From: Candidatus Geohabitans tengchongensis
GTDB lineage: Bacteria; Sysuimicrobiota; Sysuimicrobiia; Sysuimicrobiales; Humicultoraceae
Assembly (NCBI GenBank): GCA_031459625.1
Contig: JAVKIH010000007.1
Span: 11,800-75,799, forward strand
Length of the DNA stretch: 64,000 nucleotides
Direction: 5' to 3'
Below the pieces are notes generated by a model. That model did not search any database. It was given only the letters and a program-made list of their open reading frames with translations, and had not been told where the DNA came from. Below, piece after piece: positions 1-64,000 of this stretch (within the stretch, counting starts at the first letter, position 1; every line of letters starts with the position of its first letter). Made by a program: the position numbers and the translations under genes.

Positions 1-1
1 G

Positions 2-286
2 CACCACCTGGAGGGGCTGCTGCTGGCCGACCGCGGCAAGGCGGCCGAGGACCTGGTCCGCGGCCGGTTCGACCGGGAGGGGGCGCTGCCCAGCTCGCCG
101 TCCGGCGGGCTGCTGGGGGTGGGGAACCCGATCGCCGCCGCCGGGCTCATGAAGGTCTGCGAGATCTTCTGGCAGCTGCGCGGGGAGGCGGGCCCGCGCC
201 AGGTGCCCAACGCCCCCAGGCGCGGTCTGGCGCAGGCCTGGGGGGACCTGATGCAGATCGGCACCGTGGTCGTCCTGGGCGTCTAG
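2..286 (+). CDS. Thiolase-family protein, C-terminal fragment (gene starts before window)
   Basis: Frame 2 reads ...GRFDREGALPSSPSGGLLGVGNPIAAAGLMKVCEIFWQLRGEAGPRQV...*, typical of SCP2/archaeal-type thiolase C-termini; followed by DUF35 genes. Confidence 0.85.
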   Translation, partial: HHLEGLLLADRGKAAEDLVRGRFDREGALPSSPSGGLLGVGNPIAAAGLMKVCEIFWQLRGEAGPRQVPNAPRRGLAQAWGDLMQIGTVVVLGV

Positions 287-351
287 CCCCCGGGGCGCTC
301 GACCCGCCAGGCCCGGGGGCGGATCGGTGCCGGTGCGGACGAGGTGAGGTA

Positions 352-1017
352 ATGGCACGGTCACGACCCACAGCGCACCGCGCCCGGAGGGCGGCCGGGC
401 GGGCCACGGCTCCCGCGCGCCCGGCGGCCCCGCGGGAACGCGCACCCGAGGCGCGGGAGCTCCCCGACGCGGCGTTGAAAGGCGGCGTCCCCGCCGAAGC
501 CCGCGGCCTGCGCGGGACGCCGCTGTCCGAAGCGCAGGTGCAGGAGGGGCGGGTCAGCCTAGAGCACTGGGACCCGCGCCTGCTCTACCGCTGGGACGCC
601 GGTGTGGCGGTCAGCCGCTTCCTGGAGGGGCTGCGCGAGGGGCGCATCCTGGGCGTGCGATGCGACCGGTGCCGGCGCACCGTCACCCCGCCGCGGGCGT
701 TCTGCGAGTGGTGCTTCCGCCCGATGGACGCCTGGGTGGAGCTGCCGGACACCGGCACGGTGAACACCTTCTCCATCTGCACCATCACCTGGGACCTCCG
801 GCGGCTCGAGGTCCCGCAGGTCCCGGCGGTCATCGAGATCGACGGCACGCAGCCGCGGGTGGGGTTCCTCCACCTGCTCGGGGACCTGGGCAGTACCACG
901 GTGGAGGGGATCCTGCAGCGGGTGCGGGTGGGGGCGCGGGTGCGCGCGGTGTGGCGGCCGGCGGAGGAGCGCACCGGCGCCATCACCGACATCCGGCACT
1001 TCGCGCTGGTGGAGTAG
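352..1017 (+). CDS. DUF35 family Zn-ribbon/OB-fold protein
   Basis: CxxC..PPRAFCxxC, GTVNTFS, VRAVWRP..ERTGAITDI motifs; follows thiolase. Confidence 0.9.
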   Translation: MARSRPTAHRARRAAGRATAPARPAAPRERAPEARELPDAALKGGVPAEARGLRGTPLSEAQVQEGRVSLEHWDPRLLYRWDAGVAVSRFLEGLREGRILGVRCDRCRRTVTPPRAFCEWCFRPMDAWVELPDTGTVNTFSICTITWDLRRLEVPQVPAVIEIDGTQPRVGFLHLLGDLGSTTVEGILQRVRVGARVRAVWRPAEERTGAITDIRHFALVE

Positions 1018-1064
1018 CGCCGCCCCGCAGCGGGGCGGCGCAGCGGGCGGGAGGGACGCGGACC

Positions 1065-1532
1065 ATGGGGCTGAAGACCAAGCTCACCTCCGGGGAGGCG
1101 CTGCGGGCCTGGAGCGGGGCGATCCCCGTGGCCTTTCGCTACACCGCCGGCGTGGCCGGCGAGCGCTTCTTCGACGTGCTGCGCCGCCGCGGGCGCCTGA
1201 GCGTCACCCGCTGCCCCGAGTGCGGCACGACCTACCTCCCCCCGCGCCTGTACTGCCGCCAGTGCTTCGTCGACCTCTCGAGGTACTGGGACGAGGTGCC
1301 TCCGCGCGGCACCGTGCACACCTTCACCGTGGTCCGGCGCGACCGCCGGGGGCGGAGGCTCCCGCAGCCGCAGGTGTTCGGGGTCGTGGCCATCGACGGG
1401 ACCGACGGCTCGCTGCTGGTCCCGCTGGCCGGTCCGCCCGAGGCGGTGCGCATCGGGCAGAGGGTAGAGGCGGTCCTGCGCCCGACCCGCGAGCGCCGCG
1501 GCACCATCCGGGACATCCTCTACTTCCGGTGA
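1065..1532 (+). CDS. Second DUF35 family Zn-ribbon/OB-fold protein
   Basis: ATG at 1065 after GGAGGG; CPECG..PPRLYCRQC, GTVHTFT, ERRGTIRDI. Confidence 0.9.
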   Translation: MGLKTKLTSGEALRAWSGAIPVAFRYTAGVAGERFFDVLRRRGRLSVTRCPECGTTYLPPRLYCRQCFVDLSRYWDEVPPRGTVHTFTVVRRDRRGRRLPQPQVFGVVAIDGTDGSLLVPLAGPPEAVRIGQRVEAVLRPTRERRGTIRDILYFR

Positions 1533-1601
1533 CGCCCGCCGCGGCCGCGCCTCTGCGCAGGGGGTGACGCCGGCGACCGGGGCCTCGACCTCTCACCGCC
1601 G

Positions 1602-2429
1602 GTGACCCCGCCGGCCGGCGCGGCCCTGGCCGCCGCAGCGCTGGGTGTCGCCGGCGCCGTCGGCGTCTGGGCCCGGTACCGTCGCTTCCGCGCCGACGTC
1701 CTGGCCCGGCTGCGCACCACCCACCCGGACGTCCGCGTGGTGCGTGCCGTCCCCGGTGGCCTGGTGCTCGACCTCGCCGGCGTGCGAGTGCGCCTCGACC
1801 TGATCTCGCTCTTCCGGCTGACCCGCGGGCGCGGCGCGGAGGCGGCGGTCGATGACACGGTGGACCGCGTCCGCGCCACGCTCCCTCCGCCGCGGCCCGC
1901 CCCCCTCGCCCTGGTGCGCGATCGCCTCCTGCCGCTGCTCAAGCCGGCCGCCGTGGCGGAGACGCTGCGCCGCTACCCGCCGGCGTACCATCCGGTGACG
2001 CGGCCCTTCCCCGCGGGGCTGGTCGTCCTGTACGTGGTGGAGAGCCTCCATCAGGTCACCTACGTCACGGCCGCCATGACCGAAGCCTGGGGGATGGGCG
2101 CCGACGACCTGCACACCCTGGCCCTGGAGAACCTGCGCCGCCGCACCCGGCACGTCCTCGAGGAGATCGGCGGCCCACAGCGGACGTACGACCACCTCGA
2201 CGGGTTCGACGCCGCGCGCCTCCTGGTCCCGGACCTGATCGTCCCCGCGGAGATCGCCCGGCCGGTGATGGCCATCCCCGACGAGCACTGCCTCCTGGTG
2301 GGCGACGACAGCGAGCGCGACGCGCTGCGTGAGCGCGTTGCGGCGGCCTACGCCGGGGCCGATGCCCCGCTCACCCCCGTCCTCTTCCGCCCCGGGGACG
2401 CGCCGGATCGGCCGGTCGTGGTATCTTAG
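1602..2429 (+). CDS. DUF1444/YtpQ-like protein with N-terminal membrane anchor
   Basis: Hydrophobic N-terminus; 'W...LH.LALENL', 'DGFDAARLL', 'AIPDEHCLLV' resemble DUF1444. Confidence 0.6.
   Translation: MTPPAGAALAAAALGVAGAVGVWARYRRFRADVLARLRTTHPDVRVVRAVPGGLVLDLAGVRVRLDLISLFRLTRGRGAEAAVDDTVDRVRATLPPPRPAPLALVRDRLLPLLKPAAVAETLRRYPPAYHPVTRPFPAGLVVLYVVESLHQVTYVTAAMTEAWGMGADDLHTLALENLRRRTRHVLEEIGGPQRTYDHLDGFDAARLLVPDLIVPAEIARPVMAIPDEHCLLVGDDSERDALRERVAAAYAGADAPLTPVLFRPGDAPDRPVVVS
2419..2427 (+). promoter_or_regulatory. Putative extended -10 promoter
   Basis: TGgTATCTT fits TGnTAnnnT, upstream of structured leader and ORF 2543. Confidence 0.4.
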
Positions 2430-2542
2430 GAACAGTGCCAAATCCGGCTTCCAGGGCGCTCTGAGCGCCCTCCGGCCACCATCCGAACGCCATGGCACGG
2501 TCAGCAGCCCGGGGGGGCTGACGTCGCTACGGGAGGTGGAGG

Positions 2543-2797
2543 ATGAACGACGCGTGGGGACAGATCATCGGACTCAACGAACTGATGACCAAGGCCGGCC
2601 TCGATCCCCGTAACGAGAGCGATGTGGCGCGCACGCTGAACTGGCTTCGCAACCACAACGTGCCCTACGCGCTCATCGGGCGCGGCGGCGAGGGGCGGCA
2701 GCGCGGGATCCTGGTCGTGGCCGAGGACGTGGCCAACGCCATCCGCGGCGGCCGGCGGCGCCGGACCCGCGCCGGCGGCGAGGCGGCGATGCCCTGA
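2543..2797 (+). CDS. Small hypothetical protein (84 aa)
   Basis: GGAGG-type RBS before ATG; protein-like composition unlike shadow ORFs. Confidence 0.7.
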   Translation: MNDAWGQIIGLNELMTKAGLDPRNESDVARTLNWLRNHNVPYALIGRGGEGRQRGILVVAEDVANAIRGGRRRRTRAGGEAAMP

Positions 2798-2836
2798 CCG
2801 GCCTGCCCACCGGCACGCACCCCTGGGCCGACCGGT

Positions 2837-3709
2837 TCATCCTGTCCCGCCGGGTGGCGGCTCGTACTCGTAGAACCCCCGTCCGGTCTTCCGCCCCAGG
2901 TAGCCGGCCAGGACCATCCGCCTGAGCAGCGGCGGCGGCGCGTAGCGGGGGTCCCTGAACTCCTCGTACATGGCCTGGGCGATGTAGTAGGTGGTGTCCA
3001 GCCCGACGAAGTCCAGCAGGGTGAGCGGGCCCATGGGGTGGTTGAGGCCCAGGGTGACCGCGGTGTCGATGTCCTCACGCGAGGCCACCCCCAGCTCCAG
3101 CGCCCGCACCGCGTCCAGCAGGTAGGGCACCAGCAGCCGGTTGACGATGAAGCCGGGGGAGTCCTTCACCACCACCACCCGCTTGCCCAGGGTGGCCGCG
3201 AAGGCCTTCGCCGCCTCCACCGTCGCCTCGGCGGTGCGCAGGCCGCGCACGACCTCCACCAGCGGCATCACCGGCACCGGGTTGAAGAAGTGCATCCCCA
3301 CCACCCGCTCCGGGCGCCCGGTGGCCGCCGCCATCTCGGTGATGGAGAGCGAGGAGGTGTTGGAGGCGAACCAGGTGTGCGGCGGGCAGAGGCGGTCGAG
3401 CTCGCCGAAGACCGCCTTCTTCTCGGCCATCAGCTCGACCACCGCCTCGATGACGAGGTCGCACTCCCGCAGGTCGGCCAGGTCCACCGTGCCGCGGATG
3501 CGTTCCCGGGCGGCCCGGGCGGCGGCCTGGTCGAGCTTGCCGCGTTCCACCGCCCGGCCCAGCGAGGCGTCGATGCGCGCCAGCCCTCGCGCCAGCAGGT
3601 CCGCGGAGACCTCGCGCACCACCACCCGGTACCCCGCCCGGGCGCACGTCTCGGCGATCCCCGAGCCCATCAGGCCGCACCCCACCACCCCGACACGTTC
3701 GATCGCCAC
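2837..3709 (-). CDS. hbd: 3-hydroxybutyryl-CoA dehydrogenase
   Basis: GxGxMGxGIA Rossmann motif, ASNTSS, GMHFFNP, PGFIVNR, HPMGP, GRKTGRGFY. Confidence 0.93.
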   Translation of the reverse strand: MAIERVGVVGCGLMGSGIAETCARAGYRVVVREVSADLLARGLARIDASLGRAVERGKLDQAAARAARERIRGTVDLADLRECDLVIEAVVELMAEKKAVFGELDRLCPPHTWFASNTSSLSITEMAAATGRPERVVGMHFFNPVPVMPLVEVVRGLRTAEATVEAAKAFAATLGKRVVVVKDSPGFIVNRLLVPYLLDAVRALELGVASREDIDTAVTLGLNHPMGPLTLLDFVGLDTTYYIAQAMYEEFRDPRYAPPPLLRRMVLAGYLGRKTGRGFYEYEPPPGGTG

Positions 3710-3797
3710 GCCGGCCTCCTGTCTCCTCGTCTTTGCACCCGGCCGCGCGATCAGCGCACGATCAGCACGGAGCAGGGCGCCGTCCGCTGCCTGCGCC

Positions 3798-4343
3798 TTA
3801 CTTCTCTCCCGGCTCGGCTTTCCCCCGCTGCGACGCCTCCGCGACCACCTCGACGGTGGCCGAGGTGACGTCGTCTTCGCCCAGCACGTAGACCTGGTCG
3901 AACCCCTCCTGGGGGATGGTCATCAGCGCCCGCTGCAGCGCCTCCCACTGCCGGCGGATCACCGCCCGCCCCACCCGGCGCTCCCGCCGGGTGTCCAGGG
4001 CATACGCCCGCTCCTCGCTGACGTCGAAGACCACCAGCACCGCCGGCACCTGGTGGCGGCGGGCCAGGCGCAGGAGGTCGCGGCGGGCCTCCGCACGCAG
4101 CGCGGTGCTGTCCGCCACCGTCAGCCGGCAGTGGCGCAACCGCAGGTCGATGATGAAGTGGAAGAGCTCGAAGGCCTCGCGCGAGACCGAGATGTCCGCC
4201 TCGTCGTCGGCGATCATGGCCCGGCAGGCGTCGGAGGAGACGATCTGGGTGGGGCGGAAGTGGCGGCGGGCGAAGGTGGACTTGCCGCTGCCCGCCGGGC
4301 CGCACAGCACCACCAGCGACGGGTCGGGGATGAGGAGCTTCAC
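3798..4343 (-). CDS. Stand-alone P-loop kinase resembling the bacterial Pnkp polynucleotide-kinase domain (AAA_33)
   Basis: VKLLIPDPSLVVLCGPAGSGKSTFARRHF..IVSSD.CR..LTVADST..EGF..VYVL. Confidence 0.85.
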   Translation of the reverse strand: MKLLIPDPSLVVLCGPAGSGKSTFARRHFRPTQIVSSDACRAMIADDEADISVSREAFELFHFIIDLRLRHCRLTVADSTALRAEARRDLLRLARRHQVPAVLVVFDVSEERAYALDTRRERRVGRAVIRRQWEALQRALMTIPQEGFDQVYVLGEDDVTSATVEVVAEASQRGKAEPGEK

Positions 4344-4398
4344 GACCGGCGCCGCGGCCGGGGACGGCCGGTCCGGAACCGCGGCGGGGGGCAGGGCC

Positions 4399-5718
<1,320 letters not shown>

Positions 5719-5721
5719 CCC

Positions 5722-6726
5722 TCAGGGGCGGGCGGCGTCGCCGGCACCAGGGCGGCACCGCCGCAGGCGGAGGGAGCGGACGCGGTCGGCGACCGGCCGA
5801 GGGGTGCGGCGGAGGAGCGGTCGGCCCACGTACGCGCAGAGCAGGCCGGGCAGGTCCCCCGCCTCCACCAGGTAGCGCTCCGTGTCGGCGACGAAGCGCG
5901 CAAAGGCCGCCTCCGTCTCCGCCCTGGCCGGGCCGCCCTCGAGGGGCTCGATCAGGCGCCAGTGCAGATAGGGGTGCCAGGCCAGGTGCTCCTGCCGGAA
6001 GCGGGACCGGAGCGCCCGGTGCACCCGGGGCCAGGGGTGCAGCCGCATCCTGCCGGCGTACCTCGCCATCCACTCCTGCTGGAGGCGGGCCACCGCCTCA
6101 GCCGGCGAGCCGTCCGGGGGGAAGGGCGGCGGGAGCAGACCGGCCAGCTGCGCCGCCCGCCGCATCTGGTAGAGCCAGGCGGCGCAGCGCCGGTCGAAGC
6201 GGTCGTAGGCGAACTCCAGCGCCACCAGCCGCCCCCCGGGCCGCAGCACCCGCGCGATGGCCCGGAGCGCCGCGTCCAGGTCCGGGACGTGGTGCAGGAC
6301 GCGGCAGCAGAGCACGACGTCGAAGGGGGCCTGCACGCGCAGCGCCTCCAGGCGCAGGGCGGCCAGGTCGCCCGCCGCGTAGGTCAGCGGGCCGCGCCGC
6401 ACCGCCTGGGGGTCGGCGGCCGCCGTCCGGCGGGCCACGGCGATGCGCGCGCGGTCCCGGTCGATCCCCACCACGTGGTGGCCGCGGCGCGCCAGCTCCA
6501 GGGCGAACTGCCCCGTCCCGCACCCCGCGTCCAGCACCCGCTGCGGCGGGGCGCCCACCAGCGCGTCCACCAGGCGCCACAGGTCCCCGAAGGTGGGCGC
6601 CACCAGGTGGGGCGCGCGCCAGGCGGTGCCGGCGAGGTCGGGCCACTGTCGCGGCGCCTGCAGGTCGGCGGTGAAGTCCGGCGGGAAGGGCGTGTGCCCG
6701 TGCCCGGGGTGCGGGCGCGGGCGCAC
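5722..6726 (-). CDS. Class I SAM-dependent methyltransferase (start uncertain)
   Basis: VLDAGCGTG, FDVVLC..VLHH, LRPGGRL motifs. Confidence 0.8.
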   Translation of the reverse strand: MRPRPHPGHGHTPFPPDFTADLQAPRQWPDLAGTAWRAPHLVAPTFGDLWRLVDALVGAPPQRVLDAGCGTGQFALELARRGHHVVGIDRDRARIAVARRTAAADPQAVRRGPLTYAAGDLAALRLEALRVQAPFDVVLCCRVLHHVPDLDAALRAIARVLRPGGRLVALEFAYDRFDRRCAAWLYQMRRAAQLAGLLPPPFPPDGSPAEAVARLQQEWMARYAGRMRLHPWPRVHRALRSRFRQEHLAWHPYLHWRLIEPLEGGPARAETEAAFARFVADTERYLVEAGDLPGLLCAYVGRPLLRRTPRPVADRVRSLRLRRCRPGAGDAARP

Positions 6727-6770
6727 CGCGGCCCGATGGTCGGCGGCCCGACCGCGCGCGGTCAGGGAGC

Positions 6771-7613
6771 TCAGAGCGGCATCTCCCGCACGATCCGGCG
6801 GACCAGGCGGATGAACTTCGGCTCCACCTCCCGGGCCACGGCGATGACCTGCTCGTGGGTCACCGGTTCCACCACCTCCCCCGTGGCCATGTCGGTGATG
6901 GCGGTCAGGCCCAGCACCCGCATGCCCATCTGTCGGGCCGCGATGACCTCGGGCACCGTGGACATCCCCACGGCGTCGGCGCCCCACCGGGCCAGCATGC
7001 GCAGTTCCGCCGGCGTCTCGTAGGACGGCCCGGAGACCGCCACGTACACGCCGCGGCGCAGCAGGATCTGCTCCTCCACGGCCGCGCGCTCGGCCAGCTG
7101 CACCAGCGCCGGGTCGTAGGGTCGGGAGAGGTCGGGGAAGCGCGGGCCGAACGCCTCCTCGTGGGGACCGATGAGCGGGTTCGTGCCCATGGCGTTGATG
7201 TGGTCGGTGATGACCATGAGGTCCCCCGCCGCCCATTGCCGGTTGAGCCCGCCCGCCGCGTTGCTCACCAGCAGCGTGCCGGCGCCGAGCGCGCGCATCA
7301 CCCGGACGGGGAAGATCACCTCGCCCATGGTGTACCCTTCGTAGTAGTGGACGCGCCCCTGCATGGCCACGACGCGCTTCCCCTCCAGCGTCCCCAGCAC
7401 CAGGTGGCCGCTGTGGCCGGCCACGGTGCTGCGCGGGAAGTGGGGGATGTCGGCGTAGGGGATGGTGGCCTCGCGCTCGATCACGTCGGCCAGCGCGCCG
7501 AGCCCCGAGCCGAGGATGATGGCCAGGGCGGGCTGTGTGCGGCTGCGGCCGCGCACGCCGCGCACCGCCTCCTCGACGCGCGGCGCCCATGCCGGCCACT
7601 CCCGTGCGCTCAT
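6771..7613 (-). CDS. punA: Purine-nucleoside phosphorylase (trimeric family)
   Basis: [43 protein letters not shown] overlap with deoB. Confidence 0.95.
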
Positions 7614-8791
7614 CGCCGTCCCTCCTCGCTGAAGGGTTCCCCCGGCCCGTCCCACGGCACGCCCAGGTGGCGGGCGACGGTGGCAGCCACGTCCGCAAAC
7701 GTTCGGCGCACGCCGAGATCGGTCCCTGCCGGCAGCCCCGGCCCCACCGCCAGCACCGGCACCAGCTCGCGGGAGTGGTCGGTGGAGGGTGTGGTGGGGT
7801 CGTTGCCGTGGTCGGCCGTCAGGATGAAGAGGTCCCCCGGCCGCAGCGCCGCCAGGACCGGGCCGAGGGCGGCGTCGATGCGCTCCAGCTGCCGGGCGTA
7901 CCCCTCGGGGTCGTTGCGGTGCCCGTAGAGGGTGTCGAGGTCGACGACGTTGGCGACGCAGCAGCCCGCCTCCAGCGAGCGGAGCGCCTCGGCCAGGCGG
8001 GCCAGGCCGTCCAGGTCGTCGTGGGTGGGGACGTGCCGGGTGATGCCGCGCCCGGCGAAGAGGTCCCACACCTTGCCCACCGCCCACACCGGGACCCCGC
8101 GCGCGGCCAGGGCGTCGAGCACCGTGGGCGCCACCGGCGCCAGGGAGAAGTCCCGCCGCCGATCGGTGCGGCGGAAGGCGCCCGGGGTCCCGACGAAGGG
8201 GCGCGCGATCACTCGGCTGACGGTATGCGGCCCCTGCAGGATTCCGCGGGCCACCTCGCACCACCGGTAGAGCGTCTCCACCGGGACGATGTCCTCGTGG
8301 GCGGCGATCTGGAAGACGCTGTCGGCGGAAGTGTAGACGATGGGCGCCCCGGTGCGCAGGTGCTCGGCGCCGAGCTCCTCGATGATGGCCGTGCCGGAGG
8401 CCGGCCGGTTGCCCAGCACCGGACGGCCGATGGCCGCCTCGACGGCGCGGATGACCTCGGCCGGGAAGCCGTCGGGATAGGTGGGGAAGGGGCGCTCCAG
8501 GATCACCCCCATGAGCTCCCAGTGGCCGGTGGTGGAGTCCTTCCCGGCGGAGCGCTCCTGCAGCCGGCCGAAGGCGGCGGCGGGGTGCGGCACCGGGGCC
8601 ACACCGCGCAGCGGCACGATGCGCCCCAGCCCCAGGCGCTCCAGGTGGGGCAGGCGGAGCGGACCGGCGACCTCGGCAACGTGGGGCAGCGTGGCGCTCC
8701 CCTCGTCCCCGTAGGCGGCGGCGTCCGGCGCCCCGCCCACGCCCGCGCTGTCCAGCACGAGGACCACTGCGCGGCCGGTCGTCGGGACCAT
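7610..8791 (-). CDS. deoB: Phosphopentomutase
   Basis: [51 protein letters not shown]. Confidence 0.96.
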
Positions 8792-8808
8792 ACCCGCAGG
8801 ACGAGGCC

Positions 8809-9219
8809 TCAGACCCCTAGCCAGTCTGGAGGCGTGCGGGCGCCTGCACGCTGGACCAGTTCCTTGTCCCAGGAGACGAGCGGGGCAGCGAGGACCTCCG
8901 CCGTCGCGACGTAGAGGGCATCCGCTGCCCGCAACAGGCGCTCGGTCCCCACGTCCCGGGCACGCGAAAGTAGCGATGAGTCTACGGGGTGCACCTGCAA
9001 CGTGGGATGGGTGCGCAGGCGCCGGGCGGCTGCACGACCGACCGCCCCGTTCTGTGCCCGCCTGGCCAGGGCACAGGCCACCTCCAGGAGCAGCAGGGCA
9101 GGGGCATGGAGCGCCAGCTGACGCTCCCCGACGATGTGGAGAAACCGGCGGCTCTCCTGGTGGAAGCGGTCGCCCGGATCGAAGGAGGCGACCCAGACAC
9201 TGGCGTCAACGGTGAGCAC
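8809..9219 (-). CDS. vapC: PIN-domain (VapC-like) toxin
   Basis: VDASVWV..E..DALYVA..LVSWD acidic PIN pattern; directly downstream of small antitoxin. Confidence 0.85.
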
Positions 9220-9222
9220 GCG

Positions 9223-9483
9223 CTACTCGAGCCGCCGGCGGTCTGCTGCCAACACCTCCGACGCTGTCGGACCGGGAGGCGCGTGGCGTAGCGACTCCTC
9301 TCCCAGGCGGATCCACGCCGCCAGCCACTCCTCGGACGACGTCTGGCGCGGCTCCGGCGGCTCCTCCGCCAACCACCGCTGGTAAAGCTCCATCGTCACG
9401 TCCCGGACGTGCTTACCGAGGAGCGCGCTCTTGGCTTTGACCCTCCGGTACAGTTCCTCGGGGATTTCAATGGTCACCTTCAT
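9223..9483 (-). CDS. Ribbon-helix-helix antitoxin (VapB-like)
   Basis: MKVTIEIPEELYRRVKAKSA RHH-like N-terminus; 3 bp upstream of PIN gene. Confidence 0.8.
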   Translation of the reverse strand: MKVTIEIPEELYRRVKAKSALLGKHVRDVTMELYQRWLAEEPPEPRQTSSEEWLAAWIRLGEESLRHAPPGPTASEVLAADRRRLE

Positions 9484-9486
9484 ACA

Positions 9487-9502
9487 GTAAACCAGTTTAC
9501 CA
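9487..9502 (-). promoter_or_regulatory. Extended -10 overlapping palindromic operator of TA operon
   Basis: Minus strand TGgTAAACT; inverted repeat GTAAAC-ca-GTTTAC at 9487-9500. Confidence 0.6.
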
Positions 9503-9528
9503 GGTCCCCGTATACCTGTCGAACCAGC

Positions 9529-10095
9529 CTATACGCCCAGCCGTCGTGCCGTCAGCAGCAGCGAGGCCACCGACTTGGCGTCGCGGATCTCCCCGGCTAC
9601 GACCCGCGCCACCGCCTCCGCCAGGGGCAGGCGGACCAGCGTGAGGTCCTCTTCTGCCGTCCCCTGCGGCGTGCCCAGGTGGAGGCCGGTGGCCAGGAAG
9701 CAGTGCAGCACTTCAGTGAGGACGCCAGGGGAGGGGTAGAGCGTCGCCAGCGGCTCGAAGCGCTCAGCCGTGGCCCCCGCCTCCTCGGTCAGCTCGCGGC
9801 GGGCGCAGTCGAGCGGGGACTCGCCCGGCTCCAGCGTCCCGGCGGGGACCTCGAGCAGCGTCGCCCCCACGCTGTAGCGGTACTGGCGCACCAGCAGGAC
9901 CTCGCCCTCGGCGGTGAGCGGCACCACCACCGCGGCCCCGGGGTGGTCCACCACTTCGCGCACCGCCGTGCGGCCGTCGGGCAGGCGGACCTCGTCCACG
10001 CGCAGGCCGATCACCCGCCCCTGGAAGACGCGGCGGCTGCGCACCGGGACCTCCGGCGCCGCGGGCCCATCAGGGGCGTCGCCGGCGGGCGGCAT
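9529..10095 (-). CDS. nudF: NUDIX hydrolase, ADP-ribose pyrophosphatase family
   Basis: REVVDHPGA, VRQYRY, Nudix box AGTLEPGESPLDCARRELTEEAG, IRDAKS. Confidence 0.88.
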   Translation of the reverse strand: MPPAGDAPDGPAAPEVPVRSRRVFQGRVIGLRVDEVRLPDGRTAVREVVDHPGAAVVVPLTAEGEVLLVRQYRYSVGATLLEVPAGTLEPGESPLDCARRELTEEAGATAERFEPLATLYPSPGVLTEVLHCFLATGLHLGTPQGTAEEDLTLVRLPLAEAVARVVAGEIRDAKSVASLLLTARRLGV

Positions 10096-10096
10096 G

Positions 10097-11005
10097 TCAG
10101 GAGGCCGGGGAGACGGCGGCCTGGGTCGGCTCGGGGTAGATCGGGGTCCCTTCCCGCTGCACCAGCGCGCGGAAGGCCTCCATCAGCTGGCGGGTGATGG
10201 GGCCGGGGCGGCCGTCGCCGATGGGACGGCCGTCCACCTCGACCACCGGCCCCACCTCCGCCCCCGTCCCGGTGAGGAAGGCCTCGTCGGCGGTGTAGAG
10301 GTCGTGGAGCGTGAAGACCCGCTCCAGCGCGGGCAGGCCGGCCTCCCGCGCCAGGTCCAGGACGGCGTCGCGGGTGACGCCCTGGAGGATGCCGAGGTAC
10401 GGCGGGGGCGTCCAGATCTCGCCCCGCCGGACGATGAAGATGTTGTCGGCGCTGCACTCGCAGACGTAGCCGTCGTGGGAGAGCATGATGGCTTCGTCCA
10501 CGTCCGCCTGGTTGGCCTCGATGCGCGCCAGGATGTTGTTCAGGTAGTTGAGGGACTTGATGCGCGGGTTCAGCATGTCGGGGCGGATCTTGCGCGTCCG
10601 GGCGGTGACGGCGCGCAGCCCGCGCTCGTAGGCCTGCGGCGGGTAGAGCTGGATGGCGTCGACGATGATGACCACCGTGGCCCCGCGGCACTTGCGCGGG
10701 TCGAGCCCCAGGTCGCCCACGCCGCGCGCGACGATGGGCCGGATGTAGGCGTCCCGGAGGCCGTTGCGGCGCACCGTCTCCAGGATGGCCTCCCGCATCG
10801 CCTCCCGGCTGAGCGGGATCTCCAGCAGCAGGGCGCGGGCGGAGTCGTAGAGGCGGTCGAGGTGCTGCTCCAGCCGGAAGATCCGGCCCTGGTAGGCGCG
10901 GATCCCCTCGAAGACGCCGTCCCCGTAGAGGAAGCCGTGGTCGAAGACGGAGATGCGCGCCTCCTCCCGCGGCACGAAGCGTCCGTTCAGGTAGACCTGC
11001 TGCAT
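10097..11005 (-). CDS. ilvE: Branched-chain amino acid aminotransferase
   Basis: ISVFDHGFLYGDGVFEGIR, KSLNYLNN, ILQGVTR, DEAFLTGTGAE. Confidence 0.95.
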   Translation of the reverse strand: MQQVYLNGRFVPREEARISVFDHGFLYGDGVFEGIRAYQGRIFRLEQHLDRLYDSARALLLEIPLSREAMREAILETVRRNGLRDAYIRPIVARGVGDLGLDPRKCRGATVVIIVDAIQLYPPQAYERGLRAVTARTRKIRPDMLNPRIKSLNYLNNILARIEANQADVDEAIMLSHDGYVCECSADNIFIVRRGEIWTPPPYLGILQGVTRDAVLDLAREAGLPALERVFTLHDLYTADEAFLTGTGAEVGPVVEVDGRPIGDGRPGPITRQLMEAFRALVQREGTPIYPEPTQAAVSPAS

Positions 11006-11067
11006 CGGCGTCACCTCGTTCGTCCCCGGCCGGCCGCCGCAGCCGTCGGCCCCGGGGCGGTGTGGGG

Positions 11068-12720
11068 TCAGCCCCCGGGGGCGCGGGCGGTCGCGCCGGC
11101 GGCGGCGGCGCGGGCCCGACGCAGGGCGGCCCCGACGAAGGCCTGGTAGAGCGGGTGGGGGCGGGTGGGGCGGGAGCGGTACTCGGCGTGGAACTGCGTG
11201 CCCACAAACCAGGGGTGGTCGGGCAGCTCGATGATCTCCACCAGGTCCTTGGCCGGGTAGATCCCCGTGACCCGCAGGCCGTGCTGCGTCAGCACCGGCA
11301 GGTAGGCGTTGTTGAGCTCGTAGCGGTGGCGGTGGCGCTCGCGGACCTCGTCCGTCCCGTAGGCCTCCCGGGCCAGGCTGCCGGGCTGCAGCCGGCAGGG
11401 GTAGCTGCCCAGGCGCATCGTCCCGCCCTTGTCGGCCACGCCGTGCTGCTCGGGGAGGAGGTCGATCACCGGGTGGGGCGTGTCGGGGTCCACCTCCGTG
11501 GTGTTGGCGCCGGCCAGGCCGCAGACGTGCCGGGCGAACTCCACCACCGCCCACTGCATCCCGTAGCAGACGCCGAAGAACGGCACCCGGGCCTCCCGGG
11601 CGAAGCGGATGGCCTTCACCTTCCCCTCCACGCCGCGCGCCCCAAACCCCGGGCAGACCAGGATGCCGTCGAAGGCGGCCAGGTGCGCGTCCACCTCCTC
11701 CTGGGTCAGCCGCTCCAGCTCCTCCGCGTCCACCTTGGTGACCTCCACCGCCGCCCGGTGGGCGATGCCGCCGTGGATGAGCGCCTCCACGATGCTGACG
11801 TAGGTGTCCGCCACCCCCATGTACTTGCCCACCAGGGCGATGCGCACGCGGGCCGTCGGGCGGCGTAGCCGCTCCACCATCTCCGCCCACTCCCGGAGGT
11901 CCGGCGGCGGCGTGTCCAGGCCCAGGCCGCGCACGATGGCCTCGCCGAGCCCTTCCGCCTCCAGCATGAGCGGGACCTCGTAGATGCTGTGGGGGGCGTC
12001 GAGGGCCTGGATGACGTTCTCCACCGGCACGTCGGTGAAGAGCGAGAGCTTCTCCTTGACCGCCGGCGTCAGCGGGTGGGCCGTGCGGCAGACCAGCACG
12101 TCGGGCTGGATCCCGATGCTCCGCAGCGTGGCCACGCTGTGCTGGGTGGGCTTGGTCTTCAGCTCCCCGGCCGCCGGGAGGTAGGGGATGAGCGAGACAT
12201 GCACGTAGAGGACGTTGCCCGCCCCCACCGTCCGCTTCATCTGCCGGATGGCCTCGAGGAAGGGCAGGCCCTCGATGTCCCCCACCGTCCCGCCCACCTC
12301 CACGATCGTCACGTCGGCCTGCGCCTCGCGCACCACCCGCAGGATCTCGTCCTTGATCTCGTTGGTCACGTGGGGGATGACCTGCACCGTCCCGCCCAGG
12401 TAGTCGCCGCGGCGCTCGCGCGTGATCACCGCCAGGTAGATCTTGCCGGTGGTGGCGTTGTTGGCCTTGCCGAGCGGCTCGTCGATGAAGCGCTCGTAGT
12501 GGCCCAGGTCCATGTCGGTCTCGCCACCGTCCTCGGTGACGAAGACCTCGCCGTGCTGGTGGGGGTTCATCGTGCCGGCGTCGACGTTCACGTAGGGGTC
12601 GAACTTCAGGAGGCTGACGCGCAGGCCGCGGGCCTTGAGGAGCCGGCCGATGGAGGCGGAGGTGATGCCCTTGCCCAGCGCCGAGGCCACGCCACCCGTC
12701 ACGAAGATGAACTTGCCCAC
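11068..12720 (-). CDS. pyrG: CTP synthase
   Basis: [48 protein letters not shown]. Confidence 0.97.
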
Positions 12721-12860
12721 GCCACCGCCTCCCTCCCTCCGGCAGCCCAAACCGATTCCTTATACACCGGCCGCGGGGGAGCGGCAAGGCGGTGCGTGAC
12801 GGGCCGGCGGCCGGCCGCCGGCCCGCCGGCGCCACGCCACCGCGGCACGGGCGCCGGCCC

Positions 12861-13739
12861 TCACGCCCGCTCGCCCCAGGCCAGCTTGGCCCGCAGGATG
12901 CCGTAGAAGGACGGGCGCGACAGGCGGACGAGGCGCGTCACCGCCTCGGCCCGCCGCGCCACCACCCGCTCGCCCGGCCGCACCGGCTGCCCGGCCTGCC
13001 CGTCCACGGTGAGGCGCGGCTCCGCGTCCGGGCGGCCGGGCGGGTCGACCTCGATGGTCACCCGCGCGTCGGCGCCGACGATGACCGCCCGCGCGTTGAA
13101 GGTGTGCGGGTTGATGGGGGTGATGATGAGCACCTCCACCCGCGGGTGGACGATGGGCCCGCCGGCGGAGAGGGAGTAGGCGGTCGACCCCGTGGGCGTG
13201 GAGACGATCAGGCCGTCCGCCGGGTAGCTGGCCAGGAGCTCGTCGTTCACGTAGGCGCGCAGGCGCAGCACCCGCGCCACGCCGGTGCCGGTGACGACGG
13301 CGTCGTTGAGGGCCAGGTAGCGGTCGCGCGCGATCCCGTCCCGCTCCACGGCGGCCTCCAGCATCATGCGCGGCTCGACGGCAAAGTCCCCGGCGGCCAG
13401 CCGCGGGACGGCCTCCGGCAGCTCTTCCACGTTCAGCTCGGCGAGGAAGCCGAAGCCGCCGGTGCGCACGCCCAGCAGCGGCACGCGCCCGGCGCTGAGG
13501 CGCGCGCCGTGCAGGATGGTCCCGTCGCCCCCGACCACCACCAGGAGCCCCGCCTCGCCCGCGAGCGCCTCCGCCGGTGCGGTCTCGACAGGCACCGGGA
13601 GCAGGTCGGCGGCGGTGTCGCTCACCAGCACCCGGCGGCCCAGCGCGCGGAAGCGCTCCACCGCCGCCCCCACGGCCGCGGCCGCCTCGGAGCCGCGGCT
13701 GAGCTTGGTGGGGTTGATGAGGACGGCGACGGTCTCCAT
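12861..13739 (-). CDS. nadK: NAD kinase
   Basis: GGDGT, ALND, DGLIVSTPTGSTAYSLSAGG. Confidence 0.95.
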   Translation of the reverse strand: METVAVLINPTKLSRGSEAAAAVGAAVERFRALGRRVLVSDTAADLLPVPVETAPAEALAGEAGLLVVVGGDGTILHGARLSAGRVPLLGVRTGGFGFLAELNVEELPEAVPRLAAGDFAVEPRMMLEAAVERDGIARDRYLALNDAVVTGTGVARVLRLRAYVNDELLASYPADGLIVSTPTGSTAYSLSAGGPIVHPRVEVLIITPINPHTFNARAVIVGADARVTIEVDPPGRPDAEPRLTVDGQAGQPVRPGERVVARRAEAVTRLVRLSRPSFYGILRAKLAWGERA

Positions 13740-14623
13740 CAGGTGTCGCGGGCCTCCTCCTCGAGGGGAGCGGTCACCGCGGCCTCGATGGCAGCGGCGA
13801 GGGCCCCGTCGTCGAGGAGCAGGCGCGCCCCCCGCGCCGGGTCGGGGACGAGGAGGAGGAAGAACTCCCGGTTGCCCCTGGGCCCGCGCAGCGGCGAGAC
13901 GGTCACCCCGGCCACCCCCCAGCCCTGGCGGCGGGCCCACGCCACCAGGTCGGCCAGCACCCGGCGGTGGACGGCGGGATCGCGCACCACCCCGCCGGGG
14001 GCCATCCCCCGTCCCGCCTCGAACTGGGGTTTGACCAGCGCCACGATGAGCCCGCCCGGGGCCAGCCGCCGCGCCACCGCCGGCAGCACGCGGACCAGCG
14101 AGATGAACGAGACGTCCACGGTGGCCAGCTGCACCGGCTCGGGGACGGTCCGCGCGTCGAGGTGCGCGGCGTGGGTGCGCTCCCGCACCACCACCCGCGG
14201 GTCCTGGCGCAGCCGCCAGTCGAGCTGCCCCCGGCCCACGTCCACCGCGTAGACGCGGGCCGCCCCGTGCTGCAGCAGGCAGTCGGTGAAGCCCCCCGTG
14301 GCAGCGCCCACGTCGAGGGCCACCGCGCCCCGCACGTCCAGCCCGAAGGTGCGCAGGGCGTGCTCCAGCTTCTCGCCGCCGCGGCTGACGTAGCGGGGAC
14401 GGCGCGGCACCACGGTGATGGCGGCGCCAGTCGGGACGAGGCGTCCGGGCTTCGCCACCGGCTGCCCGTCCACCAGGACCTCACCGGCCAGGATCGCCGC
14501 CTGGGCACGCTCCCGGCTGGAGGCGAGCCCGCGCTCCACCAGCAGCAGGTCCAGGCGGCGCCGCCGCGCCTCTCGTGCGTTTCCGGCGCCACCGGCCCTC
14601 CGCGAGCGCGCCGGTGCCGTCAT
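13739..14623 (-). CDS. tlyA: TlyA family rRNA 2'-O-methyltransferase
   Basis: S4-like RLDLLLVERG, YVSRGGEKL, DVGAATGGFTD, DVSFIS, VKPQFE, GNREF. Confidence 0.94.
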   Translation of the reverse strand: MTAPARSRRAGGAGNAREARRRRLDLLLVERGLASSRERAQAAILAGEVLVDGQPVAKPGRLVPTGAAITVVPRRPRYVSRGGEKLEHALRTFGLDVRGAVALDVGAATGGFTDCLLQHGAARVYAVDVGRGQLDWRLRQDPRVVVRERTHAAHLDARTVPEPVQLATVDVSFISLVRVLPAVARRLAPGGLIVALVKPQFEAGRGMAPGGVVRDPAVHRRVLADLVAWARRQGWGVAGVTVSPLRGPRGNREFFLLLVPDPARGARLLLDDGALAAAIEAAVTAPLEEEARDT

Positions 14624-14636
14624 GAGGACAGCCCCC

Positions 14637-15572
14637 TCATGCCTCCCGCGCCAGCAGGAGCCGGGCCAGCCCGGCCAGCAGGTCGCCGCGGGCGCCCAGC
14701 GGCCGGAGCGCCTCCACCGCCTGCGCCGTGAGCCCTGCGGCGATCGCCCGCGAGCGCTCCACCCCGTAGACGGTGGGGTAGGTGAGCTTGCGACTGGCGG
14801 CGTCGCGACGGGCGTCCTTCCCCAGCGTCTGCGCCTCGCCCACCTCGTCCAGCACGTCGTCGATGACCTGGTAGGCCAGCCCCAGGTGCGCCCCGTAGGC
14901 ATCGAGCGCCTCCAGCTCCTCGGAGGACGCGTCGCAGAGGATCGCCCCGGCCCGCACGCACGCACGAATGAGGGCGGCGGTCTTGCGCCGGTGGATGTCC
15001 GCGACGGCCGAGGCGAGGTCGCCCGGCCAGCCGGGCATGGCCGGCTGGTCGGGCCTGCGCTCCGCCAGCAGGTCGAGGACCTGTCCGCCCACCATGCCCC
15101 CGGTCCCGATGGCCGCTGCCACCTCGCGCACCACCGCCGTGGCGGCCTCCGGCCGCACCCCGGGGACGGGGCGGGCCAGCAGCTCGAAGGCCAGCGCGTG
15201 CAGGGCGTCCCCGGCCAGGACGGCCATGGCCTCGCCGAAGACGCGGTGACAGGCCGGCCGCCCGCGGCGCAGCGCGGCGTCGTCCATGGAGGGCAGGTCG
15301 TCGTGGATCAGGGAGTAGGTGTTGATCAGCTCGACGGCGCAGGCCGTGGGCAGTACCGGCTCGACCGCTCCGCCCACCGTCTCCGCCGCGGCGATCACCA
15401 GCAGCGGGCGCAGCCGCTTCCCGCCGGCGAAGACGCTGTAGCGCATGGCCCGGTGGAGAATGGCGGGGAAGGCGTCCTCGGGCGGCAGCCAGGCGTCGAG
15501 GGCCGCGTCCACCCGCGCCGTCCGGTCGGCGGCGTAGGCGTGCAGGTCGGCGGCCAGGGCGCGCTCAGCCAA
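14637..15572 (-). CDS. ispA: Polyprenyl (farnesyl/geranylgeranyl) diphosphate synthase
   Basis: GGKRLRP, HDDLPSMD..RRG, GQVLDL, YQVIDDVLD. Confidence 0.92.
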   Translation of the reverse strand: MAERALAADLHAYAADRTARVDAALDAWLPPEDAFPAILHRAMRYSVFAGGKRLRPLLVIAAAETVGGAVEPVLPTACAVELINTYSLIHDDLPSMDDAALRRGRPACHRVFGEAMAVLAGDALHALAFELLARPVPGVRPEAATAVVREVAAAIGTGGMVGGQVLDLLAERRPDQPAMPGWPGDLASAVADIHRRKTAALIRACVRAGAILCDASSEELEALDAYGAHLGLAYQVIDDVLDEVGEAQTLGKDARRDAASRKLTYPTVYGVERSRAIAAGLTAQAVEALRPLGARGDLLAGLARLLLAREA

Positions 15573-15852
15573 TGGTGAACCCCTGCTGCCCGCGGGGCGC
15601 CGCCCAGGTCACCTCGGCGTGCTCCACGACGGCCCCGCGCGGTCCCTCGCGCACCCGGCGCACGAAGGCTTCCACCGCCGCCCGCGGGCCCTCCGCTTCG
15701 ATCTCCACGCTGCCGTCCGGCAGGTTGCGGGCGAAGCCGGCCAGCCCCAGGCGGGCCGCCTCGCGCTGGGCGAAGAAGCGAAACCCCACCCCCTGGACGA
15801 GCCCGCGCAGCCGCACCCGCGCGCGGACGACGGCGGCCTCCTCCACGGTCAC
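15565..15852 (-). CDS. acyP: Acylphosphatase
   Basis: GLVQGVGFR, GFARNLPDGSVE; GTGA overlap with nusB stop. Confidence 0.93.
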   Translation of the reverse strand: MTVEEAAVVRARVRLRGLVQGVGFRFFAQREAARLGLAGFARNLPDGSVEIEAEGPRAAVEAFVRRVREGPRGAVVEHAEVTWAAPRGQQGFTIG

Positions 15853-16262
15853 TGCCCCTGCACCCGGGAGAGGCGCTCCCGGTAGACGGCGCCGAGGACC
15901 CCGTTCACGAAGCGTCCCGAGTCCTCCGTCCCGTACTTCTTCGCCAGCTCCACCGCCTCGTTGATGACGACGTTGGGCGGGGTGTCCATGGCCAGCAGCT
16001 CGTAGAGGGCCAGGCGCAGCACCGCCCGGTCCACCGCCGGCATGCGGTCGAGCGTCCACCCGCTGAGGTGCTCGGCGATGAGACGGTCGATCTCCGCCCG
16101 GCGCGCCCACACCCCGCTGCACAGCTCAACGATGAAGGGCCACTCCTCGCGAGGCCGCTCCGCCCGCACCTGCTCGAGGACGTCCTCGAGCGGGGCCTTC
16201 CCCACGTCGGCCTGGAAGAGGACCTGCAGCGCCACGTCGCGCGCCCGGCGCCGCGGGCTCAT
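15849..16262 (-). CDS. nusB: Transcription antitermination factor NusB
   Basis: RRRAR..ALQVLFQ, DRAVLRLA, INEAVELAKKY, FVNGVL. Confidence 0.96.
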   Translation of the reverse strand: MSPRRRARDVALQVLFQADVGKAPLEDVLEQVRAERPREEWPFIVELCSGVWARRAEIDRLIAEHLSGWTLDRMPAVDRAVLRLALYELLAMDTPPNVVINEAVELAKKYGTEDSGRFVNGVLGAVYRERLSRVQGQ

Positions 16263-16283
16263 CGGGTCACGCGCCCCGCCGGC

Positions 16284-16847
16284 TCATGGCTTCACGCGCT
16301 CGATGTACTCCCCGGTCCGGGTGTCCACGCGGATGCGGTCGCCGGTCTCGACGAAGAAGGGCACCTGGACCACCGCCCCGGTCTCCAGGCGCGCCGGTTT
16401 CCCTCCCCCGTGCACCGTGTCGCCCCGCACGCCGGGGGCGGTCTCCACCACCGCCAGCTCCACGGCGTTGGGCAGCTCCACACCGAGGGGCCGGCCGTCG
16501 TGGAAGACGACCTGGACCTCGGTGTTCTCCCGCAGCCACCGCGTGGCGTCGCCCAGCAGCGCCGCGTCCAGGGAGACCTGCTCGAAGCTCTCCTGGTCCA
16601 TGAAGACGTAGTACGTCCCGTCGTGGTAGAGGTAGAGCATCGGCTTGCGCTCCATGAACGCCCGCGGGTAGCGCTCCTCGGGCATGAAGGTGCGCTCGGT
16701 GATGGCCCCGGTCTTCAGATTGCGCAGCCGCGTCCGGACGATGGCCGTGCCGCGCCCGCGCTTGATGTGCTGGAACTCCATCACCACGTGCAGCTCGCCG
16801 TCGATCTCCACCACCATGCCCGGCCGGAAGTCGTTGGCCGCGATCAT
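16284..16847 (-). CDS. efp: Elongation factor P
   Basis: FMDQESFEQ, PGVRGDT, KPARLETG..VQVPFF, VDTRTGEY. Confidence 0.96.
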   Translation of the reverse strand: MIAANDFRPGMVVEIDGELHVVMEFQHIKRGRGTAIVRTRLRNLKTGAITERTFMPEERYPRAFMERKPMLYLYHDGTYYVFMDQESFEQVSLDAALLGDATRWLRENTEVQVVFHDGRPLGVELPNAVELAVVETAPGVRGDTVHGGGKPARLETGAVVQVPFFVETGDRIRVDTRTGEYIERVKP

Positions 16848-16864
16848 GCCCTCCCCTCCCCGTC

Positions 16865-17971
16865 TTACACCTCCAGCAGGTCTTTCGGCAGCCCGGTGAG
16901 GACCTCCACGCCGCCGTCGCGCAGGACCACCAGGTCCTCGATGCGCACCCCGCCCCACCCCGAGCGGTAGATTCCCGGCTCCACGGTGAGGACGACGTCC
17001 GGCTCCAGCGTCGCCTCCTCCCGCGGCGAGAGCGTGGGCCCCTCGTGCACCTCCAGGCCCACCCCGTGGCCCAGGCTGTGGCCGAAGGCCTCCCCGAAGC
17101 CGGCGGCGGTGAGGAGGTCGCGCGCCAGCGCATCCCCGGCTTTGCCCGTCATCCCCGGGCGCAACCCCGCCTCGGCCGCCTCCTGGGCCCGCCGCACCGC
17201 CTCGTAGACGCGCCGCTGCTCCGCGGTGGCGCGGCCCACAACCACGGTGCGGGTGCAGTCGGAGCGGTACCCCCCGACGACCGCCCCGAAGTCGAAGGTC
17301 ACCAGGTCCCCCGCATGCAGCGGGCGGTCGGACGCCCGCCCGTGGGGCATGGCCGAGCGCGGGCCCGAGGCCACCACCACGTCGAAGGCCAGCGCCTCCG
17401 CTCCCGCGCGGCGCATCTGGAACTCCAGTTCCAGCGCCAGCTCGCGCTCGCGCACGCCGGGCCGTACCAGCGGCAGCACGGCGCGGAACGCCGTATCGCC
17501 GATGGCCGCCGCCCGGCGGATGCGCTCCACCTCCTCCGGGTCCTTGCGCCAGCGGATCCGGTCGAGGCCGGCCACGGGGACCAGCTCCACCTCCGGGAGG
17601 CGCTCGGCGAGCTGCCGCCACTGGGCCACGGTCAGGACCTCGCTCTCGAAGCCCAGGCGGCGCACCCCCAGGTGGCCGACCAGCTCCGCCAGGCCTTCGG
17701 CCATGTTGCTCACGCGGACGTGCCGGGCCTGCGGCGCCTCTTGGACGGCCTGGTCCAGGTAGCGGAAGTCGATCAGCAGGTGGACCTCGGTCGGGGTGAG
17801 CAGCGCCACGCCGTCCCGCCAGGTGTCGTGGGACGGGCCCCCGCCGGTGAAGCCGGTCAGGTAGGTGCGGTTCTGGGGCTTGAGCACGACGAGGGCGTCG
17901 AGCTGCTCCTCCTCCAGGCGGGCCCGCGCCCGCAACAGGCGCTCATCGAGCGGCAGCCACACAGCAGACAT
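16865..17971 (-). CDS. Xaa-Pro peptidase (M24B)
   Basis: DFG..YRSDCTRT, HSLGHGVGLEVHE, TVEPGIY, GVRIED; usual neighbour of efp. Confidence 0.93.
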   Translation of the reverse strand: MSAVWLPLDERLLRARARLEEEQLDALVVLKPQNRTYLTGFTGGGPSHDTWRDGVALLTPTEVHLLIDFRYLDQAVQEAPQARHVRVSNMAEGLAELVGHLGVRRLGFESEVLTVAQWRQLAERLPEVELVPVAGLDRIRWRKDPEEVERIRRAAAIGDTAFRAVLPLVRPGVRERELALELEFQMRRAGAEALAFDVVVASGPRSAMPHGRASDRPLHAGDLVTFDFGAVVGGYRSDCTRTVVVGRATAEQRRVYEAVRRAQEAAEAGLRPGMTGKAGDALARDLLTAAGFGEAFGHSLGHGVGLEVHEGPTLSPREEATLEPDVVLTVEPGIYRSGWGGVRIEDLVVLRDGGVEVLTGLPKDLLEV

Positions 17972-17979
17972 ACAGCAGG

Positions 17980-17988
17980 ATGATAGCA
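17980..17988 (-). promoter_or_regulatory. Extended -10 promoter, near-leaderless
   Basis: Minus strand TGcTATCAT, 8 nt before ATG at 17971, no SD. Confidence 0.55.
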
Positions 17989-17992
17989 GACC

Positions 17993-19015
17993 TCACCACC
18001 GTGGCCCCTGCGGGCGCCGACGCTCCACCGTCACGCCCCGGGCGCTCAAGCGCGTCAGCCAGACCTCCACGCCGGGGAGGCGGCGGAGCGCGGCCGCCGC
18101 GGCCCGTGCGCGGCGGGCATCTTCCAGGACTCCGTAGACCACCGGTCCGCTGCCCGACAGACCGGCCACCACGGCCCCGTGCCGGCGCAGGACGGCGGCG
18201 AGGTCCCGGACGATCGGGTGGCGCCGCTCCACGACGGCTGAGAAGACGTTCCCTGCGGCCTTGCCGAGCGCCCGCAGGTCGCCGGCGGCGAGGGCCCGAG
18301 CCGCCGCGGCCACGTCCGGCCGCGGCACCCGCTGGACACGGTGCTCCCGCTCTCGGGCCGCTCCCGGGTGGGCCCCACGGGCCCGGTCGAGGGCCGCATA
18401 GGCCCAGGCCGTGGAGATGGCCACAGGCGGCCGGGCCAGCACGACGGGCAGCGGGGGGAGCGCGGGCAGGGGCTCGAGCCGATCCCCCCGTCCCCTCCCC
18501 AGCGCCGCCCCACCTCTGAGGAGGAAGGGCACGTCGGCCCCGAGGGCTGCGGCCAGTGCGTGCAGCGTCGCCGCATCCGCGCGCAGGCGCCACAGGCGCG
18601 CCAGACCCACGAGGGCCCCCGCCGCATCGGCGCTGCCGCCGCCCAGGCCGGCCGCCACGGGGATCGCCTTGTGCAGGGTGATCCGGGCGCCCGCCCGCAC
18701 GGCAAAACGCTCGCGGAGGCGCTGCGCCGCCTGCACCACCAGGTTGCGCTCGCTGAGCGGCACCCCCGAGGCCGCCGCCCCGGGCGCCAGCGCCAGCTGG
18801 ATCGCGCTGCGGTGGGGACGCAGCATCAGGGTGTCGTGCAGGGCGATGGTGTGGAGTACCGTGGCCACGTCGTGGTACCCGTCAGGCCGGCGCCCCAGGA
18901 CGTCGAGGGCCAGGTTGATCTTGGCCCGGGCCCGGACGACGAGTGTCGGCTGGGCTGCGGGGCGCCGGCCGCGCAGACTCCGCCGTGGGGCCGCGGGGCG
19001 GGCAGCTGCCCTCAC
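17993..19015 (-). CDS. ispE: 4-diphosphocytidyl-2C-methyl-D-erythritol kinase
   Basis: AKINLALDV..RPDGYH, IPVAAGLGGGSADAA, GADVPF, LSGSG. Confidence 0.95.
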   Translation of the reverse strand: MRAAARPAAPRRSLRGRRPAAQPTLVVRARAKINLALDVLGRRPDGYHDVATVLHTIALHDTLMLRPHRSAIQLALAPGAAASGVPLSERNLVVQAAQRLRERFAVRAGARITLHKAIPVAAGLGGGSADAAGALVGLARLWRLRADAATLHALAAALGADVPFLLRGGAALGRGRGDRLEPLPALPPLPVVLARPPVAISTAWAYAALDRARGAHPGAAREREHRVQRVPRPDVAAAARALAAGDLRALGKAAGNVFSAVVERRHPIVRDLAAVLRRHGAVVAGLSGSGPVVYGVLEDARRARAAAAALRRLPGVEVWLTRLSARGVTVERRRPQGPRW

Positions 19016-20235
19016 GCCCGCCCGCGGGTGGTGTCGCTCACCCGGGCGGCTTCCGCGCGGGCCCACCGGTCGGCTTCGAGGATCGCCTCCAGGTCCGGCT
19101 CGGCCACAGGGGTGTGGGCCTCCACGACACGGCGCACCACCCGCACGATGTCCCCAAACGGGAGCGCCCCGGCCAGGAAGCGGGCCACCGCCACCTCGTC
19201 GGCGGCGTTCAGCACCGCCGGTGCCGTCCCGCCGGCGCGGGCCGCCTGGCGGGCCAGGGACAGGGCCGGATAGCGGTCGGGGTCGGGACGCTCGAAGGTC
19301 AGGGGGCCGAGCGCGGCCAGGTCCAGATGCCCGAAGGGCGCCGGACGCCGCTCCGGGTGGTGCAGGGCGTGGTGCAGGACGATGCGCATGTCCGGCAGGG
19401 CCAGGATGGCCTTCACGCTGCCGTCGACGAACTCCACCATCCCGTGGACCACCGCCTGGGGGTGGACCAGCACCTCGATGCGCTCGGGCGGCAGACCGAA
19501 GAGGTGGCTCGCCTCGATGACCTCCAGCCCCTTGTTCATCATCGTGGCGGAGTCGACCGTGATGCGTGGCCCCATGCGCCAGACCGGGTGGGCGAGGACC
19601 TCCTCGGGCGTCACCCTGTCCAGCGTCTCCAGGGGTCGGCGCAGGACGGGGCCGCCCGAGGCGGTGAGGACCACCCGGGCGACACTCTCCGGGGCCTCGC
19701 CGGCCAGGCACTGGAAGAGGGCGTTGTGCTCGCTGTCCGCCGGCACGATCACCGCACCGCGGCGGCGGGCGGCCGCCAGCAGCAGGGGGCCGGCCGCCAC
19801 CAGGACCTCCTTGCTGGCCAGGGCGATGCGCTTTCCCCACTCGGCCGCCGCCAGGGTGGGGCGCAGGGCCGCGATCCCCACGATCCCCACCACCACGACC
19901 TCGGCCTCGGGGTGAGTGGCCGCGGCCACCAGACCCTCGGGGCCCCCCACGACCACGGGGCCGCCATCCGCCGGGCCGGGGGTCTCGGGTGCACCGGCGG
20001 CGGGCGAGACAGCGTCGCCCAGGCGTCGGCGCAGCGCCTCGGCCGCCTCAGGGTCGGCGACGGCCACGAGCTGCGGCCGGGCACGCTCGACCTGGGCCGC
20101 CAGCCGCTCGATGTCACGACGCGCGGCCAGCGCCACGACCCGCAGACGCCTCGGGGAGGCGAGCACGACTTCGAGCGCGGCCCGGCCGACCGACCCGGTC
20201 GAGCCCAGGATGGCCACGCCCCGGGGGGCGGTCAC
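19012..20235 (-). CDS. dxr: 1-deoxy-D-xylulose-5-phosphate reductoisomerase
   Basis: ILGSTGSVG, DSEHNA, LTASGGP, HPVWRMGPRITVDSATMMNKGLE. Confidence 0.97.
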   Translation of the reverse strand: MTAPRGVAILGSTGSVGRAALEVVLASPRRLRVVALAARRDIERLAAQVERARPQLVAVADPEAAEALRRRLGDAVSPAAGAPETPGPADGGPVVVGGPEGLVAAATHPEAEVVVVGIVGIAALRPTLAAAEWGKRIALASKEVLVAAGPLLLAAARRRGAVIVPADSEHNALFQCLAGEAPESVARVVLTASGGPVLRRPLETLDRVTPEEVLAHPVWRMGPRITVDSATMMNKGLEVIEASHLFGLPPERIEVLVHPQAVVHGMVEFVDGSVKAILALPDMRIVLHHALHHPERRPAPFGHLDLAALGPLTFERPDPDRYPALSLARQAARAGGTAPAVLNAADEVAVARFLAGALPFGDIVRVVRRVVEAHTPVAEPDLEAILEADRWARAEAARVSDTTRGRA

Positions 20236-20801
20236 GCGCCGCTCCCTCCCGCGGGGGCACCCCGGCCTTCCCGTCCCTCCGGCCTAGCGACCCCGCCCGG
20301 AGCGGCCGCCTCCGCCTGGGCCTCACAGCTACGCCGCGCCACCAGGACCACGGCCATCGCGGCGATGGCCTCGCCGCGGCCCAGTCCGCCCACGCGCTCG
20401 TGGGTCGTGGCCTTGACGCTGACGGCTTGCGGGTCCAGGGCGAGGATCGCGGCGATCACCTGGCGCATCTGCGGGATGTGCGGAGCCAGCGGGGGAGCCT
20501 CGGCGACCACGGTGGCGTCGACGTTCACGGGGACGTAGCCCTGCTGCGCCAGCAGCGAGGCCACGGTGCGCAGCAGGTCGGTGCTCGGCGCTCGGCGGTA
20601 GCGCGGGTCGTCCGGCGGGAAGTGCCGGCCGATGTCCCCCTCCCCCACCGCCCCCAGCAGCGCGTCGGCCACCGCGTGCAGGAGGACGTCGGCGTCGGAG
20701 TGCCCCTCGAGCCCCAGCGGGAAGGGGATCGTCACCCCACCGATGACCAGCGGCCGCCCTGGAGTCAGCCGGTGGACGTCGTAGCCGATCCCTACCCGCA
20801 C
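20232..20801 (-). CDS. ispF: 2C-methyl-D-erythritol 2,4-cyclodiphosphate synthase
   Basis: RVGIGYDVH, GHSDADVLLHA, DIGRHFP, SVKATT. Confidence 0.96.
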   Translation of the reverse strand: MRVGIGYDVHRLTPGRPLVIGGVTIPFPLGLEGHSDADVLLHAVADALLGAVGEGDIGRHFPPDDPRYRRAPSTDLLRTVASLLAQQGYVPVNVDATVVAEAPPLAPHIPQMRQVIAAILALDPQAVSVKATTHERVGGLGRGEAIAAMAVVLVARRSCEAQAEAAAPGGVARPEGREGRGAPAGGSGA

Positions 20802-20809
20802 GTCGCCGC

Positions 20810-21520
20810 CTACCCGACCGGCTCCGGAGCGGCCGCCCCGCGCCCCCGCAGGATGGCTTCCGCCAGCCGCAGGTCGTCCGGGGTGGCGATCTTGAGGTTG
20901 TCGGGCGAGCCCTCGACCACGGCCGGCGCGTAGCCCATGGCCTCCACCAGGGCGGCGTCGTCGGTGGCCAGCAGTCCCGTGGCCCGCGCGTAGGCATGCG
21001 CCTGCCGCAGCAAGTCGGCGCGGAAGGCCTGCGGGGTCTGGGCCAGCCACAGCGACGAGCGGTCCAGGGTGCGGGTCACCCGGTCCCCCTCGACGACCTT
21101 GACCGTCTCCGCCACCTTCGTGGCCAGCAGCGCCGCGCCGGTCGTCCGGGCCGCCGCCACCACACGGGCGATGGCTTCCGGCGTCACCAGCGGGCGGACG
21201 CCGTCGTGCACGGCCACCACGGCGACGTCTGGAGGCAGTGCGGCCACGCCCAGCCCCACCGACGCCTGCCGCGTCGGCCCCCCGGCGACCACACGCATGA
21301 CCTTGCGGCAGGCCGCCGCCCGGGCCAGCGCCCACGCGCGCTCGACGTCCTGGCCGCGGACGACCAGCACCACGGCCTCGACGGCCTGGCAGCGCTCGAA
21401 GGCGGTCAGGGTGTGGAGGAGGATCGGCTGCCCGGCCAGCAGGCGGAAGGGCTTGGCCTCGCCGGGACCCATGCGGGTCCCGTCGCCGGCAGCCACGATG
21501 AGGGCGCACATCTCGGGCAC
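20810..21520 (-). CDS. ispD: 2C-methyl-D-erythritol 4-phosphate cytidylyltransferase
   Basis: AAGDGTRMG, GGPTRQAS, HDGVRP, AQTPQAF, TDDA, NLKIAT. Confidence 0.95.
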   Translation of the reverse strand: MPEMCALIVAAGDGTRMGPGEAKPFRLLAGQPILLHTLTAFERCQAVEAVVLVVRGQDVERAWALARAAACRKVMRVVAGGPTRQASVGLGVAALPPDVAVVAVHDGVRPLVTPEAIARVVAAARTTGAALLATKVAETVKVVEGDRVTRTLDRSSLWLAQTPQAFRADLLRQAHAYARATGLLATDDAALVEAMGYAPAVVEGSPDNLKIATPDDLRLAEAILRGRGAAAPEPVG

Positions 21521-21527
21521 GGCCCGT

Positions 21528-21536
21528 AGCATAGCA
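21528..21536 (-). promoter_or_regulatory. Extended -10 promoter for probably leaderless ispD
   Basis: Minus strand TGcTATGCT, 7 nt before GTG at 21520, no SD. Confidence 0.5.
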
Positions 21537-21664
21537 GGCCGCGCCGCGGTCGCCTATGCCAGAAGCACCGGGAGGGCCGCGGTCTCGTCGCCACGACGCG
21601 CTCGCGCGCCCCCGGCGCCCGCCCGGGGGAGGGGGGACGTCGGGACCCGGGGCGCGGAGCCGCG

Positions 21665-21865
21665 TCAGGCTGAGGCCTGCGGCCCCCCGCGATCGGTCCT
21701 TGGGGTGTGGGGTTCCTCCTCCTCGGCATCGCGCAGAGCCTGCCGGAACTCCCGCAGGGCCCGGCCTAGCGAGGCGCCGAGGCCCGTGAGGCGCTGCGGG
21801 CCGAAGACCAGCAGGAGGACCAGCAGGATCACCGTCAGCTCCATCCATCCGACGTTCGGCAGCAT
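21665..21865 (-). CDS. tatA: Twin-arginine translocase TatA/E subunit
   Basis: TM helix + FGP..L..LG.SLGRALREFR amphipathic helix. Confidence 0.9.
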   Translation of the reverse strand: MLPNVGWMELTVILLVLLLVFGPQRLTGLGASLGRALREFRQALRDAEEEEPHTPRTDRGGPQASA

Positions 21866-21890
21866 GCGCTCCGTCCTCCCCTCGGCGGCG

Positions 21891-22961
21891 TCAGGGCGTG
21901 AAGCCCGGGAACCCGCGCTCGGCCAGCCACCCCAGGAGGCGGTCCCACGCCCGTGGCGGAGCGGCGATCCCCGTCCGATCGGCGGCGGCCAGCAGGCTGT
22001 CGGTACTCACCTCCCCGACCATCGTGAGGCGCCACCCGCCGTAGGCCCAGTGCACCAGGCGCTGCAGGCCGATGTCGTGCACCCACACCGCGCCGCCGGC
22101 GCGGTCCAGCCGGCGGCTACCAACCGGCGGCCGCGGCGACGCACCCGGCTCGCGCGAGACGAGCAGCGTGCTCGCGCCGTCGGAGTAGATCGTCTGCCAG
22201 GTGGGACGGGGACCGTCCAGCAGGTAGTCGGCCACGCGCCGGAAGCCCTCGGGGGTAGCGACGGTAAGCGAAGGCCGCCCCAGACGCCTCGCCGCCTCTT
22301 CGGGGGTGACCGCGCGTGCGGCGGGGCGGCGCTTCAGGCGCAGGTCGGGAGGCGGACCGACCCGCGCCGCCCAGCCGGCCGGCAGCAGCTCCAGCGACAG
22401 GAACGCCGTCAGCTGCACCAGGCGGCCGTCGGGGCTCACGCGCTCGGAGCGCAGCGCCAGCCCCGTCGTCCGGTCCACGTCGATCCGCCGCGTCGGACGG
22501 TCCCCGCTGCGCGGCCGCAGCTCGATCCGGTCCACCGGCCGGCCCAGCAAGGTCGCCGTCCCGCGGACCACCGTGTAGTTGTCCTGCAGCAGCGGCAGAT
22601 GCCCTGTCGCAAAGTCATCGTCGAGCTGCTCGGCCGGGTCGCGGGACGACCAGGTCCCGCGGCGGGTGGCGGGGTCGTAGCGGATCACCTCGTGGGCGCG
22701 GCGCAGGACCACCCACCGGCGGGCCGTCCCCACGGGGCGGTACTCCAAGCGGGTCCACCCCTGCGGATCGTGCTCGACGCGCACCAGCGTCACCTGGACC
22801 CCCCCGCCCAGGTGCGTGGCCACCAGCTGCTCTCCCCGGTACGCCACATCCGTTGCGGCCCGGGCGGCGCGGATCAACGGTGCCGCCGGCGGCGACGCCC
22901 GCACGGGTGCGGCCGGGGCCAGCAGCAGGAAGGCCACGGCCACCGACAGCAGCGGGATCAC
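21891..22961 (-). CDS. MucB/RseB-like extracytoplasmic sigma-E regulatory protein
   Basis: Signal peptide, YRGEQLV, 'IDVDRTTGLALRSE' LolA/RseB-like strand; third gene of ECF operon. Confidence 0.7.
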   Translation of the reverse strand: MIPLLSVAVAFLLLAPAAPVRASPPAAPLIRAARAATDVAYRGEQLVATHLGGGVQVTLVRVEHDPQGWTRLEYRPVGTARRWVVLRRAHEVIRYDPATRRGTWSSRDPAEQLDDDFATGHLPLLQDNYTVVRGTATLLGRPVDRIELRPRSGDRPTRRIDVDRTTGLALRSERVSPDGRLVQLTAFLSLELLPAGWAARVGPPPDLRLKRRPAARAVTPEEAARRLGRPSLTVATPEGFRRVADYLLDGPRPTWQTIYSDGASTLLVSREPGASPRPPVGSRRLDRAGGAVWVHDIGLQRLVHWAYGGWRLTMVGEVSTDSLLAAADRTGIAAPPRAWDRLLGWLAERGFPGFTP

Positions 22962-23416
22962 GGCCGTTCCCCCCTGAGGCCGTGGAGCGGCTCGTACGGC
23001 CACGCGTCTGTCAGGTACCCGGCCAGGGTGATGTCGGCCAGGGGGTGGAGCATGGAAGCCTCGGCGTGTTGTCGGAAGTGCGCGCCGGGCAGGGTGCGTT
23101 CCGCCCCGCGGTCCACGGGCAGGTTCAGCGCGAGGGCCAGCAGCGCCCCCGCACAGGCCGCGGCCACCATCCACCGGAGGCGCGTCCTCCGCCGCCGCCT
23201 GGCCGCGATGCGCGCCAGCACCTTCGGCAGCACCCACGGAGGGGGTTCCGGGTCGGGGAGGGCGCGGAGGAGCCGGCGGACGGCGGTCAGGTCTTCCAGG
23301 ACGCCGTGACAGGCCCGGCAGGCGGCCAGGTGGGCGGCCACCCCGGTGGCCTCCTCCGACGGCAGCGTCCCGTCGAGGTAGGCGGTGAGCCGGTCGCCCG
23401 GGTGGCCGTCCGTCAC
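22958..23416 (-). CDS. Zinc-binding (ZAS, zf-HC2) membrane anti-sigma factor
   Basis: LTAYLDGTL..HLAACRAC (HxxxCxxC), followed by TM segment. Confidence 0.9.
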   Translation of the reverse strand: MTDGHPGDRLTAYLDGTLPSEEATGVAAHLAACRACHGVLEDLTAVRRLLRALPDPEPPPWVLPKVLARIAARRRRRTRLRWMVAAACAGALLALALNLPVDRGAERTLPGAHFRQHAEASMLHPLADITLAGYLTDAWPYEPLHGLRGERP

Positions 23417-24003
23417 GCCTCTTCCCGCCTCAGCGCGTCCACGTAGGGGCGCAGCCACTCCCGCAGCGCCAGGCGGCCCCGGTGCAGTCGGGAGCGGAGT
23501 GTGCCCACGGGGCAGTGGAGGATGGCCGCCGCGTCGTCGTAGGGCAGGCCCTCCAGGTCGACCAGGACGACTGCCGCGCGGTACTCGGCAGGGAGGGCGG
23601 CCAGCGCCCGGCGCACCGGGCCGTCCAACGCCTGCAGCAGCGCTGCCTCGGGGTCGCCCTGCGCGCCGGCCGGCAGCGCGCCCTCCGGCAGGTCGTCCAG
23701 GGAGAAGACCTTGCGGCGCTCCCGCCGGGTTCGGTCGAGGAACGTCGTGTAGAGGATGCGCATGAACCAGCGGTCGAACCGCGTGCCCGGCCTGAACCGG
23801 CTGAAGGCGAGGAAGGCTTCCTCCGCGGCCTGCTGCATCAGCTCCTCCGCCTCGTCGGCACGCCCGGCCAGCCGGTAGGCGAACCGGTAGGCCTGCGGCC
23901 AGTGCCGCGACAGCAGGGCGGCAAAGTCGCGGGGCGTCGCCTCTCCCGCCGCCCCTCCGGCATCCTCCGGCACCGGCCGCGCCCGCGCCCAGGCGTCCTT
24001 CAC
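23413..24003 (-). CDS. ECF sigma-70 factor (start uncertain, up to 24048)
   Basis: AEELMQ..F, FDRWFMRI, region 4 LPAEYR..EGLPY..GTLRSRLHRGR. Confidence 0.92.
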   Translation of the reverse strand: MKDAWARARPVPEDAGGAAGEATPRDFAALLSRHWPQAYRFAYRLAGRADEAEELMQQAAEEAFLAFSRFRPGTRFDRWFMRILYTTFLDRTRRERRKVFSLDDLPEGALPAGAQGDPEAALLQALDGPVRRALAALPAEYRAAVVLVDLEGLPYDDAAAILHCPVGTLRSRLHRGRLALREWLRPYVDALRREEA

Positions 24004-24023
24004 CGACCGCCCACACGAGGGTG

Positions 24024-24049
24024 GTGGGCGCGGCGGACCCGCGCCCACC
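24024..24049. terminator. GC-rich hairpin between 24057 gene and sigma gene
   Basis: GTGGGCGCGG-cggac-CCGCGCCCAC stem; no U-tract. Confidence 0.35.
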
Positions 24050-24056
24050 CGTCACC

Positions 24057-24428
24057 TCACTTCAGGATCGTCACCGTCACCGCCTCGAAGCCGGCCGGCT
24101 TGTACTCCCCCGCCACCCGGAGGAGCTCTCCGGCCTTCAGCGCGCTCTTGTTCACCGCCTTGCCCTTCAGCAGGAACCGGGTTCGCGCGCGCTCGGTGAT
24201 GGTGAGGTGGTCCCCCACCTTGACCCCGGTGCCGCCGATGACCTTCGTGACGGTGATCTCGAAGGTGTCCCCGGAGACCTTGACGACCTTGCCCTCGACC
24301 ACGAAGGACCGGGGCCGGGGCTGCGCGGCCGCCGGGGCCTTGGTGGCCGGGGCGGCGGCCAGGGCGGACGGGACGGCGAGGGCCAGGACAGCCACACCGA
24401 TCACGGAGAGCACGAGCGCATGCCGCAT
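24057..24428 (-). CDS. Small secreted OB-fold protein (DUF5666-like)
   Basis: Signal peptide; 'ITERARTRF..LKAGELLRVAG..AVTV' pattern. Confidence 0.7.
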   Translation of the reverse strand: MRHALVLSVIGVAVLALAVPSALAAAPATKAPAAAQPRPRSFVVEGKVVKVSGDTFEITVTKVIGGTGVKVGDHLTITERARTRFLLKGKAVNKSALKAGELLRVAGEYKPAGFEAVTVTILK

Positions 24429-24463
24429 CGGTCATCCCTCCTCGCAGCAGGGTCTCACCCTGC

Positions 24464-24490
24464 AAGCGCGCGAGGCGGGCAGGGAGTTCC
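24464..24490 (-). promoter_or_regulatory. Putative ECF-sigma promoter
   Basis: Minus strand GGAAC-N17-CGCTT upstream of the operon containing the ECF sigma. Confidence 0.45.
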
Positions 24491-24539
24491 CGGTGGGAAG
24501 GGCGGTGAGGTCGGGTCGAGTCGGCCGGTCGCTGCCCGC

Positions 24540-25016
24540 TCAGGGCCGTGCGGCCGGACGCGTCCGGTCGAGGTAGGTCTGCAGCACCCTGGCCGCCTCG
24601 TCGTGCCGCTCCGCCATGAAGAGGGCGTCGTGGAGGACCAGGTAGGCCGACAGCCAGGCCGGATCGCGCTGCACCGCCTCCCGCAGGGACGCGATCGCCC
24701 GGGGGAGGTAGCCGGCGGCGTAGGGAGCGAGGCCGGCCCGCCAGAGGCGGTAGGCGTGGAAGTAGGCCACGCCCAGCCAGTAATGGGCGCGGGCGTTGGC
24801 CGGGTTGGCGGTGATGGCCGCCTGGTAGGGCTGGATGGCCTGCTGGAACGCCGCCTCGCTGGCGTAGACGCGGCTGGTGTCGAAAGGCGGCACGGCGGAC
24901 GGCGCCTGAGCGGCGACCCGCCCGGCGGCGAGGGGAAGGAGCAGCAGCACGAGGAGCGCCGCGTGGGCGGAGCGCACGGGCCGGCGGGTCCCGGGCAGCA
25001 CGGCGAGTCGCCGCAC
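24540..25016 (-). CDS. Secreted TPR-repeat protein
   Basis: Signal peptide; YQAAITANPANARAHYWLGVAY and LREAVQRDP TPR patterns. Confidence 0.75.
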   Translation of the reverse strand: MRRLAVLPGTRRPVRSAHAALLVLLLLPLAAGRVAAQAPSAVPPFDTSRVYASEAAFQQAIQPYQAAITANPANARAHYWLGVAYFHAYRLWRAGLAPYAAGYLPRAIASLREAVQRDPAWLSAYLVLHDALFMAERHDEAARVLQTYLDRTRPAARP

Positions 25017-25024
25017 CGCTCCGT

Positions 25025-25398
25025 CTACTGCACCGCGAAGGTCCACGACGCGCTCCACTGACGACCCCCGTTGGTGGCCGCCGCGGCCACCCGCCAGCGG
25101 TACGAGGTGGCGCAGGCCAGGATGAGCGTCGCCGTGGGCGCGTCGGCATCGGTCTGCGCCGAGGTCACCAGGGCGCCGCTGGTGGCGTTGTAGACCTCGA
25201 TGACGTAGTGGTTCGCATTGGTCACGGGGCTCCACGAGAAGGCGAACGTCGCGCCACAGGGCAGCGTGGCCCCGCTGGGCGGGGAGATGAGCTGCGGCGC
25301 CTCCAGGAGCCACCCGGTGCCGAGTCCCACCAGGCTGCACGCGGAGAGCGTCAGGGCGAGAGTGGCAGAATGAAGGTGTGACGCCAGGAGCTGTGCAT
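25025..25398 (-). pseudogene. Lipoprotein with Ig/Fn3-like fold, frameshifted in signal peptide
   Basis: ATG 25398 with GAGGTG RBS gives MHSSWRHTFILPL then stops; the adjacent frame continues LALTLSAC (lipobox)...FSWSPV..YRWRV. Confidence 0.65.
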
Positions 25399-25440
25399 GG
25401 GTTGAACACCACCTCGGAGAAAGCTCCGGCCACGGCCGCC

Positions 25441-27111
25441 TCAGGGGCGGGGCGCCGGCGGGTCGACGACCTGCGGGGTGATGATGAAGATCACCTCGGT
25501 CTCCGTCCGGTCGGTCGTGGTGCGGCGGAAGAGGGAGCCGATCACCGGGATATCCCCCAGCAGCGGCACCCGCACGATGGTGCGCCGCTCCTGGGCGCTG
25601 ATCAGGCCGGCGATGACGATGGACTCGCCGCTGCGGGCCTGCACCACCGTATTGGCCCGGCGGGTGGAGAGGCGCGGTACCGGCCCCGCGGCGGTCTGCA
25701 GGAACTCGATCACCGAGCTGACCTCCGGCGTGATCTGGGTCGTGATGATCCCGTCGCGTCCCAGCCGCGGCGTGATCTCCAGCACGACCCCCACCGGCTT
25801 GAAGGTGAAGGTGATGCGGCCCTGGGCGTCCACCTGGGGGATGGGGATCTCCTCGCCCAGGTTGACCATCCCCTTGTTGCCGTCCAGGACGGCCAGCCGC
25901 GGCGCGGTGATCACGCGGGCGCGCCCGTCGCGGATGAGCGCCGTCAACCGGCCGAAGATGTCGAAGGTGGAGACGCCCACCGTGATCTGGTTCGGGAAAA
26001 CCCCCTGGATCTGGGTGATCGGCACCCCGGTCAGCCCCCAGTCCAGCCCGGCGTCCCGCAGGACGGTCGTGCTGATGTCCACCACGCGGGTCTCGATGAG
26101 GATCTGGGCGATCTTGATGTCGAGGCTCTGCAGGATCTTCTGCACCTGCTCCTGCTGGCTCGGGGTCCCGAAGACCACCAGCGCGTTGGTGCGCGGGTCG
26201 ATGGCCACGCGGATCCCCGGCACCGCCGCGGCCACCGCCGCCCGCGCCTGATCGGCGTTGGCGAAGCCCAGCATGTAGACCACGGGCTCGGGCGCCTCCG
26301 GGGGCGGGGCCAGCTTCTCCGCCGACATGACGATGAGGTTGCGTCCCACCCGGCGGAAGCCCAGGTTGTTCGCCTCCAGGATGAAGCGCAGCGCCTCGTC
26401 GCAGGTGACCTCGACCAGCCGGACGGTGATGGTTCCGCGCACGGAGGCGTCGGTGACGATGTTGAAGCCGCACAGCTTGGCCAGCGCGGAGAGGACGTCG
26501 GCGATCTCGGTGTTGCGCAGGTCGAGGGTGATGCGACCGCCCTGGGCCGGCGGGGGCGGCTGCTGCGCCGGGGCCTGGGCCAGGCGCGGTCCGGACGCCG
26601 CGGCCACAGCCTGCCGGGGCGCCGTTGCGAGGGCGGGCGCCCGGGTCCCCGCCGTCGGGCGCGGGACGGCCAGGCGCGCCACCACGAGCCCCGGCCCCAG
26701 GGCCCGCACCTCATAGGCGGTGGGCGCGGCCAGGTCGACGGTGATGCGCACCACCGGCGGGGTGCGCTGCCACTGCCCGCTCCGCACCCGCCGCACCGGC
26801 CCCTGACCCACCTCGACCACGGCCGGCACGCCGTGGGCCAGGACCGCGCCGGGGAGGTCGACGACCAGGCGGGTGGGGGCGTCGAGCGTGGTGGTCGTGA
26901 AGGTCAGCCGCCCCGTGGCGCTCACCGCCACCTGGACGATGCCGGGGAAGGCTTTCACCGTCACCCCGGTGACCCGGGCGGCCGCGGCCTGGGCCGGCCA
27001 GGCCGGCGCACCGATCAGCAGCGCCAGCGCCAGGCAGGCCACGGCGAGGCGCGTGCGGTGGCGCGTCGTCAGGAACCCCTTACGAGCCACGGACCAGGGA
27101 GTGGGCGACAT
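25441..27111 (-). CDS. pilQ: Type IV pilus secretin with AMIN-like and STN domains
   Basis: PTRLVVDLPG (AMIN), ITLDLRNTEI, DPRTNALVV, ILIETRVV, GVVLEITP, VPLLGDIPVIGSLFR. Confidence 0.9.
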   Translation of the reverse strand: MSPTPWSVARKGFLTTRHRTRLAVACLALALLIGAPAWPAQAAAARVTGVTVKAFPGIVQVAVSATGRLTFTTTTLDAPTRLVVDLPGAVLAHGVPAVVEVGQGPVRRVRSGQWQRTPPVVRITVDLAAPTAYEVRALGPGLVVARLAVPRPTAGTRAPALATAPRQAVAAASGPRLAQAPAQQPPPPAQGGRITLDLRNTEIADVLSALAKLCGFNIVTDASVRGTITVRLVEVTCDEALRFILEANNLGFRRVGRNLIVMSAEKLAPPPEAPEPVVYMLGFANADQARAAVAAAVPGIRVAIDPRTNALVVFGTPSQQEQVQKILQSLDIKIAQILIETRVVDISTTVLRDAGLDWGLTGVPITQIQGVFPNQITVGVSTFDIFGRLTALIRDGRARVITAPRLAVLDGNKGMVNLGEEIPIPQVDAQGRITFTFKPVGVVLEITPRLGRDGIITTQITPEVSSVIEFLQTAAGPVPRLSTRRANTVVQARSGESIVIAGLISAQERRTIVRVPLLGDIPVIGSLFRRTTTDRTETEVIFIITPQVVDPPAPRP

Positions 27112-27775
27112 AGGGTGGGTTCACCTCTTCGGCACGCAGTTCGAAGTTCTCGCCGTCTTCCTGCAGGATGACGATGCCGTTGGTCGCGTCGATCTTGATC
27201 ACGCGGACGCGGTCCTCGATCAGCTCGCCCACGGACACGATCCACGTGCGGTTGCTCACCCGGATGATGGCCACACCCCCGCCATCCCCCAGCACGCCGA
27301 CGAGCTCCGCCCCGGCGGCGAGCCGCTGCGGAGACGGCGGGGCAGTGGGAGCCTCAGGGACGGGAGCCGGCGGCGACCCGGGCGCCGCCGGCGGCTCCGG
27401 GCTGGGGAAGAGCGGCGGGGGCAGCGGTGCCGGCGGAGGGACCGGTGCCGGTCGCACGGGCGCCGCCGCGGCCGCGGTCTGCGGCTTCACCAGCGGGGCG
27501 AAGGGGTCGGCCCGCCCGGCCGCCTGGGGAGGCGGCGGCGGTGGGACGGCCGCCGGTGTAGGCGGCGGCGGCATCACGCCGCCGCCGGGGCCTGGGGAAG
27601 CAGCGGCGGGTGCAGGAGCCGGCGCGGGGGAGGGCGCCGAGCCGACCACGGCCGATCCCCCGGTGGGCGGTTGAGCCCCGCCGGTCAGCAACAGGTAGGC
27701 GATCCCCACGACGAGCACCCCGATGATGCCCGCCATCGCGGGGTTGCGCCGGACGTAGGAGAGTAGGCGATCCAT
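27080..27775 (-). CDS. PilP-like proline-rich membrane-anchored protein
   Basis: TM helix, Pro-rich linker, GRADPFAPL motif, C-terminal 'LVGVL..AII..VGE' PilP/GspC-like domain; upstream of secretin. Confidence 0.7.
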   Translation of the reverse strand: MDRLLSYVRRNPAMAGIIGVLVVGIAYLLLTGGAQPPTGGSAVVGSAPSPAPAPAPAAASPGPGGGVMPPPPTPAAVPPPPPPQAAGRADPFAPLVKPQTAAAAAPVRPAPVPPPAPLPPPLFPSPEPPAAPGSPPAPVPEAPTAPPSPQRLAAGAELVGVLGDGGGVAIIRVSNRTWIVSVGELIEDRVRVIKIDATNGIVILQEDGENFELRAEEVNPPYVAHSLVRGS

Positions 27776-27918
27776 CAGGCAGGCTCCTCTGTCGACCGAG
27801 TGGTCGTGACCCCGGCAGGGGGCTCGGGGCGTCTCCGGCTCTTCGTGACCGGGATCACCCGGCCACCGACAGCCGTGGCGGTCCGTGGCCGTACTCGTTC
27901 CCGCGATACCCAAAAGTA

Positions 27919-27946
27919 ATTCGGTCTAGACGCACTGTGATCCTGC
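27919..27946 (-). promoter_or_regulatory. SigH-like promoter upstream of pilP-pilQ
   Basis: Minus strand GCAGGA-N15-ACCGAAT. Confidence 0.55.
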
Positions 27947-27988
27947 ATTTGACGCCTCTCCGCACGCGGTTCCCGCTCTTCCGCCGTC

Positions 27989-28735
27989 TCACCCGAAGTA
28001 CCACCGGACGAGGGAGGCCCCCCAGAACAGCCCTGCCAGGCTGCCGAGCGCGAGGAAGGGGCCGAAGGGGATGGCGTCCTTCCGCCGGCGTAGTCCCAGC
28101 AGGATCAGGGCGATGCCCACGAGCCCCCCGGCGAGGAAGCTGAGGAAGAGGGCAGCGGCGATGGTCGGCCATCCCAGGAAGAGGCCCATCACGGCGGCCA
28201 GCTTGACGTCACCGCCGCCCATCCCGCCCCGGCTGACCACAGCGACGGCCAGGAAGAACGCTCCGGCCCCCACGCCGGCCAGGACCCGCTCCGCCAGGGC
28301 GGCGGGGCCGTCGGGCAGCGCCAGCAGCAGGCCCGCGGCCATCCCCGGGTAGGTCACGGCGTTGGGGATCAGCCGGTGGTCCAGGTCGACGAACACGACG
28401 ACCACCAGGATCAGCACGAAGAGGGCGGCGCGCAGGCCCTCCCAGGTGGGGCCGAAGGCCCGCCAGACCGCCACGAAGAGCAGGGCCGTCAGCGCCTCCA
28501 CCAGCGGGTAGCGCCACGAGATGGCCGTCCCGCAGTGGCGGCAGCGGCCCCGCAGCAGGAGGAAGCTGAGGAGCGGCACGTTGTCCCGCGCGGCGATGGG
28601 GTGGCCGCAGGCCGGACAGCGCGAGCGCGGGGCCACCACCGACTCCCGGCGCGGCACCCGATAGATCACCACGTTGGCGAAGGAGCCCACCATGGCTCCC
28701 ACCACCGCCGCCACCAGCCCCTGCACGGCCGTCAT
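27989..28735 (-). CDS. pilD: Prepilin peptidase
   Basis: GSFANVVIYRVP, SRCPAC..GRCRHC, DLDHRLIP, GGGDVKL, IPFGPFL. Confidence 0.95.
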   Translation of the reverse strand: MTAVQGLVAAVVGAMVGSFANVVIYRVPRRESVVAPRSRCPACGHPIAARDNVPLLSFLLLRGRCRHCGTAISWRYPLVEALTALLFVAVWRAFGPTWEGLRAALFVLILVVVVFVDLDHRLIPNAVTYPGMAAGLLLALPDGPAALAERVLAGVGAGAFFLAVAVVSRGGMGGGDVKLAAVMGLFLGWPTIAAALFLSFLAGGLVGIALILLGLRRRKDAIPFGPFLALGSLAGLFWGASLVRWYFG

Positions 28736-28996
28736 CCGTCCTTCCGGTCCTCCTTTCCCATCGGCCCGCCCGGGCCGGTTTGCGGGTGTCGCCGCGCCCC
28801 TCCCGAGCCCGGGCCTCCCCTCCCGCACCGGGGCCTCCGCCAGCCGGAGGGGCAGGAAACCGCCTCAGCCGACACGAAACGGGGCACATACATCGATGGT
28901 GCAGGGTACGGGCCCCGGACTCGTGCCCTGTGACGACGGACCGCTCGATCCGCAGCCCGCGCGCGCCGGGCTGCCCGACGCAGAGGAGGCTCACCC

Positions 28997-29650
28997 GTGC
29001 GACTCGCCGCTGTCGGTCTTGCGATCGGAGCGATTCTCGGGGGTTCGCTCCCCCTCCTGGCCCAGCAGCCGCCCGTCGCTCCCTCCCCCGTGCTCATCGT
29101 GCCCGGCCACAGCGTGGCCGGCGTCGTCCTGGGCCGCTCGGTGCGGTCGGTGATCGCCCGGCTCGGCCCGCCGGCGGAGATGCGCACGGTGCGGGAGGGG
29201 ACGCTCCTCCTCTTCACCCGCTTCGGCATCACCGTCTACGCCGACGGGGACACCATCACCGCCGTCTCCGCCTCCAACAGCCTCCTGCGCACCCCGGAGG
29301 GGATCGGGCTCGGGGTGAGCGAGGCGGAGGTGCGCCGGGTGTACGGCGCGCAGTTCAGCCCGGCCGTGGTCGAGGGCCTGGCCGGCATCGCCTACGACCA
29401 CCTGGGCCTGGCCTTCGGCTTCGAGCGGGGCAGCGTAGCCGTCATCCTGGTCTACCCGCCGCGCACCGAGGCGCACGCGGCCTTCGTCTCGCTGCCGCGG
29501 GTGGAGACCCTCAAGCCCTTCTCGCCGGAGACGCGGTTCATGTCGCTGGCCGGGTACCTGCGCTACCTGGTCTTCGAGCAGAGCGGCATCTGGCTCTCCT
29601 ACGCCGAGGCGGGACGGATCATCCGCGAGCAGGCGCAGGTGCGGGGCTGA
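28997..29650 (+). CDS. Secreted hypothetical protein, divergent from pilD
   Basis: GGAGG RBS, signal peptide, 'TPEGIGLG.SEAEVRRVYG' motif. Confidence 0.75.
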   Translation: MRLAAVGLAIGAILGGSLPLLAQQPPVAPSPVLIVPGHSVAGVVLGRSVRSVIARLGPPAEMRTVREGTLLLFTRFGITVYADGDTITAVSASNSLLRTPEGIGLGVSEAEVRRVYGAQFSPAVVEGLAGIAYDHLGLAFGFERGSVAVILVYPPRTEAHAAFVSLPRVETLKPFSPETRFMSLAGYLRYLVFEQSGIWLSYAEAGRIIREQAQVRG

Positions 29651-29728
29651 GCGTCGGGGCCTGGGGGAGCCTCTAAGCCCCGGCAGGCCGCCAGGTTGCT
29701 GCGCCGCTCCCGCGGGAGCGGCGCGAGG

Positions 29729-30721
29729 TTACTCCGCCAACAGGAGGCGTCCGCTGCCTGCGCGCTTCGCCTCGATGAGGGCGGCGTCGGCTTTGCGGAT
29801 GAGGTCCTCCGGGTCCACCCCGTCCGCCGGGAACTGGGCGATCCCGGCGCAGACGCTCAGGTGGACGGGCATGCCGTTCCGCCCCACGAAGGTCTCGTCG
29901 GCCACGGCCCGCTGCAGCCGGGCGATGATCGACGCCGCCGGGCCGGCCGGCGTCTCCGGCAGGATCACCACCACCTCGTCGCCCCCGTAGCGGGCGGCGA
30001 CGTCCACGGCCCGCAGGTTGCGCTGGATCACCCCCGCCACCTTGGCCAGGACCTCGTCCGCCACCAGCAGCCCGTGGCTGCGGTTGAGCTCCTTGAACCC
30101 GTCCAGGTCCAGCATCACCAGCGACAGCGGCTTGTCGTAGCGCAACGCCCGCTGCATCTCCTCACGCAGCCGCAGGAAGAAGTAGCGCCGGTTGTACAGC
30201 CCGGTGAGCTCGTCGGTGATGGCCAGCCGCCACATCTTGGACATGAGCTCGAAGTTGGCCAGCAGCCAGGCCAACTGGGCGGCCACCACCGAGATGACCT
30301 GGAGGTCTTCGGGGGTGAAGTCGCGGGCGCCCGAGAGCTTCCCCAGGTTGAGCACGCCGATGACGCGCTCCCGGCTGCGGATGGGGATGATCAGCGCCGA
30401 GCGGGGCCGTGGGGTCGCCCGCGGCGACGGCAGCTCGCCGTAGAGGAGGCGCGGGGTGCCCTCCGCCGCCACCTCGCCCGCCGGACCCTCCTGCAGGCCG
30501 ATGCGCATGCCCGGCGTGACCTCGGCGCTGAGGCCCCGGGCGGCCACGAGGGCGAGACCATCCCCGTCCCGCAGGAGGATGGACCCCTGCTCCGCGTCTA
30601 CCCACTGGAGGAGGCGGTCCAGGTAGCGCTCCAGCGTCTCCTCCAGGTCCTGCCCGGGAGCGACCTCGGCGGCCGTGTCGATCAGCCAGTTCAGGGTGGC
30701 GTGCAGGCGCACCGCTTCCAT
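29729..30721 (-). CDS. GAF-GGDEF diguanylate cyclase
   Basis: GAF (IPI..VIGVLNL..FTPED), DELTGLYNRR, DLDGFK.LN, RAVD I-site, GGDEV. Confidence 0.9.
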   Translation of the reverse strand: MEAVRLHATLNWLIDTAAEVAPGQDLEETLERYLDRLLQWVDAEQGSILLRDGDGLALVAARGLSAEVTPGMRIGLQEGPAGEVAAEGTPRLLYGELPSPRATPRPRSALIIPIRSRERVIGVLNLGKLSGARDFTPEDLQVISVVAAQLAWLLANFELMSKMWRLAITDELTGLYNRRYFFLRLREEMQRALRYDKPLSLVMLDLDGFKELNRSHGLLVADEVLAKVAGVIQRNLRAVDVAARYGGDEVVVILPETPAGPAASIIARLQRAVADETFVGRNGMPVHLSVCAGIAQFPADGVDPEDLIRKADAALIEAKRAGSGRLLLAE

Positions 30722-30932
30722 AACCATTTCCCTATGCCCGGGCCCGAGCCGGCTGAGACCGCCCGGCAGGAGGCCGCGGGCGACGGATCGCGGGCCGCGC
30801 GCTGGCCTGCCGACGGCGGGACGACCGCTCCCTGAACCGGCGGCCGGGCACCCGCCCGGAGCGCGGACTGACAGAACGGCGCCGGGCGGACCCACCCGGC
30901 GCCGTCTCCCCGGGACATCCCGGCCTCCGGCC

Positions 30933-31571
30933 CTACGGCCGCGCCTCGGGCAGGACGAAGGTGTTGGAGACGACGTTCAGTCGCAGGCGGGGCAGCGGCT
31001 GCTGGGGCGAGATGGCGAGCTGGGTCATGGCGATGAAGCGGGGGAAGTTCTCCAGCCGGCGCAGCATGCTGAGCAGCGTGTCGTAGGTCCCCTCGAAGGA
31101 GAGCTCCAGCCGGAACTGCTGGTAGGGCGGGGCGGCCGGCTGGGCCTGCTGCCCCTGCCCGGAGGCCGGGGCAGGGGCGGCCGCGGGCGGCTGCCCCTGT
31201 CGCGGCCCGGCGCCGGCCTGGCCGGTGGGGGCCTCCAGGGCGCCGGGGCGGATGAGGTTCATCTTCACCCCGACCTCACTGGCCACCGCCTGCATCTGAC
31301 GCAGCAGCGTGGGGATCTCCCGCGCCGGGGGCAGCTTGGCCTCGATGGCCTGGATGCGGTCCTGCAGGGCCCGGTACTCCCGCTCCAGGTCCTCGCGCTG
31401 GGCGGCCAGCTGCTCCATCTCCGCCACCTGCTGCTGCTTCTGGGTGAGCTGCGCGCTGAGGCGGCGGATCTCGTCCTGCTTCCCCGTGTAGACGAAGAAG
31501 TAGAACCCGGCCGCCAGCGCCAGCGTGACGAGCACGCTGACGAGGAGTCGCTCGCGTGGGCTGGTCTTCAT
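30933..31571 (-). CDS. pilO: Type IV pilus alignment protein PilO
   Basis: TM + coiled coil, KLP..EIPTLL, GTYD..L.RLENFPR. Confidence 0.88.
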   Translation of the reverse strand: MKTSPRERLLVSVLVTLALAAGFYFFVYTGKQDEIRRLSAQLTQKQQQVAEMEQLAAQREDLEREYRALQDRIQAIEAKLPPAREIPTLLRQMQAVASEVGVKMNLIRPGALEAPTGQAGAGPRQGQPPAAAPAPASGQGQQAQPAAPPYQQFRLELSFEGTYDTLLSMLRRLENFPRFIAMTQLAISPQQPLPRLRLNVVSNTFVLPEARP

Positions 31572-32128
31572 CGGCTGCTCTCCGGGGTGGCGCCGGGCTT
31601 GACCAGGCGTCCGGTCACCTGGAAGCGGACGACCTCGACCTCGCCCACCCGCTCACGCTCGGCGGAGCTCAGGTCGAGGCCGTCGAAGAGGCGGCTGGAC
31701 TCCAGGTTGTCCATGAGCCGCGCCACCGCCACGAAGCTCATGGCCATCCCGTCGATGGTGAAGGACCCGGTGTCGGGCACGTTCAGGGTAGTCATCCAGA
31801 CGTCCCGGGGGATGAGCACCCGGATGTTGGCCAGGATGGAGGAGGCGGGGAGCTGGCTGGCCAGCAGCTGCGCCAGCAGGTCCTCCTTGCGCCGGGCCTC
31901 CTCGATCTGCCGCTTGAGCGCCTGGACCTCCGCCACCTGCGGTTGCAGCTCGGCGATGCGCGCGTCGGCCCGGCGCAGCTCCCCCTGCAGGGCGGCGAGG
32001 CGGGCGGAGAGGCTCAGGTAGACGACGACGAGCACGACGAGCACCGCCACGGGCAGGGCGACCGCCAGGAGCGCCCCGCCGGGCACCTGGCGCCGCGGCC
32101 GCCGCGGCAGGAGGTTGATCCGGATCAT
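31568..32128 (-). CDS. pilN: Type IV pilus alignment protein PilN
   Basis: N-terminal INLLP PilM-binding motif, TM, coiled coil, IP.DVW. Confidence 0.92.
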   Translation of the reverse strand: MIRINLLPRRPRRQVPGGALLAVALPVAVLVVLVVVYLSLSARLAALQGELRRADARIAELQPQVAEVQALKRQIEEARRKEDLLAQLLASQLPASSILANIRVLIPRDVWMTTLNVPDTGSFTIDGMAMSFVAVARLMDNLESSRLFDGLDLSSAERERVGEVEVVRFQVTGRLVKPGATPESSR

Positions 32129-33210
32129 CGCTCCTCTCCCCCTCTGAGCGCGAGGCCGACGGCCACCGACATCACGGGGCCGGTGGAGGCCAGGACGTCG
32201 GGGCCGAAGGCCGCGCCGTTGACCTCCAGGTGGGCGAAGGGGTTGCCGACCTCGACCGGCAGGCCCAGTTCGGCGGCCAGCACGCGGTCGAGGTTGCGCA
32301 GCCGGGCCAGCCCGCCGGTGAGCACCACCTGCGAGACCACGGCGGCGCGCGTGCGCGTCTGGTAGTAGTCCAGGGAGCGCCGCACCTCGGTGATCAGGTC
32401 GCCCACCTGCGGGGCGATGGCGTCGTGGATGCGCTGCACGGTCAGGTCGTCGGGGATGGCGTTCTCGTCCAGGATCTCCCCGCGCTCCTCCAGCAGCTGC
32501 CGGGCCGCCCCCTCGTCCAGGCCCATGGCCTCCTGGACGGCGTGCACGAGCGAAGTGCCGCCGATGGGGATGTTGCGCGTCAGCCGCAGGCGGTCCCCCT
32601 CGGTAATGACGATGTCGCTGGCCTCGGCACCCAGGTCGATGAAGACCACGGTGCGCTCCGGCGCCTGGGCGGGGCGCAGGGCCCGCAGCACGGCGAAGGA
32701 CTCGACGTCCACCACGATGGGGGTGAGGCGGGCCGCCTCCACCGTCTCGATGATGCGCTGGACCACGTCCTGGCGCGTGGCCACCACGACGACGTCCAGC
32801 ATCTTGCGCCCGTCTTCGGTGGACTCCCCCAGCACCTGGTAGTCCATGTAGACGTCCTGGATGTTGTAAGGGAGGTAGCGCTCCGCCTCGTAGCGGACCG
32901 CCGCGGTCAGCTCCTGGGCGGTCATGGGCGGGACGCGCACCTCGCGCACCGTGACGTTCTGGCCGCCGGCGCCCACGACGACGCGGTCGGTGCGGATGCC
33001 GGCCTTGTCGAAGAGCGCCCGCACCTGCGCCCCCACCTCGTCGGGGGCGACCGGCACCCCGTCCCGGAAGGCGCCGGCGGGCGAGGGGAGCGTGGCCATG
33101 CGGGCCAGCCGGTAGGTGCGGCCGGCCCGGACCAGCTCCACGACCTTCAACCGGTCGCTGCCGATGTCCAGCCCGACCAGGGATCCGGAGGAGAACTTGA
33201 ACAGGCCCAT
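32125..33210 (-). CDS. pilM: Type IV pilus actin-like protein PilM
   Basis: VGLDIGS..KVVEL, EAERYLPY, IDLGA, EVRRSLDYY, LTGG, GLALRG. Confidence 0.95.
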   Translation of the reverse strand: MGLFKFSSGSLVGLDIGSDRLKVVELVRAGRTYRLARMATLPSPAGAFRDGVPVAPDEVGAQVRALFDKAGIRTDRVVVGAGGQNVTVREVRVPPMTAQELTAAVRYEAERYLPYNIQDVYMDYQVLGESTEDGRKMLDVVVVATRQDVVQRIIETVEAARLTPIVVDVESFAVLRALRPAQAPERTVVFIDLGAEASDIVITEGDRLRLTRNIPIGGTSLVHAVQEAMGLDEGAARQLLEERGEILDENAIPDDLTVQRIHDAIAPQVGDLITEVRRSLDYYQTRTRAAVVSQVVLTGGLARLRNLDRVLAAELGLPVEVGNPFAHLEVNGAAFGPDVLASTGPVMSVAVGLALRGGEER

Positions 33211-33330
33211 GTAGACAACCGCCTCTGGTGATCTCGGACGTCCCGGCTCCGCTCCCAGGAGTGTTATCGGCCGGGAGGCGCCGGAGAACAGGGCGGGCCG
33301 ACGACGTGGCGGCGGCCCGGCCGTCCGCGT

Positions 33331-33357
33331 ATTCGACGCGAGCCCGCCGGGCCCTGC
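33331..33357 (-). promoter_or_regulatory. SigH-like promoter upstream of pilM
   Basis: Minus strand GCAGGG-N14-GTCGAAT. Confidence 0.5.
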
Positions 33358-33511
33358 GGCCGGCTGCCTGCCTCGGTGCCCTTATGCCCGTTTGGAGGAT
33401 CCTTCAGGCGCGCCTCATGCGGGAAGGCGGCAGGCTGCCCGGTGGGGGAGGCGGGGCGACGGCCGGGCCGGGCGGCGCCGGGGCCCCGAGGAGCGGCCGT
33501 TCGGGGGCCCC

Positions 33512-35494
33512 TCAGGGCGCGCCCAGCTCCATCCAGCGGGGGCGGTCGTAGAGCGAGTCCTCCCGGCCCACCCCGGGTCCCCGGCGGGCGGCGTAGACGC
33601 CGGTGAGGGGGAAGAAGGGCGGGGAGATGGCCGAGCGCAGGCGCGGGTCGTAGGTGAAGTCGCGGCCGTAGCCCTTCGGGGGTGAGGTGATGGCCCCGAA
33701 CTCCCCGAACCGAAACTGGACGACGCTGCCGAGGAAGTGTACCGCGCCCTTGTCCGGCACCGTGTCCCACCCCTTCACCCAGAACTGCCCGTTGGGGGCC
33801 AGGACGGCCGCATCGACGTACAGGTCGCGCGGCGTGACGAACCCGTCGATGGTGATCCGGCCGCCCAGCGACCACAGGCCCAGGACGTTGCCGGGCAGGT
33901 CGAGCGGGTCGGTGACGACGGGCGGGCGCTCGTAGACCAGGTGGTCGGTGATGTGGATGTCGCCGCTCGCGGCGATGGTCAGGCGCGTGTCGCGCTGCAC
34001 CGTCCCCCACAGGCCGCCGGGGTTGGCGGGATTGGCCGAGTTGCTGCGGATCTGCCCCTCGACGTAGACCATCCCGTTGAAGAGGGCGGTGTAGGTGGTG
34101 CAGGTGGCGAACCCCGGCCCCTGGCAGGCCTGGATGCGCGTGCCGGCGGGGTCGAGGACGATCTTCCGCGTGCGGGCGGTACCGCACCCGGCGGTGCAGG
34201 CGCTCTCGACGATGATGACCTGCCGCCCGCTCTCGACGCGCAGCTCGAGGGCCTGCACGTCCCCCTGGATGTAGAGGCCCCCGCACCCCAGGCTCCCGCA
34301 GGTGTCCATCACGTAGATCCCCGGCGGGGGCGGGCCGCCGACGTCGGGCAGGTCGCTGGTGCCGCGCCGGATGGCCGCGGGGCCCGGCGGACCGCCCCAC
34401 AGCGGGGTGTCGCCGACCGCGGCCCGGGCCGGGTGGACCGACCCGGGGCCGGTGAGGGTGGGCGGCGCGAGCGGGGCCACCCGGCGGATCACCGCCCCCT
34501 GCACGGCGTCGCATGGGGCGCCGCCGCTCGTGCCGCTCGACTGCTGCGGCAGGAGCGTCACCGGGCGGTCCTCGGTGAACCCGCAGTTGTGGTAGCGGAT
34601 GTCCGCGTCCACCTGGGTGGTGCTCGGGTCGTTGAACGTCGGCCGTCCCCAGATCTGGAAGCGGCTGTTCGTGTGCACCGGTCCGGTGAAGACGCTCGTG
34701 GTGTACATCCAGGTGGCCGAGTCGGCCGGGTCGCTGCTGAGGATCCCCAGCGCCCATTCGTGGTAGGCCGCCCGCTCGATCAGCATGGGGAACCCGGTCC
34801 CGCTCCCCGTCCATGCCGCGGTGGGGGGCTCCCAGGCGTCGCAGGGGACGGCCCCGGTGGGCGGACCGACCAGGCAGACCGTCCGCTGCGCGTTCCCGGC
34901 CGTCCCTGTCGCCACGATCCGGTAGTCGAACCACATCAGGTAGCGCTCGGGGGCGAGCGGGCCGCCGACCTGACAGACCACGCCCGTCCGCCGGGTGGGC
35001 CGCAGCGTCACCGTGGCGTGGAAGCGCCCCAGCGAGCGCCCCGCGGGGCTGTCGGTGAGCTGCACGGGAGCCGCGGGCGTCCCCACCGCCAGCCGCACCT
35101 CGCGGTTGGCCGCGTCCTCGACCCAGTCCGTGCTGCCCAGCGTGAGCGGGTAGGCGAAGTCCCGCACGATCTGCCAGGCACCGGCCCCCGGAGTGCCGGT
35201 CTGTTCGGCCGTGCAGGGGGCGAGGAGCTGGCTCTGAGCGGCACCGGCCACGCGGACGTTGAGATCGACGGCAAAGCGCTGGCGGAGCTCCCCCAGCGCG
35301 TAGTAGGCGCCCGCTTCCGCAGCGGCGAGGGCCTGGACGCTGCGGAGCTGGTCTGCGGACATGGTGCGCTCGCCCATGGTGGTGAGGGCCATGACGCCCA
35401 CGAGCAGCGTGAGCACGAGGATGGTGGCCAGGGCGGCCATGAGCGCCACCCCACGTTCGTCGTCGACCAGGTGCACGAGGAACCGGACCGGCAT
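33512..35494 (-). CDS. Large PilX-like tip pilin (ComZ/DUF4900-like), paralog 3
   Basis: ERG|VALMAAL (no Glu5), [32 protein letters not shown]. Confidence 0.8.
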   Translation of the reverse strand: MPVRFLVHLVDDERGVALMAALATILVLTLLVGVMALTTMGERTMSADQLRSVQALAAAEAGAYYALGELRQRFAVDLNVRVAGAAQSQLLAPCTAEQTGTPGAGAWQIVRDFAYPLTLGSTDWVEDAANREVRLAVGTPAAPVQLTDSPAGRSLGRFHATVTLRPTRRTGVVCQVGGPLAPERYLMWFDYRIVATGTAGNAQRTVCLVGPPTGAVPCDAWEPPTAAWTGSGTGFPMLIERAAYHEWALGILSSDPADSATWMYTTSVFTGPVHTNSRFQIWGRPTFNDPSTTQVDADIRYHNCGFTEDRPVTLLPQQSSGTSGGAPCDAVQGAVIRRVAPLAPPTLTGPGSVHPARAAVGDTPLWGGPPGPAAIRRGTSDLPDVGGPPPPGIYVMDTCGSLGCGGLYIQGDVQALELRVESGRQVIIVESACTAGCGTARTRKIVLDPAGTRIQACQGPGFATCTTYTALFNGMVYVEGQIRSNSANPANPGGLWGTVQRDTRLTIAASGDIHITDHLVYERPPVVTDPLDLPGNVLGLWSLGGRITIDGFVTPRDLYVDAAVLAPNGQFWVKGWDTVPDKGAVHFLGSVVQFRFGEFGAITSPPKGYGRDFTYDPRLRSAISPPFFPLTGVYAARRGPGVGREDSLYDRPRWMELGAP

Positions 35495-35514
35495 CGCGCC
35501 TCGAACCTCCCTGC

Positions 35515-36423
35515 TCACCGCGGCGGCGGGGGCGTCGGCGGTGGTGTGGGTGTGGGTGTCGGCGTCCGTGTGGGGGTGGGCGTCGGCGCGGGCGTCGGCG
35601 TCCGCGTGGGGGTGGGGGTCGGGGTCGGCGTGGGCGTCGGTCGTGGTGTCGGCGTCGGTGTGGGCGCGGGCGTTGGCGTCGGAGGCGGAGTGGGTCGTGG
35701 GGTCGGCGTGGGCGTGGGCACGGGCGTGGGGGTTGGCGTGGGTGTGGGCGGCGCGATCGCCCGCCCGGGCGTCGGGCGCCCCGGGACCGTACCCCCTCCC
35801 CCGCTCCCGCCGCCCGCCCCTGTGGGGGCCGAGCGCAGGAACAGGTCGGTGCTCACCCGCCACAGGCCGAACGGCAACCGGGTGGAGCGGCGTACCCCCA
35901 CGCGGGCCTGCAGCCTGACCACGTCCCCCGGCGCGGGTGAGGCGGTCGGCGTGCACCCCCCGGCCGCGTCGCAGTACTCGACGTGAAACTCCTCGATGCG
36001 CGCCGCCAGGACGATGGCCCCGGAGGTCACCGGGCAGCCCGGGCCCGTCCCGTCCACCAGCTCGCGCCGCAACGTCGGCGGCGTGCTCGACCCGTCGTGC
36101 CGGAAGCGGACCCGGTAGCGGCACCCCGGGAAGATGGGGTTGTCCGGCGGGACCTCCACCGTGACCCGGTCGGGGCAGAGACTGCCGGTGCACCCCGCAT
36201 CGGCCACGACCGCTTCGGCCCAGCGGACCTCCTCGGCCAGATGGTCCATCCCCCGGCGCGCAGCCTGCTGCGCCTCAAGGAACTCTCCGCTCACCAGGAC
36301 CCCTGAGGCAGCGCTCACCGCCATCGCATAGAGCCCCACCGCGGCGATGGCGAGGACCGCCAGGGCCACGACCACCTCCAGCAGGGAGAGGCCGCTGGCC
36401 ATCAGCCGGCGAGACCTGGACAC
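35515..36423 (-). CDS. PilW-like minor pilin with C-terminal Pro-Thr tail
   Basis: G|LSLLEVVV prepilin motif, EEVRWAE motif, long (PT)n tail. Confidence 0.82.
35521..35752. repeat. Low-complexity hexamer repeat encoding (Pro-Thr)n
   Basis: Degenerate GGNGTN hexamers on + strand. Confidence 0.9.
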
Positions 36424-36434
36424 GCCCACCGCCC

Positions 36435-37004
36435 TCAACTCCGCCACCACATCCCGCGCAGGATCGCGGAGGAGAGTTCGGCCCGCAGCAGGCCGTCGTG
36501 GTAGACCCGCACGGTCACCCACTTGACCAGGTTGCTGTCCGTGGCGGCGTTCCCCGTGATGGGGCACGGGGGCCCGGTCGGGTCGCGGGCCACGCGGCAG
36601 GGCACCGGGGCGGACGCCATCGCCACCTGGTCCACCAGGATCTCGTAGGCGTAGGCCCCGAAGGGCGGGGCGAAGGGGGTCGGGCCTTGCGAGGTCAGGG
36701 CGTCCCAGGCCGCGGTCCACTGCGCCAGGGTGGGCTGGGCCTCGACGCGCGCCCGCACCTCCTCGAGCGTGCGGGCCGCCAGGTTCGCCGCCACCGTCGC
36801 GCTGCCGCTGCGGTTGGTCACGACCAGGATGGTGGCGGCAGCACGCGCCGCAAAGAGCAGCGCCAGTGCCGCCAGCGTGAGGGCCACCACGACTTCCAGC
36901 AAGGTGAGGCCGCGCTCGGCCCATCGTCCCTGCCCGCGGCGCGGGATCCGGGTCGGACGCGCACGGCAGGGAGGGTGAGACAGGTTTCCAGGCGGCCAGG
37001 GCAC
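36435..37004 (-). CDS. PilV-like minor pilin (start uncertain, up to 37073)
   Basis: [22 protein letters not shown] and WVTV.VY shared with the 40905 paralog. Confidence 0.8.
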
Positions 37005-37079
37005 GAGACGCCACTCCCTCCACTCGGCCGTGAGTGCTGCAGCGACAAGGGTTGTCGGCTGGTCTGTGAACACGGGCTC

Positions 37080-37107
37080 ATTCGACGCCCCTGGCGCGCG
37101 TCCCTCG
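37080..37107 (-). promoter_or_regulatory. SigH-like promoter upstream of minor-pilin cassette 3
   Basis: Minus strand CGAGGG-N15-GTCGAAT. Confidence 0.5.
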
Positions 37108-37201
37108 TTTCGCTACATTTGCTGACATTTGGTCGCAGGGGGATGGACGGGAGCGTGCCGGGAGTTTGGCCTGAACGTCCGGGGAAGTTCTCCCGATCCG
37201 G

Positions 37202-37723
37202 CTATGGGGCGAGCTCGACGCGGCCGCCCACGTTCACCACCACGCGGCGCTGCCCCCCGCCGGGCGTGCGCAGCACCACGGCCCCCGCGTTGGGGTTGCC
37301 GAACGGCGAGACGGTCATCGTGTTGCCCGCGAAGGAGGTGCTGGCCAGGTCGATGCGCGAGGGCAGGGTCACGGCCCGCAGCGGCTGCCAGCCGGTGGCC
37401 GGGCACCCGGTGGTGACGTCCCACGGATCGGTGGTGAACTGCAGGGTGTAGGCCTCGCCGGCCGGGTCGAAGGTCACCCGCCAGCAGCGCCGCTCGGTGC
37501 GGGCCCGCTGCTCCACCAGGCGCAGGTCCCCGACCAGCGTGCGGGCGGCGCCGGCCAGCCGGCGGTCGTCGATGAGGCTGCGGCCCCCCAGGCTCAGCGC
37601 CAGGAGGATGCCCAGCAGCACCACCACCACGACCACCTCGACCAGCGAGAGGCCCTGCTGGTCACGGCCCGGTCCAGCGGAGGAGCGTCCCATCGCCATC
37701 CCTGTTCCGTCCGCCTCCGCCAT
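37202..37723 (-). CDS. FimT/GspH-like minor pilin
   Basis: QG|LSLVEVVVV, AARTL..DLR..QRA, C-terminal VVVN.GGRV. Confidence 0.82.
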   Translation of the reverse strand: MAEADGTGMAMGRSSAGPGRDQQGLSLVEVVVVVVLLGILLALSLGGRSLIDDRRLAGAARTLVGDLRLVEQRARTERRCWRVTFDPAGEAYTLQFTTDPWDVTTGCPATGWQPLRAVTLPSRIDLASTSFAGNTMTVSPFGNPNAGAVVLRTPGGGQRRVVVNVGGRVELAP

Positions 37724-37735
37724 GCCCCTGCCGGC

Positions 37736-39787
37736 CTAGTCGCGCACCAGCTCCTCCCAGATGGGGCGGTCGTAGAGGAGGTCGACGCGATCGCGCGGGT
37801 CGGGCATGTTGGGCCACAGCAGCGCGGTGAACTGCGTGGTCAGCGGGATGAACGGGGGGGCCGTGTTGTAGAGGAAGCGCTGGTCGAAGGCCATCTCGCG
37901 CCCGTACCCGGTGATGGGATCGAAGCCGCCGAACTCCCCGAAGCGCTTCTGGGTGGCCCCGCCCAGGAAGTGGAGGGTCCCCTTGTCGGGCAGCCTGTTC
38001 CACCCCTCCACCCAGAACTGTCCCCACGGCGCGAGCACCCCGGCGTCGATGTAGAGGTCGTTGGGGGTCATGTCCCCCACGACCGTCACGTCCCGGGGAC
38101 GGATCCGCGGCGCGTCGTCGCGCGGGTTGCTCGCGTCGCAGGAGGACGGGTCGCCGGTGCGGGGGCTGGAGCACCAGGCGTACAGCCCGAGCACGTTGGC
38201 CACCGGGTCAGTGGGCCCGGTGGGCGGCTGGGCGTAGACCAGGTGGTTGGTCACGCGGATCTCGCCGTCGGCGGCGATGGTCAGGCGGGTGTCGGGGTGC
38301 ACGGTGCCGTACAGGCCGGTCCGCGGGTCGCGCGGATCGCTCAGCACGCTGCCGTTCACAAAGAGCATGCCGTTCCACTGCTTCCCCGTGTCGACGCAGG
38401 CGGCGTCGTTCCAGGCCACGGCCCCCGGACAGACGCGCACCGCTCCGCCCGGCAGGAGGACGAACTTCTTCGCCGGGACCGCGGGGTCGGCGTGCACGAC
38501 CACGATCTCCTGCAGGCCGGCGCGGCAAGGCATCGCCGTGCACTGCAGCACCAGGTTGCGGACGTCCCCATGGACGAAGATGCCGCCGCAGGTCGCCGCG
38601 GCGCACTCGTCCATGAAGTAGATGCCCGGGGGCAGCCGCACGCCGTTGATCGTCTGGTTGCGGGCGGCGACGTCGATGGCCGGGTCGGTGGTGCGGCTGC
38701 GCACCTGGGCTTCACTGGGCTGGAGGGGCCGCGTGGTGGGGGCATCGCCGATGACGGCGCGGAAGGGGCTGTAGTCCCCGGGCGGGTTCAGCACCTGCAC
38801 GTTGTCGGCCGGCCCGCGCGCCAGCGGCGCGCCCTGGTAGGCCGGCCGGTCGCAGGACGGGTTGCTGTCCGCGGCGAGGAGCTGGGGCGTGCCGCAGTTG
38901 CCGAAAAGCACGTTGGACAGGACCTGGCTCACCGTGGAGCGGAACGTCGGGGCCCCCCAGATGGCGAAGCGGCTGTTCGTGTGCACCGGCCCGGAGAAGA
39001 CCGTCGTGTCCACCAACCAGACCGGGTTGGTCGCGTCGAACGCCGTGTCCAGCGTGGCCGAGGCGAAGCAAACGTAGCAGCGCAGCCCGATAACCAGGGG
39101 GAACCCCTGGTCGCTGTCCCATCGCGGGTCGCCCTTGTCGGGGGCGGCCAGCCAGGCGCCGCAGGCGGCGGTGTTGGCCACGGACTTCAGGCAGATGGTG
39201 CGGCGAGCCTCCTGGGTGACGCCGGTGGCCACGATGAAGTAGTCGAGCGGCATGCGGAAGTACTGCGGGGGGAAGGGCGGCGGTGGCTGGCAGTCGTTGG
39301 ACCCCGGCCCCGGGGAGTTGTCGGCCGGCCGCACGTAGACCGTGGCGTACCACGCGCCCACGACGTTCCCCGCCGCGTCGCGGACCTCGATGGGGACGGC
39401 CGCGCTCCCCAGCGGGAGCCAGGCGTAGCGCTGCGCGTCGTCCTCCTGCCACTCGCCGGGGTCGCCGGCGAAGGCGGCCACCACCTTCCACGCCTGGCCG
39501 CGGTTGGTCTGGCACCAGGTGCGCAGGAGGTTGCCGTCGGCGAAGGTCACGCGGGCGGAGAGCTGGTTGGGGTGGCGCAACCGGTAGCGCAGCTCGGCCA
39601 GCGCGCGGTAGGCGCCGGCCTCGGCCAGGTGGAGCGCCTGGGCGCCGCGGCTCTGGGCGTAGGAGAGACCCGTCTCGCTCATCGTGGCCATGGCCAGCGC
39701 GGCCACGACGATGGTCAGGACGATGACGGCCAGAACGGCGCTCAACAGGGCCACGCCTGCCTGATCGCGACCGAGGGCCTTCCACAT
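37736..39787 (-). CDS. Large PilX-like tip pilin (ComZ/DUF4900-like), paralog 2
   Basis: [49 protein letters not shown]. Confidence 0.8.
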
Positions 39788-39812
39788 CGTCGAGGTCACC
39801 TCTCCTCCTGGC

Positions 39813-40901
39813 TCAGCGGCCCCGCGGCGTCGGCTTGGGCGTCGGGGTCGGGGTCGGCGTCGGGGTCGGGGTCGGCGTCGGGGTCGGGGTCGGCGTCGGC
39901 CGCGGGGTCGGCGCAAGCGTGGGGGTGGGTGTCGGCGCCGGGGTCGGCCTGGGCGTCGGGGTGGGCGTCGGGGTGGGTTTGGGGCTCGGTGACGGGCTCG
40001 GTGTCGGCAGCGGGGTCGGTGGTGGCGGTGGCGGCGTGGGTCCCGGCGTGGGCGTCGGGGCCGGGGTGGGCGCCGGCGTCGGCGTCGGCTGGGGGGTCGG
40101 CGTGGGACTCGGTCGTGGCGTGGGGGTCGGTGTCGGCGCCGGGGTCGGGGTGGGAGGCGGGGTGGGCGTCGGCGTGGGGGTGGGCGTCGGGGTCGGCGTG
40201 GGGGTGGGCGCGCCGGCGCCGAGCGTCACGACCGGGCGCGGCGGCGGCGTGCCCGCCACCGGGGGAACAGGGATCCCGGGCGTGGCCACCGCGCGGCGGA
40301 GGAAGACATCGCTCTGCACCGCACCCTCCAGGAGCCCGGCCCCCTGGGCCGGCGCCAGCCCGGCGGGGCGCGTCAGCCGCAGGTCCACCTGGATGCGGAC
40401 GACGTTCAGGGGGATCGTGGTGGGCGCGTTCGCGGCGTCGAAGTAGCGGAAGACCACGTCGCTGACCTGCGTCGCCAGCACCGTGGTCGTCGTCGCGACG
40501 CCGCGCTCCTCCACGCGCTCGAGCTGCTGGCGGGCGGCGTTCAGCCGAAAGGTCACCCGGTAGGCGGTGCGGGTGAGCGGGTTGTCAGCGGGGATGGCGA
40601 GGGTGACGCAGTCGGGCGCGAGGGCCGGCGCCGGACAGGCCAGGGTGGCCACGTCCACGCCGGCGGCCCACCGGGCTTCCTGGGCGATGCGCGAGAGGCC
40701 GACGCGGGCCTGCTGCTGCACCTCCATGAAGGCCTCGTTCACACTCGCCGAGCGCAGCGACTCGCGCACCATCCCGTACAGCGACCCGACGACGATCACC
40801 AGGACGGCGATCCCCACGAGGACTTCGAGCAGGGTGACGCCGCGCGTGGCCCGCGGTGGCGGCCAGCGCCGCAGCGTGGGGATGGGACCGCGCCGGCGCA
40901 T
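39813..40901 (-). CDS. PilW-like minor pilin with very long Pro-Thr tail
   Basis: [16 protein letters not shown] motif, roughly 125-residue PT-rich tail. Confidence 0.82.
39826..40209. repeat. (Pro-Thr)n-coding tandem repeat with perfect 18-bp units
   Basis: GTCGGGGTCGGGGTCGGC x3 at 39841-39894 within degenerate hexamer array. Confidence 0.9.
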
Positions 40902-40904
40902 GGG

Positions 40905-41540
40905 CTAGCGGTGGTACGCCCCCCGCAGGATGGCCGTCGTCATGCGCACGACGCAGATGGCCTCGTCGGGCAGGGCTGCAGGGTCGAGCTGGCAGGAGAC
41001 GTGCGGTGGGGGCCGGCGCGTTGTCCCCTCGCCCGGCACGGGACGGGCGCGGAAGTAGACCTCGACCGTCACCCAGCGGACCCGGTCGTCCACCGAGGGG
41101 TCCTCGTCGCGCGCGCAGTCCGGGGCGTAGGGGGAGGCGCCCGGGAGGCTCGGCTCGACGTTCCAGGCCGGCAGGAGGAGCGCCTCCTGGCCCGCCCGCG
41201 CCGTCACCGCCGCCTCGTTCACCAGGATCCGGTAGCTGTACGCCCCGAAGGGCGCCGCGAATGGGATCGGGGGATCGCTGGGGTTGGGCGGGGTGTTGGC
41301 GATGGCGCAGAAGGCGTTCCGCCAGCCCACGCGGGTCGTCTGGGCCTCCACCGACGTGCGCAGCTGCTCCAGTTGACGTGCCGCCAGTCCCGTCGCCACC
41401 GTCACGCTCCCGCCCTGGGCGGTGACGCTGAGGATCGTGAGGAAGGCCCGGGTGATCAGGAGGATGACGGCCGCCAGCAGCGACAGCGCCACCAGGATCT
41501 CGATGAGCGTAAATCCCCGCTGGCCTCTCATCCGGCCCAT
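40905..41540 (-). CDS. PilV-like minor pilin
   Basis: QRG|FTLIEILV; GGAGGGG RBS; paralog of 36435 gene. Confidence 0.85.
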   Translation of the reverse strand: MGRMRGQRGFTLIEILVALSLLAAVILLITRAFLTILSVTAQGGSVTVATGLAARQLEQLRTSVEAQTTRVGWRNAFCAIANTPPNPSDPPIPFAAPFGAYSYRILVNEAAVTARAGQEALLLPAWNVEPSLPGASPYAPDCARDEDPSVDDRVRWVTVEVYFRARPVPGEGTTRRPPPHVSCQLDPAALPDEAICVVRMTTAILRGAYHR

Positions 41541-41783
41541 CCCGGCTCCCCTCCCGAAGACCGTGCCCCGTTGGCGTGCGCTCCAGACCGTCCCCCGCGC
41601 TCCCCGAGGCGACATGCCCGGCCGGGGGAGGCCCGATCCGCACGCCGGCCGGGCTGCCGCCCGGTATGGGAAACGGCCGGTTCCGGTGGATTTTCCGGGG
41701 GTGGTCAGGCGTCTGTCCGTCCGCCGGATGGCGGCGCCCCTGGGCCCCACCAGGGCTGGGTGTGGTGACGATCCCCTCCGGCG

Positions 41784-43655
41784 TCACGGCGACCGCTGGG
41801 GCACGGGGATCTCCTGCCAGACCGGCTTGTCGTAGAGACTGTCGGGCGGGCGTCGCACCGCCGCGAAGCGCGCCGACCGCGGCAGGGCCGGGGGGGTCCG
41901 GTCCTGCAGCCGCCTGTCGTGGCGGATCACCCGGGCGTACCCCCGCCGCAGGTCCGCCAGGGGGTCGAAGGATCCCACCGGGCCAAAGGTGGCCTGCACG
42001 ATGCCGCCCAGCAAGTGGAAGGTCCCGCGGTCCTCCACCGTGTCGTGCCCGTCCACGGCGAAGCGGCCACGGGGGGCGAGCACCACCGCATCGACGTAGA
42101 GGTCGCGGGGCGCCTCGGCCCCGTCCACCAGCACGCTGCCCGTCGTGCTGTAGAGCGCCAGGAGGTTCACCGCCTCGCCCCCCCGCCCGGGCGGCTCGGC
42201 GTAGACCAGGTGGTCCACCAGACGGATGTCGCCCGAGGCGGCGATGGTCAGGACGCTGTCGCGGTGCACCGTTCCCGACAGGCCCCTGATCGCCCCTTCG
42301 ACGAAGACGACCCCGTTGGGACGGCCCCGGTAGGTGCGGCCGGCCCCGGCGCGCTCGCCCTGGCCGACCCGCACCTCTTCCGCGGCCCAGTCGATCTCCA
42401 CGCGCCAGACCGGCGACCGTCCCTCGGCCAGCCGCAGCAGGATCACCTGGCGGGGGCCCTCGGCGGCCAGCACCATGCGCTCCACGTCGCCGCGGATGTA
42501 GAGCCCGCCCGGCCGCCGCGTGTCCGGGTGACGCACCGAGACGCCGTCGTTGGCCACGAGCACCGCGCCACGCGCGCCGGCCTGGTCGGCGGTCGCGCGC
42601 TGGATGTCGGCGTCGACCGGGTCGGGCCCCTCGGGGTCGAGCCCCAGGGCCGCGCGCGCCGGCTTCGGCGGGCTGTCCGGGAAGGCCACGCGCGAGACGC
42701 CCAGGTGTGGCTGCCCGCCCCGGTACACCGGGTGGTCGCCCGCACAGCTCCCGCTCCTGGGATTGTCGGCCTGCCGCAGGCTCACCGGCGCGCCGCAGTT
42801 GCCGAAGCGGATCGTGGGCGCCGCGCTGCTCACCGGGCCCCCGAAGACCGGCGCCCCCCAGATCCACCACTCCCCGTTGGTGTGCGCGGGGCCGTCCACC
42901 ACGGTGCCGTCGGTGAGCCAGGTCTCTGAGGTGTCCAGCAGCAGGAGCGCCCACCGCGCCAGGCTGGCCCGCTCCAGTAGGAGTTCCACCGGCCGGTCGG
43001 GCGGGCTGCTCAGGCGCACGCCGCGCCGCGCCCCCCCGGCCGACCCCACGGAGAGGACCTCGTAGTGGACGAAGAACCGGTAGCGTTCCTCCGCCTCGGC
43101 GCCGGACCGGCATTCCGGCGGTGGCGCGTCACCGCCGGCGGAACGGACCCGGACCGCGGCGGTGAACGTGCCGACCTCTCGCCCGTCCCGGCCCAGCGCC
43201 GCGATGGGTCGTCCGCCGCCCAGCGCCAGCACCGCCTCACTGCGGCCGGGATCGGCCCCCCAGTCGCTGGGACCCTCGAAGTGGGCAAACTCCGCCACGA
43301 CCATGGCGCCCTGGTCGGATGCGCACCACGCCGCCAGTACGTCACCTATCGCCGTGGCCAGACGGGCGTCGAGCTGCACGGCGAGGCGGTGGCGCAGCTC
43401 CGCCAGGGCACGGTAGGCCCCGGCCTCGGCCAGGAAGAGGGCCTGGGCCCCGCGCAATTGCCCGCTGGAGAGGGCCGTCTCGCTCATCGTCGCCACCACG
43501 AGCGCGCCGACCAGCAGCGTGACGATGAGGATGACCCCCAGCACGGTGACGAAGATGACCCCGTCCTCCCGCCCCAGCGGGCCTCCCCGGCCGGAGGTCA
43601 GCCGCATGCGCAGCGCCGCACCTCGCACCGGGGCGGGACGGGTGTGCCGGGGCAT
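41784..43655 (-). CDS. Large PilX-like tip pilin (ComZ/DUF4900-like), paralog 1
   Basis: [47 protein letters not shown]. Confidence 0.8.
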   Translation of the reverse strand: MPRHTRPAPVRGAALRMRLTSGRGGPLGREDGVIFVTVLGVILIVTLLVGALVVATMSETALSSGQLRGAQALFLAEAGAYRALAELRHRLAVQLDARLATAIGDVLAAWCASDQGAMVVAEFAHFEGPSDWGADPGRSEAVLALGGGRPIAALGRDGREVGTFTAAVRVRSAGGDAPPPECRSGAEAEERYRFFVHYEVLSVGSAGGARRGVRLSSPPDRPVELLLERASLARWALLLLDTSETWLTDGTVVDGPAHTNGEWWIWGAPVFGGPVSSAAPTIRFGNCGAPVSLRQADNPRSGSCAGDHPVYRGGQPHLGVSRVAFPDSPPKPARAALGLDPEGPDPVDADIQRATADQAGARGAVLVANDGVSVRHPDTRRPGGLYIRGDVERMVLAAEGPRQVILLRLAEGRSPVWRVEIDWAAEEVRVGQGERAGAGRTYRGRPNGVVFVEGAIRGLSGTVHRDSVLTIAASGDIRLVDHLVYAEPPGRGGEAVNLLALYSTTGSVLVDGAEAPRDLYVDAVVLAPRGRFAVDGHDTVEDRGTFHLLGGIVQATFGPVGSFDPLADLRRGYARVIRHDRRLQDRTPPALPRSARFAAVRRPPDSLYDKPVWQEIPVPQRSP

Positions 43656-43659
43656 GGAA

Positions 43660-44496
43660 TCAGCGCGGGTAGCCGGCGGGCGCGTGGGTGGGGGCGGGGG
43701 CGGGTCGCTCCTCCGTGGAAGCGGTCTCGTCCTCCGGCACGGCCTCGCCCGAGCCTGGCGGCCGCTCTCCCCTAGCCCGGGCGGAGGGCTGCGCTCGGTC
43801 ATCGGCGGTGAGCGCCGTCACGGGCCGAGGGGTGGGCCGCCAGGAGAGATCCCGTCCGGGTTCACCGGCGAGCGGCTCGGTCGGAACGGGCGAGGGGAGC
43901 TCCGCCACCCCGACGTTGCGGAGGAGGATGTCGGCCGGTGTGGTCCTGCGCACGCCCCTCCCGCCGGGGGAGGCCGTGGTCACCTCGACCTGCAGGCGGG
44001 CCACCTCGCGGGCGTGGGCGGGCTGCCCACCCTGCGCGGTCAGGTACCGGAAGGTGAGCTGGGCGACGCCGGAGGCGAGCACCGCCTCCTGGCCGTCCTG
44101 GCGGCGCACCACCTCCTGGCGCCGCGGGTCGTACCGGAACTCCACCCCGTAGGGGCGGCCCGGACGGATGGGATTGGCGGCGGGGATGCGCAGCGCCACC
44201 CGGTCGGGGCACAGGCCGGTTGCCCCGCACCCGGCGAGAGGCAGGATCGCTTCCGCCCACCGGACTTCCTCGCCCAGCCGCTCGGCCACGAGGCGCCCCG
44301 CCTGCTGGGCATCCAGGGCATCCTCCACCAGTCCAAAGGACTGCATGGCGGTGAGGACCAGGCCGTAGACCCCCGCCAGGGCGACGGCCACGACGGCCAG
44401 GCCGACGACGATCTCGATGAGGGTGTAGCCGGCATCGCTCCCGGAGCGCTCGGCGTCGCCTCGGTCGAGTTCGCAGCCCCGGCGCATGGCGGGCAT
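43660..44496 (-). CDS. PilW-like minor pilin (no PT array)
   Basis: AG|YTLIEIVV, EEVRWAE, CPDRV..IP..NP shared with paralogs. Confidence 0.82.
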   Translation of the reverse strand: MPAMRRGCELDRGDAERSGSDAGYTLIEIVVGLAVVAVALAGVYGLVLTAMQSFGLVEDALDAQQAGRLVAERLGEEVRWAEAILPLAGCGATGLCPDRVALRIPAANPIRPGRPYGVEFRYDPRRQEVVRRQDGQEAVLASGVAQLTFRYLTAQGGQPAHAREVARLQVEVTTASPGGRGVRRTTPADILLRNVGVAELPSPVPTEPLAGEPGRDLSWRPTPRPVTALTADDRAQPSARARGERPPGSGEAVPEDETASTEERPAPAPTHAPAGYPR

Positions 44497-44701
44497 ATCC
44501 CCTCCTGACGCGGCCGGTCTCTGGGCGCACGCAGGAGCCCGGAGTGGCGGGGATGGGGAACCGTGGAGGGAGCGTAGCACGGGACCTTCCTTAAACCTAC
44601 TACCGGATCAGCCAGAACCCTCCTCCCCCCCGGCCCCGGTCCTGGCGGAATCCCGGTCCCGTTCCGGCGTATCCTCAGGACAACGGCCTCCGGAGCCGAG
44701 C

Positions 44702-44731
44702 GAGGGACGCGTGGAGGAGGGACGCGTGGAG
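44702..44731 (+). repeat. 15-bp perfect tandem duplication spanning RBS and GTG
   Basis: GAGGGACGCGTGGAG x2. Confidence 0.9.
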
Positions 44732-45988
44732 ACCGGCGAGGTCGCGGAGGAGACGAGGGAGGCGCTGAGGGAGCCCTCACACGCGCTCGAACGCAGGAGC
44801 CGCGGGCGGCCCGCCGGCTCCGCGGCGCAGGTGGACGCGCGCCGCACAGCGGCAGAAACCTTGCTCGTCTTCGCCGCCGTCCTGGCCGTCTACCTGGCCG
44901 CTACGCCCCGGACGAACCAGGCCTACCGCCACTTCGTCTACCAGGCGGACGCCTTCCTCCACGGCCACGTCGACCTGCGCGGCCTCCCGGCGTACTACCA
45001 CGACGTCGTCCACCTGGATGGGAAGGTCTACGCCCCCTTCCCCCCGGTGCCGGCCGTCCTCCTCCTCCCTCTGGTGGCGGTGGTGGGGACGGACCTGGAC
45101 CAGGGGCGGGTCGGGCAGGTATTGGCCGCGCTCGCCGTCGCCGTCTTCACGGCGGGGCTGCGCCGGCTGGGACTGCCCCGGGCGGTGCGCCTGTGCACCG
45201 CGGCGGCGCTGGCCTTCGGGAGCGTGCTGTGGCCTGCCACGGCCATCGGCACGACCTGGTTCTTCGCCCAGGTGGTCGTGGTGCTGGCGGCGGCGGCGCT
45301 GGTCTGGGAGCTGGCCGGGCCGGCTCGAGGCGCGGTGGCAGGTGCACTCCTGGCGGCAGCCTGGCTGAGCCGGGTGAGCCTGCTCCCGGCAGCGCCGGCG
45401 GTAGCCCTGTGCCTCTGGACCCGCCACCGCCGGCCTACAGCCCTGTGGGCCTTCGCCGCGGTGCAGGTCGTGGGGCTCCTCATCTATCTGGCCTTCAACC
45501 AGGCCCGTTTCGGGGACCCCCTGCAGCTCGGGTACCGCCTCCTCTCGATGGGGGCGCCCAACGCGGAGGCGGTGGCGCGGTGGGGCTTCTTCAACGTGCG
45601 CTACATCCCCCACCACCTCTACGCCATGTTCCTCCAGGGGCCGGAACTGATGGAGGGACCTCCCTTCCTCCGCCCCTCCCCATGGGGCCTCGCCTTGATC
45701 TTCACGAGCCCGCTCGCGGCGCGGCTCCTCTTCACGCCGCCACCCCCGGAGGTCTGGTGGCCGTGGGGCGCTGTCGTCCTCTCGCTCGTGCTGCCGATGC
45801 TGGCCTACTTCTCGGTGGGGTGGGTGCAGTTCGGGTACCGCTACAGTCTGGACTGGTGGGTCTTCCTGCTGGTGCCGCTGGCCTACGCGCTGCGGCCCGC
45901 GCCACGCGTGGTGGACTACCTGCTGCTCGCCGCCGGGATCGCCATGAACGCGCTCGGCGTCTACTGGGTGCAACGGCTGGGGTGGTGA
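44711..45988 (+). CDS. Polytopic membrane protein, probable GT-C glycosyltransferase (start uncertain)
   Basis: Many TM segments; QADAFL.G, Y.PFPP.PA, N.ARFGDP, QFGYRY..D. Confidence 0.65.
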   Translation: MEEGRVETGEVAEETREALREPSHALERRSRGRPAGSAAQVDARRTAAETLLVFAAVLAVYLAATPRTNQAYRHFVYQADAFLHGHVDLRGLPAYYHDVVHLDGKVYAPFPPVPAVLLLPLVAVVGTDLDQGRVGQVLAALAVAVFTAGLRRLGLPRAVRLCTAAALAFGSVLWPATAIGTTWFFAQVVVVLAAAALVWELAGPARGAVAGALLAAAWLSRVSLLPAAPAVALCLWTRHRRPTALWAFAAVQVVGLLIYLAFNQARFGDPLQLGYRLLSMGAPNAEAVARWGFFNVRYIPHHLYAMFLQGPELMEGPPFLRPSPWGLALIFTSPLAARLLFTPPPPEVWWPWGAVVLSLVLPMLAYFSVGWVQFGYRYSLDWWVFLLVPLAYALRPAPRVVDYLLLAAGIAMNALGVYWVQRLGW

Positions 45989-47286
45989 GCGTGACCGGGA
46001 GTCCGGCCGGCCCCGGCCTCGTGGCGGACCCGCTCCCCGAGCCACCCGAGCGCCTCCCTGCGGCGTCGGCGCAGGCGCGCCGTCTGTGGGTGTGGCTGGC
46101 GGTGGCCGCGGCCCTGCGCGTGGCCATCCTGCCGCACGGGGGCTTCCCGTCGGACATCGCCTCCTTCAAGGCGTGGGCGGCCACGCTGGCCGAGCACGGG
46201 CCCCGCGGCTTCTACGGCCGGGGGTTTGCCGACTACCTGCCCGGCTACCTGTACGTGCTGTGGGGCGTGGGTGAGCTGACGGCCGCCCTCCGCCTCAACG
46301 ACGCCGCTGCGCTCGTCCTGCTGAAGCTCCCCGCCGCGCTCGCCGACCTCCTCGGTGCGGCGGTGGTGCTGCGGCTCGCCCGCCGCGTCCTGCCGGAGGC
46401 GGGCGCGGTGACCGTGGCCGTCCTCTACCTCCTCCACCCCGCGCTGCTCTTCACGACGGCCTACTGGGGACAGGCCGACAGCGTGGGCGGGCTCCTGGGG
46501 GCGGCCGCCCTGTGGCTGGCGCTCCAGGGCCATCTGCTGGCGTGGAGCGTGGCGGCGCTGGCCGTCCTGGCCAAGCCGCAGACCGCACCGCTGCTGGGCG
46601 TGATGGGGGTCCTGCTGCTGCGCCGGGCGCTGTGGCCGCCCGAGCGTCCTCCCGCATTCCGGCCGCAGCCCGGCCCCGTCGCCGCGGCCCTCCCCCTCTT
46701 CCTGGCCACGGCCGTGCTGGTCGCCGCCCCCTTCGGGGTCGGCCTGCTCGGCCTGCTCCACCTCCTGCGCAGTGCCGCCGAGGTCTACCCCTACGGGAGC
46801 GTCATGGCCTTCAACCTGTGGGGGGCCGTGCAGGGGTTCTGGCAGAGCGACCTCGCGCCGGTGGCGGGCTGGCCGCCGCTGCAATGGGGGATCGCGCTCA
46901 CCGCGGTGGCGCAGGCCGTGGTGCTGTGGGCGGTGTGGCGCCGTCCCGACGAGCGCACCGTGGTGACCGGTGCCGCCACGGCGCTCACGGCCGCCTTCCT
47001 CCTCCCCACGCGGATCCACGAGCGCTATCTTCTGCCGGCCCTCCCCTTCCTGCTGGTGGCGGGGGCGGCCGACCGGCGCGTCCGGCTCCCCGCCGGGCTC
47101 CTCAGCCTCGTCCTGACGCTGAACCTGCTCTACGCCTACACCCGTCCCTACCTGCAGACGGTGACGCTGCCGGGGTGGCTGGAGGCCACACTCTTCAGCC
47201 CGCCGGCCACCCGGGTCCTCAGCGCCCTGGCGGCAGCGACCCTGCCGCTCCTGCTGCGGGCGCTCGTCCTCCCGCCGCGCTCCTGA
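45985..47286 (+). CDS. GT-C membrane glycosyltransferase (mannosyltransferase-like)
   Basis: D...F..W, DYLPGYLY, KLPA..AD, WGQADS, KPQ, HERY motifs; many TMs. Confidence 0.75.
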   Translation: MSVTGSPAGPGLVADPLPEPPERLPAASAQARRLWVWLAVAAALRVAILPHGGFPSDIASFKAWAATLAEHGPRGFYGRGFADYLPGYLYVLWGVGELTAALRLNDAAALVLLKLPAALADLLGAAVVLRLARRVLPEAGAVTVAVLYLLHPALLFTTAYWGQADSVGGLLGAAALWLALQGHLLAWSVAALAVLAKPQTAPLLGVMGVLLLRRALWPPERPPAFRPQPGPVAAALPLFLATAVLVAAPFGVGLLGLLHLLRSAAEVYPYGSVMAFNLWGAVQGFWQSDLAPVAGWPPLQWGIALTAVAQAVVLWAVWRRPDERTVVTGAATALTAAFLLPTRIHERYLLPALPFLLVAGAADRRVRLPAGLLSLVLTLNLLYAYTRPYLQTVTLPGWLEATLFSPPATRVLSALAAATLPLLLRALVLPPRS

Positions 47287-47965
47287 GCTGCCAGTACAGG
47301 CGGAACAGGTCGTAGAAGGCCCGCAGGATCACCCGGAGCCGTCCGCCGGTCTGGCGCCCGGCCCGCCGCGGCCGGTGGGAGACCGGGACCTCGGCGAACC
47401 GCGCCCCGGCCCGTCGCGCCCGGGCCAGCAGTTCGGCCGTCATGAAGGCGCCGCGCGACTCCAGCGGCAGCGCGCGCACCAGGTCGCCGCGCAGCAGCTT
47501 GAACGCGCAGTTCACGTCCCGCACCCGCACGTCCAGCAGCGCCGCCATGAGCCGCCGCCACAGCGCGGCGAACCAGCGGCGGTGGAGCGGGTCGGCGCGG
47601 TGGACGCGGTAGCCCAGGACAAAGTCCGCGCCCTCGCCGGCGGCGGCGAGCAGCCGCGGCAGCTCCGCCGGGACGAACTGCCCGTCGGCGTCCATCAGGA
47701 GGATCCAGGTCCCGCGGGAGGCGGCGAAGCCCGTGCGCACCGCCGCACCGTACCCCTGGTTGCGAGCGTGGCGCAGCAGGTGCACCCGCGGGTCAGCGCG
47801 CCCCAGGGCCTGGGCCGCGGCCGTCGTCCCGTCGGTGGAGCCGTCGTCGACGATGAGCACCTCGTAGGACCGCCCGGTGGCCGCCAGCGCGGCGGTGAGC
47901 TCGCGCACCGTGCGCTCGAGGTTGGCCGCCTCGTTGAAGGCGGGGAGGACGGCGCTCAGATCCAC
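47219..47965 (-). CDS. GT2 polyprenol-phosphate glycosyltransferase (DPM1-like)
   Basis: PAFNE, VDDGSTD, N.GYG.A, MDADGQF, DVNCAFK. Confidence 0.88.
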   Translation of the reverse strand: MDLSAVLPAFNEAANLERTVRELTAALAATGRSYEVLIVDDGSTDGTTAAAQALGRADPRVHLLRHARNQGYGAAVRTGFAASRGTWILLMDADGQFVPAELPRLLAAAGEGADFVLGYRVHRADPLHRRWFAALWRRLMAALLDVRVRDVNCAFKLLRGDLVRALPLESRGAFMTAELLARARRAGARFAEVPVSHRPRRAGRQTGGRLRVILRAFYDLFRLYWQLRSAAGGRAPAAGAAGSLPPGR

Positions 47966-49164
47966 GTCCCGAACCACATCAGCCGCTGGAAGCGCGCCTG
48001 GGCCAGGGGCAGTGCCGACAGCAGTGGGTAGTAGGCGACGAACCACAGGGCGGCCGCAGCCAGGTAGAGGCCCACGACGGCCGGTCCGGCCCGCGCGCGC
48101 CCGCGGGCCAGGGTCAACGCCAGGGCCAGCACCATGAACGGCAGGGCGGGGAGCATGTGGTAGAGGAAGAGCGCCCGGCCGATGAAGACGTACGGGAGGT
48201 AGCTGGCCAGGAATCCGGCCAGGACGAAGGTGCCGGCCGGTGTGCGACGGCGTACCGTCTCCCACCCCAGGAGGAGGAAGGCGGGCAGCGCCGCCCACCA
48301 CACCACCACGTTGCCGAGCGCGATGATGCCGCGCACCTGCCCGCCGCCCAGGTCCTGGTAGTCGTACCAGATCGGCCGCACCAGCAGGGGCCACGACCAC
48401 CACGCCGACTGGTACGGGTGCGTGGCGGTGAGCCCGGCGTGGAAGCGGAACATCCAGACGTGGAAGCGCGCCCACTCCCCGAGGTCGTGCCCGCGCAGGA
48501 AGTAGGGGGTCCAGGCCAGGAGGTAGACGAGGAGCGGCACAAGGCCGTAGGCCCCGGCCAGGTGGGCCCAGTGCCGCCGTGGCAGGCGCGCCCACCCCTG
48601 CCACAGCAGCAGCGCCAGGAAGAGCGGGATCACCCCGAGCGGGGCCGCCCCTGTCCACTTCGTGGCCACGCTCATCCCCGCGGCCGCCCCCGAGAGGTAC
48701 AGCCACCCGACCCGGCCCGACCGCAGGTAGCGCCAGAACGCCCAGTAGGCGGCGACGAGGAAGGTGACGAGGAAGATGTCCGGCTTGGCGATGCGGCTCT
48801 CCACGAAGGCCAGACCGTCCAGGGCCAGCAGCACCGCCGCCATGGCTGCGGTGGACGCGCTGCCGGTGACCTCGCGGGCCAGGAGGAAGACGAGGAGCAC
48901 GAGCAGGGTCCCGCTCACCGCGGGGGCCAGCCGCCACCCCAGCGACCGGTCGCCGGCCACCGCCATGCCGGCGGCGATGAGGAGCTTGCTCATGGGCGGG
49001 TGGGTGATCTCTTCGGTGATCTCCTGCCCGGCCAGGTACTGGCGTGCCGCCTTGGCGTAGTAGATCTCGTCGAAGATCATGGCGGGCGGCTCGGCGAGGC
49101 GGAAGGCGCGGACGCCGCCGGCGAAGAGCAAGACGGCGGCGAGCAGGACCAGGGGACGCGACAC
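47956..49164 (-). CDS. Protein O-mannosyltransferase-like (PMT/GT39)
   Basis: FDEIYY, HPPMSK, GWRL, SRIA..D, KW, HPYQS.WWSWP..RP, GN.VVWW, FLYH. Confidence 0.85.
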   Translation of the reverse strand: MSRPLVLLAAVLLFAGGVRAFRLAEPPAMIFDEIYYAKAARQYLAGQEITEEITHPPMSKLLIAAGMAVAGDRSLGWRLAPAVSGTLLVLLVFLLAREVTGSASTAAMAAVLLALDGLAFVESRIAKPDIFLVTFLVAAYWAFWRYLRSGRVGWLYLSGAAAGMSVATKWTGAAPLGVIPLFLALLLWQGWARLPRRHWAHLAGAYGLVPLLVYLLAWTPYFLRGHDLGEWARFHVWMFRFHAGLTATHPYQSAWWSWPLLVRPIWYDYQDLGGGQVRGIIALGNVVVWWAALPAFLLLGWETVRRRTPAGTFVLAGFLASYLPYVFIGRALFLYHMLPALPFMVLALALTLARGRARAGPAVVGLYLAAAALWFVAYYPLLSALPLAQARFQRLMWFGTWI

Positions 49165-49200
49165 CGACTTGGGTACGGAGGTGAGCGGCTCGATTGTCCC

Positions 49201-49461
49201 TCAGGACGGCGGGCTGTCAGGCGGCAGCGCCTGCCCGTGGACGACCCGCCAGACCCCGGCCGCCCGCGCCACGTCGTGCTCGTCCACCACCGCAGAGACT
49301 TCGGCCACGAGGTATCCCTCGGCATCCCGCACCCGCAGGCGCCCGCGCACGACCACATCGGCGAACAGCAGGGCCTGGAGGTCGGGGAGGGGCACCTGCC
49401 GGCGTTCGGCCTCGTGGGCCAGAGCAGCCTCTAACCTGTCGACACGGGCATCCAGCGCCAT
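49201..49461 (-). pseudogene. Internally deleted paralog of the 52446 coiled-coil/nuclease-like gene (ORF still open)
   Basis: Shares ARVDRLEAAL, ADVV.RGR, YL.AEVS.V.D..DV.RAA, GVWRV but lacks two long internal blocks. Confidence 0.65.
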
Positions 49462-49478
49462 GGCGGATCTCCGGGCCC

Positions 49479-49507
49479 ATCCTAGAAGTGGGGGCTGGGG
49501 GTGTCAA
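49479..49507 (-). promoter_or_regulatory. Near-consensus sigma-70 promoter
   Basis: Minus strand TTGACA-N17-TAGGAT. Confidence 0.75.
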
Positions 49508-49543
49508 ATGAGCTCGACGATGCGCTATGCGAACCGTCGAGGA

Positions 49544-52243
49544 TCAGGGCCCGACCTTGGTGGAGGAACCGTCGGCGAAGAGCGTCACCAGGATGGACTC
49601 GCCGGCGACCAGCCCGCACTTCATCGGCCGGCCCCCGCCGGCCTGACCGGTCGCCCGCATCTGAATCTCTGTGGCGGTGCCACCCGGCGGGACGATCTCG
49701 TACGCCCAGCACGAACCGGAGGTCGGGGGTGGCACGAAGCCGAGCTGGGCCGGGTCGGTGATGCCGACCCACGTGTCGTACTCCTGGTAGTGCATCCAGG
49801 CGAAGCGCTTCAGCTCGATGAGGACCTGGTGGGCCTCGGCGGCCAGGGCCCCCTCCCGGGCGCCCAGGTACCGCGGCAGGGCCAGTGAGAGCAGGACCCC
49901 CAGGATGGCCAGCACCACCACCAGCTCGACCAGGGTGAAGCCGGACGCTGCGGGATCGGGTCCGTCGCGGCCAGGGCCACTCCCCGCAGGCCCGCCCTGT
50001 CCCCTGCGCAGCCGCCCGCGCCACCTTGTGACGCCCCGGGCCGTCGCGGCCTTGGCTGCAGCGCGCGCCGTTACCGCGTCGGCCGCGGCGCGGATCGCCT
50101 CCAGGTGGTGCGGCGTGATGCGCGGTCCGTAGAGCGCCTCCTCCACCACGGCCGTCATCCTCCTCACCTCCGGCCAGCCCAGCGCGCGCTCGGCCCGCCC
50201 GGCGAACTCCCGTGGCGTCTCCGCCTCGCCGCGCGCCAACCCGCGGCGGCGCAGCACGCGCAGGCAGCGCGCATACTCCGCCAGGACGCCGTCCCGCGGG
50301 TCGGCCGGCCGTCGACGACGCCCCATCCGGGCCCCGACCAGGATGATGAGGATCAGGAGGAGTGCGGCCTGCGCTGCCGGGGCCCATAGAGGGGATGCCC
50401 ACCCCGGCCGCCCCGCAGACCCGTCGGGGTGCCCCGGCCAGCGCGTGCGCAGGTAGCGGGCCAGCCCCTCGAAGCCCCACCGCGGCGCCGTCCGGGGCAG
50501 CGCCGCCGGCTCGGCGAACCCCGGTGTGGGCTCGAACTCCACCCAGCCGACCTCCGGGAAGAAGACCTCGACCCAGGCGTGCGCGTCGCTGCTGCGCACC
50601 TCCAGGAGCCCGGTCAGCGGGTGGAAGGTGCCGGGTGTGTACCCGGTGGCGAGCCGCGCCGGGACCCCCACCAGGCGCAGCAGAACAGCCATGGCGCTGG
50701 CGAACTGCTCGCAGTACCCCCGCCGCTCCTCGAAGAGGAAGTAGTCCACCGCGTCCCCCGGCCGGCGCTGCGGCGGGATGGTGAGGTCGTAGCGGTAGTG
50801 CGTCCAGAGGTACCGGTTGACCCGCAGGGCCCGCTCGTAGGGGGTGCGCGCGCCCGCCGTGATCGCCTCGGCCAGCCGCCGGACCCGCTGCGGCACTGTG
50901 TCGGGCACCTGCAGGTAGCGCGCCAGGAGCTCGTCCGGGTAGCGGTCGCCGGCGGCGGCCAGCCGGGCCGGCGTGGGGTCGACCACGCGCGAGACGACGG
51001 TGTAGATCATCCCCGGCTCGAGCACGAAGGGGAGCCGCACCGCCGAGTAGCGGTCGACGAAGACGTGCCGCCCCGGGAAGTAGACCTCCTCCACGCGGGG
51101 GGCGGCGAAGGCGACATTGGGCTGTTCGCGCTCGACGTAGAAGGTCTGGATCAGGCGCCGTGCCCCCCGCGACGAGGCGTAGCTGTCGTCGCGGCCGCGG
51201 AGGACCTCGATGGGAGGGACGACGGCGGTGTGGCGGCGTACCCGGTCGTCGCCGATGCGCCAACCCGTCCCGGTGTAGACATCGAAGACCAGCGCCCGCC
51301 ACAGCCGCGGCTCCCCGGCGCGCACGCGCATGACCAGGGCGTCGTTGAGCCGACCGCGCAGCCGCAGCTCCACGGTGGGACTGAAGCCAAAGTACCCGTG
51401 CGGGTTGAAGACGGTGGTGCCGCCCGCCGTGCCCGCGGGGTAGGCCGGGTTGACCACCTCGCCGTCCAGCGTCGGTCCCAGCGGGACGCGCGGCGTGAAG
51501 GGGAACGAGGTGATGAAGAGGCCGTCCAGGCGCGGGGTGGCCAGGAAGACCACGACGGCGAGGGCCGCCAGCGGCACCGCGGCGCGCACGGCCGAGCTGC
51601 CGGTCTCGCGCAGCCCCGCCAGGACCCGCAGGCCGCTCCCCACGCGGCCCCCCTCCGTCGCCCTTTCCGCAGCCGGCGCGGGCCTCCCGCCTCCTGCCGC
51701 CTCGCGCGCCGCCTCGGCGGCATTCAGCATCAGCGCCGCGACGGCGGCCACCAGGTAGGGGGTCAGGTAGAGGGCAAAGCGCAGGTCCAAGCTGAAGGCC
51801 GCCGCCACGGCCATCAGCACCAGCGAGGTGAGGAGGCTGAAGAGCAAATCGCGCCGGCGCGGCAGGTCGAAGCTGTGCAGCACCTGCAGCCACAGCAAAA
51901 AGACGGTGAGGGGGATGCTGGTGTGGTACGGCGCCGCCGCCAGCGCCCGCAGGAAGGCCCACCCGGCGAGGAGGCACCCCAGGGCCAGCGCCGCCTTCAG
52001 CCAGGTGTTGCGCCGCCGGCGGCGGTACCAGGAGACGACGAACCCGCAGGTGGCCAGGGCCAGCATCTCCCAGCGCAGAGTCCCGAAGTCCTGGTGCGCG
52101 GTGATGGCCAGGATGCTGAGGAGGACGCAGAGGTAGACCCACACGCGCAGCGCCCCTGAGCCCGTGCTGGGAAGATGCGCGTGGTCTGCCGGACCGGCCG
52201 GTGCGGTCGGGCTGCCGTTCCGTGCCAGAGAACGCCGCGGCAT
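49544..52243 (-). CDS. TgpA-like membrane transglutaminase (DUF3488-TGase-DUF4129-like) fused to a C-terminal type IV pilin
   Basis: N-terminal TMs; GYCEQFASAMAVLLR..GVPAR..GY, AHAWVEV, WVEFEPTP; TM; ETPREFA..YG; then in-frame SG|FTLVELVVVLAILG pilin (49544-49939). Confidence 0.85.
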   Translation of the reverse strand: MPRRSLARNGSPTAPAGPADHAHLPSTGSGALRVWVYLCVLLSILAITAHQDFGTLRWEMLALATCGFVVSWYRRRRRNTWLKAALALGCLLAGWAFLRALAAAPYHTSIPLTVFLLWLQVLHSFDLPRRRDLLFSLLTSLVLMAVAAAFSLDLRFALYLTPYLVAAVAALMLNAAEAAREAAGGGRPAPAAERATEGGRVGSGLRVLAGLRETGSSAVRAAVPLAALAVVVFLATPRLDGLFITSFPFTPRVPLGPTLDGEVVNPAYPAGTAGGTTVFNPHGYFGFSPTVELRLRGRLNDALVMRVRAGEPRLWRALVFDVYTGTGWRIGDDRVRRHTAVVPPIEVLRGRDDSYASSRGARRLIQTFYVEREQPNVAFAAPRVEEVYFPGRHVFVDRYSAVRLPFVLEPGMIYTVVSRVVDPTPARLAAAGDRYPDELLARYLQVPDTVPQRVRRLAEAITAGARTPYERALRVNRYLWTHYRYDLTIPPQRRPGDAVDYFLFEERRGYCEQFASAMAVLLRLVGVPARLATGYTPGTFHPLTGLLEVRSSDAHAWVEVFFPEVGWVEFEPTPGFAEPAALPRTAPRWGFEGLARYLRTRWPGHPDGSAGRPGWASPLWAPAAQAALLLILIILVGARMGRRRRPADPRDGVLAEYARCLRVLRRRGLARGEAETPREFAGRAERALGWPEVRRMTAVVEEALYGPRITPHHLEAIRAAADAVTARAAAKAATARGVTRWRGRLRRGQGGPAGSGPGRDGPDPAASGFTLVELVVVLAILGVLLSLALPRYLGAREGALAAEAHQVLIELKRFAWMHYQEYDTWVGITDPAQLGFVPPPTSGSCWAYEIVPPGGTATEIQMRATGQAGGGRPMKCGLVAGESILVTLFADGSSTKVGP

Positions 52244-52445
52244 GGGCTCCACGATGCTCTGGGACTTCCTCTGAGGCCCGCGTTCAGGGGCGGCCGGACC
52301 CCTTGCCGGCCCTGGCAAGGGCGTCCGTCGGGACCGGCCGGTCACAGGCCCCCCGAAGTCCATGCCCAACTCGCCGATGGTTTTCTCGAAGTCGCCTTGT
52401 CCCGGGTAGGTCTGTGCTACGCTACGCGTGAAGGGAATCTGGACC

Positions 52446-53024
52446 ATGCTCGAGGCCCGTGTGGACAGGCTGGAAGCTGCCCTGCAGCGCCTTGCGGAGG
52501 CTCAGGCCCAGCTGACCGCCACCGTCGCCGAGCTCGCCCGGCGCCTGGACCAGCTGACCGCCAGGGTGGATCGGATCGACCAGCGGGTGTCCTGGCTCGT
52601 GGGCGACGCGCTGGAACGCCGGTACCGGGAGCGGGCCCACGCATACTTCATGGGGTTCCTAACCCGCCTCGAGGTAGTGACGGGAGACGAGCTGGCCCGC
52701 CTCGCCCACGACGCCCAGCGGCGCGGAATCCTCTCCGGGCCCGAGCACCAGGACCTCCTCCTCGCGGATGTGGTGGCGCGAGGGCGCCGCCGCGACCAGG
52801 AGACGGACGCCTACCTGCTGGCGGAGGTCTCGGTGGTGATTGACAAGGGAGATGTGGAGCGTGCGGCTCGGCGGGCGGCCCTCTGCAAGCGCGTCGTCGG
52901 AGCGCCCGTGCTCGCCGTCGTGGCCGGAGAACAGATCCTCCCGGACGCCGAGCGCGAGGCTACGCTGGCCGGCGTGTGGCGCGTGCTCGACGGACGTGCC
53001 GTGAGCCCGGGTGGCAGCGCCTAG
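52446..53024 (+). CDS. Coiled-coil protein with putative PD-(D/E)XK-like C-terminal domain
   Basis: Heptad N-terminus, G.ALE..Y, ADVV.RG, AEVS..D..DV.RA; TGcTACGCT extended -10 at 52415-52423. Confidence 0.7.
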   Translation: MLEARVDRLEAALQRLAEAQAQLTATVAELARRLDQLTARVDRIDQRVSWLVGDALERRYRERAHAYFMGFLTRLEVVTGDELARLAHDAQRRGILSGPEHQDLLLADVVARGRRRDQETDAYLLAEVSVVIDKGDVERAARRAALCKRVVGAPVLAVVAGEQILPDAEREATLAGVWRVLDGRAVSPGGSA

Positions 53025-54022
53025 CCAGACCGGGCATCCGGAGCCACGACCACCACTTCCTCCACGCCCGTCCCGCCGGGCTCTGTCGCCACGAGGACCA
53101 GCGTGCAGTCTCGTGCGATCGCCCGGCCCGCACTCACTGCCACGGAACGGTCCGGCCCCCCTCCCTGCCAGCGCGCCAGGGCGTCCCACTGCCCTTCCCA
53201 CCGGTCGAGCGCGACCGGCCGTCCCGTGGGACCCGGCAGGATGAGGCGGGCCGGATGGCCGCGCGCCATCGCCGTCCGCAGCAGCGAGGCCGCCGCCCTG
53301 GCCGCGGCGTCGAGCGTCTCGCGGGGCGCTGTGGCCGGCGCGTGCAACAGGACAGCCAGCGTGCGCGGCGGAGGAGCTTCCAGCTCCTTCACCATGAGCC
53401 GCGCCCGTCGGGCCGTGGCCCGCCAGTGGATCAACCGCGCGGGGTCGCCCGGCCGGTGTTCCCGCACCGTCCCCGGCTCACCCTCCTGGGCCCAGCGCGG
53501 TGCGCCTCCCGTACTACCTAACCCTGTCCCTGCCGGCAAGGCCGGGAGGAGGTGAGCCCGTGGCCGCACGACGACCTCGACGTCCACCGGGCAGGCGGTG
53601 CGGGCGCGCGCCAGCCCGAGCAGGCCGGGCGAGGCGATGCGGAGGACACGCAGCCGGTGCGCGCCCCGCGGTAGGCCCGAGAAGGAGAGTGACGCCTGTC
53701 CATGCCATCCCCGAGGCGTCGAGGGCAGCGCCACCCGCCCCACGCACCCGGCGATGTCCCCCTCGACCAGGAGCGCCCACCCGCGCCCTCGCCTCCTGAT
53801 CTCGAGCGGGACGGCCACCGGTTCCCCCTCGACCACAGGCGGCACAGCGCGCACCTCGACCACCAGGCCGCGCACGCCGCTCCGCGCACTCCACCACCCC
53901 ACGACGAGCGCGGCGAGCAGGACCCCCATCAGGAGGAAGAGCCACCCGGCCTGCAGGTTCGTGGCCAGGAAGAAGAAGAACCCGGCCAGGGCGAGGGTGA
54001 CGGCCCCCTCACGCGTCGGCAC
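53021..54022 (-). CDS. DUF58 domain protein
   Basis: N-terminal TMs; VREHRPGDP.R.IHWRATAR..LMVKE; directly after MoxR. Confidence 0.9.
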   Translation of the reverse strand: MPTREGAVTLALAGFFFFLATNLQAGWLFLLMGVLLAALVVGWWSARSGVRGLVVEVRAVPPVVEGEPVAVPLEIRRRGRGWALLVEGDIAGCVGRVALPSTPRGWHGQASLSFSGLPRGAHRLRVLRIASPGLLGLARARTACPVDVEVVVRPRAHLLPALPAGTGLGSTGGAPRWAQEGEPGTVREHRPGDPARLIHWRATARRARLMVKELEAPPPRTLAVLLHAPATAPRETLDAAARAAASLLRTAMARGHPARLILPGPTGRPVALDRWEGQWDALARWQGGGPDRSVAVSAGRAIARDCTLVLVATEPGGTGVEEVVVVAPDARSG

Positions 54023-54995
54023 GGCGCCGCGCCACGCGCGATTCCTCCGCCGCGGCGGTGTGCAGGGGGACGGGCACGTCTCTGAGGAGACGCTCCACCA
54101 CACCCGCCCCGGCCGCCTGTCCCTCGCCGGGGCCCTCCTCCCGCAGGACGAGCCGGTGCACCAGGACCGGGACAGCCAGGGCCTTCACGTCGTCGGGGAG
54201 GACGAAGCTGCGCCCCTGCAGTGCCGCCCGCGCCTGGGCCGCACGCAGCAGGGCGATCCCCGCCCGCGGGCTGCACCCCAGCACCACTTCCGGTGCAGCA
54301 CGCGTCCGCCGGACCAGCTCCAGCGCGTAGCGCCGCACCGCCTCGCTGACGTGCACCGTGCGCACCTCGCGCTGCAGCGCCACCACCTGCTCGACGGTCA
54401 CCACTGGCTCCAGGGTCTCGATGGGGTGGGCGGCGACGTGCGAGGCTAGCATGCGGAGTTCGTCGTCGCCGCTCGGGTACCCCAGCGAGGTGGCCACCAT
54501 GAAGCGATCGAGCTGCCCTTCGGGCAGGGGGAAGGTGCCGTGGTGCTCGACGGGGTTGAGGGTGGCCAGGAGGAAGAAGGGGCGAGGCAGCGGGTGGCTG
54601 CGCCCCTCCACGGTCACCTGACCCTCGTCGAGGGCCTCCAGGAAGGCGGCCTGGGCGCGCGGGGTGGCACGGTTGAGCTCGTCGGCCACCACCACGTGGG
54701 CGAAGAGGGGCCCGGGGACGAAGCGCAGCTCCCCGGTGCGCGGGTCCAGGATGGCGCTGCCGGTGATGTCGGCGGGCAGGAGGTCGGGGGTGCACTGCAC
54801 CCGCGAGACCTCGCCGCCGATAGAGCGGGCCAGCGCCCGCGCCAGCATCGTCTTCCCCACGCCGGGGACGTCCTGCAGCAACGCGTGCCCGCCGGCGAGC
54901 AGCGCGATAACCACATGCTCAACGGTCTGGCGCGTACCGAAGATGACGCGCTCGATGTTGGCGACGAGGTTGCTGATGGCCATCTCTTCCGGCAT
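54009..54995 (-). CDS. moxR: MoxR family AAA+ ATPase
   Basis: DVPGVGKT, RVQCTPDLLPADITG, DELNRA.PR.Q.A, GTFPLPEGQLDRF, SPRA. Confidence 0.94.
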   Translation of the reverse strand: MPEEMAISNLVANIERVIFGTRQTVEHVVIALLAGGHALLQDVPGVGKTMLARALARSIGGEVSRVQCTPDLLPADITGSAILDPRTGELRFVPGPLFAHVVVADELNRATPRAQAAFLEALDEGQVTVEGRSHPLPRPFFLLATLNPVEHHGTFPLPEGQLDRFMVATSLGYPSGDDELRMLASHVAAHPIETLEPVVTVEQVVALQREVRTVHVSEAVRRYALELVRRTRAAPEVVLGCSPRAGIALLRAAQARAALQGRSFVLPDDVKALAVPVLVHRLVLREEGPGEGQAAGAGVVERLLRDVPVPLHTAAAEESRVARRRADA

Positions 54996-55071
54996 GATTA
55001 GGTCTCTGGCGGGCACGAAGGGACCTGCCGGTGGTCTGCCGACAGAGGTCATGCGAAGCCTCCAGGTCTGT

Positions 55072-55545
55072 TCAACGCCCCTCCGCCGTCCGGGCCAGGC
55101 CGTCCCTCCGTCCGGCGGTTCGCTGCCAGGTCCACACATTGTGGACAAGGTAGTTGAAGCCGCCCCCCACGCCGATGGCCAGCATGTTGGCCCCCAGGAG
55201 GGGCAGGGGGATCCGGGTCAGGACGGTGAGGGTGCCCAGGTAGATCAGGTTGCCCAGGCCCGTCGTGGCATAGTACCGCAGCAACCGTTTTCCCTTGGCC
55301 CTCCATCCCCGAGAGCGGCGGTCCGACCACGTGAAGGCGTCGTTCAGGAGGAAGTTGGTGAAAGTGGACACCACGGCGGCGAGGGCACCTCCGACCGGTG
55401 TGGCCAAGGTCCCAACCCCTGTCGCCAGCCAGAGCACCAGCGAGTTCACCCCGATGCCCGTCAACCCGACAAGGAGAAACCGCACGGGACGCACCCGCAG
55501 CGTGGGGACGAGCAGCCGTCGGATCGCCGGGAGTGGAGACGCCAT
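55072..55545 (-). CDS. GtrA-family polyprenol-phosphate-sugar translocase
   Basis: RFLLVG..G..VN, NFLLN..FTW, FNY....WTW; four TMs. Confidence 0.88.
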   Translation of the reverse strand: MASPLPAIRRLLVPTLRVRPVRFLLVGLTGIGVNSLVLWLATGVGTLATPVGGALAAVVSTFTNFLLNDAFTWSDRRSRGWRAKGKRLLRYYATTGLGNLIYLGTLTVLTRIPLPLLGANMLAIGVGGGFNYLVHNVWTWQRTAGRRDGLARTAEGR

Positions 55546-55568
55546 CGTGGCCCAGGATACCACCGGGT

Positions 55569-57041
55569 TCAAGGTCCCCCTCCCCACCCGGGGGTCCCGT
55601 CATGAGCTCCTGCTCCTCCCTGAGAGGTATGTTCGCCCCCGGGGAGGTGGCGGACACTCAGCGCCAGCCCTGCGACCGTCCAGAAGACGTTGGCCGGGCC
55701 GATGTGACTCCAGGCTGATTGCAACCAGAGGGCATAACCGGCCAGTCCGGCAAGCAGGCCCGTGCCGACGCGTTGGGCCTCCCCTCCGGCCCGTACCGTC
55801 GCCAGGAGGGAGCGGAGAACGACGAGCCAGATCCACAGGTAGGCCGCCAGACCGAACAGCCCGGCACTGAAGGCGATGTGCAGCACCTCGTTGTGCGCCG
55901 TGTCGATCCCGGACAGCGCGAACCCGTACAGCTCGAAGTACTCACGGGAGCCAAGACCGGGGAGACGCCCGGCCAGGCTGGAGAGGCCCCAGCCAAACAG
56001 CGGGCGATCCGCGATAAGAGGAAGGATGTGCTTCCAGACAAAGAGCTTCATCCGCAGGGAGTTGTCCGTGCCGAGGTCTCCAGTAGTCCGCCCGACCAGC
56101 TCGCCTCCCGGACCGGTCAGCGTCAGCAGGATCGTGAGGGCCCCGAGGCATGCGCCTACCCCCAGCGCCGGTTTCCGGGGCATCGGGTGGCGGGGCGGGC
56201 GGACCACCAACACGAGGACGGCCAGCACGAAGCCGGCAAACGCGGCTCGCGTCCCCGACGCCACCAGGGCGCCGTACACCAGCGCCAGGATCCCAAGGAG
56301 GAACGACCGGCGCGCGCGTGCCTCGCTGCTGGTCAGGAGGGCTGCCAGCAGCACCGGGATCAGGAGCAGCGTGTACCCGCCCAGGAAGACGGGGTTCCCA
56401 AGCGTGGCGAATGCTCGCCAGCCGAAGTAGGGACGTCCCCGTGATGGGTCGGGGATGACCCCAAAGAAGGCGGCGGGGTCCACCGGCCGGAACCCCACCC
56501 AGCCCAGCGGGTCCGCTCCATAATATTGTGCCAGCCCGATGGCCCCGATGAGGGCGGCACTGGCCACGATGACTTTCAGCACAGGCTGCAGACGCTGTGG
56601 AGGCAGGCGTGTGGCCGTCCAGGCCATGAGGAGGTAAGCGACATAGGTGAGGAAGCCGTCACCGCGGCTCCTGGACGGAAAGAAGCTCAAGAAGGGCCGT
56701 GGGGCCAGGAGCGTGGCGAGGGCCATCGCCAGCAGGAACGCCACCAGGGGAAGGTCCAGGCGCGACCGAGAGGCCCGTATCCCTCCGCGCCACAGTCCGT
56801 ACAGACCGACGAGGCTGAGGAGCGCTGAGAGCAGGGTGAAATCGACTTTGAGGTCATTGGTCGGCATGAGCGGGGCGACCGCGGCGAAGCCGATGAGCCC
56901 GGCCTGCACAGCACCCCATCCGACCGCCGCGGCGCGCGCCCGCTCCGTGACACCGTCAGCCATTCGCCCGACCGACGGGGCCGCCCGCAGCCCAGTGCCG
57001 ACCCACCGGCCGCGCAGCCCTGGGGCATTAGAAACCGGCAT
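55569..57041 (-). CDS. O-antigen-ligase family (Wzy_C) protein, candidate pilin O-oligosaccharyltransferase
   Basis: Multi-TM; ATLGNP..LGGY, SGTRAA, RPLFGWG, AHNE.L..GLFG. Confidence 0.82.
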   Translation of the reverse strand: MPVSNAPGLRGRWVGTGLRAAPSVGRMADGVTERARAAAVGWGAVQAGLIGFAAVAPLMPTNDLKVDFTLLSALLSLVGLYGLWRGGIRASRSRLDLPLVAFLLAMALATLLAPRPFLSFFPSRSRGDGFLTYVAYLLMAWTATRLPPQRLQPVLKVIVASAALIGAIGLAQYYGADPLGWVGFRPVDPAAFFGVIPDPSRGRPYFGWRAFATLGNPVFLGGYTLLLIPVLLAALLTSSEARARRSFLLGILALVYGALVASGTRAAFAGFVLAVLVLVVRPPRHPMPRKPALGVGACLGALTILLTLTGPGGELVGRTTGDLGTDNSLRMKLFVWKHILPLIADRPLFGWGLSSLAGRLPGLGSREYFELYGFALSGIDTAHNEVLHIAFSAGLFGLAAYLWIWLVVLRSLLATVRAGGEAQRVGTGLLAGLAGYALWLQSAWSHIGPANVFWTVAGLALSVRHLPGGEHTSQGGAGAHDGTPGWGGGP

Positions 57042-57792
57042 GGAACGGCCTCCCGTCACGGTGCAGGACGCCTCGCGGCAGGAGCAGGCGCAGGTACGCC
57101 CCGAGCGTCTGACCGAGGCGGATCTTGCTCCGCCCCTGCTTCCGGTCGTACCTCAGGTCCAGCGGGACCTCTCGCACGCGAGGGCGAAACGGTCGAAGCT
57201 TCACGAGGAGCTCGGGCATCACGGCAAATCCTCGTGTCTCCACCAGACGGTTCCCGTAGTGCGCCAACGCCTGCCGGAGCAGCCCCGCCCGGCAGGCCCG
57301 ATACCCTGAGGAGTAGTCCCTGACGCCCGGAAGGCGAAACCGGAGCGTGAGTACAACCCTCGCCTGCCAGCTGAGAAACCGGCGCAGCAGAGGGACCCCG
57401 CGCTGCCGACCTCCGGGCGCGTATCGCGAGGCGATCACGACGTCGGCACCGTCCTCAAGGGCCCTGGCCATCGCAGGGAGCAGCCCCGGTGGGTGGGTGT
57501 TGTCCGCATCCATCGTGGCGATGACGTCCTGCCGATCTGCCTGGGCCAGGATGTCGCGCAGCCCGGTGAGGAGCGCAGCCGGAAGCCCCCGGTTCTGCTC
57601 GTGCCCGAGAACCCGGACCGGCAGACGCGCAGCGGCGGCGAGGGCCACCCGGCGCGTCTCGTCCGTGCTCCCATCGTCGACAACGACGATCCGGTAAGGG
57701 ATCCCGCTGCCCCGCAGGGCTCGGTCAATCTCCCCGAAGAGCGCGGGGAGGTTGCGGGCTTCGTTGTACGCGGGCAGCAGAACCCAGATCAC
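57028..57792 (-). CDS. GT2 polyprenol-phosphate glycosyltransferase (DPM1-like)
   Basis: LPAYNE, VDDGSTD, MDADNTH, ASRY, DYSSGYR. Confidence 0.88.
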   Translation of the reverse strand: MIWVLLPAYNEARNLPALFGEIDRALRGSGIPYRIVVVDDGSTDETRRVALAAAARLPVRVLGHEQNRGLPAALLTGLRDILAQADRQDVIATMDADNTHPPGLLPAMARALEDGADVVIASRYAPGGRQRGVPLLRRFLSWQARVVLTLRFRLPGVRDYSSGYRACRAGLLRQALAHYGNRLVETRGFAVMPELLVKLRPFRPRVREVPLDLRYDRKQGRSKIRLGQTLGAYLRLLLPRGVLHRDGRPFHAGF

Positions 57793-59342
57793 GACGAGCT
57801 CTCCTGGTGCTGGTGGCGGCGCGAGAGCCAGAGGAACAGGTAGACCCGGTGGAAGTCCCGACCCCAGGCTTCGACGAAGTGGGGGGCCAGCGTCTCGCCG
57901 AGGCGCCGGCGTGTCGGGTAGCCCAGGGGCAGCGTGGCCACGATCCACAGGCGGGGGTGGCCGGCGGCCAGCGCCTGGACCCGACGCGGCGCCAGGGGAC
58001 CCCCCGGTCCCGTTGCGGCTGGAGCCAGGACCTCGCCGGGGTCCAAGGCCATCGAAGGGATCCTGCGCGGCAGGTAGTACGTGACGACCTCCGCCCCGGA
58101 CGCGGGGACGAAGAGCACGATATCACCCGGTCTTAGGTGCGCGTCCAGGTAGCGCGCGGCGGCCCGCCAGTCCCCGTAGCCGGGCACCCGGTAGTACTCG
58201 CTCAGGACGGGGACCACACTCGACACCGGGAGCACCAGCAACGCCGCCAGGGCCCGCCGTTTGTCGGCAAACCCGGCCGCCAGTGTCCACATCCCGCCGG
58301 CCAGGGCCAGGGCGACCGCCGGCAGCACGAACGAGAAGTAGCGGGAGTAGAAGACGTTCCACCTGAGGGAAACCAGCCCGGCCAGCCCGAGCGGGACGAG
58401 CGTGCCGAGGGCCAGGAACCACGCCGAGGATCGGCTCGGGCAGGTGGCGATGCCGTAGGCCGCGAGGAGCGCAAAGGGCAGGAGCAGCGGGGCGGTCAGC
58501 ACGAACCCGGTCGTCCCGACCGTGTAGTACGTTCCCAGCCCGTAGAGCCGGCCGCCGAAGGCCAGCAATCCGAGCAGGTCGGCGAGGGTCTGCAGCGTGA
58601 GCGGAGGTCGGAACGACGGCCATCCGCGCCCGTCGGCCAGCTGCTGCAGCAGCGCGGGCACCCAGGGAAGGTAGAGCACCCCCACCCCCACGGCGCATGC
58701 TGCGAACATGGCGAGGCGAGACCGTGACAGCCGGGTGCGGGCGAGGAAGAGCACGTGACCGGGGAGGACGAAGAACGCCAGGTAGTGCGTGTACAGCGCC
58801 AGCAGCGTGGACAGGCCGTACGCCAGCAGCCACCGGGCACGTCCCTCCTCGACCCACCGGAAGAGGGCGAGGCCCGCGGTCCAGACCCACACCGCCAGCC
58901 AGGGGTACATCCTGGCTTCCTGGCTCGCCTGCACGTGGAACGGCGAGATGGCTAGCAGGAACGCCCCCAGCAGCCCCACTTGAGCGGAGATCAGTCGCGC
59001 ACCGAGGAGATAGGTGAGCCCGACAGTCAGTAGACCGCCGAGTACGGAGAGGAGCCGCAACCGAAACTCCGTATCGCCCACGAAAGTCATCCATCCGCGT
59101 AGCATGAAGTAAAAGAGCGGGGGATGCGCATCCCGCTGGGCGACGAGGGTGATGATCTGCGCCAGGGGATGACGGGCCACGAAGACGCTGTACAGTTCAT
59201 CGAAGGAGAGGGTCTTGTGGTCGAGGGCGTACAGGCGCACCGCCAGCGCCAGGAGGAGCGCCGCCATCAGCAGGAACGACGTCCGGCGCTCCCCTCCGGT
59301 GCGCCACCCCGGCTGCGCGACGCGGACCGCTGGCACCATCAT
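57789..59342 (-). CDS. GT39/PMT_2-like membrane glycosyltransferase
   Basis: FDELYS, HPPLFY, LRLLS, QEARMY, YTHY, LPW.P, DWR.AA. Confidence 0.85.
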   Translation of the reverse strand: MMVPAVRVAQPGWRTGGERRTSFLLMAALLLALAVRLYALDHKTLSFDELYSVFVARHPLAQIITLVAQRDAHPPLFYFMLRGWMTFVGDTEFRLRLLSVLGGLLTVGLTYLLGARLISAQVGLLGAFLLAISPFHVQASQEARMYPWLAVWVWTAGLALFRWVEEGRARWLLAYGLSTLLALYTHYLAFFVLPGHVLFLARTRLSRSRLAMFAACAVGVGVLYLPWVPALLQQLADGRGWPSFRPPLTLQTLADLLGLLAFGGRLYGLGTYYTVGTTGFVLTAPLLLPFALLAAYGIATCPSRSSAWFLALGTLVPLGLAGLVSLRWNVFYSRYFSFVLPAVALALAGGMWTLAAGFADKRRALAALLVLPVSSVVPVLSEYYRVPGYGDWRAAARYLDAHLRPGDIVLFVPASGAEVVTYYLPRRIPSMALDPGEVLAPAATGPGGPLAPRRVQALAAGHPRLWIVATLPLGYPTRRRLGETLAPHFVEAWGRDFHRVYLFLWLSRRHQHQESSS

Positions 59343-60988
59343 GGCCTCTGGTCCCGCTGCAGAGAGCTGTCCCACCGAAAGAGGTGGAGGTACCCGAAGC
59401 CCGCATGGCGGCTCTCCCGGAAGCTGCCCGCTGTCTGGCGCAGGAGGGCGAGGCGGGCCTCCACGCCAATCGGCGCCGCGGCGACGACCCACAGGCGGGT
59501 GCGGTGACGCGCGAGCGCCTGCAGGGGGACCGACAGAGCGTCGCCGGTGCGGAAGCCCACCACCCGCCCGCCCTCCACAATCTCCTGAGGATTGGCCGTG
59601 AGGATGGTGTGGGGCCTCCGGTAATAGTACTCGAACGGCAACCGCGTGAACGCCGGGATGAAGAGCAACACGTCTCCCGGTCCGGCCTGGAGACGCAGGT
59701 AGTCGGCCGCGCCCCGCCAGTCATGGGTGGGAGGCGTCGTGAGGAGGCCGTTCAGGGCGGGGGCGACGTAGAGGGCCGGCACGGCAAGGGTCACCGCCAG
59801 GGCCACCGGAAATCGCATCCCGCCGACCGCCCGCGCAACCCTGACCACCCCGGCAGCAAGGAGGATGGCGAAGAACGGGGTGAGGAAGGCAAAGTAGCGC
59901 TTCTGGAACAGGTTCCACTCCAGCGACACCACGGTGACCGCGGCGAACGGCAGCAGCCACGTCCAGAGAAGGAGCCGCCGCTCCCCGGTGCGGAGGTGGG
60001 TCATCCCTGCCAGGAGGAGCAGGAGAATGGGGAGGAGCGCCACGAGGGGATACGCCGGTTGCGGGAGGCAGACCGACGGCGGCGAAGGGTCGGTGAACCG
60101 CAGGGGCACGAGCCTGCACGTCTCCGGGAGGACATTCGCGTAGGCCCCGGCGTGGAGATAGGTGGCCGTGCCGAAGAGACCCCCTCCAAAACTCCAGAGG
60201 GCAAAGACGTCGGCGATGTCCGAGGGGCGGAGCGGCGGGCGGATAGACGGCCACGAGCGCACCGTGGCGATCTGTGCGGGCAGGCTGGGCAGCCAGGGCA
60301 GGTAGAGGAGCGCCGCAACCACCATGGACGCCAGCCACGCACGGGCGTGAGCCCTACTCCCCACCGACAGAAGGACGTACGCCCCATGGGCCAGGACGAC
60401 GAGCAGGGCAAAATGGTGGGTGTACAAGGCGAGCCCCTGCAGGGCCGCATAGAGGATCCAGTGCCGGCGGAGGGGATGCTCGAGCGCCAGGCAGAGCGTG
60501 TAGGTGGACCCGAGCGCGAACGCCGTCAGCAGGGCGTACATGCGGGCTTCCTGGGAAGCGGCCACCGCATACGGCGACGCGGCCAGGAAGAGCGCCGCCA
60601 GGAGACCGTTCATCGAGCCGCCGACTCGACGGCCGAGCAGGAAGGTCAGGGCGATGGCCACCGCCCCGGCGACGAGGGAGGGGAGGCGCAGGACGAGCTC
60701 GGACTCGCCGGCAACAGCCATCCACAGGTGCAGGAGGACATAGTAGAAGGGCGGATGGGTATCGTACGAGCGCAGCAGCCGGGGGATCTCGGCGAGGGGC
60801 GCCCGGGCGATGAAGACGCTGTAGGTCTCGTCGAACCACAGGCCTCGCGAGAGGCCATAGGCTCGCACGAGCACACCCACGATCACGAGGCAGCCGAGCA
60901 GGATTGGCGCGGTGAGCCTCGTGTCCCAGACGGCCCGATGCCAGACCGGGCGAGGAGTGAGCGGCGCGTCGACCAAGCGGATCGTCAT
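59339..60988 (-). CDS. GT39/PMT_2-like membrane glycosyltransferase (tandem paralog)
   Basis: WFDETYS, HPPFYY, LRLPS, QEARMY, YTHH, LPWLP, DWRGAA. Confidence 0.85.
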   Translation of the reverse strand: MTIRLVDAPLTPRPVWHRAVWDTRLTAPILLGCLVIVGVLVRAYGLSRGLWFDETYSVFIARAPLAEIPRLLRSYDTHPPFYYVLLHLWMAVAGESELVLRLPSLVAGAVAIALTFLLGRRVGGSMNGLLAALFLAASPYAVAASQEARMYALLTAFALGSTYTLCLALEHPLRRHWILYAALQGLALYTHHFALLVVLAHGAYVLLSVGSRAHARAWLASMVVAALLYLPWLPSLPAQIATVRSWPSIRPPLRPSDIADVFALWSFGGGLFGTATYLHAGAYANVLPETCRLVPLRFTDPSPPSVCLPQPAYPLVALLPILLLLLAGMTHLRTGERRLLLWTWLLPFAAVTVVSLEWNLFQKRYFAFLTPFFAILLAAGVVRVARAVGGMRFPVALAVTLAVPALYVAPALNGLLTTPPTHDWRGAADYLRLQAGPGDVLLFIPAFTRLPFEYYYRRPHTILTANPQEIVEGGRVVGFRTGDALSVPLQALARHRTRLWVVAAAPIGVEARLALLRQTAGSFRESRHAGFGYLHLFRWDSSLQRDQRP

Positions 60989-61052
60989 GCCGATAAGACA
61001 TTGGAGGGCGGGGTCAGCCCGCCCTCCACTGTGCACACAACGTAGAGGCTGT

Positions 61053-61478
61053 TTAGAAGTTGCAGCCCTGAGTGGATGAACCGTCGTTGTTCAGGGTGAC
61101 GGAACACACGTCGCCGGGCTCGACTGGAGCGCCTCCCGACAAGCCGGACATGTCCCACCGGATGCTGCTGGCTGACCCGCCGCCCGCGCCGATCGTGGGG
61201 GTCGTCCAGGCGGTGCCGCCCGGCATGACTAAGCTGATGTCGCCGATGGCCGAGGGGAACTGGCTGTACTCCTGGTAGTAGGCCCAGGAGAGGGTCTTGG
61301 CCTCTTGGAGGATGTTGTCCGCCTCAGCCTTGTACGCGCGCTTGCGGGCGCCGAGGTAGCGGGGCACGGCGAGCGCAAGCAGGATGCCCAGGATGGCGAG
61401 CACGACGACCAGCTCGATGAGGGTGAAACCGCCCTCAGTGCCGGCCCGCCGCTTCTGCTGCCAGAAGAACCGAAGCAA
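61053..61478 (-). CDS. pilA: Probable major type IV pilin
   Basis: TTG start after GGGAGG; basic leader, GG|FTLIELVVVLAILGILLALAVPRY; C-terminal Cys pair; follows pilC. Confidence 0.88.
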   Translation of the reverse strand: MLRFFWQQKRRAGTEGGFTLIELVVVLAILGILLALAVPRYLGARKRAYKAEADNILQEAKTLSWAYYQEYSQFPSAIGDISLVMPGGTAWTTPTIGAGGGSASSIRWDMSGLSGGAPVEPGDVCSVTLNNDGSSTQGCNF

Positions 61479-61608
61479 CGATACCGACCTCCCTTCGTGC
61501 TTTCGTGAGTCCCCTCTCCCTGCGGCCGGCTCCCTCCGGGGCGCGCCCACAGGGTCCTACCCTCCACTGCGGCCAGGTCCTCCTGGCCCGGCCATCACCT
61601 CCCACCCC

Positions 61609-61636
61609 TCTCGAGACTGTCGGTGGGGGATCCTGC
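61609..61636 (-). promoter_or_regulatory. SigH-like promoter (weaker -10) upstream of pilA
   Basis: Minus strand GCAGGA-N15-CTCGAGA. Confidence 0.4.
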
Positions 61637-61721
61637 AGCCCACCATGCCCCTATACCCAGGATGGGAGAGGGATAGACGGCCGGGCGGGCCGGGCGCCCG
61701 CCGCCCGGCCGCGGGCGCCCC

Positions 61722-62945
61722 CTACTTGATCCCCCCGCCCGTGGCCAGCGAGAAGATCGGCAGGTAGAGCGAGATGACCATGGCCCCCACGACCACCCCC
61801 ATGAAGATGATGAGCATGGGCTCCAGCATCGACGTCAGGCTCTGCACCGTCGTCTCGATCTCCACGTCGTAGAAGTCGGCCACCTTCTGCAGCATGCTCT
61901 CCAGGGCGCCGGTCTCCTCACCCACCTTGGTCATCTGCACGACCATGGGCGGGAAGACGCCGCTGAACTGCAGGGGGATGGCGATGGACTGCCCCTCCCG
62001 GATGCTGTTGCGCACCGCGTCTACCGCCTCGCCGATCACGGTGTTGTCGATGGCCTTGGCCACCACCTCCAGGGCCTGCATGATCGGCACGCCGCTGGCG
62101 ATGAGCGTCCCCAGCGTCCGGCTGAAGCGGGAGACGACGATCTTGCGGTTCAGGTCGCCCAGCACCGGCAAGCTGAGCTTCAGGCGGTCGTAGCGGGCCC
62201 GGCCCGCCGGCGTGCGCAGGTAGCGGCGCAGGCCGTAGACCGCGGCGGCGATGGCCCCGAGGAAGACGTACCAGTAGGTGCGCAGGGTGACGCTCACCGC
62301 CATGGCGACCTGCGTGGGCAGGGGCAGGCTGGCGTCCCCGCCCAGCTCCTTGAACAGGTTCTGGAACTGGGGCAGGATGACGATGGTCATGAACATCAAC
62401 CCGCCCAGCGCCGCCGCGGTCAGCAGCGCCGGGTAGACCATGGCCGCACGGATCTTGCTGCGCAGCTCCTGCTCCTTCTCCAGGAAGGTGGCGATGCGGT
62501 TCAGGACCTCGTCCAGCACCCCGCCCGTCTCGCCCGCCTTCACCATGTTCACGTAGAGGCTGCTGAAGACCCGGGGGTGACGCCCCAGGGCCTCCGAGAG
62601 CGGCTTGCCCGACTCGACGTCGAGGCGCACCTGGGCGGTGATCTCCCGGAGTTTCTTGTTGGCCGTCTGCTGCTCGAGGATGGACAGCGTGCGCACCAGC
62701 GAGAGGCCGGAGTTCACCATGGTGGAGAACTGGCGGCTGAAGATGGCCAGGTCCTTCAGCCCGACCCCGAAGAGCCCCTGCAGGAGGTCCCCCAGCTCGC
62801 GCCGCGGGGCCTGCTTCTCCAGGTTCGTGATGAAGAACCCCATGTCGCGCAGGCGCTCGACGACGGCGGCGTCCGAGTCCGCCTCGATGGTGCCGGCGAT
62901 CACGCGCCCGCTGGGATCCTTGGCGCTGTAGCGGTAGATGGCCAT
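61722..62945 (-). CDS. pilC: Type IV pilus platform protein PilC (GspF family)
   Basis: FSRQFSTM..SG, GETGG.LD, AMVYP, GEETG.L..ML, LEP. Confidence 0.96.
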   Translation of the reverse strand: MAIYRYSAKDPSGRVIAGTIEADSDAAVVERLRDMGFFITNLEKQAPRRELGDLLQGLFGVGLKDLAIFSRQFSTMVNSGLSLVRTLSILEQQTANKKLREITAQVRLDVESGKPLSEALGRHPRVFSSLYVNMVKAGETGGVLDEVLNRIATFLEKEQELRSKIRAAMVYPALLTAAALGGLMFMTIVILPQFQNLFKELGGDASLPLPTQVAMAVSVTLRTYWYVFLGAIAAAVYGLRRYLRTPAGRARYDRLKLSLPVLGDLNRKIVVSRFSRTLGTLIASGVPIMQALEVVAKAIDNTVIGEAVDAVRNSIREGQSIAIPLQFSGVFPPMVVQMTKVGEETGALESMLQKVADFYDVEIETTVQSLTSMLEPMLIIFMGVVVGAMVISLYLPIFSLATGGGIK

Positions 62946-62949
62946 GAGG

Positions 62950-63355
62950 TCACCTCACGTGGGTCTCGCCAGTCTCTCTGCCCCCGGGAGGCCCGTCGAA
63001 GACCTCCTCCACGGGGAGGCGCAGGTCGGGCAGGGCGCCGGGGACCAGGACCGTCCCGGGAGTGGCGTGGTCGACCTCGTGGTACCTGCCCTCCCGCGGG
63101 GCCCGGTAGACCTCGACCCGGCGGTGGGGAACGTCGACGATCCACACCTCGGGCACGCCGGCCCGGGGGTCAGCGGGAGAGCCATCTGGCCTCCCCTCTG
63201 CCATCGGGGTGGGCGTGTCTCTCCCCGATGGGCGGCATCTCGACCAGGTGCCCCTGCACCAGCTCCAGGCGGTCGTCCTCGTGGAGGATGCCGGCCTGCG
63301 TCATCCGCAGGACCTCCTCCCAGGTGAACCGCCGCTGCGCGACCGGGAGCGCCAT
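62950..63355 (-). pseudogene. Uma2-family endonuclease remnant (internal deletion plus frameshift)
   Basis: N-part RFTWEE..GIL.EDDRLELVQG.LVEM.PIG..HA; C-part AGVPEVWIVD..VEVYR.P in another frame; central PD..EV core missing. Confidence 0.8.
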
Positions 63356-63514
63356 GCCTCGCCTCTCCCCTCACCCTATCGGAAGATCGATGCCGGTTTC
63401 CAGGGGGACACGCCGGTGGCGGGGCCCTGGATGGCGCCGGTCGGATGGCGCCCCTCGGGTGGCACCGGCCGGGTCGCGCCGGTCGGGACGGCGCCGGCCG
63501 CGACCGCGGCGGGC

Positions 63515-64000
63515 CTACCGCCGGGCCGGGCTCGAGGCGCGGATCGTGTACTCGGGGACGTCGCCGCCGGCCTCGGCGATCATCTTGCGCAGCTCCTCGG
63601 GGTGGATGGCCCGCCCCATGGCGTCCTCGTAGGTGATGAGCTTGCGCAGGTAGAGGTCCCGCAGCGACTGGTCCATGGTCTGCATCCCGTACTGGCTCCC
63701 CGTCTGGATGGCCGTCTCGATCTGGTGGGCCTTGGCCTCGCGGATGAGGTTCCGGATGGCCGGGGTGGCGATCATCACCTCCACGGCGGGCACGCGGCCG
63801 ATCTCCTCCAGCGAGGGCCACGCGCTGCCCGACGCACTCCCCAGGCGGGAGCGGGCCGGGGTGCGCCGCCCGTCGCCGGCAGGGTTGTAGCGGGCGTTGG
63901 GCAGGAGCTGCTGGGAGATGACCGCCTCGATGACCATGGCCAGCTGGATGCGGATCTGCTGCTGCTGGTAGGGCGGGAAGACGTCGATGATGCGGTCGAT
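63515..64000 (-). CDS. pilT: Pilus retraction ATPase PilT, C-terminal part (gene starts beyond window)
   Basis: IDRIIDVFP..QQQIRIQL, AVISQQLLP, AIRNLIRE, GMQTMDQSL. Confidence 0.93.
   Translation of the reverse strand: MDRIIDVFPPYQQQQIRIQLAMVIEAVISQQLLPNARYNPAGDGRRTPARSRLGSASGSAWPSLEEIGRVPAVEVMIATPAIRNLIREAKAHQIETAIQTGSQYGMQTMDQSLRDLYLRKLITYEDAMGRAIHPEELRKMIAEAGGDVPEYTIRASSPARR

What the first reader, a model, noticed from the sequence alone, without database searches (positions are those of the whole stretch)
49544..52243. Transglutaminase-pilin polyprotein: TgpA-like enzyme fused to a complete type IV pilin with an internal PilD site
Seen: one uninterrupted ORF encodes TM region - TGase (Cys in GYCEQF, His in AHAW, acidic residue in FEPTP) - TM - Arg-rich DUF4129-like tail - basic linker - SG|FTLVELVVVLAILG...PRYLGAR, a 131-aa pilin. 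I found no stop and no in-frame ATG/GTG/TTG in the linker (about 49940-50100). Known: PilD cleaves Gly|Phe on the cytoplasmic face, and TgpA-type proteins have an extracytoplasmic TGase followed by a TM. Inference: positive-inside residues (RMGRRRRP) put the linker in the cytoplasm, so the whole enzyme could act as a giant leader peptide. PilD could then release a pilin 1:1 with the enzyme, or the uncleaved pilin could tether the enzyme to the pilus platform. I know of no described TGase-pilin fusion.
Basis: partly seen in the sequence, partly recalled or inferred. Interest (0 to 1): 0.88.

Follow-up and report, generated by a model that had tools for sequence, protein, structure and literature searches.

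The report
Pilin nested in a transglutaminase gene
In one genus of hot-spring bacteria a membrane cross-linking enzyme gene has lost its stop and runs in frame into a pilus subunit, which also seems to have its own hidden start inside the enzyme gene, so the pilus-maturing protease probably frees the same subunit from a long and a short precursor.

Summary
The fusion is real. One 899-aa frame holds TgpA_N, a transglutaminase core (C511/H555/E571), a membrane helix, DUF4129, a linker and a complete 131-aa type IVa pilin (G768|F769, E5). Run contigs confirm it base for base. It recurs in alleles down to 87% identity, with the pilin under strong purifying selection (dN/dS 0.11). It is lineage-restricted: 42 of 42 orthologues in other genera with a visible end stop before any pilin.

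In a sister lineage the called gene lacks the catalytic Cys and carries 13 private changes upstream of M696 and none in 696-723 or the pilin. So the pilin most likely has its own nested start (73-aa leader) and does not need the enzyme. The long form is probably a tolerated read-through trimmed by the intact PilD of the same pilus cluster. Cleavage and both starts are inferred, not shown.

I found no paper on this architecture. The scan noted internal prepilin sites in other genomes (unchecked notes).

The parts
49544..52243 (-). Full ORF, 899 aa: TgpA-like transglutaminase fused in frame to a type IVa pilin. M1 has no SD; one database call starts at V34, but P0003/P0004 start at the equivalent Met.
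50969..52129 (-). TgpA_N region (res 39-425): 5 clear plus 2 weaker membrane helices (odd number either way), then the extracytoplasmic domain
   Evidence: Pfam; hydropathy; charge counts; topology is inference
50528..50878 (-). Transglutaminase core (res 456-572) with C511, H555 and E571 (Asp in P. aeruginosa TgpA)
   Evidence: PDB 6g49, E 4e-22
50330..50386 (-). Membrane helix ~620-638 followed by RMGRRRRP (positive-inside)
50081..50275 (-). DUF4129 (res 657-721), inferred cytoplasmic
50156..50171 (-). Candidate nested start: SD GGAGGTGA (50171-50164), 5 nt, ATG M696 (50158-50156). Gives a 204-aa prepilin with a 73-aa leader.
49943..50077 (-). Fast-evolving basic/Gly-Pro linker (res 723-767); 57% nt identity to L062; both observed indels are in frame
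49937..49942 (-). Predicted PilD site G768|F769; E5 = E773
   Evidence: TIGR02532 over cut-off; invariant
49544..49939 (-). Mature PilA-type pilin, 131 aa, C845/C876
   Evidence: AF2 pLDDT 94; Foldseek top hits all T4a pilins, best E 2e-3, TM 0.65; dN/dS 0.11
27989..28735 (-). PilD, the only A24 peptidase found in the genome; methylase CxxC pairs and both Asp motifs intact
53021..54995 (-). MoxR ATPase and DUF58 genes, the usual upstream partners of TgpA-type genes
61053..61505 (-). Free-standing PilA after pilC; not the sister of the fused pilin

Best explanation
One gene, two in-frame starts, one cut. A pilin gene came to lie directly behind the transglutaminase (TGase) gene of the type IVa pilus cluster, and the TGase stop was lost in the ancestor of this genus (shown: distribution; inferred: order of events). 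Ribosomes starting at the 5' end make the 899-aa membrane protein, with the TGase outside and DUF4129 plus linker inside (topology inferred). Ribosomes starting at the SD-led ATG M696 make a 204-aa prepilin with a 73-aa hydrophilic leader (inferred). PilD cuts both at G768|F769 and methylates F769 (inferred from family knowledge). That gives one 131-aa pilin for the filament and, from the long form, a near-normal-length TGase. The nested start supplies pilin independently of the enzyme. The long fusion is tolerated because PilD removes the pilin, rather than being needed.
For: Pilin dN/dS 0.11 and TGase 0.25, against MoxR 0.21 and PMT 0.12: both halves are functional. M696 has an 8-nt SD match, seen at 11 of 6502 internal in-frame ATGs. 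Its duplex energy is -15.4 kcal/mol, in the top 0.6% of 1500 sampled internal ATGs and top 1.4% of 282 inferred starts. It is the same in L062, which also has two rare GTA codons (1.6% of Val) just after the ATG. The 43 unfused rows mostly have Leu/Ile here: ATG in 2 of 43, an 8-nt match in 0 of 43. Sister lineage P0156 (6 records, contigs 3.7-29.6 kb): gene calls begin at V549 (4 records), M640 or M696, all after C511. It has 13 private changes in 145 residues before M696 (E569K, R666H, F680S, L598P at conserved sites) and 0 in 160 residues of 696-723 plus pilin. All other branches give 11:10; Fisher two-sided p 0.005. DNA conservation resumes at TCC GGC (S767-G768). PilD is intact in the same cluster. 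Processing needs only PilD and Gly-1 (passages of PMC6497953; PMC10191384).
Against: No ribosome, proteomic or read-level RNA data: the RNA run is kept as contigs and may hold DNA. GGAGG arises here anyway from the conserved P-E-V codons (a 7-nt match in 7 of 43 unfused rows), so part of the SD is free. The SD is partly paired in one fold. The DNA of the P0156 lineage could not be fetched, so the break is inferred from gene calls and could be a partial duplicate. A 73-aa leader is far beyond the first-35-residue range of PilFind training pilins (PMC3244431 passage). S-2 is Pro in P0156. Cleavage of a membrane-tethered leader by PilD has no precedent in the papers I read. No full-length structure model was obtained.
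Confidence: 0.52

Rival explanations
1. Pure polyprotein: only the 5' start is used, and PilD releases the pilin 1:1 with the enzyme as a minor pilin.
For: Frame open in all alleles; both linker indels are in frame; G-1/E5 invariant; no conserved start closer than M696 (codon table).
Against: The P0156 lineage keeps the pilin while the enzyme part lacks its catalytic Cys and decays. M696 has a far stronger SD than M1 (-15.4 vs -3.6 kcal/mol). An open linker is needed by a nested start too. Absence of stops is weak evidence: 65-68% of shuffles of the linker are also open.
Confidence: 0.2
2. Uncleaved tether: PilD cannot process the long form, and its pilin helix holds the transglutaminase at the pilus base, where it modifies pilins or their glycans (with or without a free short form).
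For: The TGase gene sits inside the pilus cluster in the relatives mapped. It is directly followed by pilD in 17 of 17 family-f2 genomes with a visible end and in the one f6 genome. An archaeal T4P-transglutaminase link is noted in PMC4858521 (passage).
Against: 42 of 42 other-genus orthologues work without a pilin tail. Families f4 and f5 have pilins, but this TGase was not found (0 of 23 and 0 of 12 at E<=1e-30). PilD recognition is local.
Confidence: 0.15
3. The pilin is made from some other, non-canonical or strain-specific start in the linker, and the long form is simply degraded or rare.
For: The linker has poor codon adaptation, as expected of former intergenic DNA. CTG745 in G000 has a weak SD; L062 has GTG at 714, 724, 733 and 734.
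Against: None of these positions is a start codon in both alleles except CTG745, whose weak SD is lost in L062; M696 is shared by all alleles seen.
Confidence: 0.1
4. Assembly artefact or one-strain accidental read-through.
For: The fusion is limited to one genus.
Against: Identical in three runs' contigs and kept in a fourth strain; kept in L062/P0003, P0004 and P0005 at 87-89% aa identity.
Confidence: 0.02

Closest known systems
P. aeruginosa TgpA (PA2873; PF11992 + PF01841; PDB 6g49)
   Same: N-terminal membrane helices, extracytoplasmic transglutaminase core with Cys/His/acid, one more helix; MoxR and DUF58 upstream
   Different: Third catalytic residue is Glu; the gene lies inside a pilus/glycosylation cluster; it carries a pilin in frame. 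Activity was not tested here.
Type IVa major prepilins (PilA/PilE) processed by PilD
   Same: Gly-1, Phe1, Glu5, Pro22, hydrophobic helix, pilin fold, ~50% identity to free pilins of the same family
   Different: The class III signal lies at residue 768 of a polytopic protein, or 73 residues into a nested product, rather than within the first ~35 residues (PMC3244431 passage).
Geobacter sulfurreducens PilA long and short isoforms from two starts (recalled, not retrieved)
   Same: Two in-frame starts converge on one mature pilin
   Different: Here the upstream start belongs to a different, 768-residue membrane enzyme.
Transglutaminase-family genes linked to archaeal type IV pilus loci (PMC4858521)
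   Same: Genomic link of transglutaminase-like enzymes with pilus genes, role unknown
   Different: Separate genes in archaea; the passages read report no fusion.

Membership tests
TgpA-type transglutaminase | TgpA_N + Transglut_core (+DUF4129) over Pfam cut-offs | tested here: met
TgpA-type transglutaminase | Cys-His-Asp triad | tested here: inconclusive
   C511 and H555 align; E571 replaces the Asp. Glu is common in the orthologues.
TgpA-type transglutaminase | Catalytic domain outside, C-tail inside | tested here: inconclusive
   Hydropathy and charge fit; no full-length model or experiment
TgpA-type transglutaminase | MoxR-DUF58 upstream | tested here: met
   (an antisense gene is inserted between DUF58 and the TGase)
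TgpA-type transglutaminase | Transglutaminase activity | not testable with these tools
   needs an assay
Type IVa prepilin | Gly-1|Phe1, Glu5, 21-residue hydrophobic tract | tested here: met
Type IVa prepilin | Long helix plus antiparallel sheet (pilin fold) | tested here: met
   (best E 2e-3; no hit at E<=0.001, but the top 10 are all type IV pilins)
Type IVa prepilin | Signal at the N-terminus with a short hydrophilic leader | tested here: not met
   Nearest shared start is 73 codons upstream; met only loosely by the nested product
Type IVa prepilin | Cognate PilD and assembly machine in the genome | tested here: met
   PilD, PilC, PilM, PilQ; PilB/PilT-family ATPases on the same contig
PilD-processed polyprotein | Cleavage of the long form in vivo | not testable with these tools
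   inferred only

The most novel reading that the evidence does not exclude
PilD acts as a polyprotein-processing protease: it cuts a pilin off a 768-residue polytopic enzyme that serves as its leader. The fusion is selected because it couples a pilus-modifying transglutaminase to the subunit it cross-links or deamidates, while the nested start tunes the pilin-to-enzyme ratio.
Probability: 0.2. Interest if true: 0.85.

Novelty: new variant of a known kind. Interest (0 to 1): 0.62.

Why it matters
It is a natural test of whether prepilin peptidase needs a free N-terminal leader or can cut deep inside a membrane protein. Pilin finders look only near the N-terminus (first 35 residues in PMC3244431; membrane helix within 30 residues in PMC13705601; passages read), so internal pilins would be missed by design. 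It also shows how a gene can be nested in frame in its neighbour's tail. The conserved place of this TGase next to pilD or glycosylation genes gives a lead on what TgpA-type enzymes act on.

Tried and rejected
Other fusions: no internal pilin motif in the 149 non-self representatives of the best 150 from the 50%-cluster search; 14 long ones had no N_methyl domain. Of 166 TGase loci with a visible stop, 3 matched the motif: two are the fusion and L182 is a false hit. A pilin-profile search of longer proteins gave 32 hits: 3 of this lineage and none other with a TGase domain. These searches scored at most 8000 candidates or listed only the top 150 of 38,548, so distant independent fusions are not excluded. 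No stop in the linker is weak evidence. Viral contigs: nothing. The first metagenome scan found nothing. ESM Atlas: only generic pilin clusters at 0.76. The RNA run gives no proof of expression. Duplication of the genome's own PilA was rejected: the fused pilin falls outside the starred clade that holds it (midpoint root, long branch, donor not tested). A full-length structure model was not obtained. No complex prediction was run. Literature searches (listings only) showed no TGase-pilin fusion or internal PilD cleavage. Most subscription papers are outside the library, and no supplements were read.

Full report
1. Observation. The minus-strand frame 52243..49544 encodes 899 aa without a stop. 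Pfam finds TgpA_N (39-425), Transglut_core (456-572), DUF4129 (657-721) and N_methyl (767-789), each over its cut-off. The core aligns with P. aeruginosa TgpA (PDB 6g49, E 4e-22); C511 and H555 match and E571 stands for the Asp. Residues 769-899 fold confidently as a pilin (pLDDT 94). The top ten Foldseek hits are type IV pilins, though none reaches E 0.001 (best 2e-3, TM 0.65). Contigs of three runs from one study, possibly the source, hold the stretch with no difference. A run from a second study spans 49731-52400 with 84 substitutions and one 6-nt in-frame insertion; the 35 visible substitutions make no stop. This is not an artefact.

2. Context. The gene lies in a type IVa pilus cluster: pilC, a free pilA, glycosyltransferase-like genes, MoxR, DUF58, the fusion, a PMT-family gene, minor pilins, pilM, pilD and pilQ. 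PilD (27989-28735) is the only A24 peptidase found and has its Cys pairs and Asp motifs. The closest named relatives are titled Armatimonadota, CSP1-3 or Ca. Fervidifonticultor; the runs that hold the DNA are hot-spring metagenomes. The TGase orthologue is found in 28 of 33 other genomes of the family, 20 of 22 of family f2 and 1 of 1 of f6, and in none of 37 genomes of four other families at E<=1e-30. It sits inside the pilus cluster in the relatives mapped. It is followed by the PMT gene in the own family, and by pilD in 17 of 17 f2 genomes with a visible end.

3. Distribution of the fusion. Of 49 other genomes with the TGase, 42 show its 3' end, and all 42 stop 222-252 codons after the catalytic motif with no pilin; 7 are cut off or unresolved. 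One of the 42 (G018) and one pilin in the alignment and tree (G008) come from genomes marked unpublished; no conclusion depends on them. The fusion recurs in metagenome contig L062 (P0003, 89% aa, same gene order), P0005 and P0004 (87%). Between the window and L062, dN/dS is 0.25 for the TGase and 0.11 for the pilin; neighbours range from 0.12 to 0.56. The linker is only 57% identical in DNA, and identity returns at S767-G768. The fused pilin groups loosely with pilins of other genera, not with the genome's own PilA. No independent fusion turned up, within the limits of those searches.

4. Topology (inference). Hydropathy gives five clear helices before the enzyme domain and two weaker ones flanked by Arg runs; either count is odd. 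One helix follows at ~620-638, then RMGRRRRP. TgpA is predicted with five N-terminal helices and a periplasmic domain (PMC3507681, passages). DUF4129 and the linker are therefore inside and the pilin helix runs in to out, the geometry PilD needs (PMC10191384, passages). No full-length model was obtained.

5. Just upstream of the stretch it checked lies ATG M696, preceded by GGAGGTGA and 5 nt. Such an 8-nt match occurs at 11 of 6502 internal in-frame ATGs. Its duplex energy is in the top 0.6% of internal ATGs and far stronger than that of M1. L062 keeps both elements and has two rare GTA codons just downstream. In 43 unfused rows the position is mostly Leu or Ile (ATG in 2, TTG in 2). The conserved P-E-V codons give up to 7 nt of the match for free in 7 of them, which weakens but does not remove the signal.

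Found afterwards: a cluster of six database proteins (P0156, P0186-P0190; contigs 3.7-29.6 kb) begins at V549, M640 or M696, all after the catalytic Cys. Relative to the other alleles it has 13 private changes in 145 residues before M696, several at sites conserved in 71-100% of 31 orthologues, and none in 160 residues of 696-723 plus pilin. All other branches together give 11 and 10 (p 0.005). The simplest reading is a dead enzyme gene whose nested pilin is still made. I could not fetch that DNA, so the break is inferred.

6. Mechanism. Shown: in-frame fusion, conservation, selection on both halves, an intact PilD, a strong SD-ATG, and asymmetric decay in a sister lineage. Inferred: initiation at both starts; cleavage at G768|F769 (processing depends on Gly-1 and needs no protein but PilD; PMC6497953, passages); release of one 131-aa pilin and a TGase close to normal length. 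I put the whole model at about 0.5, the pure polyprotein at 0.2, an uncleaved tether at 0.15 and another start at 0.1. The first two both predict PilD cleavage of the long form. What the TGase does is open. Its place beside pilD or glycosylation genes, and a similar archaeal link (PMC4858521, passage), suggest work on pili or their glycans. But the families lacking it still have pilins, so it is not a core assembly part.

7. Known and new. Both halves are members of known families; the pilin fails the N-terminal-signal criterion unless the nested start is used. Ten literature searches (listings only) showed no such fusion, and pilin screens look only near the N-terminus (PMC3244431 and PMC13705601, passages). 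Two-start pilin isoforms in Geobacter are recalled, not retrieved. Unchecked notes of this scan describe internal prepilin sites in other genomes, so the theme may be wider than this genus. Verdict: a real, genus-restricted new variant; interest 0.62.

Noticed in passing
window 49507-49479 (-): TTGACA-17-TAGGAT promoter-like site just after the pilin stop, kept in L062; the downstream PMT genes probably have their own promoter.
   Followed up: partly
window 49201-49461 (-) and 52428-53024 (+); also contig C5: Two paralogous coiled-coil genes flank the fusion. The downstream one is internally deleted here (86 aa) but 243 aa in L062; the upstream one splits DUF58 from the TGase on the opposite strand.
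   Followed up: partly
L022, L024, L026, L259-L272: In families f2 and f6 the TGase gene is directly followed by pilD, in some with an ATGA stop-start overlap.
   Followed up: partly
window 50591-50593 (-), residue 551: The window's TGase has Ser where 31 of 31 orthologues have Asn, four residues before the catalytic His.
   Followed up: no
window 44486-60988: Dense block of PMT-like, GT2, GtrA-like and O-antigen-ligase genes inside the pilus cluster, a likely pilin glycosylation system; relatives scatter extra pilin genes through it.
   Followed up: no
window 33512-44496 (-): Two sets of minor pilins, two with long Pro-Thr repeat tails.
   Followed up: no
P0102, P0106, P0136: Distant TgpA-type proteins with a multi-helix membrane extension after DUF4129, so this tail accepts other fusions.
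   Followed up: no
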